Below are positions 1-64,000 of a DNA stretch of 64,000 nucleotides, piece after piece. The DNA is taken from the NCBI GenBank assembly GCA_963801505.1, contig CAWDEY010000002.1, positions 14,231 through 78,230 on the forward strand. The letters run 5' to 3'. Both the position numbers and the translations under genes were made by a program. Source of the stretch: an uncultured Nitrospira sp. GTDB taxonomy: Bacteria > Nitrospirota > Thermodesulfovibrionia > Thermodesulfovibrionales > UBA6898. Numbering within the stretch: position 1 is the stretch's first letter; the number at the start of each line of letters is the position of its first letter. Under the pieces are notes generated by a model. It saw only the letters and a list, made by a program, of their open reading frames with translations. It did not search any database and was not told the DNA's origin.

Positions 1-271
1 TATTTCAAACAGTTATCCAGTCCCTTCCTGATGTCGCGCTTCAACTATTGTTCATTATTTGAAACACGAAACAACAAATCATAAAATATACTTAACCAAT
101 AGTACAAATAGATTTTATCTATTGATAAATGAGCATGTATAGGCACGATAAAGACCGTCTGACATGGCAATTCTAGCTTATTGACAACACCCGAGGATGT
201 AAATTATTCTTAAGGCGTCTTATTAAAATAAATGTCACTGCCGACGAGCTTCCGGAACAGGAAACGGCATA

Positions 272-502
272 ATGTCTGCATTAAAAAAGATCCAGGAGGG
301 CACAGCTTTTCTCCCGGATTACGGGTTTAGAAAGCCCGAGGGAAAAGCGGAAAGCGCCGAAGCAGAAAAAAAGGAAGAGGCTTGGCCAGCAGTAGAGCCC
401 GGCACATCAGTTTCGGGCATTATAGGTTCTGTTATTGTGCTGGCTACTGTCTTATTGATTGGATTTATGATTAAAGCAATACGGAAAAAAACTGGGCCGT
501 AA
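272..502 (+). CDS. small hypothetical protein with C-terminal transmembrane helix
   Basis: 76-aa ORF; charged Lys/Glu-rich N-half, then hydrophobic SGIIGSVIVLATVLLIGFMI and a basic tail; no family recognised. Confidence 0.3.
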   Translation: MSALKKIQEGTAFLPDYGFRKPEGKAESAEAEKKEEAWPAVEPGTSVSGIIGSVIVLATVLLIGFMIKAIRKKTGP

Positions 503-587
503 TCTACGGTATCAGGAATGATGAGGCCACTTCCATAACGTCCATGGAGTGGCCTTATCTGCACCAGGCCAGAACGAGGGCAATAGA

Positions 588-1469
588 TTATTTCGCAAGC
601 AGATAATCAACAAATATTTTGTATAAATGAGGAAGTGTTCGTTTCCGGTGGGTAATGATATAAAACTGTCTCTTCATGTCGGCATCTTTGATCTTGATTT
701 CCCTGAGCATACCGCATTTCAGCTCATCCTTCACAGACCTGCGGGAAATTACCGAGATGCCCATCCCCCCCTTGACGGCCTGCTTGACGGCATCAGTCGA
801 GCCGAATATCCCGACAATATCGAGATGCTGAAAATCGATTCCCTCTTTTTCGAGTATCTTCTCGAACTCCCTCCTTGTGCCTGACCCCTGTTCCCGCATG
901 ACGATGGGGAAACCGGCAATTTCTCTGATCCCCATGTTTTTTCTCACTTCAAAAGAGCCGGATGCAACAGCGATCAGCTCGTCGTCAAGGAAAGGCTTAT
1001 AATCCACCTGCCTTGATTCCAGCCTGGCGCCGACAATGCCAATCAGGAGTTCATCCCCTGCAACCTTGTCGATAATTGCCCGTGAATCGGAAACAACAAT
1101 CTCAAAAAGGACAGACGGGTTCTTCTGCCTGAAAGATACCGTAAGACCGGGAAGGATATAGGTGCCGGGAATCGTACTTGCACCGATCACAAGATGTCCG
1201 GTAAGGTCTTTTCTGAACTCTGCAAGAACATCCTTGAAGCCTTCAACCCTCTCTATGATCTCTTGGGCCCTGCCTATAAGTATCACGGCCTCTCTGGTCG
1301 GGATGATCTTTCTGGGGAGTCTGTCGAAAAGCTTGCAGCTCAACTCCACTTCAAGCGCTTTGATATGGTCGCTCACAGTGGGCTGTGTAAGATTAAGCTC
1401 CTCTGCTGCTATTGAAAAGCTTTTGTGTTTATAGACCAAAGAAAAAACTTTAAGATGGTGTATATCCAT
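588..1469 (-). CDS. LysR-family transcriptional regulator
   Basis: N-terminal wHTH signature HLKVFSLVYKHKSFSIAAEELNLTQPTVSDHIKALE; about 290 aa with a typical LysR substrate-binding C-half. Confidence 0.9.
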   Translation of the reverse strand: MDIHHLKVFSLVYKHKSFSIAAEELNLTQPTVSDHIKALEVELSCKLFDRLPRKIIPTREAVILIGRAQEIIERVEGFKDVLAEFRKDLTGHLVIGASTIPGTYILPGLTVSFRQKNPSVLFEIVVSDSRAIIDKVAGDELLIGIVGARLESRQVDYKPFLDDELIAVASGSFEVRKNMGIREIAGFPIVMREQGSGTRREFEKILEKEGIDFQHLDIVGIFGSTDAVKQAVKGGMGISVISRRSVKDELKCGMLREIKIKDADMKRQFYIITHRKRTLPHLYKIFVDYLLAK

Positions 1470-1548
1470 AATGGAATTAAGTATCTTTTCCTTGTGTGTG
1501 TTGCCGTTAAAAAGCGGCCCTCAGAAATTCTGGCATAGATATTATATA

Positions 1549-2100
1549 TTATCCGGCTTGCTGCTTTTGTGTCGATATCCCGGCCCCGTCCAGGAAAACT
1601 GTAATCGCTCCGTAAGCTGCCGTTGCATCTTTCGCATCATCTGTCGAATATATCCTCATATGCCTGCCTGTACCGGCAAGATTAACCGAGAAAAAAGGCA
1701 GCGAATACCCCTCGATCACCTGGTCTTTTACTTTTATTTCTGCAGTAGCATAATCGTCGAGAGAATAAACCCTGTGCCAGGCAAGAGTTCCTATCTTCCA
1801 GGTCCTCCTAATCGTCCTTTCAGTAAGATCGATTTCGGTGATAATCCGTCGTGCAATAAAGGCTATTGAAGCAAGAAGAACAAGGATAAGCATGATAGTC
1901 GCGAGAAAATTCTGTGGAGTTATAGCGCCCAAGACTGCAATTGCGGGAATGGCTCCCACCATGATCCAGGAGAGTGTCTTCAGGTGAGCGCTTGCAGGTA
2001 TATCGTGGACCACAAGAACGTTATCACTGTTCTTTTCTACAGAGCCTTGGTGTTCCCTCCGGCAATGAGGACCAGAAAGGTGGTTTAAATTCAAATGCAT
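1549..2100 (-). CDS. hypothetical membrane protein
   Basis: 183-aa ORF with two adjacent hydrophobic helices (WIMVGAIPAIAVLGAI, ATIMLILVLLASIAFIA) followed by a soluble domain; no family recognised. Confidence 0.35.
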   Translation of the reverse strand: MHLNLNHLSGPHCRREHQGSVEKNSDNVLVVHDIPASAHLKTLSWIMVGAIPAIAVLGAITPQNFLATIMLILVLLASIAFIARRIITEIDLTERTIRRTWKIGTLAWHRVYSLDDYATAEIKVKDQVIEGYSLPFFSVNLAGTGRHMRIYSTDDAKDATAAYGAITVFLDGAGISTQKQQAG

Positions 2101-2181
2101 AGATCATTATCATATTGCCATAATAAATGAGTCAAATAGCTATTGACTATCCGTTCTTTGTAATGCATAGACTACATCGAT

Positions 2182-2691
2182 GTGCTTTCAGTTTTCACAA
2201 ATGCTACAATATGGTCCAGAATGATAAATATCGATGTTCCCGGCTCAGTTGCCCTTGAGATAGAATATTTTGTGTCCGACTTTTCCGGCACCCTTTCCGA
2301 GGATGGTGTCCTTCTGCCGGGCGTCAGAGAGAAACTAAACGAGCTTGCAGAAATAGTTCATGTGCACGTATTGACCTCTGACACATTCGGAAGGGCACGC
2401 AAAGAGCTTGAAGGCATTTCCTGTACTGTACATATTCTTGAGGGCGAGGATCATACAGGCCAGAAAGAACAGTATGTTGTCAGTCTTGGTGCCGAAAGAG
2501 TTGCTGCGCTCGGAAATGGCAACAATGACGCCCGGATGCTTAAGGCTGCCGCACTCGGGATCGCAGTGTGTTTAAAGGAAGGGTGCTCAGTTGAGGCACT
2601 TCATGTGGCTAAAATATTTGTGCACTCTCCAATGGATGCCGTTGACCTGTTGCTTTACCCTAAGAGACTTATCGCGACTTTGCGGAGATGA
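2182..2691 (+). CDS. HAD-superfamily hydrolase, soluble P-type-ATPase-like domain protein
   Basis: DFSGTL (HAD motif I-like), SDT, and GNGNNDARMLKAAALGIAV (motif IV, P-type ATPase hinge-like); start may be the internal ATG (MINIDVPG). Confidence 0.65.
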   Translation: MLSVFTNATIWSRMINIDVPGSVALEIEYFVSDFSGTLSEDGVLLPGVREKLNELAEIVHVHVLTSDTFGRARKELEGISCTVHILEGEDHTGQKEQYVVSLGAERVAALGNGNNDARMLKAAALGIAVCLKEGCSVEALHVAKIFVHSPMDAVDLLLYPKRLIATLRR

Positions 2692-2810
2692 TTGAGAAAT
2701 AACGTTCGCTATCCAGTTACTAAACCCCAGCAAACTTTGTGGCTCTGCGGTGAACTATTAATCAGAATTTGAAGTTGACAGCTTAAAATCATTTCGTTTA
2801 CATTTATTCA

Positions 2811-3098
2811 ATGAAAAAAATCAGCGTGTTGGTTCTTTGTGTGCTTGTCATTTCTCTGGCAACACCAGTATTTGCCATTACTGCCGCTGTATCGACCAAC
2901 GCCGCTCCAGCTATTTTCACCCTTGATGTCTGCGGATCTTCAGGTCTTTCCCTGTCAGATAATGATGACATGCCATCCATATGCGAGCGTCCCTGTAAAA
3001 TTGTCCAGTTGGAATTTACAGGCTTCCACAATATGTCAAAACCAGTCTTTATACTCCTTTTAATACCCTCTCAGGAAGAACTTCCTCCTAAAGTCTAG
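2811..3098 (+). CDS. small secreted Cys-containing hypothetical protein
   Basis: Signal peptide MKKISVLVLCVLVISLATPVFA; 95 aa; no family recognised. Confidence 0.35.
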   Translation: MKKISVLVLCVLVISLATPVFAITAAVSTNAAPAIFTLDVCGSSGLSLSDNDDMPSICERPCKIVQLEFTGFHNMSKPVFILLLIPSQEELPPKV

Positions 3099-3349
3099 CC
3101 TTCTGTTCCGAAGTCTCCAGGTCATAGTTTTTCAAGGAGTACACGCTGACTGCCTGTATGAGAAAAGCTTTTTCAGACTTTTCTCCCCTTTAAACTCGGC
3201 CCTGCTTCGGAAATTATTGCAAAATAGCTACGAAGCGGAGCCATCTTTTTTCCGGTAATCGCTTTTGGCGCAGGGAGTTCCGACAGGATTCCTGCTTTAC
3301 TCACAGCAAGGTCCGGATTGGACCTATAAAATGAAGGAGGCAATATTTT

Positions 3350-4150
3350 ATGGAAAATGGCAAGTTCTTGGATGAAAAGATCTCAAGAAGAGGTTTGATC
3401 AAAGGCGCGGTTGGCGCTGCCGGTATGGTTGCCCTGGCATCGGGAGGGCTGGGGCTCTTCTCTAATGCCGAGGCAAAAGGAGGGCCCACTGAGAAGTGGC
3501 CGTGGCCATACGTCAAGCTTGACCCGGAAAAAACTGCGGAATTAGCTTACAACGAATGGTATCGGGTATTCTGCGGGGCTGCGGTCATCAACAGTGTGTT
3601 TAGTCAACTCAGCGAAAAAGTGGGCGGGCCTTACAAATCATTCCCAAGCGATGCTTTTGTTTTTCTCGAAGGAGGTATGGTCGGCTGGGGCACAATATGC
3701 GGCTCCAATGCAGGTGCCAACATTGTTGCAAACGTGATTATCGGGCCGCGGATAGCAGGGCCTGAATGTGAAAACGGGGCCGCAATCGGAGCAGACACCC
3801 TGCAATGGTATTCCGATACGGCACTGCCCACTTTTACCCCGAAGGAGCCTAGACAGAAGACAAAGATCATCCAGACAACGAGCAATTCACCCCTCTGTCA
3901 TGTCTCAGTCGGCAAATGGATGAAGGAATCCGGATATGCCCTCAGCAGTCCTGAGAGGAAGGACCGCTGTGCCCGTGTATCAGCGAGCGTTGCCTACAAC
4001 CTTGTTAAGGACCTGAATGCCTGGAAAGACGGTACATATAAACAGAAGTCCAGCTGGAAACCGGCAAGCAACTTCGGTATTACAGCGCAGCAGAACTGCG
4101 CTGAGTGCCATGGGTCGGATATTCCGACTCCACCTTTGGCAAAAAAGTAA
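3350..4150 (+). CDS. Tat-exported redox protein, C_GCAxxG_C_C-like, with C-terminal CxxCH haem-c motif
   Basis: Twin-arginine leader SRRGLIKGAVGAAG; conserved Cys pattern FCGAAV / ICGSNAGA / PLCH / DRCARV; CAECHG close to the C-terminus; good SD (aaggagg) upstream. Confidence 0.55.
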   Translation: MENGKFLDEKISRRGLIKGAVGAAGMVALASGGLGLFSNAEAKGGPTEKWPWPYVKLDPEKTAELAYNEWYRVFCGAAVINSVFSQLSEKVGGPYKSFPSDAFVFLEGGMVGWGTICGSNAGANIVANVIIGPRIAGPECENGAAIGADTLQWYSDTALPTFTPKEPRQKTKIIQTTSNSPLCHVSVGKWMKESGYALSSPERKDRCARVSASVAYNLVKDLNAWKDGTYKQKSSWKPASNFGITAQQNCAECHGSDIPTPPLAKK

Positions 4151-4165
4151 TTTCTCAACGTGCTG

Positions 4166-4204
4166 CACCACAGGGGCAGACAGCTAAGTTCTGCCCCTGT
4201 GGTG
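4166..4204 (+). terminator. 15-bp perfect hairpin downstream of the Tat redox gene (terminator-like, no clear U-tract)
   Basis: CACCACAGGGGCAGA-cagctaagt-TCTGCCCCTGTGGTG, 16 nt after the stop codon. Confidence 0.45.
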
Positions 4205-4243
4205 ATAAAAGGCGCATTGCCTATTGTGCATTAAAATTCGAAG

Positions 4244-4363
4244 ATTGAAGACTCCCTCCGGCAAGACCGCAGGGAATCTCAATGCAAGGAATGTTTTTTC
4301 ATTATATTCGCTCGCTAACCCCGTGGCAAGACCACGGGGAATATCGCTCGCTATCCATTTAAA
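4244..4363. repeat. dispersed structured repeat, family B copy 1
   Basis: Near-identical to 28853-28994; internal inverted repeats ATTGAAGACTCCCT/AGGGAATCTCAAT and CCCCGTGG/CCACGGGG flanked by direct TCGCTCGCTA. Confidence 0.85.
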
Positions 4364-4600
4364 AAAACATTGCCATCTTGCCTACTCCCCTACCCACGTA
4401 GGATTTACAACTATTCTTTTTCAAAAGTAGAATACGTGTGAGAGAAAACAAAACAAGGGATTTGCTGGGACGTTCTTTCAGAGACCATTTTGTGTATCCG
4501 AAGTTACTCCTTGAAGCAAAGAGTGCCTGAGTCGGTTCGATTTGCCGCAACCTTTTCAAAAGAGAAATAAATAGCTTGAGGATAAGGACCAAGTACTGTT

Positions 4601-4891
4601 ATGAGAATGTTATTGTCGGTTGTATTTTTATTTTTTGCGCTTACGTCGTGCGGTTATCAGGAAGGGATAGTCAAAAAATCAGACAGGGGCTTCCTATGGT
4701 TCACGGGGAGGACCGATGATGCGACGGTTAAAATAGATGAAGCCGAACCGTTTTCCCTGAAGGAAGGCAATGTAGTTTATCAAATTACTCCTGGACAACA
4801 TACGATAAAGGTTTTTCGTAACGGTCGGATAGTAATCGACAGGGTCTTATTTATAGACAGTCAATTTACCAAAGAGGTAGAACTTCCATGA
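4601..4891 (+). CDS. small lipoprotein, hypothetical
   Basis: Lipobox FFALTSC after a hydrophobic signal; 96 aa. Confidence 0.45.
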   Translation: MRMLLSVVFLFFALTSCGYQEGIVKKSDRGFLWFTGRTDDATVKIDEAEPFSLKEGNVVYQITPGQHTIKVFRNGRIVIDRVLFIDSQFTKEVELP

Positions 4892-4953
4892 GGTGCCTAA
4901 AAGCCGCTGCCTTCTTGTTTTGTCTTTATTTGCCTTTTGATCTATAATTATTC

Positions 4954-6033
4954 ATGCTGGCTAAAATCCGCGATAAAGTACTCTCAGGGAAACGGCTCAC
5001 TGAAGCCGACTCCTTAGAGCTCTTTAAAAGCGATGACATTTTTATGCTCGCGGCCCTCGCATCGCATGTAGCTGAAAAGAAGAACGGGCGAAAGGCCTAC
5101 TTTGTCAGAAACCGCCATGTCAATCCAACCAATATCTGCGTCAACCGCTGCAGGTTCTGTGCATTCAGCAGGTCAAAAGGGCAGGAAGGCGCGTACGAGA
5201 TGACGGTCTCGGAGATTTTAAAAAAACTCCGGAGTGAAAAGCCAAAACTGAAGGTGCCCTACAGCGAACTCCATATCGTCGGGGGCCTGCACCCTGACTG
5301 GCCCTTCATCTATTACCTGGAACTGGTCTCTGCAATAAAAGAGGAATTTCCGAAACTCCATATAAAGGCCTTCACCGCTGTTGAGATCGACTATTTCTCA
5401 AAGATCAGCGGCCTAAGCCTTGAAGAAACACTCAAGTCCCTGAAACTCTGCGGCCTCGGATCTATGCCGGGAGGAGGCGCTGAGATATTCGCGTCCGGGA
5501 TCAGGAACAGACTTTGCCCTGAAAAGATATCAGGTGAGAGGTGGCTTGAGGTAATGGCAGTTGCCCACAAGGTAGGGCTCAGGACAAATGCAACAATGCT
5601 CTACGGCCATATAGAGTCATATAAAGACCGCGTAGACCACCTCATGAAACTCAGGAAGCTCCAGGACAAAACAGGCGGCTTCCAGGCGTTCATACCCCTT
5701 GCCTATCATCCGAAGAATACAGAGATACAAGGCAACTACACCTCGGGCCTCGATGACCTCAAGACAATAGCTATCAGCCGTCTTTATCTGGATAATTTCG
5801 ATCATATCAAGGCCTACTGGGTGATGCTCGGAGAGAAGATCTCCCAGCTTGCGCTTAAGTTCGGGGCTGACGACATCGACGGTACGATTATTGAGGAGAA
5901 GATCACACATTCCGCAGGCGGGTTGACAGGCGGGCAGCTGACGGCTGAACAATTGAGCGATATGATAAAGAAGGCAGGCAGGATCCCGATAGAAAGGGAT
6001 TCTTTCTACAGGAAAATAAGAAGGGCGGAATGA
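4954..6033 (+). CDS. mqnE: radical-SAM futalosine-pathway enzyme, aminofutalosine synthase (MqnE)-like
   Basis: CVNRCRFCAF CxxxCxxC motif, HIVGGLHPD, GGGAEIF, DGTI; MqnE/MqnC/CofH family architecture; stop overlaps the start of the paralogue (ATGA). Confidence 0.7.
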   Translation: MLAKIRDKVLSGKRLTEADSLELFKSDDIFMLAALASHVAEKKNGRKAYFVRNRHVNPTNICVNRCRFCAFSRSKGQEGAYEMTVSEILKKLRSEKPKLKVPYSELHIVGGLHPDWPFIYYLELVSAIKEEFPKLHIKAFTAVEIDYFSKISGLSLEETLKSLKLCGLGSMPGGGAEIFASGIRNRLCPEKISGERWLEVMAVAHKVGLRTNATMLYGHIESYKDRVDHLMKLRKLQDKTGGFQAFIPLAYHPKNTEIQGNYTSGLDDLKTIAISRLYLDNFDHIKAYWVMLGEKISQLALKFGADDIDGTIIEEKITHSAGGLTGGQLTAEQLSDMIKKAGRIPIERDSFYRKIRRAE

Positions 6034-7187
6034 CAAAGAATAAACAGAAAAAAAATACTGCTGAAAAACGAAAGCAGCCATGCGTCTCTAAATCAGACAG
6101 GATAACGAAGAAAGAGGCCCTGGCCATGCTCAAGGGCGCTGACCTGCTGGATCTCGGCCTGACAGCCGACAGCATGAGAAAGCGTCTTCACCCCAACAAG
6201 ACCGTCACATTCGTTGTTGACCGGAACATCAACTATACGAATGTCTGCATCAACAAATGCACCTTCTGCGCCTTCTGGAGGGATGAAGACGATTCTGACG
6301 CCTATATCCTTGACAGAGATGTCCTCTTTGAAAAGATAGAGGAGACCCTGGACCTGGGAGGCACACAGATACTGATACAGGGGGGACTGCATCCTGATCT
6401 GGATATCGACTGTTACATCGACCTCCTGAGGTCCATAAAGGAGAGGTTCGAGATAAACATCCATGGCTTTTCTCCTCCCGAGATATGCTATATCGCTGAT
6501 TCCTCAGACCTGACGATTCAGGAGACCTTGCGTATTCTGAGAGAGGCAGGTCTTGATTCAGTCCCTGGCGGGGGCGCGGAGATACTCTCTGACAGGGTCA
6601 GGGAGGTCCTGAGTCCGAGAAAGATAAAATCCTCCCGCTGGCTGAAAGTAATGGAGACAGCGCACAGGCTCGGCATGAGGACAACTGCCACAATGATGTT
6701 CGGGAGCATCGAGAGCCCTGAAGATATCATCACTCATCTGGATGCAATCAGGGAGCTCCAGGACAGGACAGGCGGGTTCACGGCCTTTATCCCATGGTCG
6801 TTCCAGCCGGGCAATACGGAATGGTAAATAGCTCTGGAAGCGGGGATTAGCAGCAAACCGACAAAAGCTAACCAGGACCCAGACCCCAGCCCCTCAGATC
6901 AGGCTACCGCTGTTGAGTATCTGAAGGTTCTGGCATTGTCGCGGATATACCTTGATAACATCGACAATATACAGGCCTCATGGGTCACGCAGGGTCTTAA
7001 GCTCGCGCAGGTGGCCCTAAGGTTCGGGGCTAATGACTTCGGTTCAACCATGATAGAGGAAAACGTTGTGGCCTCCACAGGGGTCAGCTTTAAAACCTCA
7101 AAGCACGAGATCATAAATGCTATCAGGTCGGCTGGTTTTATTCCTGCACAGAGAGATACTTACTATAATATTATTAAAAAATATTGA
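6030..7187 (+). pseudogene. mqnC: radical-SAM MqnC-like (cyclic dehypoxanthine futalosine synthase) gene interrupted by an in-frame TAA
   Basis: ORFs 6030-6827 and 6936-7187 are in the same frame; CINKCTFCAF motif; TAA at 6825-6827 sits at the edge of a repeat-derived insertion; the C-part resumes with ATAVEYLKVLALSRIYLDN. Confidence 0.7.
6825..6904 (+). repeat. heptamer-array element inside mqnC
   Basis: C-rich 7-nt periodic arm AACCAGG ACCCAGA CCCCAGC CCCTCAG ATCAGGC, preceded by an A-rich spacer and a G-rich segment GGAAGCGGGGATTAGC. Confidence 0.6.
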
Positions 7188-7196
7188 GGAGGGGTC

Positions 7197-8145
7197 ATGA
7201 CAGACACCGATAATATATACGATGTAATAATAGTTGGCGGAGGGCCTGCAGGATTGATCTGCTGCGCAATATGCTTCGAGGGCGAAACTCAAGACGATAG
7301 TGCTTGACAAGTCTGCTACAGCAGGGGCCCTGGCCTACACAAGCCACATAGAAAATTACCCCGGAGTTTTAGGCCCCATATCAGGGAAAGAACTCCTCGA
7401 CATATTCAGGAAGCAGGCACTGAACTTTGGCGCTGAGCATGTTATCGCGCAGGTCATAGGTGTAAGAATTGAATCCGAGGTCAAGGAAGTCTTTACAATG
7501 GACACCTCCTATAAAGGTAAAAGCATCATCATCGCAACCGGCGCGATGGGCAGAAAGCCGACTATAAAAGGCGAAGCGGAATTTCTTGGCAGGGGCGTCA
7601 GCTATTGCGCTGTCTGCGATGCAGCTTTTTATAAAGGCAGAGATGTCTGTGTCATCGGCAATTCAGAGGAAGCAGTAAAGGAAGCAGGATATCTGACCAA
7701 GTTCGCTGAAACAGTTTATCTTATATCACCGACAAAAGAGCTGAAGGTCGAACATCACCCTGCACTGGAGGCACCAAACCTCAAGGTCTTAACCGGCATG
7801 ACAGTGTCTGCTATAGAAGGGTCTGAGACTGTAGAGAAGATAAAGATTGCCGACCAGGAGAAAAAGGAGACGGAACTCCAGCTCTCAGGGGTATTCGTAT
7901 ATATGCATGGCAGCAAGCCGATCGTGGATTTTCTTTTGGGAACAATGTCACTCACAGAAGAAGAATGCCTCGATTCCAACCGTATGATGGAGACCCCGAC
8001 GCCGGGGGTCTTTGCAGCAGGCGACGTCACCTGCACAGAGGTCAGGCAGGTGGTGACTGCAGTTGCCAACGGCGCTGTCGCTGCCCTTTCCGCTGAAAAA
8101 TATCTGCACCACCGGAGCAGACACAAATACGACTGGGGGAAGTAG
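7197..8145 (+). pseudogene. thioredoxin-reductase-like flavoprotein with a +1 frame break near codon 20
   Basis: ATG 7197 gives MTDTDNIYDVIIVGGGPAGL (FAD GxGxxG). The frame then shifts by +1 around 7255-7260 to SAAQYASRAKLKTIVLDK, continuing into ORF 7300-8145. Redox CAVC present. Confidence 0.7.
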
Positions 8146-8229
8146 GACTGGCTAAGGGCTACCTCCAGAGATAGACCAACCCTGCTGCCCCCCTTATCAT
8201 GGGGAATAGAAAACAGACGCTCTCGTAGC

Positions 8230-8272
8230 TCCTCCCCTGACAAGGGGAGGTTAGGAGGGATTGGCAGGCAGG
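8230..8272. repeat. partial copy of GC-hairpin repeat family D
   Basis: CTCCTCCCCTGACAAGGGGAGGTTAGGAGGGATT matches the second half of 32656-32731 and 45289-45385. Confidence 0.6.
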
Positions 8273-8465
8273 GAGGACTTATGATTTTTCCTCGCTTTAC
8301 GAAGCCTTCCCGACCTTCCGCAGTTCCGCGCTTGCATCCACTCTTTGGGCCTTGAAAATATGGGACAAACGGTTTATTATGGGGAGCATGCTTCATAGAC
8401 CTCTTCCGGCAGGGAGGAAAACTAACATACTCGGAGAGAATACCAAAAATTAAATAGGGGGAAAC

Positions 8466-8897
8466 ATGTTTACATGGAAAGACGAACTGGTTGTAGGTCT
8501 TCAGGAGATAGACGATGAGCATAAAGAGCTTTTTTCCCTTTTTCAGTCACTCTCGTCGGATATAAGTGAAGACAAAGACATTAAGATAGTAGAAAGCGCT
8601 GTTGCCTACCTTGACGAGTACACGCAAGGACATTTCGAAAAGGAAGAGCGCTACATGAAAGACTTTAAGTATCCTGACAGGCAGGAACTGGAGCACAAAA
8701 AAGAGCACAAAAAATTCATAAAGGATTTCTCAAGACTCAAAACACATTTGAGAAAGAAAGGCGATACCTCCCTGTGGTCAATGAAATTGGAAGAGTTCGT
8801 CCGTGACTGGTTCGTCAGCCACATCCAGGAGACTGACAAAAAACTAGCTGAATTTCTTTACAAGCAACTGAAAGAGACATCAAAGAAAATAAAATAG
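8466..8897 (+). CDS. hemerythrin-like metal-binding protein (bacteriohemerythrin)
   Basis: FTWKDELVVGLQEIDDEHKELF opening typical of bacteriohemerythrins; His/Glu ligand pattern (HFEKEE, EHKKEHKKF, WFVSHIQETD). Confidence 0.85.
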   Translation: MFTWKDELVVGLQEIDDEHKELFSLFQSLSSDISEDKDIKIVESAVAYLDEYTQGHFEKEERYMKDFKYPDRQELEHKKEHKKFIKDFSRLKTHLRKKGDTSLWSMKLEEFVRDWFVSHIQETDKKLAEFLYKQLKETSKKIK

Positions 8898-9102
8898 TCT
8901 GAATTGACGATCAAAGCTGCCTGACAATTTGACAGTATTTCCGGTTTTATGTTTTAATAATTTCGCTTTTAAAAATAGCCCGGCGAGGCTAAAAAGGCAA
9001 AGGAGTCAGCGTGAGCTGCATTCAAAACATCAAATCTCAACCAAACCTTCAAAACGCTGCAATTGCGTCCGCGCCAGACTATTTTCCCAACTCCGGAGTC
9101 AT

Positions 9103-9272
9103 AAAACTAAAAACGACAGTTCATTCACCACAGAGACACGGAGACTCTGAGAAAACAAAGGGTTGTAGAATAATTTTGTTTCGCCATCAAGGAGAAGGAA
9201 TCATTCAGGCTTTTTCTCTTACTTCTCAACTCTGTGCCTCAGTGTCTCTGCGGTTAACTGCTTTTTCAAGGA
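9103..9272. mobile_element. MITE-like element, family A copy 1 (CCACAGAG-type terminal inverted repeats)
   Basis: Left end CTAAAAACGACAGTTCATTCACCACAGAGACACGGAG and right end CTCAGTGTCTCTGCGGTTAACTGCTTTTTCAAGG are inverted. The core is about 85 percent identical, in reverse orientation, to 35034-35199. Confidence 0.8.
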
Positions 9273-9275
9273 TAA

Positions 9276-10719
<1,444 letters not shown>

Positions 10720-10723
<4 letters not shown>

Positions 10724-12041
10724 ACATATTGATAAAAAACGGACATCTGGTTGACCCCTCTCAGGGGATTGACGGCATATGCGATATACTTGTAGAAAAT
10801 GGAAAAATCAAGGAAGTGCAAAAGCGCGGAAGTGCGGAAGCGCGGAAGAAAAAGAATTCGGAATCCCAAAATCCCGGGCCAGCGGGCTATCAGATCATCG
10901 ACGCAACGGACATGCTCGTCCTTCCAGGCCTTGTTGATATGCATGTTCATTTGAGAGAGCCGGGCTTTGAATACAAGGAGACCATACAGACAGGCACAGA
11001 GGCTGCGGTAGCAGGTGGGATCACCTCGGTCTGCTGCATGCCAAATACAAACCCTGTAAATGACAACGCAAGCGTAACTGATTTCATACTGAAAAGGACA
11101 ATGGAGAGAGGATTTTGCGACGTATTCCCTGTAGGCGCCATCACAAAAGGCCAAAAAGGTGAGGAACTCGCTGAATTCGGTATGATGTACGAGGCAGGGT
11201 GTATCGCCTTTTCTGATGACGGCAGGCCTGTCACGGACAGTCTGATAATGCGCAGGGCACTTGAATATTCAAAGATATTCAACGTGCCGGTAATATCCCA
11301 TGCAGAGGACATCTCCCTTTCTGCCGGAGGGGTAATGAACGAAGGGCTCCTGTCGTTCAAACTCGGGCTCAAGGGCATCCCATCGCAGGCTGAAGAGATC
11401 ATGATCTGCCGTGACATCGCCCTTGCAGAACTTACAGGAGGCCGTCTGCATATAGCGCATGTCTCGACAAAAGGCTCTGTTGAACTGATACGGTCAGCCA
11501 AAAAGAGAGGTATCGCGGATGTCACTGCCGAGACCTGTCCTCATTATTTCAGCATCACAGAAGAGGCAGTCGAAGGATATAACACAAACGCCAAGGTAAA
11601 CCCGCCACTGAGAAGAAATGAGGACGTGGAGGCGATCAAGGAAGGGGCTCACGGACAACACCATAGATGTTATCGTCACAGACCACGCACCGCATCACAG
11701 GGATGAAAAACTCGGGGAATTCGATCTGGCGCCTTCAGGCATTTCAGGGTTTGAAACATCAATAGGCCTGAGCATGAAGCTCGTTGATGAAGGGGTCCTC
11801 ACTCTGAAGCAGCTGATAGAGAAGATGACCCTGAATCCCTCAAAGATCGTAGGCATAAGTAAAGGGACGCTTAGAGCAGGGAGCAGATGCAGACCTCGTA
11901 ATTCTGGATACACACAATGAATATACAGTTGATTCAGCCGGCTTCAGATCAAAGGGAAAGAACACTCCTTTTGAGGGATGGAAACTCAAGGCCAGGCCGG
12001 TTGCAACCATCTCAAAGGGAAGGATATATACATGGCAATAA
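10720..12041 (+). pseudogene. pyrC: dihydroorotase gene carrying two +1 frame breaks
   Basis: [14 protein letters not shown] in frame 1. [19 protein letters not shown] follows in the next frame after the GGGG run at 11644-11647. [15 protein letters not shown]...[10 protein letters not shown] follows in the third frame after about 11885. Stop overlaps the carA ATG. Confidence 0.85.
10824..10878 (+). repeat. bipartite short-tandem-repeat element inside pyrC
   Basis: GCGCGGAA GTGCGGAA GCGCGGAA, spacer GAAAAAG, then AATTCGG AATCCCA AAATCCC; encodes [15 protein letters not shown] within a loop preceding the PGLVD metal site. Confidence 0.7.
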
Positions 12042-13210
12042 AGGCGTTACTCGTTCTCGCAGACGGAATGGTCTTTGAAGGCAGTGGTTTCGGTGCAGAA
12101 GGTGAAACTATCGGGGAAGTGGTCTTTAACACCTCGATGACAGGCTACCAGGAGATACTGACAGACGCCTCCTATAAAGGCCAGATCGTCACCATGACCT
12201 GCACGCAGATAGGCAACTACGGCATTACGGAAGAAGACATCGAATCTGCGGGAGGCATAAAGGCAGAGGGTTTTATCGTAAAGGAGGCCTGTGATTTCCC
12301 GAGCAACTGGCGCTCGTCTTCAAGCCTGATTGGATACATGAAAAAATACAACGTCGTCGGCATTCAGGGCCTGGATACCAGGGCCTTGACTAAACATCTG
12401 AGAAACTGCGGGGCGCAGCCAGGGATCATCTCGACCATTGAGGCAGATCCTTTGAATCTTCTGAAAAAGGTCAGGGCCCATCCCGGGATATCCACCTTTG
12501 ATCTTGTCAAAGAAGTGACGACTGATAAGGTCTATCATTGGACAGAGGGTTGCTGGAAATGGGGACTTAACAATGGGATTGGGGATTCGGGATTGGAGAT
12601 TGGATTAAAAGATAAGACTAACCCCCAGCCCCCAATTCCTAATCCCTATAAAGTGGTTGTATATGACTTTGGTGTCAAGTTCAATATTTTGAGAAACCTT
12701 GTGACTGCGGGGTTCCACGTCACTGTTGTGCCTGCACAGACACCTGCAGAGGCTGTGCTTGAAATGCAATCTGACGGCATCCTGCTGAGCAACGGACCAG
12801 GTGACCCTGAAACAGTGACCTACGCGATAGAAAATACTAAAAAATTACTGGGGAGGAAGCCGATATTCGGCATCTGTCTCGGACATCAGATACTAGGGCT
12901 TGCCCTGGGTGGCAGGACGTACAAACTGAAATTCGGCCACCATGGCGGGAACCACCCTGTCAAGGACTTGTCTACCGGCAAAGTCGAGATAACATCGCAA
13001 AACCACAATTATTGTGTAGACATAAAAAGCCTGCAGGGCAAGGTCAGACTCACGCATACAAACCTCTATGACAACACAGAGGAAGGCATGCAGCATCTGG
13101 AACTCCCGGTCTTTTCAGTGCAGCATCATCCTGAGGCTGGGCCTGGACCAAATGATTCAACACATCTTTTTGGAAGGTTCAGGCAACTGATACAAAACGG
13201 TACATTTTGA
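12032..13210 (+). CDS. carA: carbamoyl-phosphate synthase small (glutaminase) subunit
   Basis: [12 protein letters not shown] start, IFGICLGHQ active-site Cys, HHPE; the ORF-track start at 11978 is an artefactual extension across the pyrC 3-prime end. Confidence 0.93.
12575..12646 (+). repeat. bipartite heptamer-array element inside carA (72 nt)
   Basis: GGGATTG GGGATTC GGGATTG GAGATTG ..., spacer AAAAGATAAGAC, then TAACCCC CAGCCCC CAATTCC TAATCCC; the second arm is roughly the reverse complement of the first. Confidence 0.85.
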
Positions 13211-13839
13211 AGAGTGCGGCAGAGAAAAACTATACGATAGACAAAGAGGAGGGCAAACTCATTTTTACTACTCCGGCATACAGGGCTGATCCTGACAGTG
13301 TTCTGCACAGCGGAATATACAACAGGGAGTTTTCATCCATGCTCGCCTCAGCTACCTCAGGCGGGATTGTGTATATAATTACTGCCATGAATACAGGCAA
13401 TACAATTGCCCGTTCAATGGCCTTTCTGCTGACCTTTGCCGTAAGTTTCCCCTTCTTCAGAAAATATATTTTCAGAGAGCACTTTCTGGAAGTGGTCTTC
13501 GATGCTGCCGCCGGAGAGGCTAAGATACTCAAAAGCCGGATAACAAAGAGATTGAAGGAAACGATCTCTATAAAGAACATAAAGGACATCACCATTGAAA
13601 GCAAAAAGCACGAAGCAGACAATCCTGATGCCGTGAGATTTGTTAAACAAATATCCCTTCAGCACGGAACAGTCATCCCCGGCTTTGGTGATGAAAAAAC
13701 ACTCTTCCTGCTGAAACTGCATCTGTCCGACGGTTCTGAAAGGACCATTTATACGGACAATACTATGCAGGATGTGCTCTCTGCACATGATGAAATAAAG
13801 GAATTTCTGGGATTTATAAATGTGCAGGTGGATAGCTGA
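13207..13839 (+). CDS. hypothetical membrane protein between carA and carB
   Basis: 210-aa ORF; TTG start overlaps the carA stop; two central hydrophobic helices; no family recognised. Confidence 0.4.
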
Positions 13840-13863
13840 AGCTGTAAGGTTTCCGGCAGCCAT

Positions 13864-13954
13864 GGCGTCAGGCACAAGGCGTCGGGCATGAGATGACCGG
13901 ACAAGCCGCTGCAGAAATTTGGAACTTGGCAGCCTTCAGACTTCGCTCTAAACG
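13864..13954. repeat. bipartite heptamer-array element, intergenic (orf-carB)
   Basis: GGCGTCA GGCACAA GGCGTCG GGCATGA GATGACC, 21-nt spacer, then TGGAACT TGGCAGC CTTCAGA CTTCGCT CTAAACG. Confidence 0.65.
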
Positions 13955-14002
13955 AGACCACAGGGTGTAATAATTATAAATACTTATATCTGAGAGGTCA
14001 AA

Positions 14003-17000
14003 TTGCCAAAGAGAGAAGATATTAAAAGCATCCTTATCATCGGCTCAGGTCCGATTATCATAGGACAGGCCTGTGAGTTTGATTACTCCGGAACGCAGTC
14101 ATGCAAGGCCCTGAGAGACGAAGGCTACAAGGTCATTCTGGTAAACTCCAATCCGGCAACTATCATGACGGACCCTGAGACCGCTGACGTCACTTACATC
14201 GAGCCGCTCAATGTCGAGATCCTGGAGTTGATCATCGAAAAGGAGCGTCCTGATGCAATACTGCCCACCATGGGCGGTCAGACAGCGCTGAACCTCACAG
14301 TCGAACTCGCTGAAAAAGGCATTCTCGAAAAATACAACGTTGAACTCATAGGGGCCAAACTCCCTGCGATCAAAAAGGCCGAGGACAGGGAGCTGTTCAA
14401 AAAAGCTATGGCGAAGATAGGACTGGATGTCCCCAAAAGCTCGGCAGTAACCAGCATGAAAGAGGGGCTTAAAGCTGTGGAGCATTTAGGGTTCCCCGCA
14501 ATACTCAGACCTGCTTTTACACTCGGTGGAACAGGCGGAGGCATAGCCTACAACATGGAAGAATACACGGAACTCCTAGATAAGGGGCTGAAGCTCAGCC
14601 CCGTAAGACAGGTCCTTGTAGAGGAATCAGCCCTGGGATGGAAAGAGTATGAACTGGAAGTCATGCGGGACACGAAAGACAATGTTGTTATCATATGTTC
14701 CATAGAGAATTTTGATCCCATGGGAGTGCACACAGGGGATTCAATAACCGTGGCACCGGCCCAGACACTGACTGACAAGGAATATCAGAGGATGAGAGAC
14801 GCCTCTGTCGCGATCATCCGCGAAATAGGCGTTGACACGGGAGGGTCGAACATACAGTTTGCGATCAATCCTAAAAACGGCCGCATGATCGTCATAGAAA
14901 TGAACCCGAGGGTCTCAAGGAGTTCCGCTCTTGCGTCAAAGGCAACAGGTTTCCCGATTGCCAAGATAGCCGCCAAACTCGCGGTAGGACTTACCCTCGA
15001 TGAGATAAAAAATGACATAACACGTGAAACACCTGCATCCTTTGAGCCTACGCTGGACTATGTGGTGACCAAGTTCCCGAGGTTCGCCTTTGAAAAATTT
15101 CCCGAGGCAGACCCTGTGCTGACCACCCAGATGAAGTCTGTAGGAGAGGCCATGTCCATAGGCAGGACCTTTAAGGAATCCCTGCAGAAGGCCCTCCGGA
15201 GCCTTGAGACCGGAAGTTATGGTTTTGAGGAAGTCGACGGCGACCCTGACAGGATAAAGACAAAGCTGAAGATCCCCGGCGCTGAACGGATATGGTATAT
15301 CGCCCAGGCCATGCGTATTGGCATGGATATAAATACAATACATGAATATACACAGATAGACCCGTGGTTCCTGGAAAATATAAAGCAGATACTTGATATG
15401 GAAGATAAGATCAGGGCGGAAGCCCGGAAAAGGGAAAGAGCAGAAGGTCAGAAGCAGAAAAACATCGGCCCTTTGGACTTCCGGTCTTCAGCACTTCAGA
15501 ACCTCAGCACTATTGTCCGTGAGGCCAAGGAATACGGGTTCTCTGACAGAAGGCTGGCACAACTGCTCGGCACCGCGGAAATGGATGTCAGGGGATTCAG
15601 GAAGAAACATGGCATAGTCCCGATATATAAGATCGTGGACACCTGCGCTGCGGAGTTCGAGGCCTTTACCCCCTATCTTTATTCGACCTATGAAAGACCG
15701 TTCTACAAAATACAGGAGTCAGAAGTCAGAAGTCAGAAGTCAGAAGAAAAAAACAACTCGGAACTCGGAACCCGGAACTCGGAACTATTTTTTGATTGCG
15801 AGGCAAACCCCACAGACAGGCAGAAGGTGATCATTCTGGGGTCAGGCCCAAACAGGATAGGACAGGGAGTTGAATTCGATTATTGCTGTGTCCACGCAGT
15901 ATTTGCCCTGAGAGAACTAGGATATGAGACCATAATGATCAACTGCAACCCCGAGACAGTAAGTACAGACTACGATACCTCGGACAGACTCTATTTTGAA
16001 CCGCTCACTATCGAAGACACACTGAATATCATCGAAAAAGAGAAACCTATCGGCGTGATAGTCCAGGTAGGAGGTCAGACTCCTCTGAAGCTGGCGGTGC
16101 CCCTTGAAAAGGAAGGCATCAGGATCCTCGGGACCTCCCCGGATTCCATAGACCGCGCTGAGGACAGGAAACGTTTCAAGCAACTCCTCCATAAACTTCA
16201 GCTGAGACAGCCTGAAAGCGATACAGCCATGTCCGTGGAGGAAGCTGTCTCGGCAGCCCACAAAATCGGTTATCCTGTAATGGTACGGCCTTCCTATGTG
16301 CTCGGAGGAAGGGCCATGGAGATCGTCTATGATGAAGAGTCTATACGCGATTATATGGAGCGAACTGTAAAAGGCGCTCCCAAGCACCCCATCCTTGTCG
16401 ACAAATATCTGGATGATGCGATAGAGGTGGATGTTGATGCCCTCTCTGACGGCACGGACGTGATAATCGGCGGGGTAATGGAACATATAGAAGAGGCAGG
16501 CATACATTCCGGGGATTCGGCCTGCTCGCTGCCCCCCTATTCCCTTAACAACGATATCATCGCGGAGATCAAGCGGCAGACCAGCGCCCTGGCGCTCGAG
16601 CTGGGAGTTATCGGTCTTATGAACATACAGTTTGCGGTAAAAAAAGACGAGATCTATATCCTTGAGGTCAATCCCCGGGCTTCCAGAACTGTCCCTTTTG
16701 TCAGCAAGGCCACCGGCGTGCCGCTGGCAAAGCTCGCGGCAAAGATAATGGTCGGCAAGACCCTTAAGGAACTCGGGATAACAGAGGAAAAGACAATATC
16801 ACATGTCGCAGTGAAAGAAGCTGTATTTCCCTTTGACAAATTTGCCGGCGTTGACTCCATACTCGGGCCTGAGATGAAGTCAACCGGAGAGGTCATGGGA
16901 ATAGATGAAGATTTTGGACGGGCCTTCGCCAAGGCCCAGGCCTCCTCAGACAATGTGCTTCCCATAACAGGAAAGATAGTCATCAGCATCAGAGACAAGG

Positions 17001-17368
17001 ACAAGCCCGGGATATGCAATATCGTGGGAAGACTGTTCTCTGCTGGTTTTTCAATTGTCGCAACCAGGGGTACCGCCGCTTTTCTGAGTGAGAAAGGTCT
17101 TGAGGTGGAAGTCATAAACAAAGTCGGAGAAGGCAGGCCCCATATCGTTGACCTGATTAAAAACAAAGAGATAGTCTTTGTCATTAACACAGTCAGCGGC
17201 GCGCAGGCCCAGAAGGACTCTTTCTCGATCCGGAGGAGCGCACTTCAGTACGGGATACCCTTTACGACCACGGTCTCAGGCGCAAAGGCTGTAGTCAATG
17301 CTATAGAAATGCTCCGGAAGAAAAAAATAAATATTCGTTCGATACAGGAGTATCATAAATTATCGTAG
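14003..17368 (+). CDS. carB: carbamoyl-phosphate synthase large subunit
   Basis: Two ATP-grasp halves ([19 protein letters not shown] and [17 protein letters not shown]), oligomerisation and MGS-like domains; 1121 aa; intact despite an internal repeat insertion. Confidence 0.96.
15717..15785 (+). repeat. bipartite heptamer-array element inside carB (69 nt)
   Basis: (AGTCAGA)x4 AG, spacer AAAAAAAC, then AACTCGG AACTCGG AACCCGG AACTCGG AAC; encodes [23 protein letters not shown]. Confidence 0.9.
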
Positions 17369-17433
17369 GACCAAGATAAGTCAGAAAAATCCTGCTAGAA
17401 TATACACATTACCAGAAATAAAAGGAGGCTTTT

Positions 17434-18648
17434 ATGACGTCCATTAAGAGGATCGGGATTATCACCAGCGGAGGAGATGCAGGGGGCCTTAACGCGGTCA
17501 TCAAGGGGGTGGCACGGGAGGCATATGCTCAGGGGATTGAATCGGTAGTAATACCGAACGGCTATGCCGGGCTTTATAATCTGGTCACTATGGAAAAGCT
17601 GGTAGTGCTCAACGCAGAAAGAGTGAGCCGGATAGAGGCCTCGGTTGCAGGGTCGGAGGCCGGGCATTCAAGGGTCAAGATAAGCAAGATAAATGATCCG
17701 GAGAGATACCAGCGGATCAAGGACGGCCTTAAGAAGTTCGGCATAGACGCCCTGGTCATAAGCGGCGGAGATGATACCGGGAGCGTGGTCGTGGACCTCG
17801 GCAACCAGGGGATACCTTGCATCCATGCGCCCAAGACCATGGACCTCGATCTTCAGCCCTATAGTGTAGGAGGAGATTCAGCGATCAACAGGATAGCGGT
17901 CATGGTCCGCGACCTCAAGACAACCGGCATGAGCCACAACCGCGTTATGATAGTAGAAGTCTTCGGCAGATACGTTGGACATACCGCGTTGCGCGGCGGC
18001 ATCGGGGCCGAGGCGGACTGCATCCTTATCCCTGAGATCCCGGTCGACTTCGACGTGGTCTACGATCATATAAAGGCCACCTATTTCGGAAGAATAGAGA
18101 GGAGCGATGTCAGGGCCGGCACCTATATGCTAGTTGTGGCTGAAGGAATAAAGACCTCAAGCGGAGAGATGCTCTATGATGAATCCTCAGGAGTGGACGC
18201 CTTCGGACATAAGAAGCTCGCAGGCGCCGGCAAGTACGTTAAACAGCAGATTGAAAAGAGGATGAAGGCAGACCCTCTGATAAAGGAGTTCATGAAACGG
18301 GTCGGCATGTTCACTCCTGGCGTCTATGAAATCCCCGAAGTCAGGGAAATTGTCCCGAGCCATCTCGTGCGTTCAGGGCAGACCTCTGCCTACGACGTCA
18401 ATTTTGGCTACAGGGCCGGGGCTGCGGCAGTGCTTATGCTCCTTGAAGGCAAGGCTGGAAACACAATCGTTGATCTCATCGGCAACCGCATAGAATATAT
18501 GCCGACTTCTGAAGCGATCAAAAGGAGAGAGGTTGACCTGACCGAAATTGCGCTCTTTGAAAGCCTCGGGACGTGCTTTGGAAGGAAGCCGGAAAAATAT
18601 GAATATACGCTTGAAGAAGTCACCGGCAGTATAGAAAGACATCTGTAG
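17434..18648 (+). CDS. 6-phosphofructokinase family protein (GGDDT-type, possibly PPi-dependent)
   Basis: IGIITSGGDAGGLNAVIKG, ISGGDDTGS, PKTMDLDL, EVFGRYVGHTAL; PfkA-family fold. The GGDD variant is characteristic of PPi-PFKs, but specificity is not provable here. Confidence 0.8.
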   Translation: MTSIKRIGIITSGGDAGGLNAVIKGVAREAYAQGIESVVIPNGYAGLYNLVTMEKLVVLNAERVSRIEASVAGSEAGHSRVKISKINDPERYQRIKDGLKKFGIDALVISGGDDTGSVVVDLGNQGIPCIHAPKTMDLDLQPYSVGGDSAINRIAVMVRDLKTTGMSHNRVMIVEVFGRYVGHTALRGGIGAEADCILIPEIPVDFDVVYDHIKATYFGRIERSDVRAGTYMLVVAEGIKTSSGEMLYDESSGVDAFGHKKLAGAGKYVKQQIEKRMKADPLIKEFMKRVGMFTPGVYEIPEVREIVPSHLVRSGQTSAYDVNFGYRAGAAAVLMLLEGKAGNTIVDLIGNRIEYMPTSEAIKRREVDLTEIALFESLGTCFGRKPEKYEYTLEEVTGSIERHL

Positions 18649-18666
18649 AATATTGAGGTGACCAAC

Positions 18667-18708
18667 AAAAGGCGGCGCGTACTTTTGGTATGCGCCGCCT
18701 TTTTTATT
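18667..18708 (+). terminator. Rho-independent terminator after pfk
   Basis: GGCGGCGC-13 nt loop-GCGCCGCC followed by TTTTTTATT. Confidence 0.8.
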
Positions 18709-18711
18709 GAA

Positions 18712-19016
18712 ATAAATGGCGACTGCTTGTTGCGGGTTTTGCCGACTCTATTGTTTTTGCCCTTCCGACACAGGCGACCGCCAATGCCATGTTTGACCGT
18801 CTTGAACGTATTGCCCCATTGCTTTTTGAAAATCACGCAAATATAATCCTTGCCCACGGCTTGGCTCGTTTCAACGAGAAATTCGCCGCATATAAAAAGG
18901 CTGGGGTTGACGGCTACGAAGAAGACGGATTCACCGCATACGTGGGGATGAATCGTGGGCGACACAATACAGGTCTTGCATCCATATATGTTCCCCGCAT
19001 CCGTGAAATGACCTGA
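18712..19016 (+). pseudogene. cas3: relic fragment of a Cas3-type helicase gene
   Basis: An open frame of about 100 codons reads WRLLVAGFADSIVFALPTQATANAMFDRLERIAPLLFENHANIILAHG. ALPTxATANAM is the helicase motif Ia region I recall as typical of type I Cas3. No start context, no rest of the gene. Confidence 0.5.
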
Positions 19017-19023
19017 ACCAAAT

Positions 19024-20031
19024 TTACCTGGTATCTTTTCCTGATATCCCTGGAATAAGCTCCCTGTACTGAGCGTCGGAAATCCTGGAATGCCAATTGC
19101 CGGTTAACATACCCGCCCCGATAATAAAATAAAATATCACAACGAGTATCGCTGCATAGAAATACGGGTTGAAAACTTTACGGTTTTTGCCTGTCTTAAG
19201 CGTAATATCCAGAGCGCCTTCAGAGGGACAACGGCTCACACAGGTCAGGCAACCGAAACATTCCGGAGAACTGACCACTTCTTTTTTATCAACAGGCAGA
19301 AGCGATGGACAGTTCCTGCTGCAGGTCCCGCAGCGTGTACATTGCTCCTCGTTCCGTCTTATTTTTACAGGACTTAAATAGCTCAGGAGGCCCAGAAGCG
19401 CTCCATAGGGACAAAGATACCTGCACCAGAAATTCTTGTAGATCAGGGAAGAGCTGCTGATCACAAGGAGTGACCAGAAGGCGGTCGCTGACATCTCTGT
19501 AAAAAACTTCATTGTCCTGACATCGGCTGTCTTGTAATAATCAGAGGAGAAAAAACTGGCCATCACCTCCGGAGCCATTTTAATCCCGATCATAAACAAA
19601 AAAAAGGCCATAAGCAGATACTTCACGGACCGTACAGAGACATTGATATATTTATTCGCCCTGAAGTTTTTACCGAAGAGCTTCTCTCCAGCCATCCAGA
19701 AATACTGGGACAGAGTGCCTACTGGACAGATCCAGCCGCAAAAACCCTTTTTCATTAAGAGCGAAACAGCCGCTATCGCAACGAACATGGTGAAGGCCGC
19801 CGGATGGACCTGTTCAATAATCCCGGTCAATAAAAAATACTTGAAAGACATCAGCCCTGCGATGGGCAGAAATGCATCAACGGAAGGCGGCCTTGGTACA
19901 AAGGGAAAGCCGGCACCTTCAAAGTGTATCACAAAACTGCAGAACCTGTAGCCTGTTACAATGGTTACCAAAAAGAACGCTAACTGCACCGCATATCTGA
20001 TTTTCCTGAGATGTATCCTGCCTTCAAACAT
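19024..20031 (-). CDS. membrane-bound 4Fe-4S polyferredoxin, NapH/MauN-like
   Basis: CGWICPVGT and CRYLCPYG membrane Cys motifs plus two ferredoxin clusters CTRCGTCSRNCP and CFGCLTCVSRCP; multiple TM helices. Confidence 0.8.
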   Translation of the reverse strand: MFEGRIHLRKIRYAVQLAFFLVTIVTGYRFCSFVIHFEGAGFPFVPRPPSVDAFLPIAGLMSFKYFLLTGIIEQVHPAAFTMFVAIAAVSLLMKKGFCGWICPVGTLSQYFWMAGEKLFGKNFRANKYINVSVRSVKYLLMAFFLFMIGIKMAPEVMASFFSSDYYKTADVRTMKFFTEMSATAFWSLLVISSSSLIYKNFWCRYLCPYGALLGLLSYLSPVKIRRNEEQCTRCGTCSRNCPSLLPVDKKEVVSSPECFGCLTCVSRCPSEGALDITLKTGKNRKVFNPYFYAAILVVIFYFIIGAGMLTGNWHSRISDAQYRELIPGISGKDTR

Positions 20032-20084
20032 AATTATATGATAGAACTTCTGTTAATCAAAAGATTATGATTTTTGTCATGCTT

Positions 20085-21377
20085 TTACTGAGCGATATGG
20101 GAGGCAAACTTTTTCGTCATAGAAATTATAAGCGCAAACAGGACAAAGACCGCGGCAAGCAGCCCGACAGCCACAATTATATTATTTAATAACGCGGGGT
20201 CAATCAATAAAATGAGTCCGAGAAAGAACATCATAAGACCGGACAACAATTTTAATTTGCGTCCCTGCCATTCTGTCAGTTTTTTAGCTCCGAGGGTGAC
20301 CGTGAAAATCACAACAATTGTTGCCAGGGGCACAACATAAATACAGTTATATATTACCAGATAAAGATAATACTGCCCTGTTGTGAGATTCTGCAGGGTA
20401 AGAATCCGCGTAAATACCATTGGGAAGCCTGCTGTACATAACAGTTCATAGCTGTTGGCCGCTATCGCCAGGACTATGGTCCCCATGAGCATTGATGAAA
20501 TGGACGTTGCATTCAGAAGGTTTCTCATGCGCTCAAACAGCTTCGGCTTTGCCTTATCAGGGATGGATAGGGAAACTCCTCTTGAGAAAAAGAAAAAGTC
20601 CTTGATGTTTATGACAGCTACTGTCAGGGCGATAATGCCGGCTATAACTGTCATCAACAGGAGTTGGCCCGCAATTATAAAGAGGTTAAGCCATGCCGCC
20701 ATAAAAACAAAATAGATAAAGCCTGAAAAAAATACGAAGGTGCCGCCGATCAGGAGCATTCGTTTTCTTGATTTTGCGTGCATCAGGAGGCTCAACAGGA
20801 AAAAAAGCACAAAAAACGCACAGGGATTAAAACTGTCCAGCCCCCCAAGGATAACAGTCATAACGGGCAGAGAGATCATAGACAAATCCATGTCTCCAAA
20901 GAATGGCACTTTAACAATCTCGTGCTTTTTCCGGAGAACAGGACTGCGTGACCTTTCCGACGGTTCTACGCAGGCTTTTTTACTTTGGATGCAATACTGA
21001 ATGGTGTTTTCGATCTCCTGAGCAGTACTTTCATTGAAACCGACAAAAACTTCAGTATTAATGAAGGTCACCGGGACCCCTGTGGATTTTGTCCCGGCTG
21101 CCTCAAGCATACGGGACAAAAACATTGCATTCGGTTTGTTATGCCATACTTCATAGGTTTTGACCTCAAGCTGAGGATATTTCCGCTTTGCCATGTCCAG
21201 ATATTTTTCCTCATTTGCACAGTGAGGACATCCGTCGCCCCAGAAAAAATAGAGCACTACCTTTCCGGTTTCTTCCTCAGAAACAGGTGCTGCTGCAGCA
21301 GGACACAGAAAGATCCGGAGCAAAAAAAACTGGAGCAGAAGCAATAAAACAAATTTGTATCTTGTCTGAATTTTCAT
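20085..21377 (-). CDS. thioredoxin-fold (CPHC) domain fused to a multi-pass Cys-containing membrane domain (CcdA/DsbD-like)
   Basis: Signal/anchor MKIQTRYKFVLLLLLQFF, FFWGDGCPHCANEEKYL, then about 6 TM helices with SFNPCAFF and LCTAGFP. The upstream 52 codons of the ORF overlap the neighbouring gene and are discounted. Confidence 0.65.
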   Translation of the reverse strand: MKIQTRYKFVLLLLLQFFLLRIFLCPAAAAPVSEEETGKVVLYFFWGDGCPHCANEEKYLDMAKRKYPQLEVKTYEVWHNKPNAMFLSRMLEAAGTKSTGVPVTFINTEVFVGFNESTAQEIENTIQYCIQSKKACVEPSERSRSPVLRKKHEIVKVPFFGDMDLSMISLPVMTVILGGLDSFNPCAFFVLFFLLSLLMHAKSRKRMLLIGGTFVFFSGFIYFVFMAAWLNLFIIAGQLLLMTVIAGIIALTVAVINIKDFFFFSRGVSLSIPDKAKPKLFERMRNLLNATSISSMLMGTIVLAIAANSYELLCTAGFPMVFTRILTLQNLTTGQYYLYLVIYNCIYVVPLATIVVIFTVTLGAKKLTEWQGRKLKLLSGLMMFFLGLILLIDPALLNNIIVAVGLLAAVFVLFALIISMTKKFASHIAQ

Positions 21378-21399
21378 CTTCTCACAACCCCTCGACCAT

Positions 21400-23515
21400 T
21401 CATTCGCCCAGCATTTCAAGCATCTTCCCGATATCCGCTGTCGGCAGCTGGCAGTTACGGTCCCTGCAGATATACGCCCTGGCTTTGCCGTCAGGGCTGC
21501 CATATGACTTCGTAAAACCTGATATTCTGTCAATCTCTGGAGACTGCTGCTTAGCGGGCCGTAAAAGGACTACTTTATTGGGAAGTAAATGAGACCTAAG
21601 CGTCTGCAGCATAGTCTTCGTATCCGCAGCCTGTGGATCGCCTGCAATGACAATTTCACAGGGAGGTCCTGCTGCAAAGTCAACTGCCACCATCAGTTGA
21701 GCATAGGCCGCGGGGTATTCACTGACAGCGTCGGCAAAGGCACGTCCTATCTGGACCGCCTTTTCTTCAAGCTCAGGGTCTCCTGTCATGCGGCCCAGAC
21801 GGAGCAGGTTTAACATCGCCACTGAATTTCCGGAAGGCACTGCTGCATCGTAAATCTCTTTTTTCCTTACCAGTATCTCCTCTGTATCGTCTGCCGTAAA
21901 ATAAAAGCCCCCTTTGTCGCTGTCCCAGAAATGCCTTATGAAATCTCTGTTAAGTTCGAGCGCGGTCTCCAGATACCTTACATCAAAAACAGTCTCGTAT
22001 AGGTCTATCAAGGCTGAAATAAAAAAAGCATAGTCATCCACATGCGCAGGAAAAGACGCCTCACCATCACGGTACCGGTGCAAAAGTCTTCCATCATCAG
22101 TACGCAAATGCTTCAGAACAAATGCGACTGCCCTTTCAGCAGCCTGGGCATATACCGCGCTCATTGAAGGCCTGGGCCGCCCTTGCCAGCGCCATTATCA
22201 TGAGGCCGTTCCAGTCTGTTAAAATCTTATCATCCTTGCCGGGATGTATTCGTTTGTCCCTGGAGGAAAAGAGTTTCTTCAGGGCCGCACTTACGTGAGC
22301 ATGTAGATTTGGATAAGACATATTCAGAGCTGCAGCGCTTTGTTCAGGCGATCTGTCCAGATGCAGGATGTTCGTACCAGGTCTTTCATTCATTGTCTGG
22401 TCGGTAAAATTTCCATCTTTTGCTACATTGAAGACTTTTATAATAAGGCCGGCCTCTGAAGGACCCAATATGTTATTTATCTCTTCATATGACCAGACAT
22501 AAAACTTTCCCTCCACTCCCTCGCTGTCAGCATCTTCAGCTGAATAAAAGCCGCCTCCCTGACCTGTCATATCACGCAAAACATAGTTGCAGATCTCACA
22601 GGCGGTCTGCTTGTGTTCCTCATTTTTAGTTGCCAGGTAGGCATCCGCGTACGCCAGGGTAAGCATCGCCTGGTCATAAAGCATTTTCTCAAAGTGCGGC
22701 ACAAGCCATTGGTCATCTGTTGAGTAGCGGTGAAAGCCAAATCCAACATGGTCATATACTCCTCCCTGTCTCATTGCCCGGAGTGTCTGCTCCACCATCC
22801 TAAGGGCCTTCGGGTCTTTTTTGCGCTTCCAGTATCTCAGGAGAAACACAAGATTATGCGGAGTCGGAAACTTGGGAGCAGGCCCGAAGCCTCCGTGCTG
22901 TTCATCAAATCTCCTGCATAATTCCTCATATGCAGACTGAAGCGCTGCCTCACCGAGTGCATTCCCCGGGGTAACGGCTTCCTCTCGCTTAAGTGCAGCT
23001 GTAATCTCCTCGGACAACCTGTTAATGTCACCAGGCTGATTGCTCCACATCTTCTTTATTCGCGGCGCGAGATCGAGCATTCCGACCCGTCCGAAGCGGC
23101 TCTCTTTCGGCAAGTAGGTGGCTGCAAAGAAAGGCTTTTTCTCAGGCGTCATGATGATAGTGAGAGGCCAGCCGCCGCTGCCGGTCATCAGCTGGCATAC
23201 CTTCATATAGACAGTATCTATATCCGGCCTTTCTTCGCGGTCAACCTTAATGGAAATGAAGACCTCATTTAGCAGCGCTGCTACTTCATTGTCCTCAAAA
23301 GATTCTTTTTCCATGACGTGGCACCAATGGCACGCTGAATATCCGATTGAAAGAAAAATAGGTTTGTTCTCCTCCTTCGCGGTATCAAAGGCCTCAGCAC
23401 CCCAGGGATACCAGTTAACAGGGTTGTATGCATGTTGCAGCAGATAGGGGCTTTTTTCGGAGATCAGTCTGTTGGGTTTTAAGTTGCTGTTTTCAGGGTC
23501 ATGTGCGGTCATCAC
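21400..23515 (-). pseudogene. thioredoxin-domain / six-hairpin glycosidase-like protein (DUF255, YyaL-like) with one +1 frame break
   Basis: [12 protein letters not shown]...[17 protein letters not shown]-domain. ORFs 22136-23515 and 21400-22164 join as ...[17 protein letters not shown] if one G near 22155-22160 is removed. Confidence 0.8.
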
Positions 23516-23621
23516 GGCCTCCGATGCAATCCATTATTGTCAAAGGTTACCAGATTTCCGGAAGACCGTCAATTTTGGCAGGATGGGAGAGGATAGGATT
23601 TACTGACAAGCAGGTGTCTTA

Positions 23622-23790
23622 CCCTAAAAAAAGCAGAATCCACAAAGACGCAGAGTTCACAGAGTAAAATCAAGGAGTTACGGGCAGGACAGGGGCAACC
23701 AAATTGGTCAGTCCCCTCTTTGCCTTAAACCCGCGTTTTCTCAGCGTCTCTGTTATGCATACTTATGGTGAGTCATAATTTGTGGTGTAC
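23622..23790. mobile_element. MITE-like element, family A copy 3 (one end degenerate)
   Basis: CCCTAAAAAAAGCAGAATCCACAAAGACGCAGAGTTCACAGAG ... CTCAGCGTCTCTGT; the core is the reverse complement of the core at 29110-29274. Confidence 0.7.
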
Positions 23791-23859
23791 GTGCCGTTAT
23801 CCGCACATGAGCTATTGCTGCTACCATGTGAACCAGAAAATGTGATATTATAAGTCGAT

Positions 23860-24548
23860 ATGAAGGAGAAAAGAAGATATAGGAGATTCCTAATCGAAGG
23901 CATGGACGTCCAGTGCAGGATGTTTTTTAACACCGAAGTTAAGATTCACGACATAAGTTTCGGCGGGGTTGCTCTAAGTTTGGACAAGAGGCTGAACATG
24001 GGACAAAAATATACCCTTAAAATTGAGTCTGAGAGCAATACTATGTCATTAGAAGGTGTTGTGGTCTGGGAAAAAATGACTAACCTTACAAAAGAGGTAA
24101 AGGGTAAAAAGTTTCCCATATATGAAGTAGGAATGAGATTTGATGAAGTGCTAACAGGAAAAGGGGCTGACCTTCTCAATTTTATCAGCGGAAATATTTC
24201 CGACAAGGCGATTAAAACAAGGCTACAAGGGCTCAGGGTGAAGATTGTCGAGCCAGGAAAAGACTGTTATCCTGGATGACCGTGATAGCTATTCTGTAAA
24301 AATGATTGGTTTGGGTGGGATGCTCATAGAAAACAAAGAGAAACTTGAATATTGACGACAGATTTTCAATGGAAATGAGCTTTTCAGAAGACGTAAAACC
24401 GATAAAATTTCTGGGGAGGACGGCCTATTGCGTGGAAATACCTGGCAAGACACCGCAATCCTATGATACGGGGATAGAATTTATTGAGATGAACGAAAAA
24501 GATAGGGCACGGCTGAAAGAATTCATTGATATGCTCCAGGACATTTAA
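23860..24548 (+). pseudogene. tandem PilZ-domain protein broken by two +1 frame breaks
   Basis: First PilZ: RRYRRF...HDISFGGVAL. Second domain in the next frame (VKMIGLGGMLIE) and third frame (ORF 24345-24548). Breaks at the AAAA run 24258-24261 and near 24347. Confidence 0.7.
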
Positions 24549-24609
24549 CACGGCGAATTGCTTTTAATTGAGCAACGCCGTAAGAGGTAGATATTTCTTA
24601 TACCTCAGA

Positions 24610-27234
24610 CTACTTTTCTGTTTTTTTTTCACGCATATATCGCTTCAGTACAAATTTTCTCTCGTCTTCTTCTGTCTTCAGCCTTCCCCTGAGTTTTTCA
24701 TCCAGCAGTTCTTTCAGGATAAACTTGTAAAGGGGCCCTTGCCGGATGCCGATTTTCTTTAAATCGCTGCCTTTTACAAAGGGGGTTATCTTTTTCAGAT
24801 CTACCAGAAAGTGTGATATATCTTTTTTCTTATAAACGTCCTTCGTGATAGCCATTGAGAAGAGGATTATTTCTATACGGACATCTGCCAGCAGGTGATA
24901 AAGGCTCGCAGGGTCATGTGAAGGAAGTTTTTTAAGTATTTCATCTGATTCAGATATGCTCTTGAGGATAATTTCCCGTAGTCGTGGGGGAGCGGAAAGC
25001 CTTTCAAGTGCCTCTTCCCTGTCGCTATCGCTAAGGTTGGATAGAAGCGCCATGAGATATAAAACACCGGTGTCGGCCTTTTTCTCCAGATACAGGAGCT
25101 TATACCAGGCAACTGTCTCATACATTGATGAAAGTCTTGCCTCAAGTTTTTCATCAAAAACAAGGTGCTTGTGTATCATCTTCAGCAGCTCATAATCAGA
25201 AAGTTTTTTAAGAGTTTTCACAGGATTTGTTTCTTTAAACGCAATAAGCAGTTCTTCATAAAGACGTGATCCCGAAAGCTTTTCGAAGAGATTCATTTTG
25301 ATCGCTGATTTTATGAGGTTCTCTGTATGCCTGCTGAGTTTGAAGCCGAACCTCACGGCAAACCTGACTGCCCGGAAGGCCCTGGTCGGGTCTTCCACAT
25401 AACTGAGGTTATGGAGCACGCGTATGGTCTTGTCCCTTATGTCGCGCTGCCCTCCAAAAAAATCCATCAACAGGCCAAAATCTTTCTGGTTAAGCTTGAT
25501 CGCAAGTGTGTTGATGGTGAAGTCCCTTCTGTAAAGGTCCTTTTTTATGGAAGACATTTCAACTTTCGGCAGCGCGGCAGGAGACTCATAATACTCGGTG
25601 CGGGCCGTGGCAACGTCAAGCTCCAGGCCCTCATGAATGATCTTGGCTGTCCCAAAACGGGGATGAAACCTCGACCTGGCTTTCAGCCTTGCACTGAGCT
25701 CTTTTGCAAATAAGATACCGTCTCCCTCAATTACCAGATCAATGTCAAGATTTGCCTGTCCGAGCAATAAATCCCTGACCGATCCGCCAACAAGATAAAC
25801 ATTGACTCCCATCTTATCAGCCACTTCCCCGGCAGTTTTGAGTATCCTGAAGACCTTCGCAGGGAACCTGTCTTTTATCAGTGTTGAGAGGTTTCTGCTG
25901 ACCGCGCGAATTTCTGTTATATCCTCCTTGTCAACACGCCTTTTTCTCAGAAATTCTTCATACAATACCCTCAGCAGGTCTGTTCTTGTAATCGCGCCTG
26001 TTATACTTTCCCCTTTCAATACAGGCATAAAACGCTGATTATGTTCAATCATCATGGTTTCGATATCTCTGATAGGGGTATCATTTTCCACTGTCAGGGC
26101 CTCTGATGTGGAAAAATCACTGGCCTTGTTTTTTCTGAAACCGTGAAAGATGGCTTTTTCAACGATTTCCCTCGATATCAAGCCCGCATATTTTCCATCC
26201 CGGACAATCGGAAGCACATTGACCCCGAATTTTGTCATCATATCTTCTGCTTCTTTGATTAAACTGTCCCACTGAATTGTTACGACCGGACTCGTCATTA
26301 TGTCGGCGGCTGTCTTGCCTGGCTTAACATATACGGGCAATTTATCGACAAGTTTTTCAGCAACGACTTCAAGGGATGCCTCTCTTATGGTCGCCGAGGC
26401 AGCAGCGCGATGACCGCCGCCTCCGAATTCCTTAAGCAGCTCTCCGATATCCAGCTCCGGGACCCTGCTTCTCCCTATGATCAATATCTTTCCCTCCATA
26501 GCCAGCAGAAGAAGCACTGCGTCTATATCTTCGAGTTCCATTATTCTATGGGCCAGATGAGCGGCATCGCCGATATAAACCTCCCTCGCAGCCCTGGCGA
26601 TCACGATTCTTATCCCTCTGAGGACTATTTCATCAGATGATTTCACAAGCTCATTGAGGAGGTCCAGCTCTTCAACATTCAGTTCTGTTTTGATATAACT
26701 GGAGACTATATTGAGGTTTGCGCCTCTCTTAAGCAGGTATGAAACAGCCATCAGGTCTCTCTCTGTTGTAGAGGGGAAAAGCAGGGAGCCTGTCTCCTCA
26801 TAAATACCGAGCGCCATAATTGTAGCTTCCATCGGGGAAGGATGAAGTTTTTTGCCCTTCAGCAGCTCGACAAACAACGTAGCTGTAGCGCCTACCTTTT
26901 CCAGTTTTTCAACTTCTCCCCGTATATCATTTTTTTCAAACGGGTGATGATCATAGATATGAACGGTCAGTCTTTTGTTTTCAAGCAGTTCCGCCAGAGA
27001 AGCCAGCCTGTCGCGTTGCTTTGTATCAACGATAATAAGCGTGTCCACTGTTTCCGGATCGATGTCCTTCATCCGGTTGATCTTGACAGGGTCAAAAACC
27101 TCTATAAAGTCACGCACCTTTTTTTCCTGTGAGCCGGGAAACACAAGCAGCGCTTCAGGATACAGTTTTTTGGCTGCAATCATCGAGGCAAGGGAATCAA
27201 AGTCCGCGTTTATGTGCGACGTTATAATTTTCAC
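24610..27234 (-). CDS. DHH/DHHA1 - CBS pair - poly(A) polymerase/CCA-adding nucleotidyltransferase fusion protein
   Basis: N-terminal HINADFDSLAS (DHH) and GGGGHRAAAS (DHHA1), two CBS modules, then VYLVGGSVRDLLLG..DIDLVIEGD (PolA head) and RDFTINTLA. Confidence 0.85.
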   Translation of the reverse strand: MKIITSHINADFDSLASMIAAKKLYPEALLVFPGSQEKKVRDFIEVFDPVKINRMKDIDPETVDTLIIVDTKQRDRLASLAELLENKRLTVHIYDHHPFEKNDIRGEVEKLEKVGATATLFVELLKGKKLHPSPMEATIMALGIYEETGSLLFPSTTERDLMAVSYLLKRGANLNIVSSYIKTELNVEELDLLNELVKSSDEIVLRGIRIVIARAAREVYIGDAAHLAHRIMELEDIDAVLLLLAMEGKILIIGRSRVPELDIGELLKEFGGGGHRAAASATIREASLEVVAEKLVDKLPVYVKPGKTAADIMTSPVVTIQWDSLIKEAEDMMTKFGVNVLPIVRDGKYAGLISREIVEKAIFHGFRKNKASDFSTSEALTVENDTPIRDIETMMIEHNQRFMPVLKGESITGAITRTDLLRVLYEEFLRKRRVDKEDITEIRAVSRNLSTLIKDRFPAKVFRILKTAGEVADKMGVNVYLVGGSVRDLLLGQANLDIDLVIEGDGILFAKELSARLKARSRFHPRFGTAKIIHEGLELDVATARTEYYESPAALPKVEMSSIKKDLYRRDFTINTLAIKLNQKDFGLLMDFFGGQRDIRDKTIRVLHNLSYVEDPTRAFRAVRFAVRFGFKLSRHTENLIKSAIKMNLFEKLSGSRLYEELLIAFKETNPVKTLKKLSDYELLKMIHKHLVFDEKLEARLSSMYETVAWYKLLYLEKKADTGVLYLMALLSNLSDSDREEALERLSAPPRLREIILKSISESDEILKKLPSHDPASLYHLLADVRIEIILFSMAITKDVYKKKDISHFLVDLKKITPFVKGSDLKKIGIRQGPLYKFILKELLDEKLRGRLKTEEDERKFVLKRYMREKKTEK

Positions 27235-27280
27235 GTTATATTGTAACAGGCTCCAAAGACAAAATACTGACCTATGGATT

Positions 27281-27400
27281 ATTTGTAACTACTCAGGTTG
27301 TTTAGACTGTGGTCTGTTAGGACTGCACAAAGAACGAATTAAGGCTTTCTCCCATATCCACCTAAACACCTACTGACTATCCACCTGAGTAGTTACGATT
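27281..27400. repeat. dispersed inverted-repeat element, family C copy 1
   Basis: Ends TTGTAACTACTCAGG / CCTGAGTAGTTACGA; the core is the reverse complement of 34155-34264. Confidence 0.8.
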
Positions 27401-28772
27401 ATTTATATATTATCACTTTGTCTCTGCCATTGTTCTTTGCTTCGAAAAGAGCGTTATCGGCGAGAGAAATAAGGTCATCATGAGTTTGGACTTCCGGATG
27501 AGGGAAACAGGATATCCCTATACTGACAGTAATACCACCTTTGTTTTTGAGGCTTTTAAACCTGTGGTTTTTGACAGACATCCTGATCCTCTCCGCCTCG
27601 GCCAGTGCGCCCTTCTTCGAGGTCTGCGGCAACAGGATAACAAACTCTTCTCCGCCGTAGCGTGCAAGCACATCGACCTTGCGAGTGGACCTTTTGAGCA
27701 GTTTCGAAAACTCCTGCAGGACTGTATCACCTATCTTGTGACCATATAGGTCGTTAATCTTTTTGAAATAATCGATATCAAGCATCAGGCAGCTGATGGG
27801 AAGGATATATCTCTCGGAACGGTTAAACTCCTCTATTATTTTGTGATAAAAGTATCTGACGTTATATATCCCTGTCAGAAAATCCGTAATCGCAAGCTTT
27901 TCAAGTCTCGCCTTTTCATCCTCCATCTGCTCAAATAAAAAGGCGTTGTACAGCGCGTTTGCTGATGTCTTCGCTATGATCTTTAACAATTGTATCTCGG
28001 AGGCGTTGAAGGCACGCACCTTTGTAGAAGTCCTGAGAAACAATGTCCCTATGATCTTCTCATGAAATATGATGGGAATTACCAGTATGGACCTGATCCC
28101 TAGTGGAACAATAATTTCCCGTACTTTCTTCATCAATGGGTCTGTCGCTACATCATTGATAAATACCGGTTCCTTAGAGGCCAGGGCTGCCAATATCTCA
28201 GGGTATTTTTTCAGGTTCAGCCGGAGGCCGGGCATATCGGGATCTTCATGACTGGCGACCACAATGGCCGACTTGCGCAGCCAGTCAACCCTTATAATAG
28301 AACTCCTGTTGACTGCCATGACATCCGCTATCTTTTTGACAATCTTGTAGAGCAATTCTTTTGGATCCAGCGTCGTAGAAATCAACTGGGTAAGTTCAGC
28401 GCAGATCCTGAGTTCCCATATCTCATGCTTCATGGAATCAAATTCATTTCGCTCAATAATTATTCTCTCCAGTTTATATGCAAGGTCTTTTTCAAGAAAG
28501 GGGTTATAAATATAGCAATTCACATTATGGGTTATTGCTGTCTCCAGTCCTTTTTCAATCTTTCCGGTAATTATAGCAATAACAGGGAAGCGGGTTGTTT
28601 TATCAGAAATAGAGGGGAGGAACGAGTCTTCAGCAATAATAGCTGCCGGTTTATATTTAACTAAATATTTTAAAAAAGGCGCAAGGTCCTGAAAATAAGA
28701 GGGCTTGTATATCTTTTTGTTTGTAAAAAAAGACCCGATAAAGTCAGCTGCCTTTCCATTTCTGGCGATCAC
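27399..28772 (-). CDS. diguanylate cyclase with degenerate receiver-like N-domain and GAF domain
   Basis: C-terminal GGDEF domain with RYGGEEFVILLPQT and upstream RxxD-type context; central GAF-like region. Confidence 0.88.
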   Translation of the reverse strand: MIARNGKAADFIGSFFTNKKIYKPSYFQDLAPFLKYLVKYKPAAIIAEDSFLPSISDKTTRFPVIAIITGKIEKGLETAITHNVNCYIYNPFLEKDLAYKLERIIIERNEFDSMKHEIWELRICAELTQLISTTLDPKELLYKIVKKIADVMAVNRSSIIRVDWLRKSAIVVASHEDPDMPGLRLNLKKYPEILAALASKEPVFINDVATDPLMKKVREIIVPLGIRSILVIPIIFHEKIIGTLFLRTSTKVRAFNASEIQLLKIIAKTSANALYNAFLFEQMEDEKARLEKLAITDFLTGIYNVRYFYHKIIEEFNRSERYILPISCLMLDIDYFKKINDLYGHKIGDTVLQEFSKLLKRSTRKVDVLARYGGEEFVILLPQTSKKGALAEAERIRMSVKNHRFKSLKNKGGITVSIGISCFPHPEVQTHDDLISLADNALFEAKNNGRDKVIIYK

Positions 28773-28852
28773 CGCTATTTTTTTGATCAGTTTCTCCTTG
28801 ATAAAATACTAATTTCTAATATTATTCAGAATTTTACTAAAAGAGTCAAAGT

Positions 28853-28994
28853 ATTGAAGACTCCCTCCGGTAAGGCCGCAGGGAATCTCAATGCAAGGAA
28901 TGTTTTTTCATTATATTCGCTCGCTAACCCCGTGGCACCAACAGTAGGGGCCTTAGGCCAGACCACGGGGAATATCGCTCGCTATCCATTTAAA
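28853..28994. repeat. dispersed structured repeat, family B copy 2
   Basis: Same as 4244-4363 but with a 23-nt insertion in the loop of the CCCCGTGG/CCACGGGG hairpin. Confidence 0.85.
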
Positions 28995-29109
28995 CATCGT
29001 AACTGATCGGGTAAATAGACTGAAGGCATAAGGTTTCCAGGCAAATATACTTGATCCCCAAGGTTTCGGATAATTCAGGTTGCCGACAGGAACGCGGCAG
29101 ATTATTGAA

Positions 29110-29274
29110 CCTAAAAACGGCAGTTCGTTCACCACGGAGGCACAGAGACGCTGAGAAAACGCGGGTTTGAGGCAAATAGGGGACTGACCAATTTGGTTGC
29201 GCCCCTATCCTGCCCGTAACTTCTTGATTCTACTCTGTGATCTCTGTGTCTCTGTGGTTAAGTGCTTTTTTCAG
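29110..29274. mobile_element. MITE-like element, family A copy 4
   Basis: CCTAAAAACGGCAGTTCGTTCACCACGGAGGCACAGAGACGCTGAG ... CTCTGTGATCTCTGTGTCTCTGTGGTTAAGTGCTTTTTTCAGG; imperfect terminal inverted repeats of about 45 nt. Confidence 0.8.
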
Positions 29275-29347
29275 GTTGAAATACTTCAGCCTAAACACCT
29301 GAGTTTGTTCGATCTGCTATATGCAGTAAAGATGCGGAAAATTAGGC

Positions 29348-30340
29348 TTATATGAGAAAGCTCGCTGCCTTGCAAAGGGCCCATCCAAGCAGTGCGCAGG
29401 CAGGCAGGGTGATGATCCAGGCGACGACAATATTGCCGCCGACCCCCCACCTGACGGCTGAGAGTCTTTTGGAGGCGCCTACGCCCATGATCGTAGATGA
29501 GATGATATGGGTTGTCGAAAGCGGCAGTCCCCAATGAGATGCCACCTCAATGATACTGGCAGCGGACACCTCTGCCGCAAAGCCATGAATTGGTCTGAGA
29601 TTGACCAGCTTAACACCCAGAGTTTTTATGATCCTCCAGCCCCCTATGGCGGTCCCCAGTCCCATTGCTGATGCACATAAGGCAATGACCCATATCGGCA
29701 CGGAGAAATCGGGGACAATATGAGCGCTGACCAGCGCCATGGTAATAATACCCATCGTTTTCTGAGCATCGTTATTGCCGTGACTGAAGGCCATATAAGC
29801 AGCGGAGGCTATCTGCGACCGCTTGAATATCTTGGAAACCAGGGCCGGTGACGACCGTCTGAATATACTTACAAGCAGCTGCATAAGAAGATACCCGAAG
29901 ATCAGACCGACTACCGGAGAGGCAATAAGAGCTATAAGAATCTTGTAGACGCCTTTTTGAATAACAACTCCGGTGCCTGCTGTTGCCACTGCCGCTCCGA
30001 CGAGACTTGAAAGGATCGCGTGACTTGAGGACGTTGGAAGACCGAAATACCAGGTAATGAGGTCCCATATAATGGCAGCCAGGAGTGCTGAAAGAACTGT
30101 GAGCTGGGTCACCGATGAGGCCTCAACCAGCCCGGAGCCGACCATCTTGGCAACCGCAGTGCCGGCAAAGGCCCCCGCAATATTCAGGACAGCTGCCATG
30201 GCCACAGCAACTTTGGGAGAGAGGACACGGGTGGAGACAGAGGTTGCTATCGCATTTGCGGTATCATGGAAGCCGTTTATGAAATCAAAAATAGTGGCAA
30301 GGACTATGACGCAGATAAGCAGAGTAAAGGAATCATGCAT
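29348..30340 (-). CDS. inorganic phosphate transporter, PiT family
   Basis: FDFINGFHDTANAIATSV and GNDAQKTMGII signatures; about 10 TM helices. Confidence 0.92.
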   Translation of the reverse strand: MHDSFTLLICVIVLATIFDFINGFHDTANAIATSVSTRVLSPKVAVAMAAVLNIAGAFAGTAVAKMVGSGLVEASSVTQLTVLSALLAAIIWDLITWYFGLPTSSSHAILSSLVGAAVATAGTGVVIQKGVYKILIALIASPVVGLIFGYLLMQLLVSIFRRSSPALVSKIFKRSQIASAAYMAFSHGNNDAQKTMGIITMALVSAHIVPDFSVPIWVIALCASAMGLGTAIGGWRIIKTLGVKLVNLRPIHGFAAEVSAASIIEVASHWGLPLSTTHIISSTIMGVGASKRLSAVRWGVGGNIVVAWIITLPACALLGWALCKAASFLI

Positions 30341-30950
30341 ACTTGAGGACTATTGCTTCCAGAACATTAGCCACATCTTCACACCGGTCCGAGGCATCTT
30401 CAAGATGCTCATAGATTTCTTTCCATTTGATGATGAGGACAGGGTCTTTGACCTCGTCAAAGAGCTTGCCGAGCGCATCCCTGAAATCTCTGTCGATCAT
30501 GTTTTCGAGCCGGTTTATCTCGATACAGTAGTCCTGGACATGACTGTAATTCTTTTCCTTGAGATTTGTTATGGCCTTCTGCATGACCTCTGTTGTCAGG
30601 AGAAGATCTTTTGACATTGATATTGCCTCTTTTGTAGTTTCCCTGATCTTGAAGACCAGCAGCCTGTCAACAGCCCCCCAGATAAGATCAAGGACATCGT
30701 CCAAACTTGCTGCGAGAGAATGCAAATCTTCCCGGTCAATAGGAGTAATAAAGGTCTTATTAAGGTTCTTCATTATCTCATGCGTAAGGATATCACCTTC
30801 CTGCTCCACTTCGTATATCTCTTTTGCCCTGGCCTCAATATTGTCAAATTTTTCCATAAGGTCTACCAGGAGAGAGGCGGCCTTGGTGACATTGACCGAC
30901 GCCCTGTCGAAAATCTCAAAAAAATCTATTTCTTTTGGAAAAAATTTCAT
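30333..30950 (-). CDS. DUF47 / PhoU-like phosphate transport regulator (PiT-associated)
   Basis: 205 aa, all-helical; overlaps the start of the PiT gene, as in the common DUF47-PiT pairs. Confidence 0.8.
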   Translation of the reverse strand: MKFFPKEIDFFEIFDRASVNVTKAASLLVDLMEKFDNIEARAKEIYEVEQEGDILTHEIMKNLNKTFITPIDREDLHSLAASLDDVLDLIWGAVDRLLVFKIRETTKEAISMSKDLLLTTEVMQKAITNLKEKNYSHVQDYCIEINRLENMIDRDFRDALGKLFDEVKDPVLIIKWKEIYEHLEDASDRCEDVANVLEAIVLKYA

Positions 30951-31026
30951 AATAATTTACTACGGATAGAATATAAGAAATGATAAATGATGTCAAATAT
31001 TCGAAAAGAAATTGACCCCAAATCCC

Positions 31027-32103
31027 TTATTCTGCAAGTTTTTTTATATCTTCTGGTCCAATCCTGCTATGAATTATTACTGATCCGATTTTTTCAGGAA
31101 GTACAAAATGCATATTCCCTCCAACCGTCTTTTTATCTATCTGCATCTTTCCGATAAGATCATTTATTTTGATCCCATCGGGCATTTCCGAGGGCAGTTC
31201 ATAAGAGTCTATAAGGGCCTTTATTTTCGCAACAGCTTTATCTTCGATAAGACCGAGCTGATGCGACAGCCTTGCCTCCATATTCATACCAATAGCAACA
31301 GCTTCTCCATGCAGATATTTTTTATAACAGGTAAGGGTCTCTATGGCATGTCCGATTGTATGGCCGTAATTTAATATCGCCCTGAGGCCGGATTCCCGCT
31401 CATCCTTTGAAACGACCTCTGATTTTATTTCACAAGAGCGCCTTATGATGTGTGTCAGCGCCTCTTTATCGAGACTCAGGATTTTATCTCTGTTACATTC
31501 CAGATACGCAAAGAAATCTTCGTCCCATATTACTCCGTACTTTATGACCTCCCCAAGTCCTGAGAGAAATTCTCTGCGAGGCAAAGATTCCAGAGTCGCT
31601 GTATCTATCCAAACGAGTCTCGGTTGCCAGAAGGCCCCGATCATATTTTTCCCAAGAGGATGATTGACACCTGTTTTACCGCCTACTGAGCTGTCTACCT
31701 GAGCAAGAAGCGTCGTAGGTATCTGGATAAAGTCAATCCCCCTCATATAAGTAGAGGCTGCAAAACCCGTGATATCTCCTATGACCCCGCCACCGAGCGC
31801 AATGAGTGCTGATTTTCTGTCCAGCTTTGCCTTTAACAACAATTCATAAATCTTTTCCGTGGAAGCCAGACTCTTATATTCTTCTCCATCAGGGAGGAGT
31901 ACTTCTATGAGCTCATGGCCCGAAGCCCTCAGGGATTCCAAAACTGTTTTGCCATAAAGGTCATATACGGTGGGATTGCTTATCAAGGCAAGTTTATTAC
32001 TGAACCCGAACTTTCGGATTGTACTGCCGATATCTTTCAGTACTCCATTGCCGATCATTATGTTATAGCTTCTCTCACCCAGCTCCACCCTTATTTTCTG
32101 CAT
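31027..32103 (-). CDS. aroB: 3-dehydroquinate synthase
   Basis: GGGVIGDITGFAASTYMRGI, QIPTTLLAQVDSSVGGKTG, HGEAVAIGM. Confidence 0.93.
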   Translation of the reverse strand: MQKIRVELGERSYNIMIGNGVLKDIGSTIRKFGFSNKLALISNPTVYDLYGKTVLESLRASGHELIEVLLPDGEEYKSLASTEKIYELLLKAKLDRKSALIALGGGVIGDITGFAASTYMRGIDFIQIPTTLLAQVDSSVGGKTGVNHPLGKNMIGAFWQPRLVWIDTATLESLPRREFLSGLGEVIKYGVIWDEDFFAYLECNRDKILSLDKEALTHIIRRSCEIKSEVVSKDERESGLRAILNYGHTIGHAIETLTCYKKYLHGEAVAIGMNMEARLSHQLGLIEDKAVAKIKALIDSYELPSEMPDGIKINDLIGKMQIDKKTVGGNMHFVLPEKIGSVIIHSRIGPEDIKKLAE

Positions 32104-32651
32104 CTTATTATCCCCACAATTTCCTGTACTATCACTAAAGGGCTTTTGCAGTCAGTCTCTATAATGATGCCTGCCTTTTCATAAAAAGGTCTCCTGAAGG
32201 AAAGCATTTCGCTGATTGTTTTCTTTGGGTTTTCAACCTTCAGCAAAGGCCTGTCTTCACTTCTGGCCGTGCGCTCCATTATTGTTTCAGTACTTGCGTT
32301 AAGACAAAAAATGGTCCCGTTTTCTCTCAGAGCCTCCATATTTTCATCCCTTAAAACAGTCCCGCCGCCTGTTGAGATAATAATATTCTTTTCCCTGGAG
32401 AGTTTCTTTATCATATCAGTCTCGATGTCCCTGAAATACTGTTCTCCGTATATTCTGAAAATATCGTTTATCTTCATCTTCTGTGCCTTCTCTATCTCCG
32501 CGTCAATATCCACAAGCTTCATTTGAAGCACTTTAGAAAGCTCTTTCCCGATCGTTGTCTTGCCTGTCCCCATAAAACCTGTTAGAACAATATTTTTCAA
32601 TTGAACCTCATGCTTTCTTATTAAGGGTCTCATAAATGAATAGACATGCAT
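32091..32651 (-). CDS. aroK: shikimate kinase
   Basis: P-loop GFMGTGKTTIGK, STGGG; about 170-aa core; overlaps the aroB start. Confidence 0.9.
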   Translation of the reverse strand: MHVYSFMRPLIRKHEVQLKNIVLTGFMGTGKTTIGKELSKVLQMKLVDIDAEIEKAQKMKINDIFRIYGEQYFRDIETDMIKKLSREKNIIISTGGGTVLRDENMEALRENGTIFCLNASTETIMERTARSEDRPLLKVENPKKTISEMLSFRRPFYEKAGIIIETDCKSPLVIVQEIVGIIRCRK

Positions 32652-32655
32652 TAGA

Positions 32656-32731
32656 AAATCTCCCCTCTCCCCTCTTTGCCAAAGAGGGGATTGTCCCTCC
32701 CTTTGGAAAAGGGAGGTCAGGAGGGATTCTC
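32656..32731. repeat. double GC-hairpin repeat, family D copy 1
   Basis: CCCCTCTTTGCCAAAGAGGGG and TCCCTCCCTTTGGAAAAGGGAGG hairpins; matches 45289-45385. Confidence 0.8.
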
Positions 32732-32782
32732 AAAATAATGCCATTACTATTTCAAGACCGTTTATATGTACTTAAGTTGAAA

Positions 32783-34015
32783 TTAAAATGTATTTATATA
32801 AGACATGTACGAATTATAATTCCGCAAAATCTCTTCTCTGCTGTCGCCACCGAATTTTTCAAGAAACGCATCCGCTACAACCAGGGCGGTCATGGCCTCA
32901 GCAATAACAGCTGCCGCAGGAACTGCGCATACATCTGAACGCTCATAGGCGGCAGAAGATGGCTTTTTTGTGTGTATATCCACAGACATGAGCGGTTTCC
33001 TGAGCGTAGGTATGGGTTTCATGGCAGCCCTGACAACGAGGGGCATGCCGTTTGATATCCCCCCTTCTATCCCACCGGCATTGTTGGTCCTTCGGGAAAA
33101 ACCTCTGTCAGAATATGCATAGGCTGAATTCCGAACTCCTTTTTTCGCAGGCTGTTTTGAGTAAATTACCTCATCCATGACATCTGAACCAAAATTTTTC
33201 GCCATTTCGAATCCAAGACCGATTTCAACGCCCTTTATCGCCTGTATGCTCATTATTGCCTGAGCAATCCGCCCGTCGAGTTTCCTGTCCCACTGCACAT
33301 GACTGCCGAGGCCCACAGGGAGCCCTGTTGCAAAAACCTCAAAGGTCCCGCCCAGTGAATTACCTTCTTTTGCCGCCTGATCGATTAACTTCACCATCTT
33401 ATTTGAGATTTTTGGGTCCGGACAACGCACAGGAGAGTCCTCGGCATTTTCGAAAGCAGACCATAATTCCCTTTCCGATTTCATCGTTTCGATTTTTGAT
33501 TGCTGAGTGGAAACTGTGCCGATCCGGACAACATAACTTCCGATCCTGATATCAAACACAGACAACATCTCCTTTGCAACAGCCCCAAGTGCTACCCTGA
33601 CTGCTGTTTCTCTTGCGCTTGAACGCTCAAGGATATTTCTGATGTCTTTATGGTTATACTTCAAAACTCCCGCCAGGTCCGCGTGTCCTGGTCGGGGTCT
33701 GGTGACCGGAGGGAGAGAACCATCATACTCGGCATCCACAGACATGGCTTGTTGCCAATTTTTCCAGTCCTTATTTTCTATGAGAATACTGACAGGAGAG
33801 CCCAGGGTCTTTCCCCACCTGACACCGGAGAGAATTTCCGCGTGGTCTGACTCTATCTTCATCCTCCCGCCGCGGCCATGGCCACCCTGACGTCTCCTTA
33901 GTTCCCTGTCTATGTCTTCTGACGTAATGGAAAAACCGGAAGGAATGCCCTCCAGTATCCCTGTCAGTGCCCTGCCGTGAGATTCACCGGATGTAAAAAA
34001 TCTCAGATATGCCAT
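32783..34015 (-). CDS. aroC: chorismate synthase
   Basis: FTSGESHG, RRQGGHGRGGRM, SSARETA motifs. Confidence 0.94.
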   Translation of the reverse strand: MAYLRFFTSGESHGRALTGILEGIPSGFSITSEDIDRELRRRQGGHGRGGRMKIESDHAEILSGVRWGKTLGSPVSILIENKDWKNWQQAMSVDAEYDGSLPPVTRPRPGHADLAGVLKYNHKDIRNILERSSARETAVRVALGAVAKEMLSVFDIRIGSYVVRIGTVSTQQSKIETMKSERELWSAFENAEDSPVRCPDPKISNKMVKLIDQAAKEGNSLGGTFEVFATGLPVGLGSHVQWDRKLDGRIAQAIMSIQAIKGVEIGLGFEMAKNFGSDVMDEVIYSKQPAKKGVRNSAYAYSDRGFSRRTNNAGGIEGGISNGMPLVVRAAMKPIPTLRKPLMSVDIHTKKPSSAAYERSDVCAVPAAAVIAEAMTALVVADAFLEKFGGDSREEILRNYNSYMSYINTF

Positions 34016-34154
34016 TTCCTCTACTTATGCCTCTCTTTCCGGGTAACCGCTTTTTTCATGTCACTATGTTATTAAAATCAAGGAAGGAAAGTAAAGAGAA
34101 GCGCTACGGCATAAGTGATATGATAATAGTACAGCCATCAGTTTTCATCAGAAA

Positions 34155-34264
34155 TCATTGTAGCTACTCAGGTAGATAGTCTGTAGGTGTGGACAGAAAG
34201 CCTTGATTCGTTCGTTGCGTGGTCCTAACAGACTACAGTCTAAACAACCTGTGCAGTTACAATT
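34155..34264. repeat. dispersed inverted-repeat element, family C copy 2
   Basis: Reverse-orientation homologue of 27281-27400; abuts the gspN stop codon. Confidence 0.8.
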
Positions 34265-35006
34265 CAAGCGGCATTTTATATTGCCCTGGCGAGACCTTGT
34301 AACGTTCAAGCGGCATGAGCATAAAATCGTTCCAGTCATTGGGGAAAAGCTCCAGCGTGAGATGTCTCTGCCCGTTGACGATCTCACCAGAGAGCCTTGC
34401 GTATCCTTTACTTCCCTCAAAGGCAAGCGACTTGACTATTATCCTGGCCCCATCGACAGATATGCCGCCTTTGCCCTTCTCAAAAATGTCCGTCGGCAAC
34501 TCGAAGCCGGACACGGAAAGCCTTTTCCAGTTTATCTCGTCAGCCCTGACCTCGATATCTGCTTTTCTGCCTGACACTATAACTCTTCCGGAAACAGGCG
34601 CAGAGAAAGATACATTTGCCGAAGAGACAAACACAGCTGTATCAAATGGAACGTCCGTAAAGCTTACTTCTCCTTTAAGACTGCCGTCAAAGCCGGCACT
34701 GAGCGCGGCCGTTATCTCTTTTGAATGTATGTCTATACCTATCCGTCCGAGAAATAGCGGAAGAAGGCGAACGTCAAGTCTCACCTCATCCAGGACCAGC
34801 AGCTTTACAGCGTCATTTCCGGCAAGAACAGCATTAGTAAAACGGTATCCTGTCACAAAATTGCCATCTGCCTGCCCGGCACTCAATACCACTGCCTGCT
34901 GAGCATCGTTTATTTTCGAGATGAGCTGCTCCGGAGTGAGGAAAAAAAAGAGCGTAAGAAAGACCGACAGTATTGCACTCGCAAGAACAATTATGATTTT
35001 TCTCAT
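34257..35006 (-). CDS. gspN: type II secretion system protein N-like
   Basis: N-terminal TM anchor, about 250 aa, last gene of the gsp cluster after gspM; assignment is by position and architecture only. Confidence 0.5.
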   Translation of the reverse strand: MRKIIIVLASAILSVFLTLFFFLTPEQLISKINDAQQAVVLSAGQADGNFVTGYRFTNAVLAGNDAVKLLVLDEVRLDVRLLPLFLGRIGIDIHSKEITAALSAGFDGSLKGEVSFTDVPFDTAVFVSSANVSFSAPVSGRVIVSGRKADIEVRADEINWKRLSVSGFELPTDIFEKGKGGISVDGARIIVKSLAFEGSKGYARLSGEIVNGQRHLTLELFPNDWNDFMLMPLERYKVSPGQYKMPLEL

Positions 35007-35033
35007 ATCAAAAAATGCATAAACCTAGAGAAA

Positions 35034-35199
35034 GCAATTAACCACAGAGACACGGAGGCACAGAGTTTAAAAGCAAGAGAAAAGGCCTGAAAGAATCCTT
35101 CTCCCCGACGAAGAAACAAAATTATTCGACAACCCTCTGTTTCCTCAGTGTCTCTGTGCCTCTGTGGTAAATGAACTGTAGTTTTTAGGATGCACAAAA
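35034..35199. mobile_element. MITE-like element, family A copy 2, between gspM and gspN
   Basis: TTAACCACAGAGACACGGAGGCACAGAG ... CTCAGTGTCTCTGTGCCTCTGTGGTAAATGAACTGTAGTTTTTAGG; core homologous to 9103-9272. Confidence 0.8.
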
Positions 35200-35214
35200 T
35201 CTGCATTTTTTGGG

Positions 35215-35709
35215 TCATGTAATATGAGAAACGAGAAGGCTTATATTAAGGAGGCCCGGGTTTTCAAAACTGACTGTCATGGAACACTTTCTGACCTTCA
35301 TCAAAACTCCTGTATTGGATATCCGGTATATAAAGTTGACTGCCGTATTTATGTCTACTCCCTCGATCTTGAGCTCATAGTCGTCTGCCCTGAACCGGCC
35401 GTCCTCCCTGTGCGTAATAAAGTTTATTTTTTTCAGGCCCTTTGAGAGCCCGAATTCTGCCGCGGTCTTTTCGACCTCGGAGACAAAGTTCCTGTTCTTG
35501 CCCTCCACTGCCCTTGATTTGAACGCCTTTGTCTCTTCCGACATGGAAATAAGCGCGGCCCTGTTGCCGCTCATCTCGGCATAGACGGTCTCCATAAGAA
35601 GAAGCCTTTTTTGGGCATTGTTTACGGCTCCCTGAAGGACAACAACTGCAACAAACAACGCTGCAATAATTCCGGCAAAAACAAACAGTTTTTTCTTTTC
35701 CTTATTCAT
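35215..35709 (-). CDS. gspM: type II secretion system protein M-like
   Basis: 164 aa, single N-terminal TM helix, follows gspL with overlapping stop/start. Confidence 0.55.
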   Translation of the reverse strand: MNKEKKKLFVFAGIIAALFVAVVVLQGAVNNAQKRLLLMETVYAEMSGNRAALISMSEETKAFKSRAVEGKNRNFVSEVEKTAAEFGLSKGLKKINFITHREDGRFRADDYELKIEGVDINTAVNFIYRISNTGVLMKVRKCSMTVSFENPGLLNISLLVSHIT

Positions 35710-36673
35710 TTACAGTGACCTCTATCGCAAATCCTGATTTGCCGTCCGGCATGTTTTTTGTCTCAAGGATCTGAACATCGCCGAAACTTTTCTTCAGATT
35801 GTCTCTGAACTGCTCCACTGCAGCGTAGCCTGCCCCTTCGCCCTTCAGGGTGGCCCTGTTTCCATCCATATTGATCTCTTTCACCCTGATACCTTCACGG
35901 GAACTCTCCGAAACCGACTTCAGGATACCGAGGACCTCTATGCCTTTGAAAACCCCGTAATTTTGTTTTAGTTCGACCAGTTTAGACTGGACTCCGTAAT
36001 AAAGGTCCTGCGGCATCTTCTGACCCGGGAACAGGCTGGCGTAAACCGCTGATACCTCTTTTTTCATCCCGGCTTCTTTCTTTAAAATAAGGTAGTATCT
36101 TAAAGACAGACCCAACACAAAGACCAGCAAAACAGCGCTTGCGTATATGAAGGCCGTCCGGTAAACGTCCATGGCCTTTCTTTTTTTCTTTTCTCCAGTG
36201 AGGCCTGAAGGGACAAGGTCAAGCGCTGTTTTGTAAAATGCTCCTTCATCCAAGCCATATTCCGAAAGCCTGTCATCCCATGCCGGAGAGAGCGAGACTA
36301 TGTTTAATCCAGCCTTTACAAAAGGGGCCACATATTTTTGGGCCGTCTCCTTTTTCAATACAAAGACAAGACATTCCGTTCCTTTTTCAGCAGGACTTAG
36401 GGGATAGAAATCAAAGACAAGGTCTGAAGAGGGACTAAGGAACAGGCCTTCCATCTCAAAGGGAAGTATCTCCTTCATCTTATCTCTGTCTAAATCAGGC
36501 AGGACGGTCTTTCTAACCGAAAAAGCATCAAAGCCGATATAGAGCCTTAGTGCCCTGTTTTTCTCAAGCACCTTAAGGAGGTCTTCGATCTTTTCCACTG
36601 CGGGAGAGGAGCTTTTGTTCTCCTCATCGTAAACCCGGAACCTTCCATTTTCCTCATAGAGACATAAGGCCAT
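35702..36673 (-). CDS. gspL: type II secretion system protein L-like
   Basis: Cytoplasmic actin-like N-domain, central TM (AFIYASAVLLVFVLGLSL), periplasmic C-domain; positioned between gspK and gspM. Confidence 0.55.
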   Translation of the reverse strand: MALCLYEENGRFRVYDEENKSSSPAVEKIEDLLKVLEKNRALRLYIGFDAFSVRKTVLPDLDRDKMKEILPFEMEGLFLSPSSDLVFDFYPLSPAEKGTECLVFVLKKETAQKYVAPFVKAGLNIVSLSPAWDDRLSEYGLDEGAFYKTALDLVPSGLTGEKKKRKAMDVYRTAFIYASAVLLVFVLGLSLRYYLILKKEAGMKKEVSAVYASLFPGQKMPQDLYYGVQSKLVELKQNYGVFKGIEVLGILKSVSESSREGIRVKEINMDGNRATLKGEGAGYAAVEQFRDNLKKSFGDVQILETKNMPDGKSGFAIEVTVNE

Positions 36674-37533
36674 TATCTTTCCCTCCAGTATTTTGTCGCT
36701 ACACCATTGCTCAGGTCAAAACCTGCCTCCGCAGTCTCTACCAAATCATTGCGCTCTGCATTTATTGTCACGTTGAAGCTGTTACTCTCAAACTTGATGT
36801 CTTCAGATATAGCAACACCGATCTTTTCCATCCCCGGCACATTTACCACGTCCACCACTTTTTCAAAGGGTTTTCCTTCCCTCACTTCTACGACTCTTTT
36901 TGCCAGTGTTTCAGATATGTCAGGGTGAAGGGCCATTAAAAGCGGCAGTTCCACCGTATTTATATTTACCTTTCCATCGCCAAAGACAGTAAGATAAGGG
37001 ATGACCGTCTTCATAACATCCTCAGGGAAAATATAGCCCAATTCAGACAAAGAATAAAGAGCGTGGTTCTTGGCCTTGTCCTCCCCCCCCGGCACCCTTG
37101 GAATTTTGTCTGCATCAATAAAGTCCACAAGCCTGTCGGCATATTCTTCGTTTATCTTGAGTTCCCTGAGCAGCCTTCTGAAAATATTATAGCTGGCATC
37201 ACTCTTAACCGGATTAATTGCACCAAGCAAATTCACATTGAATTTACTGTTATTGTCTTCCAGCATGAGCCCCACTGTCGTGTCCTCGATCTTCTCTTCA
37301 AAAGAGATCTCCCTCTGGGCACTGGGGCCAAGCTGCGATAATAGATAGGGTACTTTTTCTGTAGTAAGCAGGTATGCCGACTTCAGCAAAAGGGACATCC
37401 TTTCTGACTCATTAAAGTTATTGGCCGTACTTACATAGCCATAAACAGTCCCGGCGAACTGAATCACCGCAGCCGTCGTGACTGCAAGTATCAGAAGTAC
37501 GATAACCAGGACATAGCCTTTATTGTAAAGCAT
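36673..37533 (-). CDS. gspK: type II secretion system minor pseudopilin K-like
   Basis: N-terminal hydrophobic GYVLVIVLLILAVTTAAV without the conserved Glu5; about 286 aa; cluster position. Confidence 0.6.
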   Translation of the reverse strand: MLYNKGYVLVIVLLILAVTTAAVIQFAGTVYGYVSTANNFNESERMSLLLKSAYLLTTEKVPYLLSQLGPSAQREISFEEKIEDTTVGLMLEDNNSKFNVNLLGAINPVKSDASYNIFRRLLRELKINEEYADRLVDFIDADKIPRVPGGEDKAKNHALYSLSELGYIFPEDVMKTVIPYLTVFGDGKVNINTVELPLLMALHPDISETLAKRVVEVREGKPFEKVVDVVNVPGMEKIGVAISEDIKFESNSFNVTINAERNDLVETAEAGFDLSNGVATKYWRER

Positions 37534-38113
37534 CGTTGAGCATAAGGGAGCATATCTGGGAAAATTCTTCGCCCCCTTTGCCTCCTTTCAGAAAAAGCGA
37601 TATCTTCACGTCTTTAGGGACCTTTTTAAGCTTCGTAGAATCATATACCTTATCATAACCTTCGTCCAGCACCTGTGCTCTGAAGCCATCTACATCTTTG
37701 AGCACGGTTATCTTTACTGGTTTGCCGCCCCTTATAACATCTGAGATCGTCTTTACAAGGTTAAGCCTGTTGTCTTTATCTTCCTCCACAGCATAACTTA
37801 TGACCTTTACCCCATCCCTGAAGAAGCACGTAAAGGTGAGCCGCGAAGCAGGCTTGCCATAAAAGTCCTTCTCCTCTATCTTAAGGCCTGTATAGTCCGT
37901 GTCCCTGGAATAGTATATACTCTCAACCTCTTTTCTGACCATGCTTAACAGGTTGAAGGCCTTCTCCTTCTCCCGCATCTTTTCATATACATTGGCAGTG
38001 CCTTTTTTTACAGTAAAAAGAAGCGTGTAAGCCGACCCTATCACCACTGCGGCTATTGCAAGGGCCACGAGTATCTCAATAAGCGTGAAACCGTTTCTGT
38101 TGCCGGGCCCCAT
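37520..38113 (-). CDS. gspJ: type II secretion minor pseudopilin (GspJ-like)
   Basis: Prepilin motif G-FTLIEILVALAIAAVV; 197 aa; cluster position. Confidence 0.6.
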   Translation of the reverse strand: MGPGNRNGFTLIEILVALAIAAVVIGSAYTLLFTVKKGTANVYEKMREKEKAFNLLSMVRKEVESIYYSRDTDYTGLKIEEKDFYGKPASRLTFTCFFRDGVKVISYAVEEDKDNRLNLVKTISDVIRGGKPVKITVLKDVDGFRAQVLDEGYDKVYDSTKLKKVPKDVKISLFLKGGKGGEEFSQICSLMLNDALQ

Positions 38114-38114
38114 T

Positions 38115-38498
38115 TCATTTCCTCATGTATTGAAGGAGTATTGCTTCATCCTTGCCTGAGCCGGCCCTTGAGGTCACCTTCTTCATATGATATTCCATGT
38201 CTTCCGTCTTTATCTCGTAATCTATTCCGTTTTTTGTGCCTTTAAGTTCTATAAGTTTACCGGTCCTGTAAAGGTAGAGGTCCTCCTTTGCCTGCAACAC
38301 CAGTTTGAGGCTGTCCTTCTTCCTGTCAAAAATATCGATATGGTATGAAAACGAAGTGAGCACCAGCAGGAATACCCCGCTTACAATAGCAAGCGCCACA
38401 AGGACCTCAATAAGGGTAAAGCCTCTGTGGGGCTCGGGGATTGGGGATTGGGGATTTGCACCGCATGAACTATGCGCCATTAACTTCTTGTTACTCAT
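38115..38498 (-). CDS. gspI: type II secretion minor pseudopilin (GspI-like) with repeat-expanded leader
   Basis: [17 protein letters not shown]; 127 aa; the leader contains ANPQSPIPEP, encoded by an AATCCCC heptamer array. Confidence 0.6.
   Translation of the reverse strand: MSNKKLMAHSSCGANPQSPIPEPHRGFTLIEVLVALAIVSGVFLLVLTSFSYHIDIFDRKKDSLKLVLQAKEDLYLYRTGKLIELKGTKNGIDYEIKTEDMEYHMKKVTSRAGSGKDEAILLQYMRK
38429..38456 (-). repeat. heptamer array (GGGGCTC GGGGATT x3 on the plus strand) in the gspI leader
   Basis: Four contiguous 7-nt units read directly from the sequence. Confidence 0.85.
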
Positions 38499-38964
38499 CG
38501 AACTTCCTTTTCCCTTCTTCTATTTCCACTTCTCCCGAGAGGTTATTAAGTATGATAGTTGTATCTTTGCCGTTTTTTGTCAGATAAAGCGCAATGAGTT
38601 CTTCCTGCACCGATGGTGAAAAGGCAACTGTTACCTCACCTTCTTTTATTGTGCCGCGGGAGGGGATGAAGATCTCCCATGTCTCGTCCTCTTTCATATC
38701 AATAATCCTGGACTTGTCTTTCGGCATACCCTTTGCGCCCTTGATCCTGAACTGGCGTTCCTTAAAATCAACAGTAAAGAGTATCTCTTTCTTGGTAGCA
38801 ATGGCCTCTTCCCTCAGGTTCTTAAGTGTAGTTGCTACAGTGACTTTATCGTCTTTTGCTATCTCACTCCAGACGTTTGGGAAAGCAATGAAAGCAACGG
38901 TTGTAATTATAAACAGGACAACAAGCAATTCTAGGAGGGTAAAGCCTCTCATACGAAATCGCAT
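38491..38964 (-). CDS. gspH: type II secretion minor pseudopilin (GspH-like)
   Basis: MRFRMRG-FTLLELLVVLFIIT prepilin motif; 157 aa; follows gspG. Confidence 0.6.
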   Translation of the reverse strand: MRFRMRGFTLLELLVVLFIITTVAFIAFPNVWSEIAKDDKVTVATTLKNLREEAIATKKEILFTVDFKERQFRIKGAKGMPKDKSRIIDMKEDETWEIFIPSRGTIKEGEVTVAFSPSVQEELIALYLTKNGKDTTIILNNLSGEVEIEEGKRKFDE

Positions 38965-39073
38965 TCAAACGCTACCTGAGTTGGCTTCGTCGTCAGCTCC
39001 TCAACATACCCAACAGTATGCCTGCGTCGCTTCCTCCTCGCAGCCTTATTATCATTTTGAATGCAAGTCCGTA

Positions 39074-39589
39074 TCACTCCAACTCCCAGCTCTTTATGTC
39101 GGCGTCCTTGCCTTCTCCTTCCGGCTTTCCGTCTGCCCCATAGGAGATGATGTCAAAGTCGCCGTGTGTTCCAGGAGATATATAAATAAATGGATTTCCC
39201 CAGGAGTCCTTTGGTATTTTAGTCTTCTCCAGGTAACCGTCTTCTTTGTATTTTTTCGGTATTGGTTCTGTCTCCGGCTTTTTAACAAGGGCCTCGAGCC
39301 CCTGATCTGTCGTTGGATATAAACCGTTATCGAGCTTGTAGAGCTTCAGGGCTGTTTCAAGGTTCTTCATCTGCAGCTTTGACTCTGCTATTTTGGCATC
39401 GTCAGTACGACCAAGCATCTTCGGCGCCACCAGAGCGGCGAGTATGCCAAGAATGAATACCACGACAAGCACCTCAATAAGAGTAAAGCCCTTTGGGGAT
39501 TGGGGGTCAGGAATTGGGGGTTGGGGTCCGAAAAAACTCTCAACTCTCAACTCTAAACCCTCAACTTTCTGCAAACTGTTTATCCTCAT
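39074..39589 (-). CDS. gspG: type II secretion major pseudopilin GspG with repeat-expanded leader
   Basis: [25 protein letters not shown]...[20 protein letters not shown]...WGNPFIY is a classic GspG core; it is preceded by a 33-residue leader. Confidence 0.88.
39495..39570 (-). repeat. bipartite heptamer-array element in the gspG leader
   Basis: Plus strand: GGGGATT GGGGGTC AGGAATT GGGGGTT GGGGTCC, spacer GAAAAA, then ACTCTCA ACTCTCA ACTCTAA ACCCTCA ACTTTCT. Confidence 0.85.
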
Positions 39590-39599
39590 ATTCTTCTCC

Positions 39600-40763
39600 T
39601 TATTTTATTATCTGGTTCATCTGGAATATGGGCAGGAGGATGGATATCACCATAAAGCCCACAACCGCCCCCATCACCAGGATTATAGTAGGTTCAAGCA
39701 AACGGAGGAAGTTGTCGACAGATTTTCTGAAATCCCTTTCTGCCATGTCTGCTATCCTTTCAAGAGATACCTCAAGCCCTCCGGTTTTCTCGCCTGTTAG
39801 CAACAGCTGGAGGTGTGTCGGCGGCAAAAAAAGCGCAAGGTCCGAAAGTTTTTTGCCTTCTTTGACTTCATCCTTGATCCTGTCTATCTCCGAAGCAAGG
39901 TACTCGCTGCCTGAGACGTCCCTTGAATATTCGAGCGCCTTTATTATCGAGACCCCTCCCGAGAGAAGAAGGCCCAGCACCCTGCAAAACCTTGAAATAT
40001 AAAGGTCTCTAAATGACTTAATGGGAAAATAAAAAAGCTTTTTTGACAGGTACATCTTTTTTTTCCGGTAATAGGCCCTGCCTGAAAAAAAAGCCGCTGC
40101 CACAAAGATAATCAGCAGGTACCAGTAGCCGTAGAGAAAATTACTGAGGCCCATGAATATCCTTGTTATGAGGGGCAGGGGAATCTTTTGGTCCATGAAT
40201 ATTCCCGTCACCTTTGGAAAAACAAAGACGAAAATGAAAAATATCATCAGCATGGAGACCGTAACCATGAAGGCCGGGTATATCAGGGCCGACCTGACCT
40301 TGCCCTTCAGTTCCTTCTCCCTCTCCAGAAAACCCGCGAGGCTGGTAAGCACCGTATCGAGCTTTCCCGACTCTTCACCGGCCCTCACCATGGACGCTGT
40401 GTACTGCGGAAAAAAATCCTTCCTAAGCTCCATGGCTCCGGAAAGGCTGAGTCCCTTCACAACATTGTTGTAAACATCCTCCATGACCTTCTTTACATTC
40501 CCCACAGTTTCCCCGGAGATTGACTTTACTGCTGCAGGCACCAGGACACCAGCGGATATCATTGCCGAGAGGTTAATAAAGATATCTGAAATGCCTATCC
40601 CCTTTTCCAGTCTGAAGCCGGATCTCTCGTCCTTTTCAATGTCTTTTACGAAAAGACCCTTCTCCCTGAGATCAAGTATGGCCTCGTTTTCGTCGCGAGA
40701 AAAGGTCTTCCCGCTTATCTCCCTGCCTTTGGTATTGTACGCCAGATATTTAAAATTCGGCAT
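39600..40763 (-). CDS. gspF: type II secretion system inner-membrane platform protein F
   Basis: Two GspF-family repeats, three TM segments, 387 aa; adjacent to gspE. Confidence 0.88.
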
Positions 40764-42273
40764 AATCCTGGTTTGTCACCCTGAGGACTTCTTCAAGGGT
40801 AGTTATCCCCTGTTTCACCTTGCTGATGCCATCATCCATAAGTGTTTCCATACCTTTTTGGACCGCTCTTTGCTTGATGGTCCTGGCGTCTTTTTTGGCA
40901 AGGATGAGATCTTTTATCTCTTCGTCTATCGAGAGGAACTCGAATATGCCTGTTCTTCCGAGGTAGCCCTTGCCCCTGCATTCCGGACAGCCCTTGCCCC
41001 TGTAGACCGTATCAACCTGCTTCAAGGCAGGAAGTCCGGACTTCTCCCCCGGAGAGAAAGTCACCGGAGTCTTGCAGAAATCGCATACCTTCCTCACAAG
41101 CCTCTGCGCCAACACACCTGAAAGTGATGACGCCACCAAAAAAGGTTCAATCTCCATGTCCACAAGCCTCGTGACTGCCGAGGCCGAGTCGTTCGTGTGG
41201 AGCGTAGAGAGCACCAGGTGGCCGGTGAGTGAGGCCTGTATAGCTATCTCTGCTGTCTCCCTGTCCCGGATCTCTCCAACCATTATGATATCCGGGTCCT
41301 GTCTGAGCACAGACCTGAGGCCGGTAGCAAAATTCAGGTTTATCTTCGGGTTCACCTGGATCTGTCCCACCCCTTTTATCTGGTATTCCACGGGGTCCTC
41401 GATTGTGATTATGTTCTTCTCTTCGCTGTATATCTTAAGCAGACTGCCGTAAAGGGTCGTTGTCTTTCCGGACCCTGTGGGACCTGTTACCAGCAGTATG
41501 CCGTTTGACCTGGAAAGCACCGAAGTGAACTGGGGCATCCTGCTTTCTCCAAGGCCGAGTTCCTCAAGACTCATTACACCCTTCATCCTGTCGAGTATCC
41601 TCAACACAGCCCTCTCACCGAAAAAAGTGGGTATTATGGAGACCCTTATGTCTATGTCCTTGCCGCCTACTATGAGGCGGATGCGTCCGTCCTGGGGGAG
41701 CCTCTTTTCAGCAATATCAAGGTTCGCCAGCACCTTGATGCGTGAGATGAGGGCGTCCTGTATTATTTTCGGAGGGGTCAGAAGCTTTTTCAGTATTCCG
41801 TCTACCCTGAATCTCACCTCGAGTTCCCGCTCGTAAGGCTCAATGTGTATATCACTGGCCCTCTCCTTCACTGCCTCAAGAAAAAGCGCGTTGAGCAGTT
41901 TAATCACCGGCGCCTCGTCCTTGAACTCAAGGAGGTCCTTTGGAAGCTCGGCCGACTGCGTGAACATCTTCAGATCTTCGCCGGAAATCTCCCCCATAAC
42001 AGTCTCAGCCGATGGAACAAGGCTGTAAGCCTGGTTGAGCAGACTCATGAGAGTCTCTTCTGAGGAATGTCCGTACTCTGAATCAAGGCCCAGTTTCCTG
42101 GCCACGTCCTGCAGCGCGTATACGCCATTGTCATCACAGACCAGACCGAACAGGCGATTGTCCTGCCTTTTGTACACAAGGACCCTGTTGTTCCGTGAAA
42201 ACTCAAAGGGGATTTCCTTCAGCAGGACAATATCAACATCAGAAAGCTGAAGCGTAAGGACTTCCTTGGTCAC
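40750..42273 (-). CDS. gspE: type II secretion system ATPase E
   Basis: Walker A GPTGSGKTTT, Asp box, Walker B, His box, and tetracysteine motif CDFC...CPEC. Confidence 0.93.
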   Translation of the reverse strand: MTKEVLTLQLSDVDIVLLKEIPFEFSRNNRVLVYKRQDNRLFGLVCDDNGVYALQDVARKLGLDSEYGHSSEETLMSLLNQAYSLVPSAETVMGEISGEDLKMFTQSAELPKDLLEFKDEAPVIKLLNALFLEAVKERASDIHIEPYERELEVRFRVDGILKKLLTPPKIIQDALISRIKVLANLDIAEKRLPQDGRIRLIVGGKDIDIRVSIIPTFFGERAVLRILDRMKGVMSLEELGLGESRMPQFTSVLSRSNGILLVTGPTGSGKTTTLYGSLLKIYSEEKNIITIEDPVEYQIKGVGQIQVNPKINLNFATGLRSVLRQDPDIIMVGEIRDRETAEIAIQASLTGHLVLSTLHTNDSASAVTRLVDMEIEPFLVASSLSGVLAQRLVRKVCDFCKTPVTFSPGEKSGLPALKQVDTVYRGKGCPECRGKGYLGRTGIFEFLSIDEEIKDLILAKKDARTIKQRAVQKGMETLMDDGISKVKQGITTLEEVLRVTNQDYAEF

Positions 42274-44354
42274 TAGTCCTTCACCTTCAGATTAAGCTCA
42301 ATGTCCTCTATAAGGCCGGACTTATACAGTTCATCCTTTGTCTCTTTAAACCCCTTGCCTTCAGGCATCTCTATCAGGTAAAGACCGTCTGCCATCTTTT
42401 CTTTTATCTTTATCCTTTTTTGTTTCAGCAGGGCCACCAGGTCAGCCTCGGAAACGCCGGCCTTAAGCTTCAAAACAGCCTCGCCGAAACGGTCGTCAGA
42501 AATATGTTTGGTAAAATCAGCCTTCTTTTTGGCAGAGAGGGCCGCAAGGTCCGCCGAATCCCTTATGATATGCGGTGTCAGAAATACAACCAGGTTGGTT
42601 TTTGTCTTGTTTAACGACTTGAACTTAAAGAGGTAGCCCAGATACGGTATGTCGCCAAGCAACGGCACCTTGGTTACTATCTCCTCTCCTTTTTCCTGCA
42701 TGAGCCCGCCTATGACCACGGTCTGGTTGTCCCTGACAACGACCGATGTCTTTGTCGAACGCTTTGTGGTAGTAGGGCCGACCTGGGTCAAAATAGCAAC
42801 GCTTGTCTCCTGCTTCAGGGAAGATATTTCCTGATAGATGTCGAGCTTTACATACTCTCCTTCGGTTATCTGAGGCGTCAGCTTAAGCATAATGCCCACG
42901 TCCTTGCGCTCTATTACATTGAAAAGGCTCCCCGTCTGCGTCCCTGTTGTGTCGGTCTCTCTCTTTGATATAAACGGCACGTTCTCTCCGACCATGATCT
43001 CTGCCTCTTTGTTGTCAGAGGTGAGTATCTGCGGGGTGGAGAGCACATTGACCGCGTCCCGGAACTCATTGACACTGAAGAGGGCGGAGAATCCGGGCAC
43101 AGTCAGAGTACTCGTGACCGCCCCCTGCGTGACAGGCACACTTAAAAAATTGCCCATACCGCCAGCTGAGAAACCGGCAAGACCGTTGACGACATCCAGC
43201 AGGGCGCTGCTGTCCATAGTCCCGAACCCGGCGATCGCTACAGGCTCGCCGTTATTCTGCGCTATCGTACGCCACTTGGAGCCCAGTTCACTGAGCTTGT
43301 CCAGGGAAGCTTCCACTATCATTGCTTCAACGTATACCTGCTTGCGCCGTTTGTCGAGGCCCGTGATAATGCCGAGAAGGTTCTGGTAAAGCCCGGCAGG
43401 CGCGTTTATGATAAGCGAATTCGTCGCCTTGTCAGGCGTTATGGTGACCTTGCTTTTCGTATCCTGGGCCGGCTGCCCCTGCCTGGCCTTCTCCTCTATG
43501 CCCTTAACAACACTGTCGAGTACCTTGGCAAGCTCACCGGCGTCCGCGTTCTCAAGGAAATAGACTTTGATGTTGCCTGTCAGGTCTGTAGAGGGGACGT
43601 CAAGAAGGGCAATGAGCTTTTTTATTGATTCTTTTGCGTAGCTTGACCCAATCAGGATAAGGGCATTGAGCCTGGTATCTGCCATGACCTTTATCTCGTC
43701 TCCGCCGGTTCCTGCCTTCTCCTTTCTCTTCAGCGAATCGTTTATAATCTTTGCCATATCTTCTGCCACGCCGTTTTTGATCTGATATATCTCCGGATCG
43801 TCCTTTACAAGGGGCTGGTCCACAAAGGAAAGGATGTGCTCGATCCTCTGTATGTTCTGGGCATTTTCCACAAGCAGCAGATAATTGCCTGTACCGAAAA
43901 CCGAAATATGACCGTCCCTTGAGATAAGCGGCTGAAAAAACTTCAGGGCATCTTCAGCGCTTATATAACTGAGAGGTATAAGCTTTGTGATATAAGAGTC
44001 AGTGGCCTTTTCATCTCCATCCTCAGGAGAGATTGTCTTTGCCTGACCCGAGGGCACTATCTTCAGCAGGTTTCCCGGCGCGGGTATCAGGGTGTAGCCC
44101 TTAAGGTTGAGAACAGACGTAAAGAGAGAGAAGGCCTCGTCAGCCGATATCTTTGAGGGCGCTATTATCGTTATCTTGCCCTTCAGCGTATCGTCGAATA
44201 TGAAGTTCTTCCCCGTGACATCGCTGATGAACTTGACCACATTGGGAAGCTCAACGTCCTGCAGGTTAACTGCTATGAGGTTTTTCTTCGGTCCGGCATT
44301 CGCGACCGAAACCAGCAGAAAAATAATAAGAAGACCTATAACTATTTTCTTCAC
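42273..44354 (-). CDS. gspD: type II secretion system secretin D
   Basis: Signal peptide, N0-N3 domains, secretin domain (VPLLGDIPYLGYLFK); about 90 extra residues C-terminal to the secretin core. Confidence 0.92.
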   Translation of the reverse strand: MKKIVIGLLIIFLLVSVANAGPKKNLIAVNLQDVELPNVVKFISDVTGKNFIFDDTLKGKITIIAPSKISADEAFSLFTSVLNLKGYTLIPAPGNLLKIVPSGQAKTISPEDGDEKATDSYITKLIPLSYISAEDALKFFQPLISRDGHISVFGTGNYLLLVENAQNIQRIEHILSFVDQPLVKDDPEIYQIKNGVAEDMAKIINDSLKRKEKAGTGGDEIKVMADTRLNALILIGSSYAKESIKKLIALLDVPSTDLTGNIKVYFLENADAGELAKVLDSVVKGIEEKARQGQPAQDTKSKVTITPDKATNSLIINAPAGLYQNLLGIITGLDKRRKQVYVEAMIVEASLDKLSELGSKWRTIAQNNGEPVAIAGFGTMDSSALLDVVNGLAGFSAGGMGNFLSVPVTQGAVTSTLTVPGFSALFSVNEFRDAVNVLSTPQILTSDNKEAEIMVGENVPFISKRETDTTGTQTGSLFNVIERKDVGIMLKLTPQITEGEYVKLDIYQEISSLKQETSVAILTQVGPTTTKRSTKTSVVVRDNQTVVIGGLMQEKGEEIVTKVPLLGDIPYLGYLFKFKSLNKTKTNLVVFLTPHIIRDSADLAALSAKKKADFTKHISDDRFGEAVLKLKAGVSEADLVALLKQKRIKIKEKMADGLYLIEMPEGKGFKETKDELYKSGLIEDIELNLKVKD

Positions 44355-44364
44355 ATTAGCCCCC

Positions 44365-45207
44365 CTAATTGATATGGAATACCTGAGTCATAGGTACACC
44401 ATTCCGTATTATGTCCAGATCCATCGTGTCGAGCTCCTTTATCATGTTGAATATCTTCACCCCATCACTGGGTGAATTCAGATCTACGTTGTTTGCCCTG
44501 AGAATTATGTCTCCATTTCTCAGTCCCATATTCTCATAAAATCCCCCGGGCTTGACCTCTCTCACAAGGAAGCCTTCCTGCTTCCCGTTCTTGAGAATAG
44601 GCATAAGCCTTGCGCCCGTAAGGATCTCGTTGGGATTTTCAAGAAACTTCTTGATCTGCTCCCTGTCAAAGGTCATTTCTTTTCTGTTTTGCTGGGGCTG
44701 CCCAGATACAGGAGAGCCCGCGGGGGTTTTATTGGCAACGGTTTCAATGGCAGGAAATTTCAGTTCAAAGACACTGCCCTGCTGAGAGATTCTGACCTTG
44801 TCCGCATAAACAGCAGTGAGTTTCCCGGCACCGAAGACATCGTCCCCGCGCTTAAAAAGCATCTGCACAGCGTCCTTGTTTTCTATGAAAGCAAATCCGG
44901 GCTTATACGTTATCACTCCCTTTAAGACAAGACCTTTAGGGTCGGTGACTGTACCCGTCTCCTTCCTGATAACAGAAAACCTTGCCCCCTTTATCCCGAA
45001 AGGATTTTTTTCAACAACAGCGGCAAAGGCGTTTATTGTTTTAGGACCTTCCATGCCATAAGACTTGCCTTCAATTTTGGCTGCATTTCCCTTTGTTGAG
45101 ACAAATTGAAGGACCTTTCCCATATTAAATGAAATTGCCAACACCAATACAATAATGCCTGCTGCATTTAAAAACGAGCGCTTTTTAAAAAAATTAAGCA
45201 TTTGCAT
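44365..45207 (-). CDS. gspC: type II secretion system protein C (PDZ-containing)
   Basis: N-terminal TM anchor, HR-like region, C-terminal PDZ (GLRNGDIILRANNVDL); precedes gspD. Confidence 0.8.
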   Translation of the reverse strand: MQMLNFFKKRSFLNAAGIIVLVLAISFNMGKVLQFVSTKGNAAKIEGKSYGMEGPKTINAFAAVVEKNPFGIKGARFSVIRKETGTVTDPKGLVLKGVITYKPGFAFIENKDAVQMLFKRGDDVFGAGKLTAVYADKVRISQQGSVFELKFPAIETVANKTPAGSPVSGQPQQNRKEMTFDREQIKKFLENPNEILTGARLMPILKNGKQEGFLVREVKPGGFYENMGLRNGDIILRANNVDLNSPSDGVKIFNMIKELDTMDLDIIRNGVPMTQVFHIN

Positions 45208-45288
45208 AGATTACCAGAAAATTAATTATAAAGACAAAAGAAATCATGTACATCAGGTATCCATTCAGTTATGGGAGTCAATCATCAT

Positions 45289-45385
45289 AAAATCTCCCAT
45301 TTCCATAAAATCTCCCCTCACCCCTCTTTTCCAAAGAGGGGAATTATTCCTCCCTTTGGCAAAGGGAGGTTAGGAGGGATTTTCC
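45289..45385. repeat. double GC-hairpin repeat, family D copy 2
   Basis: CCCCTCTTTTCCAAAGAGGGG and TCCTCCCTTTGGCAAAGGGAGG; matches 32656-32731. Confidence 0.8.
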
Positions 45386-45547
45386 CGACAATAACTATAC
45401 CCGTATCTGGAGGGATACTACATCAGTTCGTTATGCGCTGACACATCTATGCATTCCTGACTATTTGAGGAAAATCACCTCTTTTGCCGAAGGCAGCACC
45501 TCAAGGGAAACAATTATAAAAGCATATCGGCTTTCCCGCTTTCCAGG

Positions 45548-47068
45548 TCACTGTGAAAACCGGGATACTCTCTGACTGACGTCCATATAATGGTAATCCT
45601 CGGCAAGGATCCTGTTAAAGATAGTCTTTGCGACATCCGCCTTTCCTGAAAGTTCATGATACAGCGCAAGATAGTAGTACGGCTCGAGATTTAATTTGTT
45701 CACCGGTTCATTACCGACCGCCTTACTGAACTTTTCAACAGCCAGCTTCGTCATGCCTTTCTGCCAGAATATCCTGCCGATAGGCACAGACGCAGGTTTA
45801 TAATCAGGAGATTGAGGTCCTATCTTCTGAAAGACAGCCAGCGCACTGTCAATAAGATCAAGCTGCATAAAAAGCTTGCCTGCCCTGAGATGGTCCCCGC
45901 CTTTATCATAAAGTTCCGCAACCTTCCTGTCAGTTTGACCGGTCTTTTGATATGTGTCCGCTGCCGTGATATATCTCCCGGCCTTTTCAAAGTTTTCTGC
46001 AGCCCTTAAAAAATCATTCCCCCGGAAGAACATTTCTCCGGCCTCGTTGAGAAAGCCGGCCTTTGCATATAATTCACCTGCTTTGGCATAGCTGCCTGCC
46101 TCCATGGAGATCTCTGCAGCCAGCGCAAGATCCCCGGACTTCTCGGCAGACAATGCGGCCTCATGTAATTGCCCTTTCTTATAATATACTTTCGATAATA
46201 TCTCCTCTTTTTTCCTGAGATCGCCCCCTCTTTCAAATGCCTCGGCTGCCTTTTCAAGGTTGCCTGAGTGCAGATAGCATTCCCCTGCCCTTGGAAAATC
46301 GCTCTTCAGCTCATGCACAATTGCGGCCTCATAAAAAAGTCGCGCCCTTTCGTAGACCTGGACTGCCTTGTCATAATGACCGGCCTTTTCATAGAGTTTC
46401 CCGCTCATTTGCGCATATCTGCTGCCTGAAGACCCCATGTGCGCCGGATTCTTCTCATTAATAAAGCAGATCTCATAAGCCCCGGCTGCCTTAAGAGACT
46501 CGCCGGCATTTTCATAAAGCTCAGCAGCCTTTCGGAAATTTCCGCCCTTTTCATACATAAGCGCTGCATTTTTGTCGTCTTTTATCTTGAGAAAGAGCTC
46601 GGCCGCCCTTGTGTTATTTCCGGCATTTTTAAAAAAAAGCGCCGCCTTTTCAAAGTCTCCTGTTTGTTCATAAATCGCTGCGCAGGAGGCGTATTCTTTT
46701 GCCTCGAGATACATATGTGCAGCCTCTTCATACGCATTGATCGACTCATAAAGCAGGGCAGCTGCTTTGTAATCCTTTCCCGCCAACGCCTTTTTTATTC
46801 TCTTCCTGACGAATCTTTCTTCTGATCTATTTCTGGCCCTTTCAGACAGATAAGTTCTCAGGGGTTGAAATAGTTTAAGAAAGGCCGAAAAAACTGGCGT
46901 CAATATCTTTTTGACAACAAGCAGCACAATAAGCAGGGTCAGAGCAACAAAAAACAATAGAACATATTCTGTTGCCTGCGGAATATTGAGATATCCGGAG
47001 ATCATCTCGGCGAGTTCACGCATCTGAGGCACTATCTCATTAAGAAATTCCAATATATACGCTTTCAT
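45548..47068 (-). CDS. membrane-anchored helical-repeat protein (about twenty 13-residue AAxxYxKxGxxxK units plus C-terminal TPR-like region)
   Basis: N-terminal TM (YVLLFFVALTLLIVLLVV); tandem 13-aa periodicity is visible directly in the translation; the C-terminal region resembles TPR. Confidence 0.7.
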   Translation of the reverse strand: MKAYILEFLNEIVPQMRELAEMISGYLNIPQATEYVLLFFVALTLLIVLLVVKKILTPVFSAFLKLFQPLRTYLSERARNRSEERFVRKRIKKALAGKDYKAAALLYESINAYEEAAHMYLEAKEYASCAAIYEQTGDFEKAALFFKNAGNNTRAAELFLKIKDDKNAALMYEKGGNFRKAAELYENAGESLKAAGAYEICFINEKNPAHMGSSGSRYAQMSGKLYEKAGHYDKAVQVYERARLFYEAAIVHELKSDFPRAGECYLHSGNLEKAAEAFERGGDLRKKEEILSKVYYKKGQLHEAALSAEKSGDLALAAEISMEAGSYAKAGELYAKAGFLNEAGEMFFRGNDFLRAAENFEKAGRYITAADTYQKTGQTDRKVAELYDKGGDHLRAGKLFMQLDLIDSALAVFQKIGPQSPDYKPASVPIGRIFWQKGMTKLAVEKFSKAVGNEPVNKLNLEPYYYLALYHELSGKADVAKTIFNRILAEDYHYMDVSQRVSRFSQ

Positions 47069-47093
47069 AATATCCCCCCCATTTTGAAGCTTT

Positions 47094-47225
47094 CATGCCG
47101 TAAGACCTGCCTTCAGGCTCCGCTACATTTCCCTCCGTTGACATTAGCACAAGTACCTTTCCCGGATTACCCGCATAGATTACCAGAAAATTAATTATAA
47201 AGACAAAAGAAATTAAACACATCAG
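47094..47225 (-). pseudogene. decayed duplicate of the gspC 5-prime end and its upstream sequence
   Basis: GKVLVLMSTEGNVAEPEGRSYGMKA versus GspC GKVLQFVSTKGNAAKIEGKSYGMEG; ATAGATTACCAGAAAATTAATTATAAAGACAAAAGAAAT is identical at 45207-45245 and 47175-47213. Confidence 0.75.
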
Positions 47226-47259
47226 ATGTCCTCTCGGTTACAGGCAAAAGATGAAGAAA

Positions 47260-47341
47260 GATTCCGGACAAGCCGGAATGACAAAGCCGGATGTGAGAGC
47301 CTTTTTCTGTCATTCCAGCAAGTGAAGCGCGTCTGGAATCC
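47260..47341. repeat. small inverted-repeat element (GGAATGACA / TGTCATTCC type)
   Basis: GATTCCGGACAAGCCGGAATGACAAAG ... CTGTCATTCCAGCAAGTGAAGCGCGTCTGGAATC; a related hairpin is nested in 61358-61585. Confidence 0.6.
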
Positions 47342-47554
47342 TTTTTAGTGCAGCGTGCTAAAACCCCAGCAGAAGGGCCACTACGTCAGTTCGTTATGCG
47401 ATTTACCCCTATGGATGCCTGCGTAATTGGGAAAAATCTCCTCTTTCAACTTATTTGTTCCAAATAATATTATCGACATCAGGAAAGAAATTGCAGCGTT
47501 GATATCGTTCGCATAATAGCCAGTTTATATCTTCGGCAGAAAATGAAAATTCCA

Positions 47555-47585
47555 CGAAAAAAAAGGGCAGGCTGTTCGCCTGCCC
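47555..47585 (-). terminator. Rho-independent terminator after the Ig-like lipoprotein gene
   Basis: Minus strand: GGGCAGG-cgaacag-CCTGCCC followed by TTTTTTTT. Confidence 0.8.
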
Positions 47586-47626
47586 AGCTTAGTAACTCAA
47601 TAACCGCTAACCATAAATCTTCCAGT

Positions 47627-49954
47627 CTATGGATTTATGGTTAAAGTAAACGCCTGACTTGCGGATGCTCCTATGCTGTCTGTTGCCCTTACTGTAAACG
47701 TATAAGTGCCTGCCGTTGTCGGTGTCCCCGTAATATTTCCAGCTGTTCCACTAGTCGCAATTGATAATCCGGGTGGAAAAGTGCCGGTCATCGTAAATAA
47801 ATACAACCCGCCCGCGTAAGGCACTCCACCAGTTACCGGAATGGTTGCAGTGTATGCTGTCCCAACTGTTCCGGACAGCAATATGGGTGGACCGGTAAAG
47901 GTAATAGACGGGCTGGAAATGGTTATAGAAAACGGTTGAGTTACAGATGTTCCAACGCTATCTGTTGCTCTTACTGTAAACGAATAGGTACCTGGAGTTG
48001 TTGGTGTCCCTGAAATAATTCCACTAGTAGAACCTAGGGCTAACCCGGATGGAAGGACTCCGCCAGCCAAACTGAATGTATACGGAGGTACTCCTCCGGT
48101 AACAGTAAGGCTTGAAGTATATGCAGTCGACACTTGTCCAGCCGCCAATGTGGATGTCCCGCTAAAGGTCATTGGCGCTGCAGCCAAATTCACAGTAGTA
48201 GCAATAGTTGACTTTATCCCTCTTGGCGTCGTTACCGTAGCGCTGACAATACTGCTATTTACCGTACTTGCAGTGTTCGCAGGAACCTCTACAATAAAAT
48301 TGAACATAGAGGGTCCGCTAGATACCTTATCTATGAGAGGTGATTCAATCTGGGTCATCGTTACAGTACCGACAGATGCAGTTGCTGCTACGGTGGTCCC
48401 TGCTTCAAGCTCGCCCAGGTTATAATCACCATAAATGACCGCAAACGAACCACTGCCGCCTTTAGTTATACTTGATGGAGCAACTGCAAAAGCACCCGAG
48501 GGGACAAAGGCAGTTGAATAAAAAACAGGCTCTGTATCAGTGAATTGTAATTTTATGCTGGTCCATATCATCTTGCTGGTCTGACAGCCTGCAGCAGGGC
48601 AATTCGGGCCGTCCCACACGCCATTAGGGCCGTCATACTGGCCGTTGCCGTTGACATCAATGTACTCTTCAAAGAGTTCAGAGCTTGGAGATATTACCCC
48701 ATTACAATTTTTTTCCGTGCCGCTATTTCTGCAGCCGTCATCGTTTTTATCGATAAAAGGTTCTCCAAGGTCAGTGAAGGACTCTCCCAAATCATAATTG
48801 CCGTTTCCATTTGCATCATTAAAGGCCTCTTCACCCTGGACAGTCGCGAGCACTGTCAACCAGCCGTCTCTCGGATTAAAGGTGTGTCCGGATGTGTAGT
48901 AGGGCTCTGTTGGGGCCGGTCTCACATCAGCCGGAATAGGGGCCTGCGTCCTTAGAATTGATGTTGTAATCCCTCGTGCATCAGTGAGTCCGCTCCTGCC
49001 TATGGCCCCTGCCTCTGTATAGAAGGAGACCGAGGTCCCTGTCAACAGATCAAAGTTACCGAACCTGTCTGCAATAAAAGCGGTTTCAGTAGCCTCTAAT
49101 CCGGAAATCCTCAGACCCGGCAGATTAAACGTCGTAGTCGCGAGGTTGAAATGCTTTGCTGAAGGCAGGCCCCCGCCGATCGATATAGTTGCTGTTGAGG
49201 TCGATATCGGAGTCCCTGCTACAGTAGCTATTATTGTGACTGGACCTGAGACATTACCGCTATGTAGTGATATTGTCACCTGTCCGCCAGTTGTTACGCC
49301 GGAGGCCTGCGTTGGTGTATTGTCTATAGCATCGCCTATATATTCACCTCCGTCACCAGGCAATTTCCCGCCGCTGGGGCCGTTCATGGTAAAGTCTATT
49401 TGTGTGCCATCCGAGATATTGCCGCCGGTCACATCAGTGACGGAGAAAAGGACCTTGGAGACCTCTGTCTGGCCGGTGCCCCTTAGCCCTATGACCTGCG
49501 GTGTTGCCGAAACAAATTCTATGCTGGCTGCTCCTGCTGCTGCAATAGGTATGGAAACCGCTTGTGTTATATTGCCAGCAGTGGCGGTTATGATGGCTGT
49601 CCCTGGTATGGACTTCCCCGTAAACGTGGCGATCGCATTACCATTAAAAGTCTTTGACTGGGCTGTTATAGTTCCGAGACTGTTATCGTTCAGGGTAAAC
49701 CTGACTACGGTGCCGTCCGGCACATTCCCGGCTGTGATATCTTTGACTGTTGCTGTGATGCTGGAGGAGCCCTTGATTATCAACGCAGAGGGATTGGCAG
49801 TCAGCGTAATGCTGTTTGGGGCCCCGATTTCATCTCCTGAACCGCCATTAACATTAACAACATTAACGGGTGGCAGATCGCTGCTGCCGCTGCCTCCTCC
49901 TCCGCCGCATGCGTACAAAGCTATTAGAAGCAAGAATAAGAAATACCGTTTCAT
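47627..49954 (-). CDS. large surface lipoprotein with Big_1-type Ig-like domains, Asp/Asn/Gly-rich putative Ca-binding repeats and two C-terminal He_PIG-type Ig domains
   Basis: Lipobox LYAC followed by GGGGGSGSS. Repeated segments ITLTANPSALI...TATVKD..G..V.DGT.V.F. DANGNGNYD / DVNGNGQYD motifs. PPYTFSLAGGVLPSGL...GTPTTPGTYSFTVRATDS occurs twice. Confidence 0.75.
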   Translation of the reverse strand: MKRYFLFLLLIALYACGGGGGSGSSDLPPVNVVNVNGGSGDEIGAPNSITLTANPSALIIKGSSSITATVKDITAGNVPDGTVVRFTLNDNSLGTITAQSKTFNGNAIATFTGKSIPGTAIITATAGNITQAVSIPIAAAGAASIEFVSATPQVIGLRGTGQTEVSKVLFSVTDVTGGNISDGTQIDFTMNGPSGGKLPGDGGEYIGDAIDNTPTQASGVTTGGQVTISLHSGNVSGPVTIIATVAGTPISTSTATISIGGGLPSAKHFNLATTTFNLPGLRISGLEATETAFIADRFGNFDLLTGTSVSFYTEAGAIGRSGLTDARGITTSILRTQAPIPADVRPAPTEPYYTSGHTFNPRDGWLTVLATVQGEEAFNDANGNGNYDLGESFTDLGEPFIDKNDDGCRNSGTEKNCNGVISPSSELFEEYIDVNGNGQYDGPNGVWDGPNCPAAGCQTSKMIWTSIKLQFTDTEPVFYSTAFVPSGAFAVAPSSITKGGSGSFAVIYGDYNLGELEAGTTVAATASVGTVTMTQIESPLIDKVSSGPSMFNFIVEVPANTASTVNSSIVSATVTTPRGIKSTIATTVNLAAAPMTFSGTSTLAAGQVSTAYTSSLTVTGGVPPYTFSLAGGVLPSGLALGSTSGIISGTPTTPGTYSFTVRATDSVGTSVTQPFSITISSPSITFTGPPILLSGTVGTAYTATIPVTGGVPYAGGLYLFTMTGTFPPGLSIATSGTAGNITGTPTTAGTYTFTVRATDSIGASASQAFTLTINP

Positions 49955-50102
49955 CTATACACCCTCCTTAAACACTCAGCAGCAAAAAATTGATTTTTTG
50001 ATTGTCAATATCTGACATCCTTATTTTTATCTCTTTGGTGTGCAGCCATAACACGGATGTAAATACATCTGTAAATTTTGTCCTCTTGAGTTGCTTTTTT
50101 TG

Positions 50103-50705
50103 TTAATCTATAAAATCCGCAAAATTGATTGAAAAGTTTGTCACGAAACTGTGCGTTTTATTAGTATTGACTTCAACGCCGTTAAATGTAACAGTCACAT
50201 AATAACTGTACCCGGGCAGGCCCCCGCACACCAAATTTGATAGAGGTGGGCTTGATTTCATGACCTGACTCGCAACCGGGAGAGAAATGGTTGCAGAACC
50301 TCCCGCTGGTATAATATTGCCCAAGGCATAATTCTGGGCTGGGATGGCAGGACTTGCAGGAGTCGCTGTTGATGCAGGGACATATGTTATTGTTACGCTC
50401 TGGAGTCTCACATCTGAAGCAGTGAAGTCTGTCGGAAGATCGGGAATCGCAGTTGATGTTATCGTAAAATCAGCTGAGTCAGGCAAAATAGTGACACTAT
50501 CAACACCTGGCACCCCGCAATTGTCAGGAGTTGCATCAGTATGTTTCGCCACGTCCGAATCAAACGGATTGCCTCCGGCATATTCAGCCTTGAGTGTGAC
50601 TGTATCATAAACCGCCCCCCCTCCGTCTGTGCCTCCGCCGCCGCATCCTGCAAGGGTTGCTGCAGCAAACATAACTATTAATATCCGTCTTAAGTATTTG
50701 GCCAT
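50103..50705 (-). CDS. lipoprotein, hypothetical
   Basis: Lipobox LAGC followed by GGGGTDGGG (same post-Cys Gly tract as the downstream Ig-like lipoprotein); 200 aa; no family recognised. Confidence 0.5.
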   Translation of the reverse strand: MAKYLRRILIVMFAAATLAGCGGGGTDGGGAVYDTVTLKAEYAGGNPFDSDVAKHTDATPDNCGVPGVDSVTILPDSADFTITSTAIPDLPTDFTASDVRLQSVTITYVPASTATPASPAIPAQNYALGNIIPAGGSATISLPVASQVMKSSPPLSNLVCGGLPGYSYYVTVTFNGVEVNTNKTHSFVTNFSINFADFID

Positions 50706-50770
50706 TTATTCCTCCATTGCTAAAATAATATATCCTTTGATGTTATTCTATATCTAAGATCCGGCACTTT

Positions 50771-52974
50771 TTAAAGCGGCCTGGTCACTATCGTAGGGGT
50801 TAAAAAGATGAGCATTTCCTTAATGTTAGGTCCTGTCACATTTTTTGTTTTAAACAGCCAGCCAAGACCGGGTATCTTGCTTAAAAGAGGCACCCCGTCT
50901 TCACTTTCAGTTACACTTGTTGTGTATATGCCACCCAATACCAGTGTCTCACCACTCTTGATAAGGGCATTGGTAGTCAGAGTTTCTTTGTATTGATAAC
51001 TGTATTGTTACCGGCAGTGCCGCTTTCGATGCTGTCGTCTGATGCAGTGACCTTTAGCTGGATATAGCCGTCAGGCGTGATCTTCGGAGTGACATCAAGG
51101 CTCAATGTGGCCTTTTTCTCCTCTGTTGACGGCACGCCTGTTGTACTTACTGTTTGAACAAAGAATGAACGTCCCTGCTGTATGTTGGCAGCTTCGTTGT
51201 CCATGGTTAAGATCCTCGGGTTTGATAAGGTCTTGGACTTGCCGATGGATTCAAGGGCGGAAAGGGACAGATTAACCTTTACGGTGCTGGCATTGCCTAC
51301 AGTAAAATCTAAGGCGCCCCCGGTATTTGCAGTTGCTGGTGCCTGCTGCTACAGTCGGGGTATTTACTGAAAAGTTACCGCCAAGCGTATTCGGATAAGA
51401 CGGGACGTGCAAATGACCCGCCCCATCTTATCCCCAATGATTCGCTATAATTGGTCGCAACTTCAACTATCTTTGCCTCTATCATCACCTGAGGCTTTGG
51501 AACATCCATTATAGTCACAAGCTCTTTTATTTTATCTATACTCTTCTGTGTGTCCTTTAAAATAAGCGTGTTCATCCTCGTGTCTATTGCTATGCTGCCC
51601 CGCGAAGTAAGCAGTTTGCCGCTATTTACAGCAGCTGTTGATGTCAGTCGGCAGACGCATAGTTGACGCGTACTATCTCCTGCTCAAGGTCTTCTGTATT
51701 TTTCTCCTTTCTCCTTTGCTTTTTGCTTTTCCTCGGACATCCTGGTCAACACATTGGTCGGTGCAATCCAAAGGATATTGCCTTCAATGGATTTGGACAG
51801 GGGTGGTTTATTGAGTATTGAGTATTATATCCAACGCCTGGTCCCATGGCACATTTAAAAGCTTAATGGTAACATTTCCCTTTACAGCCGGATGCAGCAC
51901 CAGATTGTAGCCGCTGACATCTGCCAGGAGTCTGAATATGGGCCTGACATCCGCATCTTGAAAATCAAGAGATATTTTCTTCCCTGTATATTCGCCTTCA
52001 ATCAGTTTTTCCGGTTCCTGCACAGGCTGGACCGGCTTTGCAGGTACCTCTGCAGCAGTTGCTGCAACAACTGTTTTTTCGGATTTATTATGGGCCTGAG
52101 ATACTGATGTCTCCTTAGCCAGCAGTGAAATCTCAATGGAATTCCCTGTGGCAATGACGTCAAAATTAGTTTTCTGTTTCAGGTCCAGTACCAGCCTCAG
52201 CTTACCCTTGTGTTTTCCGGCCCTTATACCCTTTAAGGGCGAGATTACACTGTCCGGCAAAGTGGTATTCAATGTTACCTCAGGTATATCTATTACAATT
52301 CTTTCATTTACCGGAAAAACGTTAGGTATTATAGTGCCATTTCCTGTTATTAATACTTTTACAGCATCTGCAGTTTTTTTGATTTCTACTCCAGCGATCT
52401 CGGTTGCTTTAGGCACAGGCTGAATATTCTCTTCAACTGCTTTTAATGACATTAGCCGGGGGTTCAGTACTAGCCAAAGCAGGCCCATACGGACTTGCCT
52501 TCAGGGTCTTTAGGTTCCGGCAAAGCAACAGGCTCTTTAGGCTCTGACAAAACAACAGGCTCCTCTTTCTTAATTGAAAGCACGAGGGTATTGTCGTTGT
52601 AAGAAGGAGACACCGCAGACGGGAGTTTGCAGTATAATATCAATTTTAGCCACTGCATCCGGTGTATTGATCTGTTGTGGTATTATCTCTGTTATGCCGG
52701 ATTTATCTGAGACAATCTTGCTTGTGAATTTACCTACTGACATCCCGGGAATTTCTACCGTAACTTTATACGGATCATTTGAATTATATACCGTATAAAT
52801 AAAATTCTTATTACTCTTGATCACTACATCAGCATCCTCTATCGTAATATCAGTAATAACTGCTATTTCTTCTCCTGAAGATGCTTCTTTCTTTCCGGAT
52901 GTTGTAGCACAGCCAAGCAAAAGCATTAACCCCACAATTAATAAACAGAGCTTTAACATTTTATTATTTTTCAT
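50771..52974 (-). pseudogene. pilQ: type IV pilus secretin pilQ, heavily fragmented
   Basis: Lipoprotein signal, two AMIN-like domains, N0/N1 and secretin-domain peptides (LGIRWGG, NPRILTMDNEAANIQQG, VPLLSKIPGLGWLFK), spread over about 8 frame changes and stops. Confidence 0.85.
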
Positions 52975-53486
52975 TATTCCTCCTCCTTGCGGAGTTTCAA
53001 TATTGTATCTTTTTCTTTGGTCTGACCTTTGTAGTCTTTAACCTGTTCTTTTATAAAAACAGAATCGCTTGTAATATCCGTAACCTTGCCGTTGTTTAGA
53101 CCTAAGGTCATTCCCTTTCTGATTGTATAGGATTTTTTATCAGGCATGGTTATAAGCGCATAATATTGCTTGCTGTCCCAAGCTATTGCAATCAGTTTAA
53201 TTTCATCAACGTCAAAATTCTCTATAGGGGTCGCACCCTTTTTTCTTTGGGCCTTTGTTTTGATAGTCTGAACAAGAGACATAAAGGGATCTCTTCTGCC
53301 CTTAGGATCATATACATATATCTCTTTTTCAACCTTTGGTTCCTCTTTCTGGACTGTTGCAGATGCCGCAGGAGTGTTTGCCGCAGGTTTATTAACAACC
53401 GGCTTTTTGTCCGTTGCACCTTTGCCCTTGCACCCCGGGCTTATGAATGCCAGCAATATTAAAATATATACCAGTTTATTCATCAT
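52974..53486 (-). CDS. pilP: type IV pilus assembly lipoprotein PilP
   Basis: Lipobox ISPGC; 170 aa; position between pilO and pilQ. Confidence 0.7.
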   Translation of the reverse strand: MMNKLVYILILLAFISPGCKGKGATDKKPVVNKPAANTPAASATVQKEEPKVEKEIYVYDPKGRRDPFMSLVQTIKTKAQRKKGATPIENFDVDEIKLIAIAWDSKQYYALITMPDKKSYTIRKGMTLGLNNGKVTDITSDSVFIKEQVKDYKGQTKEKDTILKLRKEEE

Positions 53487-54073
53487 TTTTTGGGTTTCCC
53501 TGCTTCAGGAACAGCAGAAAAAGTTGAAGCTTTAAACGAGGCATTGAGAATGACCTCATTTTTAACCACCCTGGGGCCTGAAAGTCTCATATTGCTGATA
53601 TTGACAATCCTGTTCAATTTAGTCAGACTGCTCAGGAAATACCCCAAATTATGATAAGTCCCTTCAACATCTACGGCAACCGGAATTTCATAGACAATGC
53701 CACTGGGGTGAGTAGTCTTTACTCCGGGCTTCCATGATTTTATGTCCAGACCTGCAGCTATGCCAAGATCAGATATCTGTTTCAAAAGGGACGATATCTC
53801 TTTCTCATCCGGCAGTTGTTCCTTGAGCTCATTTACTCTTCTTATCAACCTCTGATTTTCCTGTTTTAAAATGTCGAGTTTTGCAACTTTAGCCTGACTG
53901 GTTGCAATTTCATTATTTTGAACATCTATCTTGGCATCGAGTGCTTTAATCTCCTTCTGCTTCGGCATGATCAGTATTATTATAATGACAAGTGACAATA
54001 TAACAGGGGGGGCAAGCGAAATTATTACCTTGGCATACAATGGAAGATTTTTTATGTTTAAATTGATGGCCAT
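53483..54073 (-). CDS. pilO: type IV pilus assembly protein PilO
   Basis: N-terminal TM, coiled coil, ferredoxin-like C-domain; operon position. Confidence 0.75.
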   Translation of the reverse strand: MAINLNIKNLPLYAKVIISLAPPVILSLVIIIILIMPKQKEIKALDAKIDVQNNEIATSQAKVAKLDILKQENQRLIRRVNELKEQLPDEKEISSLLKQISDLGIAAGLDIKSWKPGVKTTHPSGIVYEIPVAVDVEGTYHNLGYFLSSLTKLNRIVNISNMRLSGPRVVKNEVILNASFKASTFSAVPEAGKPKK

Positions 54074-54074
54074 G

Positions 54075-54614
54075 TTATACCTTGACCTTAAAAGTCAATT
54101 TGAAATTATATAGTGAGTAACCGGTCACTTGTGCTTGCACGGATTCCTGGAGATAGACATCAGTAAAGAGCTTCGAAAGTTTAAGATTGTCTACGTAATT
54201 TACAACGTCAGTATTAGTGAAAGCCGTACAATTCAGGATTACTTTGTCACCTGCCACATCCATGGAAGTAAGCCAGACTCCGTCAGGAAGCAGCTTATCT
54301 ACCTCATCCAGGATCTTAACAGGCAGGGTCTTGTTCTTGCCGAGTTGTTCGATAATTTCCTTTCGCTTCTGAAAATCAGCATTACGTTTTTCAAAATCTT
54401 CCACGTCTTTAATCTTTAGCTTAAGTTCCGTTATTTTTGCTTCGTTTTCATTCACCTTTGCCTGCTTTTCTGATAAACGTCCGCTAAAGAAAAAAACAAG
54501 CCAAGCGAGTACGGCACCTGCAACAAGGGTGGCAAATACCATGGAAATCAGGAATGTCGGCAGGGGTTTTTGTTTTTTCCTCTTTTTAACAGGCAGGAGA
54601 TTGACTTTTATCAT
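54075..54614 (-). CDS. pilN: type IV pilus assembly protein PilN
   Basis: MIKVNLLP N-terminus (PilM-binding motif), TM, coiled coil. Confidence 0.8.
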   Translation of the reverse strand: MIKVNLLPVKKRKKQKPLPTFLISMVFATLVAGAVLAWLVFFFSGRLSEKQAKVNENEAKITELKLKIKDVEDFEKRNADFQKRKEIIEQLGKNKTLPVKILDEVDKLLPDGVWLTSMDVAGDKVILNCTAFTNTDVVNYVDNLKLSKLFTDVYLQESVQAQVTGYSLYNFKLTFKVKV

Positions 54615-55690
54615 CTGTCGCCCTGCCGTCTTAAAGCCAGTCCAACAGCAACAGCCAACATCGGGGCGACGTCATTTAAGCTATAGGACTTATCATTGGT
54701 TACAATGTTTGCCGTCTCAAGTTTCTTGGGTATTTTTATATTTCTGAAGGGTTCTATGATCTTTGTCTCTATACCGGTCCTCTCTTCTAACATCGATACA
54801 AAATTGCCGATCAACGAACATCCCCCGCTGATAATCACTTCAGAGATGTCCTCATTGACTGTAGTACTCCTGTAATAATCGAACGAACGTATGATCTCAT
54901 TAAAAATTTCTTCTGAAGCCGATTCTATAACAGCCATCGCATCCTCAGGGGAAATATTTTCAACTGCTTCACCACTTTTCAATTTTTCGGCATTTTCATA
55001 GGAAATATTAAATTCACGCTGAAGCGCTTCAGTATGCAGATTACTTCCAAGGGAACTGTCTCTCGTAAATACCGAGATACCCCCCTTTAAAATAATCAAA
55101 TTAACCGTGCTGGCCCCGATATTAAGCACTGCTACATTTCTATCGGATTCAACCTCGTAATTTACTTCGTACATATTTTCAAGGGCAAAAGCACCAATAT
55201 CAACAATAATCGGGTTGAGACCGGCTTCCTTGACAACGGAGATATATTCGTTAATGATATCTTTTTTGACCGCAACTAAAATAACATCCATCTGTCCCGG
55301 TTCTTCTTTCGGGCCGATGATCTGAAAATCAAGATGTACATCTTCAATATCAAAGGGAACATACTGCTCAGCCTCAAATTTAATTGACTCCGAGAGTTCC
55401 TCCTCGGTCATTTCAGGCAATGAAATCCTTTTAATAATTACGGATGAATGTCCGGAAACGGATATGACAGCATTTTTTGTCTTAATGCCTGCGTTTTTGA
55501 TCATATTTTTTAAAGATTCAACTAAGCGCAGCGAATCAATTATCGAACCATCAACAATCAATTCCGGAGGAAGAGGATGTACATAAAACAGTTCAAGCTC
55601 ATAGCCGCCCATGGCCTCTTTGAGCTTAACCGCTTTAATGTAACTTGAGCCAATGTCTAGTCCTATTGAATCTTTTCCGCCAAAAAACAT
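54611..55690 (-). CDS. pilM: type IV pilus assembly ATPase-like protein PilM
   Basis: Actin-like fold signatures: GLDIGSSYIKAV at the N-terminus, GGCSLI near the C-terminus; 359 aa. Confidence 0.88.
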   Translation of the reverse strand: MFFGGKDSIGLDIGSSYIKAVKLKEAMGGYELELFYVHPLPPELIVDGSIIDSLRLVESLKNMIKNAGIKTKNAVISVSGHSSVIIKRISLPEMTEEELSESIKFEAEQYVPFDIEDVHLDFQIIGPKEEPGQMDVILVAVKKDIINEYISVVKEAGLNPIIVDIGAFALENMYEVNYEVESDRNVAVLNIGASTVNLIILKGGISVFTRDSSLGSNLHTEALQREFNISYENAEKLKSGEAVENISPEDAMAVIESASEEIFNEIIRSFDYYRSTTVNEDISEVIISGGCSLIGNFVSMLEERTGIETKIIEPFRNIKIPKKLETANIVTNDKSYSLNDVAPMLAVAVGLALRRQGDR

Positions 55691-55903
55691 AGCCTATGAT
55701 TACCAGAATGTGATGCTATTGTCAAGCTTTTTTTTGAAAATATTCCAGATATTTCATGTAGTTCAACCTGAACATTAATAAATTGGTTTAAGAGTTTGTC
55801 TGTTTGCCAATTGAATAAGACACATTTTTCTTGGATATAAATGCGGATTTCTTTGGATCTTGAGGCAAATTGGACTAAAATATTTTTACAAACGCATACA
55901 AAT

Positions 55904-56770
55904 CTATTTAAGGTTTAGGATTCTTTCAATGCTTAGGATATTTGAATCAGCCCTGCCGATAGCAAAAAGGTTTCCCTCCGGATCTTTCATCCTTACAAAT
56001 TCGCCATTATATAAATTGCATGATTCCAAAATAATTCTCACGCCATTTTTTGCCTTTTGATAATCAAAATCATCAAGCTTTATTTCAGGTAATGTTACCA
56101 GCGCCCGATCTATTGAATAAAACATCCCTGCATTGTCAGCAAGGTCTTCAAAAGAGAATGAATTATTAATGTTAAACTCACCGACTGCTGTTCTTTCAAG
56201 TCTTGCCATATGCGCTCCTGTCCCGAGTTTTGTGCCAATGTCATCACAAAGAGATCTTATATACGTCCCCTTTGAACAGGAAATCGTCACATCCAAACAG
56301 GGCATATCTATCGAGGTTATTTCTATGTCGTAAATATGCACTGATCGGTCGGGCCTGTCTATCTCAATACCTTTTCTTGCAAGTTTGTAAAGTGTCTTTC
56401 CGCCAATTTTTACCGCAGAATACATAGGGGGTTTCTGTTTTATAGGACCTTTAAAGGACTGGACCGCATCAGACAGATCAGCTTCTGAAAAATAAGGTAT
56501 CTCCTTTCTGTCAATAACTCTTCCCTCGGCATCATAGGTATCAGTTCTTTCTCCAAGCTTTATTTTTGCCTTATATTGCTTTCCCATATCCATCAGAAAT
56601 CTGGTGACCTTGGTCGCCTCATTCAGGCATACAAGCAGTACGCCGGTCGCCTGAGGGTCAAGCGTGCCCGCATGCCCTGCTTTTTTTGCCCCAAGCAGAC
56701 GTTGGACCTTTGTCACCGCCTGTCTAGAAGTTACGCCTGGAGGTTTATTGAGGTTAATTATTACATGCAT
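55904..56770 (-). CDS. truB: tRNA pseudouridine(55) synthase
   Basis: INLNKPPGVTS, catalytic GHAGTLDPQATGVL, C-terminal PUA-like domain. The ORF extends to 56803, but MHVIINL at 56770 is the more plausible start. Confidence 0.9.
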   Translation of the reverse strand: MHVIINLNKPPGVTSRQAVTKVQRLLGAKKAGHAGTLDPQATGVLLVCLNEATKVTRFLMDMGKQYKAKIKLGERTDTYDAEGRVIDRKEIPYFSEADLSDAVQSFKGPIKQKPPMYSAVKIGGKTLYKLARKGIEIDRPDRSVHIYDIEITSIDMPCLDVTISCSKGTYIRSLCDDIGTKLGTGAHMARLERTAVGEFNINNSFSFEDLADNAGMFYSIDRALVTLPEIKLDDFDYQKAKNGVRIILESCNLYNGEFVRMKDPEGNLFAIGRADSNILSIERILNLK

Positions 56771-56785
56771 AGAGGTAAGGGGGAC

Positions 56786-56870
56786 AGGCTGAAGACCGCA
56801 CAAAGCGGCCGTTTAGACTGAATACTGAAGGCTGAAGCACCCTAACGACCGTCAGTCTATCCAACTTCAG
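56786..56870. repeat. degenerate heptamer/inverted-repeat element between nrnA and truB
   Basis: AGACTGA ATACTGA AGGCTGA then CGTCAGT...ACTTCAGG; the right end resembles the family C terminus and runs into the nrnA stop. Confidence 0.4.
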
Positions 56871-56871
56871 G

Positions 56872-57831
56872 CTATTCACCTGAGTAGTCAAATTTTTTCA
56901 TTGCAAGCAGGAGCTTTTCTTTTGCTGATTTCAGACTGCCCTTGATCTTAAAACCAGCAGCATTCTTATGTCCGCCTCCACCATATAACTCAGCTATTTT
57001 AGCGACATTAACATTACCTTTTGACCGCAGACTTGCCTTCCAGAAACCGTCTCCCATATCTCTGAAAAGGGCCGCTATTTTTACTGACTTGATCATACGG
57101 GGAAGGTTTGAGAAATTATCAGTATCTTCAGGTTTTGTACCTGTTTTTTCAAACATATTTTTTGTGATATGCATAACCGCCACATTACCTTTTATCTCAA
57201 GGTTATTTAAAGTCATTACAAGAAGACCGAATCTGTTTTCTTCCCATTGATCGTAGAGACATTCGGATATAAATGCAGGATTTGCTCCGGCCTCTATCAG
57301 ATCCGCACTTGCCCTGAGGACCTCTGATGAAGTATTGCTGTATCGGAAAGTGCCGGTATCAACCGCAATAGCAGTATAAAGGTTTATGGCCATATCGCCG
57401 GTAAGGCTGACACCCAGGGCCTTTATCAGATAAAAAACCATAAGACCTGTGGCCGCTGCTGAAGGGACTACCCACCTGATGTCCCCGAAATCTCTTTCCG
57501 TCTCATGGTGGTCTATTACCACAGACCTTCGGAACGAATATTTCTCAAGCCCCGCCCTTTCAGGGCTGTTGCAATCCAAAAGGACAAAAACGGGTTTTTT
57601 GGACAAGCTATTTTTAAGACCGGTCCTGAATCTCTTGGTGTCTGGCATAAACTTGTAAAATTCCGGAACAACGTCTTTATTATAAACATAAACTTCTTTG
57701 CCCATGGCCTCAAGGGCGCTTGCTAAGGCAAGGGCGGAACCTACTGCATCACCGTCAGGATTCAGGTGTGTTGCCAGTAAGAATACCTTTTCTTTTTTAA
57801 GGACCGAGACAATCTCTCTAGGTATCTTCAT
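56872..57831 (-). CDS. nrnA: DHH-family phosphoesterase (NrnA-like oligoribonuclease / pAp phosphatase)
   Basis: THLNPDGDAVGS, DHH (VIDHHE), GGGGHKNAAG DHHA1 motif. Confidence 0.85.
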   Translation of the reverse strand: MKIPREIVSVLKKEKVFLLATHLNPDGDAVGSALALASALEAMGKEVYVYNKDVVPEFYKFMPDTKRFRTGLKNSLSKKPVFVLLDCNSPERAGLEKYSFRRSVVIDHHETERDFGDIRWVVPSAAATGLMVFYLIKALGVSLTGDMAINLYTAIAVDTGTFRYSNTSSEVLRASADLIEAGANPAFISECLYDQWEENRFGLLVMTLNNLEIKGNVAVMHITKNMFEKTGTKPEDTDNFSNLPRMIKSVKIAALFRDMGDGFWKASLRSKGNVNVAKIAELYGGGGHKNAAGFKIKGSLKSAKEKLLLAMKKFDYSGE

Positions 57832-58174
57832 CCCGGTCTTTAATCTCTTTCAGAAGCTTGTCGATCTTGTAACCATATTCTATCGAGGTGTCAAAGCGGA
57901 ATTCAACAGTAGGGATGAACTTCATACTGAGTCTTTTTGAAAGGAGTGAACGTATAAAATATTTCGAAGAATTCAGAATCTCCAGGGTAACTTCACGGTC
58001 CTCTTCCTTAAGAACGCTCACATAAATCCTGGCTGATTTCATATCAGGGGCCATATCAACGCCGGTAACCGTAACAAAGCCTATCCTCGGGTCTTTGAGT
58101 CGATACATGATTATATCAGCGACCTCTTCACGTATAAGGTCTCCGACTCTCTGTGAACGTTTATAAGGTAGCAT
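57818..58174 (-). CDS. rbfA: ribosome-binding factor A
   Basis: RSQRVGDLIREEVADII, VTVTGVDMAPDMKSARIYVS; 118 aa; downstream of infB. Confidence 0.92.
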   Translation of the reverse strand: MLPYKRSQRVGDLIREEVADIIMYRLKDPRIGFVTVTGVDMAPDMKSARIYVSVLKEEDREVTLEILNSSKYFIRSLLSKRLSMKFIPTVEFRFDTSIEYGYKIDKLLKEIKDRDEDT

Positions 58175-58185
58175 AGTTTGTTTTT

Positions 58186-58245
58186 GGGATTGGAGGTTGG
58201 GTATTAGAGATTAGTTATTTACTAACCCCTGGCCCCTAACTCCTG
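58186..58245. repeat. bipartite heptamer-array element, intergenic (infB-rbfA)
   Basis: GGGATTG GAGGTTG GGTATTA GAGATTA, spacer GTTATTT, then ACTAACC CCTGGCC CCTAACT CCTGC. Confidence 0.75.
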
Positions 58246-58247
58246 CT

Positions 58248-60575
58248 TTATAGTTTAGTGGCAAATTTTTCTATAATGTAGTTTTCGAAGACATCGCCTA
58301 TTTTTATATCATTAAAATTCTCGATCATAATGCCACATTCATACCCTGTCTGGACCTCTTTTACATCATCTTTGAATCTCTTCAGGGTACTTATCTTGCC
58401 CTCATACACCACAATATTGTCCCTTAAAACGCGGACCCCGTCGGACGCGCGCGAAATGTGTCCGTCGATCACGTACGAACCGGCTATGGTACCAAGCCTG
58501 GATACAGGAAACACCTGTCTTACCTCAGCCCTTCCGAGCACCTTCTCTTTAAGCGTAGGCTCAAGCAGGCCTTCGAGCGCCTTCCTCACATCTTCTATAG
58601 CTTCATAGATCACATTATAGAGTCTTATATCGACACCTTCTTTTTCCGCGATCTGAGAAGCCTTTGCTTCAGGCCTTACATTGAATCCTATAATGATCGC
58701 GTTGGAAGCCGTCGCCAGCATTACATCAGACTCGTTTATACCGCCAACAGAGGTATGTATTACCCTCACTTTGACCTCAGGATGGGTAATATTCTCAAAG
58801 GCGTCCTTGATAGCTTCAACAGAGCCCTGCACATCACCTTTGATAATTATGTTCAATTCCTTGATCTGTCCCTCTTTTATCTTTATGTAGAGTTCGTCAA
58901 GTGTCAGTTTTTTGGCCTTTGCAATCTCGATGGACCTTTGTTTCTGGAACCTCGCCAGCGCGATCTGCCGGGCCTTTTTTTCATCCTCGGTGACCGTAAA
59001 TATATCGCCTGCAGCAGGCACTTCTGAAAATCCTATTACTTCAACGGGTGTTGAAGGTCCGGCAGATTGTATTCTTTTGCCGGTATCATCTATAAGTGCC
59101 CGCACCTTACCAACATGAGCTCCTGACAGCAATGCGTCTCCGACTGTCAAGGTGCCTGACTGGACAAGAAGTGTTGCCACAGGGCCTCGTCCTTTATCAA
59201 GTTTGGCCTCTATAATAGTCCCCCTGGCCTTTCTGGAAGGATTGGCCTTTAGCTCCATTACTTCAGACTGAAGAAGGATCATCTCAAGCAGGTGTTCGAT
59301 ACCGACCCGTTTCTTGGCCGAAACCTCAACAAAGATATTTTGGCCGCCCCATTCCTCGGCAATGACACCTTTTTCTGAAAGCTCTGTCCTTACCCGTCCC
59401 ACATTTGCTTCTGGCTTATCTATTTTATTAACAGCCACCAAAATAGGAACGTTGGCTGCCTTGGCATGGTTGATGGCCTCTATGGTCTGCGGCATAACAC
59501 TGTCATCCGCAGCTACCACAAGGACGACAATATCCGTGACCTTTGCTCCCCTTGCCCTCATCGCGGTAAAGGCTTCATGTCCGGGTGTATCTAGGAAAAC
59601 AATGTCCTTGCCTTTTAAGTTCACTTTATAAGCCCCGATGTGCTGTGTAATTCCCCCTGCTTCTGTAGCAGTGACCTTTGTTTCACGGATCGCATCAAGA
59701 AGTGATGTTTTGCCATGGTCAACATGTCCCATGATCGTCACTACAGGGGCACGCTGCACAAGTTTGGAAGCGTCTTCCTGAAGTTCTACTTCTTCAACTA
59801 TATCTTCTTCTACAGAGGCAATTTCCATTTTGATCCCGAAATTCTCCGCGACCAGCAAAGCTGCATCAGCATCAACAGGCTGGTTTATGGTCGGCATATA
59901 TCCGAGTTCCATAAATTTTTTTATCACGTCTGTAAATTTCAGACCAAGGAGTTCTGAAAACTCCTTCACCGTAGCGCCTTCACGAAGTTTAAGGGTTTTC
60001 TTCCGGGGCATTGTTGAGAGAACAGCAGATTTTTCTTCCTGCCTGAACCCAGGCCTTCCCCTGTCGCCCTTTTTGTGTCCCCTGGTATCCTGCCATTTTT
60101 TTGGCTCTATCTTTCTGATGGTCTGAAATGCACGCTGCAGACCAGGCTTTGCCTTGAATTTCTCTATCTTTTCAGCCTCTATCTCCTTTTTAAACCTGTC
60201 CGGCAATTTCACTTCTTCTTCACTTTCAGCGACAGCAGGGAGGGGAATGTCTTCTCCTGCCGGAGAAGGGACTTCTATTTTTACTGAAGAAGGTCCCGGC
60301 TTTCCCTGTTCCACCTCAGCCTTTTTACCATGGGCCTTGATATCCGAAGGAACTTTCCCCGCAGGTATCTCTCCGGCCTTTTTTAGTCCTTCAGGCCCGA
60401 TCTTCTCCCTAGGAGATTTAGGTGAAAATGCATCACTTATTTTTTTTGCGATATCCTCTTCGATACCAGAAGTATGAGTTTTGCCTTCAATGCCTATCCT
60501 GGTGAGCTCGTCGATAATCTCCTTGCTCTGTTTGTTTAATTTTTTGGCTAATTCGTAAATTCTTACTTTTGGCAT
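58248..60575 (-). CDS. infB: translation initiation factor IF-2
   Basis: G-domain [24 protein letters not shown]; 775 aa. Confidence 0.96.
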
Positions 60576-60709
60576 TAGTCCCTAACCTTATAAAGAAATT
60601 AATATTCGGATTGTAAAATATAGATTACCGGTTACAGTCTTGTAACAGTAATTGCATTATGCTATCATAAAAGACTTCGTTAATGCAATTGTGAAAGGGG
60701 GATTAGAGA

Positions 60710-60898
60710 ATGGCGAGCTGTATAGCATGTGGCAAAAAGAAGACTGTCGGCAACAATGTAAGTCACGCTAATAATAGAACAAAAAGACAGATTATGCCTA
60801 ATCTGCAAAGGACGCGTATTACAACTGACAGTGGCGTCAAACGTGCATACGTATGCACGAGATGCCTGCGCTCAGGAAACGTTAAAAAGGTTGTTTAG
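60710..60898 (+). CDS. rpmB: 50S ribosomal protein L28 (Cys-containing, zinc-ribbon type)
   Basis: [23 protein letters not shown]...PNLQ and CTRC; 62 aa. Confidence 0.9.
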
Positions 60899-61347
60899 TG
60901 AAAAAGACTGGCGCTGTTCTTGGTCCTCTTTTGAAAAATCTCGGACTCGAGAGCGGTGTCAGGCTTGCCCGGATCAAACATGACTGGTATGTAATCTTTG
61001 ATGGACAGATCACTTCCAATCTTTTTCCAGTTAGTCTCTCAGAGAGGGAACTCCTGCTTTATGTGACTTCACCAATATGGATGCAGCAGTTCTCCTTTCA
61101 TAAAAGCGAAATAATTAAGAAGCTGAGCGCATATGGGGTGCAGGACATAAGGTTCAGGCTCGGCAGAATCCCTCAAAGAAAACAGAAAATATCACCTGGA
61201 GGCAAGGCTCCGGAACTTACCCCGGAAAACGTGTTTTTTATAACTGAACTTCTGTCTGACATAAGCGATGAAAACCTGAAGGTGACCATAAAAAAAGCGG
61301 TCGAAAAATCCTTAACATCAAAAAGGTCCTCTCTGCAATCTGATTAG
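60898..61347 (+). CDS. DUF721-domain protein (DciA-like)
   Basis: LLKNLGLE...ARIKHDWYVIFDGQI...LLLYVTSPIWMQQFSFHKSEII pattern is typical of DUF721; start overlaps the rpmB stop. Confidence 0.6.
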   Translation: MKKTGAVLGPLLKNLGLESGVRLARIKHDWYVIFDGQITSNLFPVSLSERELLLYVTSPIWMQQFSFHKSEIIKKLSAYGVQDIRFRLGRIPQRKQKISPGGKAPELTPENVFFITELLSDISDENLKVTIKKAVEKSLTSKRSSLQSD

Positions 61348-61357
61348 CCCAAAAATA

Positions 61358-61585
61358 CCTTTAAAAATAACCACAGAGTTCACAGAGGTATTTTAATTTT
61401 AGAGGCTCTTGCAAAGTCCCAAAAAACGAGCTTGCCGCGCTTCGCTCGCAATGACAAATGGCGCCTTTGCTGTCATTGCGAGGGGTGAAGCGACGTGGCA
61501 ATCTCACGGACGGAGACTTTTACAGAAGCCCCTTTTACTCTCAATATGTTTCTCTGTGCGCTCTGTGGTTAAATGCTTTTAAAGG
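61358..61585. mobile_element. MITE-like element, family A copy 5, with nested hairpin repeat
   Basis: CCTTTAAAAATAACCACAGAGTTCACAGAGG ... TCTCTGTGCGCTCTGTGGTTAAATGCTTTTAAAGG; the core holds GCTTCGCTCGCAATGACA...TGTCATTGCGAGGGGTGAAGC. Confidence 0.8.
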
Positions 61586-61594
61586 ATTTCCCTG

Positions 61595-62836
61595 CTATGC
61601 CGACTCAGCCTGCTTCTCGTAAATAAGAAGCGGCTTGTCCTTTTTGACCACTGTCTCCTCAGTTATCAGACATTCTTTGATGCCTTTCTGGGACGGTATC
61701 TCGTACATGACGTCCAGCATAATCTCTTCAAGAATTGCCCTGAGCCCCCTTGCCCCGGATTTCCGCTTCACTGTTTTCTTTGCAATTGCTGACAATGCAC
61801 CTTCTGTAAACTTCAGCCTGACGTTGTCAAATGAAAGCAGTTTCTGATACTGCTTGATCAGGGAATTCTTGGGTTCCATCAGAATCCTTACAAGAGATGC
61901 CTCGTCCAATTCATCCAGGGTCGTAACAACAGGCAGTCTACCGACAAATTCAGGGATGAGACCGTATTTGATCAGGTCCTGTGGTTCTGCCATTCTGAGC
62001 AGATCACCTATCTTCCTTTCGGTTTTACTGACTACTTTCGAACCGAACCCTACAGTCTTTTTGCCTATCCTCTGGTCCAAAATAGCTTCCAGCCCTGTAA
62101 AAGCACCTCCGCAGATAAAAAGAATATTAGTAGTATCTACCTGTATAAACTCCTGTTGAGGGTGTTTGCGGCCTCCCTGTGGAGGTATATTGGCAACAGT
62201 ACCTTCAATAATTTTCAGGAGGGCCTGCTGGACGCCTTCACCGGAGACGTCTCTCGTGATAGAGGGGTTATCGGATTTTCTGCTTATCTTGTCAATCTCA
62301 TCGATATATACTATCCCCCTCTGCGCCTTCTCTACGTCGTATTCAGCAGCCTGAAGGAGCTTGAGTATAATGTTCTCGACATCCTCGCCAACATAGCCTG
62401 CCTCTGTGAGAGTAGTTGCATCGGCAATTGTAAAGGGCACATTCAGGGTCCTGGCAAGGGTCTGCGCAAGCAGAGTTTTGCCGGTGCCAGTCGGGCCGAC
62501 GAGCAATATATTACTTTTCTGAAGTTCTACCTCAGATTCCGCGGGATTATAAATCCTCTTGTAATGGTTGTGAACTGCTACGGAAAGGATCCTCTTGGCA
62601 TGTTCCTGACCTATTACATAATCATTCAATATAGCATGGATCTCTTTTGGCGTAGGCAGTTTCGGCAAGGCCTCGCCACTTGTTTCCGTGTACAATTCAT
62701 CAGCAATGATTTCATTGCACAGTTCGATACATTCATTGCATATATACACTGTAGGCCCTGCTATGAGTTTTTTTACCTCGTCCTGTCCTTTGCCGCAGAA
62801 CGAACATTTAAGGGCCTCTTCATCTTTTTTAGCCAT
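61595..62836 (-). CDS. clpX: ATP-dependent Clp protease ATP-binding subunit ClpX
   Basis: Zinc-finger CSFCGK...CNEC, Walker [17 protein letters not shown]. Confidence 0.97.
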
Positions 62837-62885
62837 ATCAACCTCCGGTTACGCGTTGAGGGAAAACAATGTTCAGTCCACCCTC

Positions 62886-63473
62886 TTACTTCTTGATCGA
62901 GTCAATCACTTCATCCACAACGCCGTATGCTTTTGCCTCGTGCGCTGACATGAAAAAGTCCCTGTCAGTATCAGTACGGATCTTTTCCAGAGGCTGGTCC
63001 GTATGCTTGGAAATTATCTGATTCAATGAGTCCTTCATCTTTAATATTTCCCTGGCATGTATTTCTATATCAGTCGCCTGCCCCTGGAAACCTCCCATCG
63101 GCTGATGCAGCATTACCCTCGCATTGGGAAGCGAATACCTCTTTCCTTTTGTGCCTGCGGAAAGAAGGAGCGCCCCCATGCTGGCGGCCTGACCTATACA
63201 GTATGTGGCGATATTTGGTTTGACATACTGCATGGTGTCATAAATCGCGAGTCCTGCAGTAACAATACCTCCGGGTGAATTTATATATATATGTATGTCT
63301 TTGTCAGGGTCATCAGTCTGAAGAAAAAGAATCTGCGCTACTACTGCGTTAGCGACATTGTCGTCTATTGAGGTCCCTAAAAATATGATCCTGTCTTTGA
63401 GCAGCCTCGAATATATATCGTATGCCCTCTCGGACCTCCCTGTCTGTTCTATAACTATCGGAATAACACTCAT
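62886..63473 (-). CDS. clpP: ATP-dependent Clp protease proteolytic subunit
   Basis: Catalytic GQAASMG Ser, HQP His; 195 aa. Confidence 0.97.
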
Positions 63474-63474
63474 G

Positions 63475-64000
63475 TTACGCCCCTTTCACCACATCAGCCT
63501 TTGAAAGCAGAAGGTCCATTACCTTCTCGTCCTGTATGGTATGTTTGAAATTCTCCAGAGAACCGTCCTTGGTAATAAAAAGATTAATAACATTTTCAGG
63601 GGTCGTCTGAAAATGTCTCGCAAGGACCGCCAGCCTTGTTTTCATCTCGTCTTCAGTAACTGTTACGCCCTCTTTTTCCGCAATCATGTCAAGCAAAATT
63701 GTGGCCTTTACATTTTTTATCGCCTGGGGCCTAAGTCTTTCTGCTATTTCAGAAACTTCCTTGTTCTCAGCGCTTTTTCCATCCTCAGATTCGCTGATCA
63801 ACTCACCTGATTTCTTTTGAGACGCCCTCTCGTTTACGACAAGGTTCTCAAGTTCCTTCTCAAGCAGAGATTCAGGGACATCCATTTCATGGGCCTCAAC
63901 AAGCATATCAAGGAGTTTTGTCTTTTGCTGCTTTGCAACGCTGTCTTTTTTGGCATTCAAAATCCCTACCCTGATCTTTTCCTTAAGGGCTTCAAGTGAG
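63475..64000 (-). CDS. tig: trigger factor, C-terminal part (gene runs off the window)
   Basis: The frame is open to the window edge; helical C-domain upstream of clpP-clpX, the conserved tig-clpP-clpX order. Confidence 0.8.

Follow-up and report, generated by a model that had tools for sequence, protein, structure and literature searches.

The in-frame stop codon of mqnC in this Nitrospirota contig is, by our assessment, most likely a sequencing or assembly error. The gene is best explained as coding for a normal single-polypeptide radical-SAM enzyme. Distinct from the question of the stop is the linker in which it lies: between the two domains of the enzyme there is a real, in-frame linker made of arrays of 7-nt units. 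Below, the window is the whole stretch of DNA that was analysed, 64 kb in length.

The mqnC gene and the origin of its stop codon

The gene for MqnC (cyclic dehypoxanthinyl futalosine synthase) is found at 6030-7187 on the forward strand; it is well conserved and complete, and a TAA at 6825-6827 is its sole interruption. The two open reading frames, 6030-6827 and 6936-7187, share a common frame with no second stop between them. In this the sequence, the reading frames and the translation all agree with the first-pass annotation, and the read-through translation is exactly the one given there. When read through, the protein obtains 496 bits on the NCBIfam model TIGR03699 (cut-off 428.1) over profile positions 2-342. 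Taken singly, the pieces obtain 361.6 bits (positions 2-243) and 137.5 bits (positions 249-342), each below the cut-off. The read-through protein is 84-89% identical to intact relatives of 386-387 aa. Homology picks up again at ATAVEYLKVLALSRIYLDN, position 6903, and the C-terminal CofH_C-type domain covers 6903-7187 on the forward strand (TIGR03699 249-342; Pfam PF19288 in relatives).

The window has every invariant column of a 31-sequence MqnC alignment, the radical-SAM cysteines C73, C77 and C80 (CxxxCxxC) among them; this is necessarily so, as the window sequence is itself a member of the alignment. Neither this alignment nor the DNA alignment shows any decay of mqnC beyond a pair of gaps, and the relaxed constraint expected of a true pseudogene is not seen.

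Directly upstream, mqnE (aminofutalosine synthase; 4954-6033, forward strand) is intact, as had been noted at first: it matches positions 1-351 of 351 in TIGR03700 with 517.8 bits (cut-off 434.55). Its 3' end overlaps the start of mqnC by 4 nt, and the gene order mqnE-mqnC-trxB-pyrR-pyrB is common to the window and its relatives. We also looked for orthologues that generally end at the linker, the condition under which the early description of a broken gene was to be withdrawn. They do not: of 80 species representatives, 77 have mqnC as one uninterrupted ORF, and of the three that do not, two are MFD long-read MAGs.

The stop can be traced to two small gaps. Compared with the DNA of intact relatives, 1 nt is missing after GAA (6821/6822) and 2 nt are missing about 10 nt later. 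At the first site, on the forward strand, GAA is directly followed by TGG where three intact relatives have GA[A/G][C/T]TGG, and the same site was recovered again when more relatives were aligned. Between the gaps lies a conserved block, TGGTAAATAG(C), at 6822-6832 (forward strand), which is identical to that of L002 and nearly so to those of L001 and L003, but offset by 1 nt from the upstream frame. In this shifted register, GTA AAT of the relatives becomes TGG TAA, which places the stop at 6825-6827; only in the shifted register does the block contain a stop.

The compensating change that restores the frame is found within 6832-6846 (forward strand), where MAFFT places a -2 gap between AGC and TCT (6832/6833). 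An alternative, our own reading of the +2 frame, is a lost codon together with an extra G in GGGG at 6842-6845. It rests on MVNSSGSG versus LANSNLGLG, and is equally parsimonious against L002 but less so against L001. Since the net change of the -1 and -2 gaps is -3, mqnC is in frame downstream of them. That gaps inside 12 nt total exactly -3 is a mild coincidence whatever the model.

A point mutation to a stop is excluded by the DNA alignment, with its two gaps around a shifted conserved block. The homologous linker of the intact relatives P0001-P0004 (NTELANSNLGLGISSKPKKTKPQTPTPKPSYQATAVEYLK) is an open reading frame free of stops. The first-pass annotation had suggested that the insertion brought the stop codon into the gene; this is not supported, as the linker is open in these four relatives and the stop results from the gaps.

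We propose the following course of events. The segment that joins the barrel of MqnC to its C-terminal domain would have been occupied by an in-frame paired heptamer element since before the clade diversified. The TAA would be foreign to the design of this element, arising from base losses in the deposited sequence: one base lost just 5' of the first unit, and two in the second unit. The one-base loss before the first unit would leave ten conserved bases out of frame until the frame is restored. The cause would be a consensus indel error of a long-read (Nanopore-type) metagenome assembly, a kind of assembly in which short tandem repeats are particularly liable to error. The mqnC carried by the living cell is probably uninterrupted, coding for ...NTE-L-V-N-S-x-L-E-A-G-ISSKPTKANQDPDPSPSDQ-ATAVEY.... 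Where the deposited letters at 6818-6837 are GGAATGGTAAATAGCTCTGG, the actual versions would then be GGAA[C/T]TGG and AGCnnTCTGG, or TTGG ... GCGGGATT.

The error signature points to a Nanopore-type long-read assembly as the source of the window, and to errors rather than mutations as the source of the mqnC gaps. Three other conserved genes of the window also carry small indels. The gene for a thioredoxin-reductase-like flavoprotein (trxB-like; 7197-8145, forward strand) has one extra base at about 7257-7259 when compared with six relatives: residues 30-324 of the L007 protein align from 7258 on in a different frame, while the gene is intact, with 315 aa, in L003 and L004. In pyrC (dihydroorotase; 10720-12041, forward strand) DNA alignments reveal two +1 insertions, and three consecutive frames are needed to align the L007 protein; the sites lie in or near GGGG at 11644-11647 and in AGAG at 11873-11876, and removal of one base restores the protein. 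On the reverse strand, a pilQ-type secretin gene (50771-52488) is, by its domain matches, divided into at least four pieces: AMIN, N0 and STN at 51808-52488, Secretin_N 42-69 at 51375-51575, Secretin 20-102 at 50977-51204 and Secretin 120-168 at 50771-50938. The remaining ORFs of the window that match full-length NCBIfam family models are all matched end to end.

The MFD-LR catalogue consists of Nanopore-only MAGs assembled with Flye plus Medaka (PMC12313526). As in such MAGs, gains and losses of 1-2 nt split conserved genes in the window and are locally clustered. Counted over the conserved mqnE-carB block, the window has 3.6 frame disruptions per 10 kb, comparable to the 5.4 of ten MFD long-read MAGs of sister species, while the value for 70 other assemblies is 0.16. 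The lesion rate is Nanopore-like, and far above that of other assemblies of the same genes. However, one feature differs from typical Nanopore indel errors: only one of the five mapped indels of the window, that in the pyrC G run, can be placed in a homopolymer, and this ambiguously. Nor do the -1 and -2 gaps of mqnC look like the classic errors of homopolymers, except if the alternative placement, with TT to T and GGG to GGGG, holds. A link between indels and GATC sites was considered and dropped, since the gaps cannot be placed unambiguously and the G run accounts better for the pyrC indel.

Two other mqnC copies broken in the linker, P0125 and P0124, are on Flye-named ENA contigs in which adjacent genes are also shredded. 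We also searched for the allele of the window in an independent assembly, and these searches gave no further sequence of the same species that spans the junction. A protein identical to the MqnE of the window was assembled by Logan from run ERR11594405. Exact-protein look-ups gave only a 1,965-nt Logan contig that ends before the junction, a metagenome pattern scan matched only the contig of P0001, and a homologue search with the segment after the stop gave nothing above 90% identity. L086 and L087 are about 87% identical to the window at the DNA level, and they are therefore other species.

Paired heptamer elements in mqnC and other genes

The linker of the window is 81 nt long (6822-6902, forward strand), and linker extraction and autocorrelation over 71 loci identify it as a degenerate paired heptamer-array element. 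In the general plan, a purine-rich array with some four units of 7 nt is followed by a spacer rich in A and then by a second, partly complementary array. Here the 5' arm (about 6823-6855) is divided, by our own reading of the alignment, into GGTAAAT AGCTC TGGAAGC GGGGATT AGCAGCA. The A-rich spacer covers about 6856-6869, and the 3' arm (6870-6897) consists of AACCAGG ACCCAGA CCCCAGC CCCTCAG, all on the forward strand. The G-rich segment, A-rich spacer and C-rich arm of 7-nt periodicity that had been described at first form a real, lineage-specific insert, and the stop lies inside the degenerate 5' arm.

Relative to TIGR03699, there are about 19 extra codons between the MqnC halves. In the solved structure of the paralogue MqnE (6XI9) the connector has 7 residues, where the intact relative P0001 has 30. 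An AlphaFold model of P0001, with a mean pLDDT of 59, suggests that the linker may be disordered, although the C-terminal domain is of low confidence too.

Taken alone, the 7-nt periodicity of the window linker is weak. TRF at score 30 found no repeat in it, and a looser setting gave 2.9 copies of CCCAGAC at 6878-6898 (score 26). The periodicity becomes convincing because relatives have clean heptamer arrays as their linkers at this site, for instance (AAACCCC)x3.9 and (GTTCAAA)x4.6. Those of L001-L003 are homologous clean arrays of the form (ATTGGGG)n...(AAACCCC)n. In most of the 71 loci such an element occupies the linker site, mostly in the paired form with a purine-rich arm, an A-rich spacer and a second arm. 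No second copy of the linker segment was found within the 64-kb window, where it is unique. A recent genome-specific insertion or mobile element was considered and rejected, as P0001-P0004 and L008 have a homologous linker and most of the 71 loci have an element at this site.

In-frame repeat elements are found in four unrelated conserved genes of the window: mqnC, carA, carB and pyrC. On the forward strand, pyrC contains 8-nt units (GCGGAAGY), an A-rich spacer and then AATTCGGAATCCC at 10812-10860 (TRF period 16 x 2.3; translation). The element in carA (12575-12648, forward strand; TRF and translation) is paired, (GGGATTG)x4.1, a spacer and (CCCTAAT)x2.7, and is close to the mqnC linker of P0002 (NSNSGLEISSKPKKTKPQTPNPKPSY). 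That in carB (15713-15786, forward strand; TRF scores 61 and 57) is also paired, (CAGAAGT)x4.9, AAAAAAAC and (AACTCGG)x4.6; at the orthologous carB site L005 and L007 have (TCAAAGT)/(AACATAG).

In general, 7-nt arrays dominate the tandem repeats of the clade. In 1.27 Mb there are 163 arrays of period 7, versus 3 of period 6, 32 of period 8 and 5 of period 9; an order-3 Markov control gives 0-2 arrays. Pairing of the TRF arrays assigns 106 of 291, about one third, to the paired arrangement, and 37 of 53 paired elements are intragenic.

Heptameric repeats are known from other bacteria. Rehm et al. 2015 (PMC4692102) describe heptameric SSRs with the unit GGGAATC in Xanthomonas and GGGGA(T/C)T in Nostoc PCC 7120, which prefer about four units and avoid coding regions. 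Cited there are also the three tandem heptanucleotides of Calothrix PCC 7601; the cyanobacterial literature speaks of STRR. The arrays in the clade of the window resemble them in being tandem 7-nt units with about four copies strongly preferred (4-5 copies in 140 of 170 arrays), in varying widely in length and sequence at orthologous sites of close relatives, and in that some form inverted pairs. The Nostoc-type unit GGGGATT even recurs in the window, and the mqnC/carA element of its clade uses a unit of this type. There are also differences. The Nitrospirota arrays are not depleted in ORFs: 123 of 170 (72%) are inside long ORFs, the same as random positions (73% of random windows in the same crude test). 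They are found in frame in housekeeping enzymes, about a third of them are paired, and they occur in another phylum. Further, G-quadruplex-capable units, with a run of G3 or C3, are only 37 of 170, for which reason we rejected G-quadruplexes as a general rationale.

Cognate arms pair with -14.4 kcal/mol and non-cognate arms with -9.2 kcal/mol, a value for the cognate arms that none of 5000 permutations reaches, yet many paired elements have little or no complementarity (0.0 in L079, -3.6 in L011). A structure specific to the sense mRNA was rejected: pairing is no weaker in the antisense strand (-17.7 vs -14.4 kcal/mol), and the symmetry of the arms is therefore at the DNA level. As for the units themselves, 92 distinct canonical units are found among 169 arrays. 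They differ at orthologous sites, and only some, GGGGATT among them, are shared by several loci within a genome. No conserved family consensus is found across dispersed copies. Single-linkage clustering of the units was uninformative and was dropped, because rotations, reverse complements and one mismatch together give a giant component by chance.

Alternative explanations

Both deletions could be real, the product of misalignment in the repeat-rich 5' arm, and mark a recent loss-of-function allele of mqnC in a strain or a dominant sub-population. We regard this as unlikely, although the linker holds three of the four broken mqnC copies among 81 genomes while making up only about 7% of the gene, and non-triplet tandem repeats are intrinsically prone to slippage. 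In L082, a short-read-style k119 co-assembly, the frameshifted linker has 71 nt, one 7-nt unit off a multiple of three, and real slippage variants may therefore exist. However, the lesion of the window is not a slip of a whole unit, constraint is not relaxed in the rest of mqnC, and a second, frame-restoring deletion has no selective value once a stop lies between the two. Three more conserved genes would also need to have been recently broken in the same 64 kb, among them pyrC, a gene required to make pyrimidines de novo, and the lesion rate tracks the assembly technology. There is, further, a slim chance that the paired arrays are undescribed self-propagating or slippage-driven intragenic elements of Thermodesulfovibrionia-like Nitrospirota, which make core genes frameshift-prone, and that the linker breaks of the window, L006, L082, P0125 and P0124 are in part real population variants and not assembly noise alone. 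If true, menaquinone biosynthesis would in such variants be subject to an on/off switch of the contingency type, or to a split that is tolerated.

That MqnC is a two-piece enzyme here, with a 265-aa radical-SAM barrel, a separately initiated C-terminal domain and the linker as the point of fission, appears very improbable. The break coincides exactly with the connector of the two domains, conservation is high in both halves, and pieces end or start near the linker in several assemblies; but from the TAA to TTG 6936 there is no in-frame ATG, GTG or TTG, and a start at TTG 6936 loses A294, Y297, L298, L301 and A302, five columns without variation among 31 sequences. Against it stands also the single ORF that is the rule across species, and the remaining split copies are on contigs with many shredded genes. 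We give hardly any credence to recoding, by which TAA read-through or programmed frameshifting would yield a full-length protein from the deposited sequence. PMC7918605 argues that in-frame stops with conserved flanks are read through in bacteria, and the read-through protein would differ from its relatives at only about four residues. However, this site is free of stops and shifts in every relative. The RNA at the junction folds no better than shuffled sequences (z = +1.58) and matches no Rfam family, so that a structured recoding signal was rejected, and neither Rfam families nor tRNAs were found within the 64-kb window. The out-of-frame block is conserved in-frame coding sequence in the relatives, which points to a lesion and not to a signal. 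Of the three options given in the first-pass annotation, a sequencing error is the best supported.

Relation to other repeats and implications

Other intragenic repeats share some features with the heptamer elements. The Rickettsia palindromic elements (RPE), intragenic MITEs of about 150 bp, have a family sequence and a peptide that are conserved (PMC10969869). Like these, the heptamer elements are short repeats, some with palindromic symmetry, that lie in frame in unrelated metabolic genes, add a tolerated peptide segment, and have cognate arms that are more complementary than non-cognate ones. Unlike them, they are 50-100 nt long, their unit varies by locus and lineage, and many copies are without complementarity.

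A comparison can also be made with phase-variable contingency loci, where the unit inside the reading frame is likewise not a multiple of three, so that the frame changes whenever one unit is gained or lost. Here, in contrast, the tracts are short (4-5 units) and in core metabolic genes, not in surface or restriction genes, and the change seen in the window is not of unit size. Intragenic Borg repeats have unit lengths divisible by three; they differ in this from the present 7-nt unit, for which only the total length is a multiple of three. In both, tandem repeats within ORFs evolve rapidly and supply the protein with flexible segments; PMC9879509 describes tandem repeats as creating disordered regions in Borg proteins.

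For annotation, our reading of the TAA as a probable consensus error means that mqnC should not be annotated as lost or split, nor menaquinone synthesis be inferred to be lost, before the reads have been checked. Equal care is called for with the trxB-like gene, pyrC and pilQ of the contig, and with many genes in the Nanopore-only MAGs of the clade. Heptamer tracts are predictable weak points for long-read consensus and for co-assembly.

For the biology of the clade, the elements extend the little-studied heptamer repeats of bacteria from intergenic DNA to coding sequence. Essential enzymes here tolerate in-frame arrays of 7-nt units, with only the total length kept to a multiple of three, and the orientation of the elements is filtered by the avoidance of stops. 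In nature they illustrate cleanly how disordered linkers in proteins are created and reshaped by repeats whose unit is not a triplet.

A stop codon inside an old linker

The mqnC gene (6030-7187, + strand) consists of two ORFs, 6030-6827 and 6936-7187, in one frame. When translated throughout it gives a continuous protein with a single stop, the TAA at 6825-6827, in agreement with the first-pass annotation, which was also right that the paralogue directly upstream, mqnE (4954-6033, + strand), is intact: it is complete in its NCBIfam match. The identity of MqnC is given by NCBIfam TIGR03699, where the two pieces cover profile positions 2-243 and 249-342; read through, the gene reaches 496 bits (cut-off 428.1). 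Relative to this profile there are about 19 additional codons between the two halves. The connector is 7 residues long in the solved paralogue MqnE (6XI9), while it has 30 in P0001, an intact MqnC relative. A repeat search within the window finds the linker segment (6822-6902) only once, and the RNA fold at the junction is not better than that of shuffled sequences (z = +1.58).

A search of 5.8 billion proteins returns close MqnC relatives of 380-393 aa and 82-89% identity that span the entire read-through. Every relative in the alignment has a linker at the position of the stop, rich in K, S, P and Q and variable in length; in the intact proteins P0001-P0004 the homologous linker, NTELANSNLGLGISSKPKKTKPQTPTPKPSYQATAVEYLK, is free of stops. 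All invariant columns of the 31-sequence alignment, including the radical-SAM cysteines, are present in the window, which as a member of that alignment keeps them by definition. The gene order mqnE, mqnC, trxB-like, pyrR, pyrB is conserved in the relatives, and their genes are intact. Further, mqnC is one ORF in 77 of 80 species representatives, the exceptions being two MFD long-read MAGs (L006 and L008) and a k119 co-assembly (L082), so MqnC orthologues do not generally end here. Judged by these alignments, the insert is ancestral and normally an open reading frame.

In a DNA alignment with three intact relatives, the window is one base short between 6821 and 6822 (GAA directly followed by TGG, versus GA[A/G][C/T]TGG) and two bases short after 6832 (AGC directly followed by TCT, versus AGTAATT). 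Between these gaps the block TGGTAAATAG is conserved but displaced by one position, which turns GTA AAT into TGG TAA. The gaps of -1 and -2 sum to -3 and the frame is regained downstream, as is also seen in two further alignments. In our reading of the alignment they lie on both sides of the first unit of the 5' repeat arm and reach into the second. Read manually, another placement is about equally parsimonious against the relative L002: a T and a codon are lost and GGGG 6842-6845 has gained a G, giving ELVNSSGSGISSKP. Under either placement the stop is a by-product of small indels, not cargo of the insert. The earlier proposal that a heptamer-array insertion brought the stop in is thus not upheld, as the linker of the relatives is open and the stop comes from small indels around a conserved, shifted block.

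Broken genes and assembly technology

Other genes in the window are also broken. Directly downstream of mqnC, a thioredoxin-reductase-like flavoprotein gene (7197-8145), intact in relatives (315 aa), carries a single-base insertion at about 7257-7259 that six relatives lack. The pyrC gene (10720-12041) matches an intact orthologue in three frames, one after another; it has two +1 insertions, in or adjoining GGGG 11644-11647 and in AGAG 11873-11876, and its conserved motifs return once one base is taken out at each site. The true end of pyrC, a stop at 12039-12041, overlaps carA, which starts at 12032. A pilQ-type secretin (50771-52488, - strand) is divided into at least four ORFs bearing successive AMIN/N0/STN, Secretin_N and Secretin domain parts. 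All remaining ORFs with a full-length NCBIfam family match are matched end-to-end, so the lesions are sparse, small and clustered in three zones.

The genomes closest to the window are MFD MAGs whose contigs are named in the style of Flye. Only Nanopore reads went into the MFD-LR catalogue, for which Flye was the assembler and a single round of Medaka polishing served to reduce indel errors (PMC12313526). With the proteins of L007, a short-read MAG, as queries, we tallied changes of frame and stops within genes across the conserved block from mqnE to carB. The rate per 10 kb is 5.4 events for ten MFD long-read loci and 3.6 for the window, against 0.16 for 70 other loci. The same 90% clusters contain further broken copies of the mqnC protein, P0125 (stopping after NTEC) and P0124 (stopping after NTEIKRGSAD), on the ENA contigs contig_92815 and contig_102143, where the adjoining genes are shredded too. 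Many more split genes (mqnE, trxB-like, carA, carB) are seen in L005 and in the MFD long-read MAGs L006 and L008; in L008 an extra G (GGAAACTGCAC) at the end of pyrC, at about 15740-15750, joins pyrC and carA into one 587-aa ORF.

A pseudogene, a two-piece enzyme and a sequencing error had all been offered as explanations. With a lesion rate near that of Nanopore-only MAGs, we consider it quite probable that the stop is an assembly error. A real and very recent frameshift is less likely: it needs four conserved genes to be freshly broken with no other decay in them, and the second deletion, which restores the frame, gives no benefit once a stop sits between both deletions. A two-piece MqnC restarting at TTG 6936 is disfavoured, as the restart loses five invariant alignment columns. 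Protein look-ups, a metagenome pattern scan and homologue searches found no independent copy of the junction allele. In an independent run, Logan ERR11594405, a 1,965-nt contig encodes a protein identical to the MqnE of the window, followed by 92 N-terminal residues of the adjoining gene, which its position marks as mqnC, so the same organism was sequenced there.

The linker as a paired repeat element

In most of the 71 loci from which linker DNA was taken, the linker has a 5' array of about four 7-nt (some 8-nt) units, separated by an A-rich spacer from a 3' array that also has about four. Unit sequences are wholly different between lineages, for instance (GGGGCAA)4 ... (ACTCAAA)4, (AAGTCAA)4 ... 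(CTTGTCA)4 and (GCGTTCA)4 ... (AACGCCY)4. By our count the strongest autocorrelation is at lag 7 in about 40 loci and at lag 8 in 8. The length is divisible by three in 69 of the 71; L006 and L082, both frameshifted, are the other two. In the most distant relatives the linkers are array-free and 21-30 nt long. TRF at score 30 reports no array in the linker of the window, which by its sequence is a degenerate copy of the (ATTGGGG)n ... (AAACCCC)n type found in the loci L001-L003. For this reason the first-pass layout, with a G-rich segment followed by an A-rich spacer and then a C-rich arm of 7-nt period, is accurate.

In an AF2 model, weak as a whole, the linker has a pLDDT of about 30-36. Three of the four broken mqnC copies among 81 genomes break in the linker, about 7% of the gene. 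As 7 is one more than a multiple of 3, consecutive units use the three frames in turn, and slippage by one unit throws the downstream domain out of frame; this effect and the problem that noisy reads or mixed strains pose for calling short tandem repeats would together explain the over-representation. The short-read-style L082 has a frameshifted linker of 71 nt (5848-5900), one 7-nt unit off a multiple of three, and is the sole candidate for a whole-unit slip.

A dispersed class of heptamer arrays

When the search is restricted to arrays of 3 or more copies and a TRF score of 36 or higher, 163 arrays of period 7 are present in 1.27 Mb of these genomes. Periods 6, 8 and 9 account for 3, 32 and 5 arrays, and an order-3 Markov control yields 0-2. 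The copy number peaks at 4-5 (140 of 170 arrays), and 72% of arrays lie within long ORFs, the same share as random positions. In the window, clean, in-frame paired elements are present in carA (12575-12648) and carB (15713-15786) with 7-nt units and in pyrC (10812-10860) with 8-nt units. The peptide of the carA element is nearly that of the mqnC linker in P0002, a close relative, which suggests copying between loci. At one and the same carB site the pair of units differs between species. Units of the GGGGATT type are found at several places in the window; the arrays at 38428-38456 and 39493-39566 adjoin prepilin-type GFTLIEV motifs on the - strand and share flanks (81% over 59 nt), and the latter may lie inside or just upstream of a pseudopilin leader, and so not be truly intergenic.

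Of 53 paired elements 37 are intragenic, 33 of them with the purine-rich arm leading on the coding strand. Every one of the 37 is open in its present orientation, but inversion would leave only 11 open in any frame, so much of the orientation bias is due to stop avoidance; in copies outside long ORFs stop-free arms are rare. Cognate arms are more complementary than non-cognate ones (-14.4 versus -9.2 kcal/mol, reached by 0 of 5000 permutations), although the effect is uneven. The antisense strand pairs no worse than the sense strand, so the symmetry is a property of the DNA.

A second kind of dispersed repeat comprises segments of 70-165 nt that are 80-90% identical, may face either way and lie mostly between genes: 9107-9271 with 35024-35188, 23623-23753 with 29142-29275, 4244-4363 with 28853-28994, 27283-27404 with 34152-34262, and 32655-32731 with 45307-45384. 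Some hold CTCTGTG octamer arrays and yield spurious similar ORFs (9011-9286 and 35003-35218). Further, a direct repeat (47637-47741 and 47919-48023, 80% over 105 nt) lies inside a 775-aa ORF (47627-49954) that has no match in NCBIfam.

Slipped-strand mispairing would grow and homogenise the arrays. Within genes they would survive only in flexible connectors that tolerate any hydrophilic peptide, at a total length that is a multiple of three and in an orientation without stops in all three registers. Heptameric repeats are reported as over-represented in many bacteria; the GGGAATC arrays of Xanthomonas and the GGGGA(T/C)T arrays of Nostoc favour a copy number of four, differ markedly even among closely related strains or species, are sometimes arranged as inverted pairs and avoid coding regions (PMC4692102). 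The arrays here resemble those of Nostoc in unit length, copy number and even one shared unit; however, they are freely intragenic, in-frame in core enzymes, often two-armed and mostly incapable of forming G-quadruplexes. In Rickettsia, palindromic elements lie in-frame within metabolic genes (PMC10969869). Our literature search found no paper joining heptanucleotide tandem repeats with Nitrospirae or Thermodesulfovibrio, and the class seems undescribed for this phylum.

The stop codon in mqnC, most probably an assembly artefact, is of little note by itself; the heptamer-array linker, which is real and part of a dispersed class, is moderately so.

Follow-up and report, generated by a model that had tools for sequence, protein, structure and literature searches.

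Evidence for an old, translated copy of a lineage-specific short-unit repeat in a dihydroorotase loop of an uncultured Nitrospira sp.

The pyrC gene of an uncultured Nitrospira sp., which lies in the 64,000-nucleotide stretch of DNA that we analysed (the window), carries a repeat-bearing segment in the variable loop at positions 10810–10893 of the plus strand (residues K31–Q58, between the strand ending GKI and the strand starting IIDA, as delimited by loops in the ortholog alignment). We consider it likely that an old copy of a repeat class peculiar to the lineage lies here, translated and partly decayed, carried as a passenger in a loop that tolerates it. In the source genome its left arm is intact, its right arm has decayed and the hairpin is gone. 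An earlier note, made from the sequence alone, had described the segment as a repeat array by which a dihydroorotase loop gains residues; the letters and coordinates it quoted are present, and the addition of residues is confirmed by a gap in the Aquifex alignment, by the spans of NCBIfam matches and by loop lengths across Nitrospirota, all given below.

The plus-strand gene order in this part of the window is putative pyrB, pyrC, carA, a 210-aa ORF and carB. The first of these is a 307-aa ORF in the ORF list at 9800–10723 (+), named putative pyrB from its operon position alone, and its stop overlaps the pyrC start at 10720 in an ATGA. pyrC itself runs from 10720 to 12041 (+) and has 439 codons when two single-base assembly frameshifts are discounted, as judged from NCBIfam matches, orthologs and frame analysis; its orthologs are 439–441 aa long. 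NCBIfam dihydroorotase models hit both pieces of the gene, and all of the top NCBIfam hits are dihydroorotase. TIGR00857 scores 280.0 bits on the first piece alone (cut-off 279.05), and the second piece corresponds to profile positions 290–376. The product contains the metal-binding Asp-x-His-x-His motif and aligns with the Aquifex aeolicus dihydroorotase (3d6n) at E 3e-87, and from its sequence it is predicted to be a bacterial type I dihydroorotase (PyrC, amidohydrolase superfamily).

In the assembly pyrC occupies three frames owing to two single extra bases. The first is an extra base in a run of four G (11644–11647, +), placed by the reading frames and by a short-read contig of run X4 that is without one base at 11647; the second is at or near a G run (11874–11881, +), placed by frame analysis and by a 99%-identical contig of run X1 without one base at 11876. 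Contigs of two public metagenomes thus each have one base fewer, at one place apiece. The matching public runs were all contig sets, with no RNA run listed among them, and the best contains a fraction of 0.26 of the sampled words. Because the short-read contigs are without the extra bases, we take both frameshifts to be probable assembly errors of the long-read type, and pyrC is probably intact in the organism; on the same ground a pseudogene was rejected as the likeliest reading. Read past both frameshifts, the C-terminus fits the ortholog consensus and the gene ends at 12041. Arrays of 7- and 8-nt units combined with long-read errors in G runs make genes of metagenome-assembled genomes look frameshifted or like pseudogenes when they are neither. 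As for the neighboring genes, the ORF finder starts carA at 11978, its conserved N-terminus runs from an ATG at 12032, and this ATG overlaps the restored pyrC stop at 12039–12041. The 210-aa ORF between carA and carB (13207–13839) has a TTG start that overlaps the carA stop, and an NCBIfam search gave no match for it.

The left array of the pyrC copy spans 10812–10848 (+) and consists of 4.6 octamers of the GGAAGYGC type. It begins within Glu-Val codons, 12 nt before the start that had first been given for it, and the 8-nt unit then proposed for this arm holds. Tandem Repeats Finder reports it in two rows, 10822–10848 (period 8, 3.4 copies, score 47) and 10812–10848 (period 16, 2.3 copies, score 60), and at a lag of 8 its self-identity reaches 0.69 in the best window of 40 nt, whereas the rest of the gene does not exceed 0.48. 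An A-rich spacer follows at 10849–10854 (+), read from the sequence and forming part of a stretch that does not differ between L001 and L011. The right arm, at 10855–10893 (+), is degenerate and ends in conserved Gly-Tyr-Gln codons. It had been described as made of 7-nt units, and that description fares less well: the heptamers at 10855–10875 are weak (4/7 in-register matches), and beside the orthologs L005 and L011 the arm is better read as four or five decayed octamers extending to about 10893. The heptamer reading was set aside because the octamer register fits better in this comparison.

The whole element is about 82 nt long and its units have no GGG tract. The right arm does not pair with the left, and the copy folds as RNA no better than shuffled sequences (z +0.46 and z +0.32 in two computations); a hairpin reading of the pyrC copy was rejected on these values. 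A near-identical short-read contig spans 10768–10929 with zero indels. No target-site duplication of the MITE type is visible at the borders of the element, but the copy is old and its borders may have eroded.

Compared with dihydroorotases from outside the lineage, the segment is an insertion. The phmmer alignment to 3d6n has a 14-residue gap facing residues 39–52, and the corresponding 14 codons (10834–10875, +) have no counterpart in the Aquifex enzyme. The NCBIfam profiles tell the same story, with residues 1–310 matching profile positions 1–295. Between the two flanking strands the source protein has 29 residues, whereas Nitrospirota from outside the order have 14–16 (phylum-wide sample of 25 Nitrospirota loci); the roughly 14 extra residues are found neither in the Aquifex dihydroorotase nor in the other Nitrospirota classes sampled. 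Nor does the segment align to any conserved residue of dihydroorotases outside the lineage, an alignment that would have counted against the original description. The extra residues are hydrophilic and mostly basic, and modelling suggests that they probably form a disordered surface loop; they probably have no part in catalysis. In an AlphaFold2 model of the ortholog with the most similar insert (P0106, mean pLDDT 72.6), residues 38–53 have pLDDT <50 and are flanked by strands >90, but several further segments also have low pLDDT and, because the model is only moderately confident overall, the values for the loop are weak evidence of disorder.

The insertion is not a fresh one, however. A variable segment of 17–31 residues is present at the same protein position in all of the 29 species-level orthologs examined from the same order, and the loop is occupied in every ortholog from the family and in most of those from the order; a loop of baseline length (14–17 residues) is found in the order members L027 and L030. 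A recent insertion was rejected because the orthologs also have the loop. The periodicity is shared as well: in 19 of the 29 orthologs the most 7/8-periodic 40-nt window of the gene's first 960 nt falls in the loop, and in nine of them the loop's periodicity score is 0.64–0.85, while control windows never exceed 0.56. The units, and even their periods, vary between orthologs, with octamers of the GGAAGYGC or GAAGTCAG type in some and heptamers such as GGCAAGG, AAGTCAA and AACTCAG in others. In L005 the arms are still complementary and fold with z -3.9.

In a tree built without the loop, the source pyrC groups with its genus mates (support 94/96). The insert of these genus mates is of a different type, 31 residues long, and the type found in the source genome is shared with L011 and L005, members of other genera. 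Most simply, the source genome's type would be the ancestral one, and a single replacement would have taken place in the sister clade. Loop identity within the genus clade is 42–61% at the protein level, compared with 83–86% for the remainder of the protein, and loop length is nearly constant within clades. Judged from these sequence identities, the faster evolution of the loop would fit relaxed constraint.

The pyrC segment belongs to a class that is abundant in the source genome and specific to the lineage. Arrays of at least 2.8 copies number 190 in the genome (130 of period 7 and 60 of period 8), compared with 10 (six and four) in an equally large sequence simulated with a fifth-order Markov model; at a score of at least 40 the genome has 70 and 20, respectively, and the simulation has none. 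The modal period genome-wide is 7. The class architecture is one of two arms, each of three to five tandem 7- or 8-nt units, around an A-rich spacer, and well-preserved members fold as bulged hairpins. A strict definition yields 165 elements genome-wide (0.056 per kb), 81 of them within ORFs, 68 intergenic and 16 at ORF edges. As ORFs make up 84% of the genome and intergenic DNA 16%, element density is about 4.4-fold higher in intergenic DNA, an excess to be expected if coding copies are mostly removed. Among heptamer units within ORFs, 8/72 have a stop on the sense strand and 47/72 on the antisense strand; survival and orientation in genes thus depend on the avoidance of stops.

Three further elements of the pyr operon lie in carA and carB; that these two genes carry sister copies had been proposed, and the copies are real. 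The carA copy (12575–12646, +; Tandem Repeats Finder) has G-rich and C-rich heptamer arms, contains GGG tracts and forms a true hairpin (fold z -3.5). The first carB copy (15406–15511, +) is octamer-periodic, of a GAAG/CTTC type, and is supported by shared repeat families and by a Tandem Repeats Finder row at 15486–15511; two repeat families link it to the pyrC copy, of which it is the closest sister within the operon. The second (15713–15786, +; Tandem Repeats Finder) consists of two heptamer arrays, both clean, that lack complementarity to each other. The carA and carB copies were said to have the same bipartite layout as the pyrC copy. That is correct for the architecture but not for the fold, as the carA copy alone is a hairpin and the pyrC and two carB copies are not (z +0.3, +0.6 and +2.6, respectively). 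A fourth copy was placed in the spacer upstream of carB, and a repeat-family search and the sequence do locate an intergenic copy there (13861–13954, +); it is weak, and Tandem Repeats Finder does not report it.

With four elements in 8.1 kb, the operon has about nine times the genome average and about 15 times the coding average (Poisson P 1.6e-4 for a pre-chosen coding window). The suggestion that its density exceeds the genome average is therefore right, but the operon is not unique in this. Windows with at least four in-ORF elements make up 0.9% of the total and are grouped in about six patches; since these are equally dense, elements cluster in general, and the idea that the operon enrichment is something special is weakened. 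Relatives, too, have elements at the carB sites, so the load of the operon is old and does not reflect a recent local burst.

Translated copies are found in unrelated proteins, namely those of pyrC, carA, carB and a sensor kinase. In the last of these, a HAMP/HisKA sensor kinase of the source genome, the copy lies in frame in the HATPase_c domain (L069:1388-1470, corresponding to G000:C26:21687-21769). It is an intact hairpin with a fold z of -2.35 and belongs to the GGAAG-type octamer family of the pyrC copy.

Comparison of these sites among genomes shows the same unit families at different sites. The first carB site in genome G017 (L034, G017:C13) carries the octamer family that the source genome has in pyrC, and the second carB site in G011 (L035, G011:C105) has the same octamer family, there as a perfect hairpin. 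The copies thus seem to have exchanged sequence rather than evolved purely in place. Conversely, the heptamer family of the second carB site in the source genome is one found in pyrC of other species. The sites are inherited, whereas a given unit family turns up at several of them; conversion between copies would produce such a pattern, and so would re-insertion if it happened repeatedly. Contigs from X2, a wetland metagenome, match the window only over the array (10815–10848), and the DNA on either side of it is unrelated; arrays nearly identical to this one must therefore occur at other loci or in other organisms.

The history that we favor for the pyrC segment is as follows. The element entered, or grew in, the pyrC loop at a time when the family had not yet divided into its genera, and it has been inherited vertically since then. 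In some lineages the arrays would have been renewed, with units that drifted or were swapped. A difficulty for this history is that arrays could stay clean across an order only if some process actively renewed them; we infer that this was replication slippage and/or conversion from other copies, which would explain why periodicity is clean in many orthologs despite 20–35% divergence of the surrounding gene. Selection would have kept the frame, avoided stops and kept the loop harmless, and nothing more, so that the loop itself would be neutral. For pyrC this passenger history means very little, as the enzyme is an ordinary one that most likely carries the loop without harm or benefit. The site is nevertheless a useful marker for the class because the gene is universal and easily aligned: it displays one site occupied across an order of bacteria, periodicity that is kept while the unit and even the period change, and the same unit family at different sites in different genomes. 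It offers a tangible means of studying the origin and persistence of short-unit repeats in bacteria, matters still to be settled for the cyanobacterial heptamer repeats.

More tentatively, and with the odds in our view clearly against it, an active lineage-specific process might rewrite the same few permissive housekeeping loops with whichever 7–8-nt array family is current, through targeted re-insertion or templated conversion, and the left-arm tract might then be held constant at the nucleotide level because the machinery binds it or acts on it. If this were true, the sites would be inherited and the sequence exchanged.

The left arm is conserved in a way that neutral decay does not predict, which counts against the passenger history. 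Overall, pyrC of the source genome and that of L011 have 69% DNA identity, whereas over the 34 nt of left arm and spacer the identity is 94%, higher than in any other window of the 922 nt compared. In a 30-nt window that covers most of the left arm and spacer, 9/10 third codon positions are identical, compared with 18/50 in five flanking windows. L011 was picked after the data had been seen, so the significance of this conservation is overstated, and we treat it as a possible lead rather than a test. The island is an argument for supposing that the array acts at the nucleic-acid level, with the tract of GGAAG every 8 nt serving as a putative binding array or signal in the pyr mRNA or DNA (for an RNA-binding regulator, for example) and the added residues being a by-product. 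A 19-nt version of the left arm, which occurs five times in the source genome at up to two mismatches (about 0.04 expected) and also in five relatives (the reversed control gave three hits in 41 genomes), could be taken in the same sense, as could the octamer unit, which is multi-copy in G017 and G011. We nonetheless think a role of this kind unlikely. In comparison with the genus mates (L002–L004 and L010) this stretch, at 35–41% identity, ranks with the least conserved; they have replaced the tract by an unrelated one and the gene has apparently not been lost. Units and even periods vary among orthologs, and the copies in unrelated genes and in intergenic DNA are not placed in any shared way with respect to start or stop codons. 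Moreover, a multi-copy family with conversion gives the same conservation with no function needed, and the multi-copy status of the octamer family is a plausible non-functional cause of the conserved left arm.

Could the loop instead be an adaptive feature of the protein, extending the N-terminal domain by a flexible, basic segment that contacts, for example, aspartate carbamoyltransferase? Nearly all family members have 27–31 residues here, always rich in Lys and Arg, and a nine-residue motif recurs in several genera. Yet the basic composition follows from the purine-rich repeat units in all three reading frames, the loop evolves much faster than the protein's remainder, and the enzymes of L027, L030 and all of the other classes sampled function with the 14–17-residue baseline. 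Similar repeat-coded loops in carA, carB and the sensor kinase also speak against a role peculiar to dihydroorotase, and we regard adaptation as improbable.

A contingency locus, in which gain or loss of 8-nt units switches pyrC off and on, would make use of the fact that a change in copy number of such a unit shifts the frame. In the genus mate G005 (L023, G005:C3) the pyrC frame does break within that gene's own G-rich heptamer array in the orthologous loop, either by unit slippage or by a G-run assembly error. But G005, in about 20 contigs, may be a long-read assembly, and G-run errors, of which the source pyrC has two, are the simpler cause. Nearly all of the 17 proteins listed (83–86% identity and below) have a length of exactly 441 residues and none is broken, the X1 contig has an array of identical length (although it is a contig and not raw reads), and three to five imperfect units give little slippage. 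Switching at this site is accordingly very improbable. That the segment is nothing specific, either chance low-complexity coding sequence or an assembly artefact, is scarcely credible: the right arm alone would fail a chance test, but the array counts far exceed those of the simulation, the independent contig mentioned above crosses the array without indels, and orthologs have homologous arrays at the same site.

Our search of the literature for heptamer or STRR-type tandem repeats in this Nitrospirota lineage found no report. Mazel and colleagues reportedly described cyanobacterial STRR sequences, said to be heptanucleotide repeats, in 1990. The passenger copy in pyrC and its class can be set beside several other systems. 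GGGNATC heptanucleotide repeats of Xanthomonas and Nostoc are over-represented in non-coding DNA and under-represented in ORFs (Rehm et al. 2015; PMC4692102). The Nitrospirota class resembles these and the cyanobacterial repeats: short arrays of the 7-nt class, typically of about four units, dispersed and in excess in non-coding DNA. However, the pyrC copy has period 8 and not exactly 7, and no G-tracts; the Nitrospirota units vary by locus with no single consensus and often form two arms around a spacer; and about half of the Nitrospirota arrays lie within ORFs and are translated. The G-quadruplex type of GGGNATC repeat has four or more consecutive G-tracts (Rehm et al. 2015), whereas the pyrC copy is without GGG.

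Rickettsia palindromic elements resemble the present class in a different respect. They lie in frame in unrelated housekeeping genes and encode an extra peptide at positions compatible with the protein fold (Ogata et al. 2000, as summarised in PMC10969869), much as the elements in pyrC, carA, carB and the sensor kinase are read through in frame. According to that summary, the Rickettsia elements are about 100–150 bp long and palindromic, with a conserved family consensus and peptide, while the pyrC element is about 82 nt, tandem, variable and unfolded. The Nitrospirota class thus differs from both heptanucleotide repeats and Rickettsia palindromic elements in its two tandem arms, its locus-specific units and its high intragenic share.

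TAACTGA heptamer direct repeats are known from Beggiatoaceae, Cyanobacteria and Bacteroidetes, in an account that makes no mention of Nitrospirota (MacGregor 2015; PMC4679880). They too are abundant heptamer direct repeats of unknown origin, patchy among lineages, but they have one fixed unit and lie mostly in intergenic DNA just upstream of start codons (PMC4679880), whereas the Nitrospirota units vary and many arrays are translated.

REP/REPIN sequences (Bertels and Rainey 2011; PMC3116915) are likewise short, dispersed, hairpin-type repeats with families common to related genomes and conserved site occupancy. They are extragenic, have a fixed palindromic consensus and are mobilised by RAYT transposases (PMC3116915), in contrast to the Nitrospirota arms, which are tandem arrays and often intragenic; the pyrC copy is intragenic and not palindromic, and so is unlike them. 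The sole Y1-transposase-like gene in the genome (L043:1465-2385, G000:C17) encodes 306 aa with a Y1 domain and a DnaA C-terminal DNA-binding domain, and scores 68.9 bits, under the RAYT cut-off of 80. No tandem arrays were found beside it. With this one DnaA-fused, sub-cut-off Y1_Tnp-like gene and no adjoining arrays, mobilisation of the RAYT type has no support.

Within its own class the pyrC feature is ordinary; what it adds is long persistence at one site with turnover of the units, together with one unexplained island of nucleotide conservation. The largest array of the family seen in the genome is a long intergenic tract at G000:C20:112575-112700, in which some 15 degenerate octamers share an AAG core.

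Follow-up and report, generated by a model that had tools for sequence, protein, structure and literature searches.

The 64-kb stretch of DNA analysed here (the window) carries carA, the gene for the small subunit of carbamoyl-phosphate synthase, on the plus strand at positions 12032-13210; the likely start at 12032 agrees with that of orthologues beginning MAIKALL, and the stop is at 13210. The identity of the product is secure: a PDB search matches E. coli CarA structures at E 1e-113, and Pfam assigns residues 7-133 to CPSase_sm_chain and residues 209-385 to GATase, the glutaminase domain. Between these domains lies an element of 72 bp (12575-12646) that occupies carA codons 182-205 in frame, encodes a peptide of 24 amino acids, and ends three residues upstream of the glutaminase domain.

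The element has three parts, all given as read on the plus strand. A G-rich arm (12575-12607; GGGATTG GGGATTC GGGATTG GAGATTG GATTA) contains four GGGATTG-type heptamers followed by GATTA and encodes 11 amino acids; an A-rich spacer or loop, AAAGATAAGAC, separates the arms at 12608-12618; and a C-rich arm (12619-12646; TAACCCC CAGCCCC CAATTCC TAATCCC), approximately the reverse complement of the first, encodes NPQPPIPNP. TRF reports 4.1 copies of GGGATTG, while a repeat finder delimits arms of 27 nt that are 74% Watson-Crick complementary; the stem reaches 28 pairs once G:U pairs are counted. The initial annotation of this DNA had described both arms and the spacer at 12575-12646, had recognized the second arm as an approximate reverse complement of the first, and had placed the site in the CarA inter-domain linker; its sequence is confirmed letter for letter, and the complementarity of the arms and their location between the two Pfam domains agree with it.

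The carA element has relatives elsewhere in the window, found with a profile of ten orthologous carA copies that was searched with nhmmer across the window and the loci of related genomes. A second full copy, comprising a G-rich arm, a GAAAAAA spacer and a CTCTCAA-type arm, lies at 39493-39569 on the plus strand (nhmmer 39496-39562, E 1.5e-5), within the region of the minus-strand gene gspG (39074-39589) that encodes the pseudopilin leader peptide. The GGGGATT array alone, a half copy, is found at 38429-38456 on the plus strand (profile match 38430-38462) in the leader of a GspI-like pseudopilin encoded on the minus strand (38115-38498), where it encodes NPQSPIPEP. The remaining copy (58186-58245, plus strand; E 1.3e-7) is intergenic and lies between the infB stop and the rbfA start, both genes being on the minus strand. 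Tandem heptamers of the GGGGA(T/C)T/GGGNATC type, in at least two units, thus occur at 12575-12602 (four units) and as (GGGGATT)3 at 38436-38456, and the earlier observation that the carA heptamer unit is common to the gspG and gspI copies holds. Full-length copies were also recovered by the profile from carB of two related genomes, L003 (E 6.7e-11) and L083, so that the element is dispersed, with four copies in 64 kb and further copies in carB of relatives. The G-rich arm comes first (5') on the plus strand in every GGGGATT-type copy, irrespective of gene strand; a link between this orientation and replication was considered and dropped, as GC skew merely follows gene orientation and the number of copies is too small.

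Two array pairs built from other units are likewise in frame. The inter-domain linker of CarB contains (AGTCAGA) x5, AAAAAAAC and (AACTCGG) x4.6 at 15710-15786 on the plus strand, and pyrC contains GGAAGYGC x3-4, AAAAAG and AATTCGG AATCCCA AAATCCC at 10812-10875 on the plus strand, thereby combining an octamer with a heptamer. In both pairs the arrays are parted by an A-run, and A-rich spacers recur in the other copies of the element and in other array pairs. Phase variation by gain or loss of units was rejected for this region; pyrC has two frameshifts, each of them an insertion of a single base at a distance from any array.

The proteins that carry these sequences are lengthened at particular places. 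The CarB inter-domain linker (YSTYE…CEANP) measures 36 amino acids in array-free genomes versus 49-95 amino acids in the window's clade, and is filled with different arrays or palindromes in different genomes. Pseudopilins usually have their N-methylation motif at about residue 5-10, preceded by a leader that is cut off by prepilin peptidase. The motif starts at residue 33 in GspG and at residue 24 in the GspI-like protein, and the extra leader residues (GspG …|GFTLIE; GspI-like ANPQSPIPEPHR|GFTLIE) are the translated C-rich arm; because prepilin peptidase removes the repeat-bearing leaders, the mature pseudopilins are unaffected.

Signs of conventional transposition were sought. By inspection, no flanking direct repeat that could represent a target-site duplication is present at any of the four window copies; no parent insertion sequence was identified for these copies, which consequently do not qualify as MITEs (terminal inverted repeats of a parent IS together with a target-site duplication); and neither a transposase nor an excision or insertion intermediate for the element was found in the data examined. 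What points to mobility of the element is therefore the dispersal of similar copies.

Heptamer and octamer arrays of three to five units, many of them paired and about two thirds of them within ORFs, fill the genome of this member of the Thermodesulfovibrionia and those of its relatives. The window contains six period-7 arrays versus 0.12 per dinucleotide shuffle, two period-8 arrays versus 0.03, and seven long hairpins versus 1.3 per shuffle, and the periodic, inverted architecture of the carA element is clearly non-random. A census of the window plus 80 loci (935 kb) counted 123 arrays of period 7, 52 of period 6, 37 of period 8, five of period 9 and two of period 10. The 160 arrays of period 7 or 8 consist mostly of 3-5 copies and include 119 different canonical units; 107 are in frames that stay open for 50 codons or more to either side, and 24 have an inverted partner within 75 nt, compared with 4-5 in reverse or complement controls. 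Such a number of units is as compatible with local slippage or the de novo birth of arrays as it is with copying. Outside carA, the density of arrays per 10 kb is 2.47 at loci whose CarA is long and 0.96 at loci whose CarA is short; at least one such array is present at 23 of the 26 long-CarA loci and at 17 of the 43 short-CarA loci (Fisher 5.6e-5, uncorrected for phylogeny).

By its CarA relatives the window is assigned to the Thermodesulfovibrionia (Nitrospirota), the best species-level match (L001) being 88% identical. In an alignment of 80 genomic loci and 120 proteins, the stretch from WKWC to VVVYDFG is hypervariable within the window's clade. Many relatives (L007, L008, L015, L022, L025, L027, P0063, P0086-P0092 and others) have only CAVEKGxPVLK at this place and a CarA of 365-373 amino acids; relatives at about 75-80% CarA identity have no insert, the linkers of outgroups are short too, and the linker of the window is about 19 residues longer. 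Because repeat-free relatives and outgroups share the short linker, the 24 codons are a lineage-specific insertion, as the alignment check suggested by the initial annotation bears out: relatives free of repeats do not keep a linker of the same length and sequence. The presence/absence polymorphism sought among close relatives is found at the level of the genus; the level of the strain is out of reach, the closest CarA in the protein collection being 89-90% identical.

The occupants of the site change repeatedly. The GGGATTG/AATCCCC type, which is that of the window, is present in at least 10 independent assemblies (JGI, ENA, NCBI, Logan), and in relatives 85-90% identical the site holds this type, other repeats or copies that lack one arm. 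Other lineages carry AGAAGTC with ATTCACN or CTCATCC arrays, octamers such as CCGAACTT or GTATCAAA, or single arrays such as (AGACTCC)4; in L092 an array pair encloses a GC-rich palindrome, and L009, L010 and L091 have a palindrome of the PPHPPLxKGG type. An AGTCAGA/ATTCAC pair found at 85-90% identity consists of units that, by inspection, are not mutual reverse complements; the nested GC-rich palindrome and the PPHPPLxKGG type likewise occur at this level of identity. Most of arm 1 is missing from L088 and all of arm 2 from L089, and carA is intact in both. By crude parsimony on a neighbour-joining tree, at least 36 changes of insert type are required among 121 sequences, and three more distant sequences (L051, L053 and L063; Binatia-like, deltaproteobacterial and Methylomirabilota) have heptamer arrays of their own in the CarA loop whereas their near relatives have none. 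Since insert types vary, arms are lost and distant phyla carry arrays, the CarA loop tolerates almost anything and has been colonised repeatedly. The AlphaFold model of CarA shows the insert region (residues 174-200) as coil with pLDDT <50, which is weak support for a disordered loop because the model as a whole is mediocre (mean pLDDT 65.7, with other low regions too).

This turnover might be thought to need no mobility at all. Each array could have originated where it now lies, when replication slipped or switched templates in a linker free of constraint, in which case similar copies would have arisen by convergence on units prone to slippage and hairpins by fold-back synthesis; the very high diversity of units is in keeping with this, as are units at orthologous sites that are, in all their copies, one or two transitions apart (for example AGTCAGA, AGTCAGG and GGTCAGG in carB and carA) and the fact that neither target-site duplication nor transposase was seen, and the over-representation of heptamers in bacteria has been attributed in the literature to polymerase slippage. 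Birth in place is nevertheless unlikely as the source of the carA element, given that unrelated loci are alike over the full arm-spacer-arm length, down to the spacer and the succession in which variant units follow one another. The units of the carA clade are, moreover, positionally orthologous (unit 2, for example, ends in C in nearly all copies), so that little recent slippage has taken place in this clade, and palindromes unrelated to the arrays (GC-rich or of the PPHPPLxKGG type) occupy the same sites or nest within them in the manner of insertions.

The mRNA of carA can form the long imperfect stem that the initial annotation proposed. The sense RNA of exactly 72 nt, with its 28-pair stem, has a predicted free energy of -29.8 kcal/mol (z -3.2), and 0 of 200 shuffles are equally stable. 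Stability above shuffled controls is thus confirmed for the element proper and is only marginal in its 101-nt context (z only -1.55; 11 of 200 shuffles equally stable). The antisense RNA is nearly as stable as the sense RNA (-28.6 kcal/mol, z -2.0), and as single-stranded DNA the element folds no better than shuffles (z +0.09), a result on which a reading of the element as a DNA hairpin or cruciform was set aside. Because the 101-nt context gives a weak z and the single-stranded DNA fold is at the level of shuffles, much of the stability of the stem is due to G-rich and C-rich composition, and the thermodynamic excess over composition is moderate.

Whether the stem serves carA is a separate matter. 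A stem selected at the level of the mRNA could slow ribosomes while CarA domains fold, or could govern the stability or processing of the pyr operon mRNA; the sense-strand fold, its position at a domain boundary and the reduced synonymous change within the insert would all suit such a role. Among ten orthologous inserts, 77% of stem cells pair in the register of the window, compared with 57% after a slide of one column and about 30% after a slide of two or three. Column shuffles, however, give 76% pairing and 22 of 500 shuffles reach the observed value, and covariation is not significant in these ten orthologues (three double-change pairs versus 1.6 expected). Stem pairs were counted on the window's own structure instead of an RNAalifold consensus; RNAalifold settles on a different, weak register for the ten orthologues (-8.2 kcal/mol, covariation term +0.13) and is uninformative because heptamer arrays permit many slipped pairings.

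The folds of the ten orthologues range in stability from -13.9 kcal/mol (z -1.1) to -32.3 kcal/mol (z -4.7). The element recurs at loci unrelated to carA and, in other genes, on the antisense strand, and in the gspG copy the antisense fold is the more stable (-32.6 kcal/mol on the plus strand versus -22.2 for the mRNA sense). The neighbouring array pairs of carB and pyrC are not hairpins and are unstructured (z +3.1 and +0.5, respectively). The gene is intact in the two relatives that have each lost one arm, in relatives with non-complementary array pairs and in relatives with no insert, and close relatives hold non-hairpin repeats at the very same site. Rfam 15 gives no match at the gathering threshold anywhere in the window, and a reading of the carA stem as a known RNA family was set aside. 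In view of the non-significant covariation, the variable folds, the unfolded carB and pyrC pairs, a mostly broken G-quadruplex motif and the lack of an Rfam match, maintenance of the stem for carA expression is not supported; an mRNA stem under selection is improbable, and the part of the initial annotation that treated the stem as a feature of the carA message is likewise unsupported.

Substitutions within the insert set its DNA apart from its peptide. Across orthologues, mean nucleotide identity of the insert is 0.73, with 0.49 at four-fold sites of the flanks and 0.90 at their codon positions 1 and 2. The ratio pN/pS is 0.60 in the insert versus 0.14 in the flanks, while pS is 0.38 versus 0.62 and is lower in the insert in 40 of 45 pairs, the pairs being non-independent; these statistics rest on 24 codons. 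Identity is 0.79 in the G-rich arm and 0.70 in the C-rich arm versus about 0.5 in adjacent linker codons, and conservation of the G-rich arm tracks the phase of the heptamer: G1, G3, T5 and T6 are 85-90% conserved in 10 orthologues and position 7 is free. The CarA insert peptide, then, is weakly constrained, and the DNA of the insert is apparently conserved since synonymous change is reduced; the insert DNA or RNA seems to stay nearer to the family consensus than neutral sites do. Selection at the level of the element, gene conversion between copies and a nucleic-acid function at the level of the host all fit, and 24 codons cannot separate them. A structure of the RNA or DNA, or a motif bound by a protein, that is selected for its benefit to the host could account equally well for the reduced synonymous divergence.

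Binding or non-B-DNA signals might be spread over the genome as regulatory or structural marks, as has been suggested for Geobacter and Xanthomonas, acting either as non-B DNA (G-quadruplex or i-motif) or through a protein that reads a 7-nt register (Csp- or S1-type, or a global regulator). Both the phase-specific conservation and the lower synonymous divergence would agree with this, as would the match, in unit (GGGGATT) and in number of units (about four), to Nostoc elements that form G-quadruplexes in vitro; four tandem heptanucleotides in Geobacter were annotated by their authors as putative global regulatory elements. A signalling role is all the same quite improbable. Of 10 orthologous G-rich arms, only 3 contain a canonical G-quadruplex motif with its four G3 tracts, the arm of the window lacks it, having three G3+ tracts, and the G-quadruplex reading was rejected with the motif mostly broken; the presence of 119 units in 160 arrays argues against one binding protein; close relatives exchange arrays at the same site for unrelated units; and no function has been demonstrated in any published system.

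That the inserted peptide (...NPQPPIPNP) serves as an adaptive linker, adjusting how the CarA domains communicate or how CarA docks with CarB, is very unlikely: the insert is in frame in more than 10 assemblies and conservation is somewhat higher at its first and second codon positions (0.78 and 0.77) than at the third (0.65), but the pN/pS values indicate relaxed constraint, relatives 75-90% identical have unrelated peptides or none, and this peptide motif recurs, encoded by the same DNA, in unrelated proteins and in leaders that are cleaved off.

The explanation to which the evidence leads, with a probability of roughly 60%, is that the 72 bp of carA belong to a paired-heptamer repeat, dispersed and probably selfish, of which this copy survives in a permissive loop, the hairpin being a trait of the repeat family. 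The carA element is most likely a passenger and not a regulatory device of carA, because it is an in-frame copy of an element scattered in the genome and lies in a tolerant protein loop. In the architecture of the family, about four G-rich heptamers of the GGGGATT type would be separated by an A-rich spacer (about 8-16 nt) from roughly four complementary C-rich heptamers. Elements of this kind would arise or insert throughout the genome, those that break proteins would be purged by selection, and because of this purging the survivors would accumulate in frame, free of stop codons, at harmless sites. Such sites would be those where extra disordered residues, rich in Gly and Pro or in charge, are tolerated; probable examples are the variable surface loop that immediately precedes strand one of the glutaminase domain in CarA, the linker of CarB, a loop of pyrC and the cleaved leaders of pseudopilins. 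As a property of the family, the hairpin may reflect an origin from inverted array pairs or a need of the element for its own propagation or retention, and the encoded CarA peptide would be a tolerated passenger. Candidate routes of spread are copying of the whole arm-spacer-arm unit, gene conversion, insertion into pre-existing repeats and local slippage.

A bolder proposal, which must be regarded as doubtful, is that these Thermodesulfovibrionia and scattered lineages of other phyla possess an active system that installs, copies or replaces arrays of about four heptamer or octamer units, with a preference for existing repeats or hairpins. Such a system would rewrite fixed, permissive linkers in essential proteins over and over within the time that genera take to diverge, and the arrays would be under selection at the nucleotide level, either because a protein reads them in a register of 7 nt or because they serve the system as its substrate.

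Repeats of this design have counterparts in other bacteria. The heptamers of Nostoc PCC 7120 (GGGGA(T/C)T) and Xanthomonas (GGGAATC) are dispersed and show a marked preference for four units; 68-93% of them are intergenic and an intragenic minority exists, they form G-quadruplexes in vitro, their function is unexplained, and in Xanthomonas 70-75 convergent array pairs are able to form stem-loops (Rehm et al., 2015; PMC4692102). The repeats described here share with those of Nostoc the identical GGGGATT unit, an array of about four units and dispersed copies, and the carA element shares with the Xanthomonas subclass its paired convergent arrays with stem-loop potential. They differ from both in the in-frame copy within a housekeeping enzyme, the mostly broken G-quadruplex motif, the Nitrospirota host and the many non-G-rich units that behave alike; in contrast to the intergenic class, the carA copy and two others are coding, while the copy between infB and rbfA does fit that class.

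Geobacter metallireducens contains 49 copies of an element of four tandem heptanucleotides (GGGACCG/GGACCGG), which have been interpreted as putative regulatory RNA or sites for the binding of a regulator; sites at which tandem repeats of 3-5 units are paired across the two strands are described as well (Aklujkar et al., 2009; PMC2700814). The likeness extends to four tandem heptamers, multiple copies and location both within and between genes; the unit differs, which makes these elements the same kind and not the same family. Unlike the present analysis, the Geobacter study had no site-by-site comparison across relatives, and turnover within loops was not described. By analogy with Nostoc, Xanthomonas and Geobacter, the present finding belongs to a known and still unexplained class of four-unit heptamer elements; less familiar are the host phylum, the high share of in-frame copies and the rapid replacement of array types at fixed protein linkers.

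The palindromic elements of Rickettsia offer a parallel for insertion into proteins: they are found in frame in unrelated housekeeping genes, at sites compatible with fold and function, and add a peptide of no known role (Ogata et al., 2000, as summarised in PMC10969869). The in-frame repeats in carA, carB, pyrC and the gsp leaders similarly occupy permissive sites, their permissiveness being judged from alignments, with weak structural evidence. Compared by description, the Rickettsia elements are about 100-150 bp long, fall into few sequence families, have no tandem heptamers and belong to an obligate intracellular alphaproteobacterium, whereas the carA element is 72 bp long and made of heptamers, and the two would not be expected to resemble each other in sequence.

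Cyanobacterial STRR heptamers are reportedly dispersed as well, with very small mobile repeats nested in their arrays; descriptions of them are said to deal mainly with non-coding DNA. In a different phylum, the arrays that relatives carry in CarA and CarB enclose GC-rich palindromes resembling these small repeats. The TAACTGA direct repeats of Beggiatoaceae, Cyanobacteria and Bacteroidetes consist of 2-6 tandem heptamers with a dispersed and patchy distribution; there is one favoured, stop-containing unit, most sets lie just upstream of start codons, one set in 170 is inverted, and translatable orientations have been discussed (MacGregor, 2015; PMC4679880). Short tandem sets of heptamers, dispersed and phylogenetically patchy, are common to both systems, but TAACTGA sets, unlike the carA element, are direct repeats of a single favoured unit with stop codons. 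REPs and REPINs are short palindromes, single or in doublets, that lie outside genes and are linked to a RAYT transposase (PMC3116915); compared by this definition, the elements described here differ in being largely intragenic and built of tandem units.

For annotators and modellers these results are a warning that odd stretches in Nitrospirota housekeeping proteins, whether rich in Gly and Pro or similar to SEVRSQK, are translated repeat DNA and not functional motifs. The four-unit heptamer elements, an old and unexplained class, are now extended to another phylum, and the lower synonymous divergence of the carA insert is a hint that the DNA or RNA may itself be under selection. Sister genomes rich in arrays or free of them constitute a natural experiment: hundreds of assemblies are available for comparing fixed sites such as the loop of CarA, the linker of CarB and the leaders of pilins, and such a comparison could reveal how repeats arise, spread and are tolerated.

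The G-rich arm lies 5' on the plus strand in all four copies of the GGGGATT-type element in the window (at 12575, 38429, 39493 and 58186), a number too small to interpret, and the host genes of these copies lie on both strands. Array pairs with arms that are not complementary also occur here: in-frame heptamer/octamer arrays separated by an A-run spacer are present in carB (15710-15793) and pyrC (10812-10880), and the structure of the carB pair is weaker than that of 200 of 200 shuffled sequences (z +3.1).

Further paired arrays are found in relatives, where they occupy the beginning of feoB and two carB sites (L091 20923-20980, L086 6424-6720, and L002 9467-9555, each a locus of a relative); among these, a (CAGGGGT) array of 7.4 copies adjoins (AACTCCG)4.6. 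At the carB site, the combinations of left and right arrays differ between the window, L001, and L002.

A palindromic repeat of ~77 nt, unlike the GGGGATT type (AAAATCTCCCCTC…CCAAAGAGGGG…CCCTTTGGCAAAGGGAGG…), is present in two copies in the window, both intergenic (32654-32731 and 45307-45383). In the relatives L009, L010, and L091, TTGSCAA-centred palindromes resembling this repeat form in-frame inserts in CarA and CarB and are translated as PPHPPLxKGG. Of the tandem repeats in the window, the one at 52502-52562, with 2.3 copies of a 27-nt unit, is scored highest by TRF (87).

The coding sequence of pyrC (dihydroorotase; 10720-12041) is broken across three reading frames. Comparison with four relatives places two single-base insertions in the window, near 11638 and 11869, neither of which is at a repeat array; the split gene is either a pseudogene or the product of indel errors in the assembly. 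Between carA and carB lies an ORF of 210 aa (13207-13839) without a Pfam match; its position and size (203-209 aa) are kept in all relatives with contigs examined, and the ORFs of these relatives likewise have no Pfam match.

At the junction of plus-strand and minus-strand genes, a perfect GC-rich stem of 17 bp with A4 and T4 flanks (AAAAGGCGGCGCGTAC…GTATGCGCCGCCTTTT; 18667-18703) looks like a bidirectional terminator. Gene orientation switches from plus to minus at ~19000-20000, where the GC and AT skews reverse sign; this sign change may be a simple consequence of gene strand or, alternatively, the mark of a replication landmark.

Follow-up and report, generated by a model that had tools for sequence, protein, structure and literature searches.

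The STRR sequences of heterocystous cyanobacteria, said to have been described by Mazel et al. in 1990, are reportedly dispersed tandem heptamers that are lineage-specific and have served as intergenic fingerprinting targets. We know of no STRR description that includes in-frame paired arrays in housekeeping enzymes. Repeats within ORFs are also said to occur in Borgs, which are archaeal extrachromosomal elements, as direct repeats with units that are multiples of three and that do not form hairpins. The Borg tandem repeats are reported to be fast-evolving, recently formed and located in ORFs, where they create disordered low-complexity regions (PMC9879509). Heptamer SSRs with the unit GGGAATC in Xanthomonas and GGGGA(C/T)T in Nostoc PCC 7120 are dispersed over the genome and most often four units long (Rehm et al. 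2015; PMC4692102). They include 70–75 cases in Xanthomonas of two convergent arrays forming an inverted repeat, lie at different genes in two related species, and are largely intergenic (89–93% in Xanthomonas, 68% in Nostoc) (PMC4692102). According to PMC4679880, which relays Mrazek et al. 2007, heptamers are the commonest class of LSSR (5–11 nt units), polymerase slippage has been proposed as their origin, stop codons in the unit restrict where an array can be located, and coding-region units are multiples of three. The TAACTGA arrays of Beggiatoaceae are direct, unpaired and located upstream of start codons (PMC4679880). Lastly, REP palindromes and RPE have been found within ORFs, in frame in housekeeping genes, where they add 20–30 residues and frequently contain G.T pairs (Di Nocera et al. 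2013; PMC3733652). An earlier note on the DNA studied here named STRR and RPE as the closest analogues but knew of neither as a paired-array, in-frame insertion in pyrimidine or T2SS genes outside cyanobacteria; its claim to lack a described analogue is contradicted by the paired convergent arrays of Xanthomonas (PMC4692102) and by the in-frame REPs, which are on record for several bacteria (PMC3733652).

The element from which this analysis started occupies positions 15717–15785 of the window (the whole 64-kb stretch of DNA analysed). It consists of (AGTCAGA)x4, an A-rich spacer and (AACTCGG)x4.5, in total 69 bases that lie in frame in CarB, and it reads exactly as the earlier note had given it. 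The 5′ arm is purine-rich, (AGTCAGA)x4 plus AG (15717..15746, + strand), and is followed by the A-rich spacer or loop AAAAAAAC (15747..15754, + strand) and by the 3′ arm, AACTCGG AACTCGG AACCCGG AACTCGG AACT (15755..15786, + strand). Tandem Repeats Finder (TRF) reported two adjoining period-7 arrays, one at 15713–15746 (4.9 copies, 96% matches) and one at 15755–15786 (4.6 copies, 92%). The host gene is intact, an ORF of 1121 aa with a TTG start (14003..17368, + strand), and was identified as CarB by phmmer against PDB, with E = 0 over the full length to E. coli CarB (1bxr). Relative to the latter, the whole insertion (site B; residues 566–597, 15698..15793, + strand) interrupts the alignment at query residues 565/598, corresponding to E. 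coli residues 549/550, with the oligomerisation domain on one side and the second ATP-grasp half on the other, which bears out the position claimed for it. A second in-frame element (site A; 15416..15510, + strand) was delimited by the 1bxr alignment and TRF inside the oligomerisation domain. Its arms are purine-rich (..GCAGAAGGTCAGAAGCAGAA) and of an 8-nt (CTTCAGCA) type, with a period-8 array at 15486–15511; it adds ∼21 residues compared to E. coli CarB and is hypervariable in relatives. An AlphaFold2 model of CarB, built from a 103-sequence alignment, had a mean pLDDT of 64 with low confidence at residues 541–603, a weak hint that the region around the insertion may be disordered.

Nine copies had been listed in the window, and the architecture does recur in carA, pyrC and T2SS pseudopilin genes. 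About six of the nine are solid (15717, 12575 and 39495, with paired heptamer arrays, as well as 58186, 10824 and 38429), whereas 6825, 13864 and 56786 are weak candidates without significant periodicity or fold. The carA linker element (12575..12647, + strand; TRF) comprises (GGGATTG)x4, a 16-nt A-rich loop and then AACCCCCAGCCCCCAATTCCTAATCCCT, and lies in frame between the CPSase small-chain and GATase domains (Pfam limits 25–151 and 227–403); clade relatives carry other units there. In pyrC, TRF and orthologue alignment place an in-frame element in an N-terminal loop (10812..10880, + strand), with (GGAAGYGC)-type 8-nt units x4.5, the spacer AAAAAGAA and a weak, C-rich second arm; its fold is not significant. 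The intergenic copy between infB and rbfA (58186..58245, no strand assigned) is of the GGGGATT type and combines degenerate heptamers with a hairpin.

The claim of insertions in T2SS genes stands in part, in that the genes are correct but the elements lie in cleaved prepilin leaders and not in the mature proteins. Paired arrays at 39493..39566 (− strand; TRF) are in the reading frame of a 34-aa GspG prepilin leader, before FTLIE, with the N_methyl motif starting at residue 33 and a Shine-Dalgarno AAGGAG 7 nt upstream of the ATG at 39589. Relatives have in common a leader running from MRINS to KG ahead of FTLIE (MRINS..KG), with variable inserts, and more distant relatives have leaders of 6–9 aa. 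The GspI prepilin leader contains a single (AATCCCC)x4 array, as read on the gene strand (38429..38456, − strand; TRF), while GspI of the related genome L166 has the canonical leader MKG followed by FTLIE, i.e. an empty site.

Among the weak candidates, a degenerate insertion in an mqn-like gene was located by alignment between the Radical_SAM and CofH_C parts (6825..6897, + strand). It is in frame, but an in-frame TAA stands at its start (6825–6827), and the ORF stops at 6827 after 265 aa, compared to 381 aa in the related MAG L162. The degenerate candidate in the orf210–carB spacer (13864..13935, no strand assigned) lies in a spacer of 20 to 208 nt in relatives, and that between nrnA and truB (56786..56850, no strand assigned) was picked up by a lag scan as a short (CTGAAKR) array at 56817–56837. 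Comparison with relatives nevertheless identifies 6825 and 13864 as variable-insertion sites. As the window assembly carries two frameshifts in pyrC in addition to the TAA in the mqn-like gene, some of its base-level details may be assembly errors. The earlier list had omitted site A and CACAGAG-family arrays at 9127, 29233, 35134, 61372 and 61567. Seven clear or probable copies lie in ORFs (6825, 10812, 12575, 15416, 15717, 38429 and 39493), along with ∼3–5 intergenic ones; GGGATT-like matches at 31014 and 60699 were rejected as chance or ribosome-binding-site matches.

The two arrays of an element are degenerate inverted repeats, and the element is therefore a hairpin, a property that was overlooked when the carB copy was put forward as the archetype. 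That copy is in fact decayed. Its 3′ arm complements the 5′ arm only imperfectly (an exact complement would contain TGA), and the copy folds no better than shuffles (z +2.9 and +0.3). The orthologous carB copies in two related MAGs do fold (z −2.7 in L161 and −3.4 in L162), as do the carA copy (−31.0 kcal/mol, z −3.5), the gspG copy (−34.4 kcal/mol, z −4.4, on the +, antisense, strand), the 58186 copy (z −3.3, minus strand) and the copies in L168 (z −4.3 and −5.1). Of 19 paired elements, 18 have a G-rich 5′ arm and a C-rich 3′ arm. Where the perfect complement of the 5′ unit contains TGA (GAAGTCA, GGGGTCA, CAAAGTT), the 3′ arm has in every case diverged, with 3–5 of 7 positions matching; where the complement is stop-free (six cases), it is retained identically or nearly so in four (7/7, 7/7, 6/7, 6/8), the other two matching at only 4/7. 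Compensatory covariation was rejected for the carB element, whose arms drift independently, the window copy retaining just 3 bp per unit. An inverted-repeat search needing exact seeds recovered none of the elements in the window, because their arms lack exact 8-nt seeds.

Hairpins or G-quadruplexes could themselves be what is selected, serving in ribosome pausing at domain boundaries, in transcript stability or termination, or as sites for a heptamer-reading protein. The four-unit G-rich arrays (GGGGATT, GGGGTCA) do resemble the G4 repeats of Xanthomonas and Nostoc, including the four-unit preference (PMC4692102), the coding copies sit exactly at domain junctions, and the 58186 copy lies within the infB–rbfA operon. 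Further, the arms in the GspG leader co-vary between the window and L166, and a G.U-paired hairpin is kept there on one strand only (−45.4 kcal/mol, z −5.6, versus −18.6). Against this, the window carB copy has lost its pairing in an intact gene, arms built of the non-G units CAAAGTT, GCATCAC and GAAGTCA also have about four units, some sites are empty (gspI in L166, carA in L167) or hold unrelated sequences, and Rfam, like ARAGORN, returned zero matches in the window. A consistent preference for sense or antisense hairpins was likewise rejected, the stronger strand being sense in some copies and antisense in others. We therefore attach only a slight probability to selection on the structures.

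Arrays of these periods are far from a chance occurrence in the window. A lag scan (at least 16 of 21 matches) yielded 6 period-7 segments versus 0.05 in dinucleotide shuffles, and a looser scan yielded 8 period-7 and 3 period-8 segments versus 0.1 each in shuffles, with zero segments at periods 5, 6, 9 and 10. The same holds for related loci: in 188 kb of DNA from the clade, period-7 arrays reached a density of 12.8 per 100 kb, compared to 1.2 per 100 kb in the carB loci of other bacteria (2.5 Mb in total), and period-8 arrays one of 4.8 versus 0.68, while periods 6 and 9 were not enriched in this comparison. Arrays of 7- and 8-nt units, then, are enriched in the window as well as in the clade loci, approximately tenfold in this Thermodesulfovibrionales-like Nitrospirota clade. 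The nearest CarB and GspG relatives among the matches listed are Thermodesulfovibrionales/Nitrospirota MAGs, in agreement with the non-cyanobacterial host proposed earlier. CarB searches of genome and metagenome contigs returned mostly distant phyla, the best identities among the matches listed being 75% and 76%. An assembly artefact is excluded because independent assemblies show the same elements.

The insertions occur at hypervariable hot spots, namely the carB linker, the second carB loop, the carA linker, the pyrC loop, the mqn-like gene and the GspG/GspI prepilin leaders. Alignment of CarB, CarA and PyrC with orthologues delimited the insertions and found them missing in other phyla: the site B insertion was absent from all 11 CarB orthologues of other phyla, and those of carA and pyrC from the other-phyla orthologues examined, such that the same peptide encoded by non-repetitive DNA does not occur there, the peptide being absent altogether. 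Every clade member examined has some insertion at the carB, carA and pyrC sites. Across 103 clade CarB sequences, site B was ∼5–33 residues long and held unrelated peptides, the types of which are patchily distributed on the tree, although most type-a orthologues were of exactly equal length. That the insertions are always in frame and in linkers, with the same three sites filled throughout the clade members examined, would be expected if the inserted peptide itself were selected, e.g. as a flexible linker, and the DNA periodicity were incidental. We consider this highly improbable, given that the peptides are unrelated even among close relatives, that a period of 7 nt is not a codon multiple, that the units of the coding copies occur in intergenic DNA too, and that other phyla do without the insertion.

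Comparison of orthologues suggests how the elements change. The carB element is orthologous in the window, L161 and L162 at 0.70–0.96 substitutions per 4-fold site, and each array is 92–100% homogeneous with its own unit (AAGTCAG/AACTCGG, GGGTCAG/AACTCCG, GRGTCAG/CACTCAT), i.e. the units have changed in concert. The 5′ arms are (GGGTCAG)x7 in L161 and (GRGTCAG)x4 in L162, with the spacers AAAAC and AAATAAAC, respectively; the L161 array has 7 units versus 4, a step of +21 nt. Judged by sequence alone, (GGGGATT)3–4 and the (GGGGTCA)7 of L161 contain at least four G-tracts; non-G units share the same architecture. Turnover at these sites is rapid and local. The genomes L167 and L168 are 91.7% identical over 8.2 kb, and indels in their pyr/car genes are found only in the carA linker (+75 nt) and at site B (35 vs 80 nt). 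Homologous import of a divergent allele was rejected as the source of these differences, since the flanks are 94–97% identical right up to the elements and no more divergent than the rest. Filled and empty sites were seen for gspI (window vs L166) and carA (L168 vs L167). In the pairs L163/L164 and L167/L168, an element had given way entirely to an unrelated element at its site. No target-site duplication was found at the filled/empty or replaced junctions examined.

Replacement of this kind looks more like the insertion of mobile DNA than evolution in situ. Miniature mobile elements of the REP/REPIN/MITE/RPE type could be moved as whole hairpins by a trans-acting enzyme, e.g. a RAYT/IS200–IS605-type tyrosine transposase acting on single-stranded hairpins, with the hot spots as preferred targets and the units as a by-product. 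The filled/empty pairs fit such movement, as do the replaced contents of 92%-identical genomes whose flanks show no extra divergence. So does the relatedness of the units, which the earlier note had underestimated in treating the copies as a structural class and not a sequence family; the architecture is indeed common to them, but the second half of that statement was too strong. The unit families GGGGATT, GAAGTCA/GGGGTCA, GGAAGCGC and CATCAC reappear at unrelated loci as well as in different genomes, GGGGATT being present at 12575, 38429, 39495 and 58186 in the window. Three GGGGATT-type copies (carA, the infB–rbfA spacer and L163 carB) have in common a non-periodic ACTAACCCC where loop and arm meet, and GAGATY as their last unit. 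In addition, unrelated palindromes turn up at the same sites, as does a GTAG-REP-like one, GTAG...CTGCAG, at site B of L167 carB. A ∼95-nt GTCATTCC...GGAATGAC element is in frame in the L165 GspG leader and intergenic in the window (47262–47345) and in L162. In-frame REPs in ORFs are documented, with different REPs near the same recB site in two Xanthomonas species (PMC3733652). On the other hand, neither target-site duplications nor fixed termini were seen at the junctions examined, no transposase, reverse transcriptase or RAYT domain turned up among ∼40 window ORFs, unit sequence and number vary from copy to copy within a genome and so point to no single master sequence, and orthologous copies change in situ and in concert. 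Overall, we regard movement as whole elements as a possibility to be taken seriously, though an unlikely one. Integron attC-like sites (GTTRRRY core) were also considered and rejected, as the units are unlike them and an integrase is absent nearby.

The reading we favor, and hold to be probable, is that of selfish hairpin repeats acting at the DNA level, which are remodelled by slippage and inter-locus copying and filtered by frame, stop codons and loop location. The elements would form a class of small, non-autonomous, lineage-specific hairpin repeats, each arm comprising about four 7- or 8-nt units. The 3′ arm would match the reverse complement of the 5′ arm with varying fidelity, and the loop joining the two would be short and, in most cases, A-rich. 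The elements would be made and remodelled as DNA, the encoded peptide not being what is selected. The driving processes, as we infer them, are slippage of arrays during replication, deletion or replacement promoted by the hairpin, and copying or conversion between loci of one genome. A coding copy would survive only in a surface linker that the protein can spare or in a leader peptide that is cleaved off, only if no reading phase contained a stop codon (an array of 7-nt units being read in all three), and only if its length changed by multiples of 3 nt, which for a single array would mean three-unit steps. Surviving copies would presumably be translated as low-complexity, probably disordered peptide. 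The window carB copy would then be an old one, inherited orthologously, in which the units were replaced in concert and the hairpin decayed.

Some observations fit this scheme less well. Ongoing slippage is suggested by one +3-unit difference, and the constant length of most type-a orthologues, which is unexpected for a freely slipping array, speaks against the scheme. Slippage alone also fails to account for the G-rich to C-rich polarity shared by 18 of 19 elements, for arms of ∼four units irrespective of unit sequence, and for the "dialects" of individual genomes (CATCACN at three L162 loci; GGAAGCGC/CTTCCGC at both L168 hot spots). A directional process that builds the arrays and keeps them uniform genome-wide, as opposed to passive slippage, would account for polarity, constant arm length, dialects and wholesale replacement at 92% identity. 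It might take the form of two-ended reiterative copying in break repair, in which a short template would be copied over and over onto both 3′ ends before these are joined, leaving a G-rich array on each strand, convergent and of ∼four units each, or that of templated conversion from a genome-specific pool. We consider such a process rather improbable.

If the selfish-repeat reading extends genome-wide, a whole order of Nitrospirota would carry fast-evolving hairpin repeats with non-triplet units in essential enzymes and pilin leaders, counter to the rule that only repeats in multiples of three live in ORFs. The elements would then provide a natural map of positions in CarB, CarA, PyrC and prepilins that tolerate 5–35 extra residues, and an example of repeats shaped by frame and stop constraints, with three-unit steps and mismatched arms avoiding TGA. 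They would also serve as very fast strain markers, as the 92%-identical L167 and L168 differ by indels only there within the pyr/car genes. The polarity, arm length and genome-specific units could hint at a new repeat-forming mechanism. On a practical note, such segments make marker proteins look more divergent than they are and give rise to spurious low-complexity ORFs when metagenomes are annotated.

Similar repeats have already been described in other bacteria, and the in-ORF paired arrays of this lineage are a variant of them. As in the repeats of Rehm et al. 2015, tandem 7-nt units exceed chance, are dispersed and lineage-enriched, and form convergent pairs; unlike those repeats, most clear Nitrospirota copies lie in ORFs and in frame, many units are not G-rich, 8-nt units also occur, and the host is a member of the Nitrospirota. 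The hot-spot turnover and concerted unit replacement seen here were not described for the Rehm repeats (PMC4692102). STRR differ in their host, a heterocystous cyanobacterium and hence of another phylum, and MITEs in that the present elements lack a target-site duplication at the junctions examined and have the arms as their only inverted repeat. The coding-region rule stated for LSSRs (PMC4679880) does not extend to these loci, where 7- and 8-nt units are mostly coding. With REP/RPE, our elements share palindromic structure, in-frame insertion, intact host ORFs and a location in inter-domain linkers or leaders. However, members of a REP or RPE family conform to a consensus, REPs being imperfect palindromes of 20–40 nt with a GTAG or CGTC tag (and, for GTAG REPs, a RAYT partner), and are without tandem 7–8-nt units or array-wise concerted evolution, whereas the heptamer-array elements carry neither a GTAG/CGTC tag nor a single consensus. 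Compared to the RPE of Rickettsia (100–150 bp, conserved consensus), they are shorter (56–95 nt), are built of tandem units, vary among copies and belong to Nitrospirota.

The nearest genomes and proteins to the window were those of uncultured Thermodesulfovibrionales/Nitrospirota MAGs. Pfam annotation gave the gene order pyrR-pyrB-pyrC-carA-orf210-carB-pfk on the plus strand, with a complete T2SS operon (gspC, D, E, F, G, H, I, J, K and L) and nusA/infB-rbfA-nrnA-truB on the minus strand. Period-7 segments were strongly enriched in the window (6 vs 0.05 in dinucleotide shuffles); a looser threshold returned 8 period-7 and 3 period-8 segments (0.1 each in shuffles), whereas periods 5, 6, 9 and 10 gave no segment. 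The heptamer periodicity of the window is not due to chance. The two arrays of one element were degenerate reverse complements of each other, and the elements, whose boundaries were placed by eye, are hairpins of tandem units, usually about four units of 7 or 8 nt, an 8-20-nt loop (mostly A-rich) and about four further units. Most clear elements folded much better than shuffled sequences, including the carA copy at 12575-12647 (-31.0 kcal/mol, z -3.5), the gspG copy (-34.4 kcal/mol, z -4.4), the carB orthologues in related contigs L161 (-33.4 kcal/mol, z -2.7) and L162 (-24.5 kcal/mol, z -3.4), and two copies in L168 (z -4.3 and -5.1). Across the sample (the 64-kb window plus ∼150 kb of relatives' DNA around two operons), 18 of 19 paired elements, or ∼13 of the 14-15 that are independent, had a G/purine-rich 5' arm and a C-rich 3' arm. 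This polarity was identical on both strands, and a hairpin by itself does not explain it. Such folds could be read as functional G4 or hairpin structures, a reading that we consider improbable.

Within genes, copies were found as in-frame insertions at two sites of carB (site A, oligomerisation domain, 15416-15510; site B, before the second ATP-grasp half, 15698-15793), in the carA linker with CPSase_sm_chain and GATase domains on either side (12575-12647), in the pyrC N-terminal loop (10812-10880), at the Radical_SAM/CofH_C boundary of a mqn-like radical-SAM gene (6825-6897), and in the leader peptides of the GspG and GspI pseudopilins. Intergenic copies comprised one in the infB-rbfA spacer (58186) and two weak candidates (13864, 56786). 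The earlier note's view that most coding copies keep the frame was borne out for the insertions, with the qualification that the mqn-like copy opens with an in-frame TAA (6825-6827), after which the frame is open into CofH_C. Possible causes of this TAA are a mistake in the assembly, splitting of the gene, and readthrough/bypass; the L162 orthologue is one 381-aa protein that reads through a different insertion. Furthermore, pyrC (10720-11920) showed two frameshifts within 11600-11900 relative to its L161 and L164 orthologues, one caused by an additional G near 11644, within a GGGG run, and a second near 11880, which suggest homopolymer-type assembly errors or a pseudogene. Because of these frameshifts and the TAA, the window may contain assembly errors. 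The elements as an assembly artefact were excluded, since the same elements occur in seven independent assemblies.

The carB copy at 15717-15785, which the earlier note presented as the archetype of the class, reads (AGTCAGA)x4 AG / AAAAAAAC / AACTCGG AACTCGG AACCCGG AACTCGG AAC as described there, and Tandem Repeats Finder resolved it into two adjoining period-7 arrays (15713-15746 and 15755-15786). The surrounding ORF (14003..17368) is, as also claimed, an intact CarB of 1121 aa. Its alignment to E. coli CarB (1bxr) was interrupted at query 565/598 (E. coli 549/550), so residues 566-597 (DNA 15698-15793) constitute an insertion, at what we take from E. coli CPS domain limits to be the junction of the oligomerisation domain and the second ATP-grasp half. 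A second run of ∼21 extra residues lay at query 470-495; the AlphaFold model of CarB was poor. The window copy was the exception in folding: the mRNA strand folded worse than shuffles (z +2.9), and pairing on the antisense strand was limited to periodic 5-bp stems that include G.U pairs (z +0.3). Since it folds no better than shuffles, this supposed archetype is a decayed copy.

No insertions were present in carB, carA or pyrC orthologues from at least 11 other phyla, and thus the same peptide encoded there by non-repetitive DNA, a possibility raised previously, was not encountered. The more distant contig L001 (CarB identity 75%) carried insertions at the same three sites with other sequences, and its carA unit, (GAAGTCA)n, is that of the window's carB copy. 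Across the clade's CarB proteins (n=103; 79-93% identity), the length of site B ranged over ∼5 to 33 residues, and its many peptide types, unrelated to one another, were scattered patchily on a neighbor-joining tree; site A was as variable. That a linker peptide is itself under selection is, alongside such variety, very hard to credit.

DNA from five close relatives revealed two modes of change, in-situ concerted evolution and replacement. The window, L161 and L162 have one carB element in common, bounded in all three by identical flanks (ATACAG ... CTNTTTTTYGAYTGCGAG), and despite a neutral divergence of 0.70-0.96 per 4-fold site each array is internally homogeneous with a unit peculiar to its genome (5' and 3' units AAGTCAG and AACTCGG in the window, GGGTCAG and AACTCCG in L161, GRGTCAG and CACTCAT in L162). 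The L161 copy has 7 units vs 4 (+21 nt) and a spacer 6 nt shorter; the sole unit-number difference seen inside an ORF was thus +3 units. Because the L162 (GGGGTCA type) and L163 (GGGGATT type) elements both carry the spacer motif GGAAATAAA, these types are probably one orthologous element. Replacement was evident between L163 and L164 (0.28 per 4-fold site), whose site-B sequences are unrelated and differ in length (132 vs 90 nt between conserved flanks). L167 and L168 share 91.7% identity across 8.2 kb, and in the pyr/car genes only two places showed indels between them: the carA linker, 75 nt longer in L168, and carB site B, at which L167 has a 35-nt GTAG-type palindrome and L168 has 80 nt of paired arrays of 8-mers. 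Long-tract import of a divergent allele was ruled out by flanks 94-97% identical up to the element edges. The L167 palindrome (7665-7700; GTAGGGGCACGG..CCTCTGCAG) is REP-like and in frame; GTAG-tagged palindromes occupy site B in several clade members (many CarB proteins of the clade alignment, with peptides like VGARHAVPLQ), and sister genomes alternate between such a palindrome and paired arrays of 8-mers.

Units formed genome "dialects": CATCACN arrays were confined, within the clade data, to three L162 loci, GGAAGCGC/CTTCCGC filled both hot spots of L168, and GGGGATT was present at four to five window loci. The non-periodic junction ACTAACCCC was common to three GGGGATT-type copies at unrelated loci; its only two occurrences in the window are each at the loop/arm junction of such a copy. 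Since a 7-nt unit runs through all three phases, a coding array must be stop-free in all of them. Units with TCA (GAAGTCA, GGGGTCA), and CAAAGTT with its TTTGA-forming complement, permit no perfect complementary arm in an ORF, and it is in precisely these elements that the 3' arm has diverged (3-5 of 7 positions matching). Where the complement is stop-free (n=6), four were at or near identity (7/7, 7/7, 6/7, 6/8) and two matched at only 4 of 7.

The ATG of gspG at 39589 is preceded, at a distance of 7 nt, by a Shine-Dalgarno AAGGAG, and the N-methyl motif begins only at residue 33. Eight GspG relatives share MRINS...KG|FTLIE around a variable middle of ∼24 residues; leaders of more distant GspG proteins have 6-9 residues, and L166 GspI, with the canonical MKG|FTLIE, represents an empty site. 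The leader hairpin was much more stable on the antisense strand in the window (39490-39572; -34.4 vs -22.2 kcal/mol) and in L166 (10010-10115; -45.4, z -5.6, vs -18.6), with different units and all wobble pairs on the antisense strand in both. A palindromic element of ∼95 nt with termini GTCATTCC...GGAATGAC was intergenic in the window (47262-47345) and L162 (4897-4983), and in frame in the GspG leader of L165 (365-465; a 195-aa protein). True mobile REP/MITE-like elements would accord with the shared unit families, the filled and empty sites and such bona fide palindromes at the same hot spots; this origin is nevertheless unlikely given no target duplications, no master sequence and no transposase in the 64-kb window. 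The reading that we favor, and think probable, is of selfish or neutral DNA-level hairpin repeats that undergo remodelling and are filtered by selection. Slippage would remodel the arrays, hairpins would promote deletion and replacement of elements, and copying or conversion would act between loci; selection would then retain copies with a preserved reading frame, no stops and a dispensable location, these survivors being presumably translated as low-complexity peptide.

Several other features were noted in the window. Another repeat family, separate from the elements above and dispersed over intergenic DNA, opens with TTAACCACAGAG and goes on in CACAGAG-type 8-9-nt units (9127-9160, 9225-9258, 29233-29256, 35134-35166, 61372 and 61567; L162 9790-9990). 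It forms two inverted arms ∼75 nt apart 5' of pyrR, and is joined at 9160-9185 and 35105-35130 to a conserved module, AAACAAAGGGTTGTAGAATAATTTTGTTTC. Also 5' of pyrR, the non-coding stretch 8925-9083 is 81-87% conserved with L161 and L162, had no Rfam match, and may be a pyr leader/attenuator or another RNA. The 210-aa orf210 (13207-13839), between carA and carB and overlapping the carA stop, had no Pfam match; it is conserved (203-204 aa) in L161-L164, L167 and L168, and absent from L001 and other phyla. A 27-nt tandem repeat at 52502-52562 (2.3 copies, 85% matches), between minus-strand ORFs 51808-52488 and 52570-52974, differs from the 7/8-nt arrays in that its unit length is divisible by three. 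Lastly, 24610-27234 encodes an 874-aa fusion of DHH/DHHA1, CBS and poly(A) polymerase/CCA-adding head domains.

The elements combine features already known from other systems. Xanthomonas GGGAATC arrays have a mode of four units, form 70-75 convergent pairs and differ in loci between related species, and Nostoc carries GGGGA(C/T)T arrays (Rehm et al. 2015, PMC4692102). REPs lying within ORFs lengthen the protein by 20-30 residues and have G.T pairs in their stems, and the recB genes of two xanthomonads carry different REPs at nearly the same position (Di Nocera et al. 2013, PMC3733652); RPEs are the Rickettsia counterpart of in-ORF palindromes (PMC3733652). Heptanucleotides were the commonest long SSRs, with polymerase slippage proposed, according to the summary in PMC4679880 of Mrazek et al. 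2007. As far as the literature examined shows, the host phylum, the prepilin-leader location, the turnover at hot spots and the concerted evolution of arrays, constrained to steps of three units, are new, as are mostly coding, in-frame copies with 7/8-nt units: Xanthomonas arrays are 89-93% intergenic, and units found in genes were triplet multiples in the same summary of Mrazek et al., whereas the elements described here are predominantly coding and in frame.

Follow-up and report, generated by a model that had tools for sequence, protein, structure and literature searches.

The pilQ gene of an uncultured Nitrospirota genome, which encodes the outer-membrane secretin of the type IV pilus, is assembled as approximately ten frame segments. 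We report that these breaks very probably represent a stretch of badly resolved consensus in a metagenome-assembled genome that is error-prone and probably derived from long reads. In the organism itself, pilQ is most likely a single open gene of about 722–725 codons, and the type IV pilus machine is most likely complete. The genome (G000) comprises 2.95 Mb in 26 contigs, with an estimated completeness of 91.8%. Positions given without a contig label refer to the window, i.e., the whole stretch of 64,000 nucleotides that was analysed; its region from 50.7 to 53.0 kb, with pilQ, corresponds to about 64.9–67.3 kb of contig C2.

The pilQ locus and its ten frame changes

Three-frame translation and frameshift-aware alignment to intact orthologs place pilQ (50771..52974) on the minus strand, reading from an ATG at 52974 to a stop at 50771–50773. 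An earlier note on this DNA had described the gene as split over many frame segments, and this is borne out: ten frame-changing events leave no single uninterrupted reading frame. In Pfam searches the pieces appear in the correct domain order, namely, a lipoprotein signal (lipobox LLGC), AMIN domains, N0, Secretin_N, and two Secretin halves. The AMIN domains and the N0/Secretin_N ring domains are recognized by PF11741, PF21305, and PF03958, and the C-terminal Secretin domain (PF00263) is present as profile positions 1–102 and 102–168 on two adjoining pieces (E-values 7e-20 and 2e-20, respectively).

The gene resembles the PilQ of pilMNOPQ operons (TIGR02515) in the operon order pilM-N-O-P-Q, in the order of AMIN, N0, Secretin_N, and Secretin domains, and in the frame-corrected reading, which is 82–84% identical over its full length to nine intact PilQ proteins of Nitrospirota/Thermodesulfovibrionales (720–740 aa). 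It differs from them in that the assembled frame is broken ten times. The intact ortholog from the congener G001 scores 378 bits against TIGR02515 (cut-off 284), whereas a whole-protein score for the G000 copy would require editing its sequence. Directly upstream lie pilM (54611..55690, 359 aa, PF11104 PilM_2 with an E-value of 3.9e-75), pilN (54075..54614, 179 aa, PF05137), pilO (53483..54073, 196 aa, PF04350), and pilP (52974..53486, 170 aa, PF04351), all of them intact, uninterrupted, and on the minus strand, with the stop of pilP overlapping the pilQ start. This flank of 2.7 kb is free of lesions, and pilN aligns to the relative L120, which has pilQ at the same place directly 3' of pilMNOP, with zero gap columns.

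The two lipoprotein genes downstream on the same strand, like pilMNOP, are open as the earlier note had stated. They encode 200 aa with the lipobox LAGC (50103..50705) and 775 aa with the lipobox LYAC (47627..49954). The shorter one has no family match in profile searches and has a syntenic counterpart of 202–205 aa in the relatives L119 and L120; exact-protein look-ups for it and for PilP returned no record and hence no independent assembly of this strain. Elsewhere in the genome, the pilB-pilT-pilC cluster (C8:33949-37405), one prepilin peptidase, and 21 ORFs with a prepilin N-methylation motif are all open. No second PilQ-type secretin was found in the genome, the other secretins being GspD-like. 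Every close database relative has an intact pilQ of approximately 720–740 codons, and the gene is intact in the same synteny in 6/7 relatives' genomes inspected and in the short-read contigs L119 and L120.

For mapping the frame changes by frameshift-aware protein-to-DNA alignment, the intact G001 ortholog served as the first reference and the nine intact PilQ proteins as the second; both alignments gave the same ten events. Exact positions were taken from nucleotide alignments to L119 (a JGI short-read assembly) and L120 (a short-read MEGAHIT contig from ENA that shares the infB...pilMNOPQ-lipoprotein synteny), each 86% identical to the window. Eight events are extra single bases, one is an extra dinucleotide, and one is a net +1-class shift within a variable linker.

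In the direction of reading on the minus strand, event 1 is an extra C at 52623 (ACT[C]CCGTCT), found also in the congener G005. Event 2 falls in a variable EPK-rich linker (52487..52502), where its exact position, near 52490, is ambiguous; it is a net change of -2 relative to the relatives and hence of the +1 class. The starting frame is regained at event 3, an extra T at 52446 (GTCA[T]TAAAAG). Event 4, an extra A at 51816 between two copies of CTCAAT, makes the sole in-frame stop (TAA). Three events follow at short intervals: an extra A at 51697 (event 5, AAAAAT[A]CAG), an extra A at 51648 (event 6, GCCG[A]CTGAC), and an extra C at 51634 (event 7, ACAG[C]TGCT). Extra A residues are also found at 51408 (event 8, TTTGC[A]CGTCC), immediately past the LGIRWGG motif, and at 51334 (event 9, CCAGC[A]ACTGC). 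Finally, an extra GA at 50977-50978 (event 10, AACTCT[GA]CTACC) interrupts the Secretin domain at position 102 of its profile. A seven-base tandem duplication at 51798-51816 was considered for event 4 and rejected: the closer relatives natively carry CTCAAT-CTCAAT, which in L119 encodes LNLN, and G000 has one extra A.

Thus, the earlier description of the locus as a mixture of +1 and -1 shifts and stops requires correction: each of the ten changes amounts to an addition of bases, and none is a net one-base loss or a lone stop. Only two or three of them fall in short homopolymers; most lie outside. Among public sequencing runs, only two, both from wetlands, contained small shares of the sequence. 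Five of the ten sites are without the extra bases in the relatives' short-read contigs, which are one base shorter at 52620 (event 1), 51648 (event 6), 51637 (event 7), and 51408/51409 (event 8), and, in three contigs from two runs, two bases shorter at 50977 (event 10). These contigs come from relatives and not from the strain of G000, and the runs neither confirm nor deny its insertions because they yielded only short contigs of relatives, with no same-strain piece spanning an event.

Frameshifts across the genome

For a genome-wide background, ORFs from 888 kb of G001, a fragmented and presumably short-read bin, were used as queries, and 315 orthologs (344 kb) were aligned to G000. Raw nucleotide gap counts against G001 proved too noisy at 75–80% identity and were replaced by clustered net-shift counting and by frameshift-aware protein-to-DNA alignment. 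Outside pilQ, 60 frameshift events were detected in 37/315 orthologs (approximately 12% of genes), or 0.18 per kb. The density in pilQ, 4.5 per kb, is about 25 times higher and far beyond chance under a uniform rate; its 1.65-kb patch of ten events is the longest found. The earlier note needs correcting in one respect, as pilQ is not the only broken gene of the window: in pyrC (dihydroorotase; 10633..12038, plus strand), two +1 frameshifts, at 11647 and 11879, go uncompensated.

The background events have a distinctive profile. Internal stops are almost absent (2 vs 60 frameshifts across the 315 orthologs), the +1 class accounts for 62/86 raw events in the survey, and 65–70% of events have a neighbour at ≤1 kb, compared with about 33% expected. 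The sole copies of leuS, ligA, polA, proS, and glyQ carry frameshifts, as do mrdA, bamA, proA, pyrC, and acetyl-CoA synthase genes. Two genes reach a local density similar to that of pilQ, namely, glyQ (three events in 0.9 kb) and the methyltransferase gene of the CODH/ACS (Wood-Ljungdahl) pathway (four events in 0.86 kb, at 92% amino-acid identity). Essential single-copy genes cannot truly be broken, and hence their lesions are consensus errors of the assembly; the lesions of pilQ are of the same kind. Frameshifts in such genes, the great excess of indels over stop-creating substitutions, the directional bias, and the clustering are all features of an error patch.

Compared with a closed genome from its order, G000 shows approximately twofold ORF fragmentation, and the congeners with the fewest contigs have a completeness of only 78–87%. 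The combination of few contigs and low completeness is typical of indel-laden long-read bins. A search for the 16S rRNA gene with RF00177 found none in G000, among 26 contigs of up to 351 kb.

ORF-poor segments were partly useful as a proxy for broken genes, some of them corresponding to real small genes (HicAB, DsrEFH). Another dense broken patch was observed in a cluster of the sugar/O-antigen type (C10:27757-29987, L058); here a DegT/DnrJ aminotransferase gene is divided into two or more pieces, and of a gene resembling GDP-mannose dehydratase only the C-terminal third is present. A repeat of about 160 bp is dispersed through the genome in more than 40 copies with 88–96% identity (e.g., L004:409-566 and, in the window, 9101-9156, 23627-23753, 29111-29272, and 35131-35188), and a tandem repeat of about 96 bp occurs at L004:883-1249.

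Four of the six secretin genes of G000 are broken. Besides pilQ with its ten events, these are a GspD-like gene at C22:155354-158737 (L004; six events), its 81% identical paralog at C18:134406-137663 (L005; six events), and a further GspD-like gene at C11:102791-106300 (L002), split by at least one event into 222 and 536 aa. The ATPase genes beside the three GspD-like genes are open. In the survey, only 2/315 orthologs reached at least four events. Heavy breakage appears to be enriched in secretin genes, and random error does not explain this enrichment. If the breaks were real, a Nitrospirota population would be selectively inactivating its outer-membrane secretins through a mutational process that adds single bases, e.g., under phage pressure; we regard this scenario as highly improbable.

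Selection, shared sites, and allele diversity

A gene that has drifted long enough to acquire ten independent indels should also carry many neutral substitutions and several stops. The frame-followed pilQ contains zero in-frame stops, and after frame correction against the intact relatives neither nonsense substitutions nor deletions were seen beside the insertions. The dN/dS ratio between G000 and G001 is 0.12–0.24 across all segments and resembles that of pairs of intact genes. In a branch decomposition over three taxa (G000, L119, and L120), the G000 branch has a dN of 0.045 and a dS of 0.179 (ratio 0.25), compared with ratios of 0.25 and 0.22 for the intact L119 and L120 branches, respectively; hence this test showed no rise towards 1, as relaxed selection would produce. 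Nor are the lesions confined to dispensable genes, as leuS, ligA, polA, proS, glyQ, mrdA, and bamA are affected as well.

These observations bear directly on a genuine and very recent pseudogenization, in which the population would truly have lost PilQ by repeated small insertions while the other pilus genes were still intact. The concentration of ten lesions in one non-essential surface gene, next to the lesion-free 2.7 kb of pilMNOP, is what such a loss might look like, and the three further broken secretin genes could reflect selection against outer-membrane secretins, e.g., as phage entry points. However, a single frameshift suffices to inactivate a gene, and nine more without a nonsense change or a sequence-removing deletion are unlike neutral decay. 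Natural indels concentrate in repeats and homopolymers, whereas most of the pilQ insertions lie outside them. Together with the unchanged dN/dS and the same lesions in essential single-copy genes, this makes pseudogenization unlikely. The earlier note had left the choice between genuine decay and a poor assembly patch; the former finds no support in nonsense changes or in dN/dS, and the latter agrees with the lesions of essential genes. There is no support for its further suggestion that, if the decay were real, the type IV pilus would be without an outer-membrane channel, since the added bases are of the kind found in essential genes and signs of decay or relaxed selection are lacking.

The extra C at 52623 deserves separate consideration, as it is identical in G005, a different species, with the same context (ACTCCCGTCT) in both genomes; at this site all intact relatives are one base shorter. 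It is the most plausible candidate for a mixed case, in which one or two lesions would be real and the rest consensus errors on top. The errors of G000 in glyQ and in the methyltransferase gene are not shared by G005. On the other hand, dN/dS between G000 and G005 is 0.19–0.26 on both sides of 52623, at a dS of about 0.3, and this purifying selection excludes an inactivating mutation that predates the split of the two genomes. Of the ten sites, this one, where CC has become CCC, has the context most prone to error, and G005 is itself a contiguous bin that is only 78% complete, with a second pilQ shift at approximately codon 290 and a polA gene split 10 nt from the polA shift of G000, in a purine run (GCAAAAGAAAAAGG). 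A mixed origin is thus very unlikely in our assessment.

Frameshifts at shared or adjacent sites in the contiguous congeners coincide with error-prone contexts elsewhere too. In leuS, the frameshifts of G000 and G003 both lie inside one heptamer-repeat array (C11:288640-288760 in G000), and all congeners examined (L130, L131, L132) carry here a hypervariable in-frame insertion built from heptamer-like, G-rich units together with the complement of these units (GGGGAAT... / ...CCAATCC). By analogy with the polA purine run and this array, we read the shared extra C as a recurrent context error, although this is not proven.

Programmed +1 ribosomal frameshifting or transcriptional slippage could in principle bypass the shifts, or at a minimum the CCC-G site shared with G005, so that a full-length PilQ is produced; this would also accommodate purifying selection on both sides of 52623. 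It is known that tRNA-Pro can slip +1 on CCC-G, and the site would permit such a slip. However, programming cannot account for all ten sites, whose contexts are unrelated, the CCC is not followed by a stimulatory stop or rare codon, and no intact relative uses a site of this type. The probability of recoding is therefore close to negligible.

The consensus-error reading leaves the question of why errors should accumulate at pilQ. Within the genus, pilQ alleles are mosaics (as seen from the window in comparison with L010, L011, and L012-L016), with a breakpoint near 51980. The 5' kilobase of the G000 gene shares about 90% identity with that of G005; in the 3' 1.15 kb, identity to G005 is only 40–55%, against about 83% to G001. 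The half from N0 to the secretin domain falls into two deeply divergent classes (40–55% nucleotide identity), which are paired with AMIN halves of differing affinity. The gene is, in this genus, a recombination mosaic. Two wetland short-read runs contain many co-occurring variants of the region, with 85–99% identity. A chimeric contig join as the source of the 5'/3' mosaic was rejected, because independent short-read contigs show the same combination of alleles, and cross-mapping of reads from a paralog was rejected as the cause of the pilQ patch, because the genome contains no paralog of pilQ at the nucleotide level.

We therefore envisage, as a possible cause, that pilQ is a strain-variable, recombining surface gene for which only part of the population's reads back the assembled allele; this would lower the effective coverage and hence the consensus quality. 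The genome would have been assembled from long reads that received little or no polishing with short reads, and insertion errors of sequencing or assembly would have become concentrated in the 1.65-kb patch at pilQ.

Comparison with known systems

The analysis guards against a false claim that the organism has lost its pilus channel. More generally, frameshifts, stops, or “pseudogenes” anywhere in G000 should not be read as biology without read support, and the same warning probably applies to its highly contiguous but incomplete congeners. Counting insertions against nonsense changes, estimating dN/dS per branch, and checking essential genes together provide a quick reference-based test for distinguishing error from decay.

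Genuine pseudogenes, as generally known from host-restricted pathogens, resemble the pilQ of G000 in their multiple frame breaks, in the recognizable gene, and in the intact neighbours. Natural decay, however, brings nonsense changes, deletions, and a raised dN/dS and spares essential genes, whereas G000 shows added bases only, an unchanged dN/dS, and essential genes affected as well.

A closer parallel is provided by the gene-fragmenting indel errors described for metagenome-assembled genomes and for assemblies made from long reads alone (Sereika et al., 2022, PMC9262707; Sereika et al., 2025, PMC12313526; Kastor, PMC12007338). Differences are also apparent: most of the pilQ insertions lie outside long homopolymers, the classic site of Nanopore errors, and the secretin genes of G000, whose sequencing platform we infer, are affected more than expected. 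The likeness extends to frameshifts across conserved and essential genes with almost no nonsense changes, to a one-directional bias, to a patchy spread, and to high contiguity combined with depressed marker-gene completeness.
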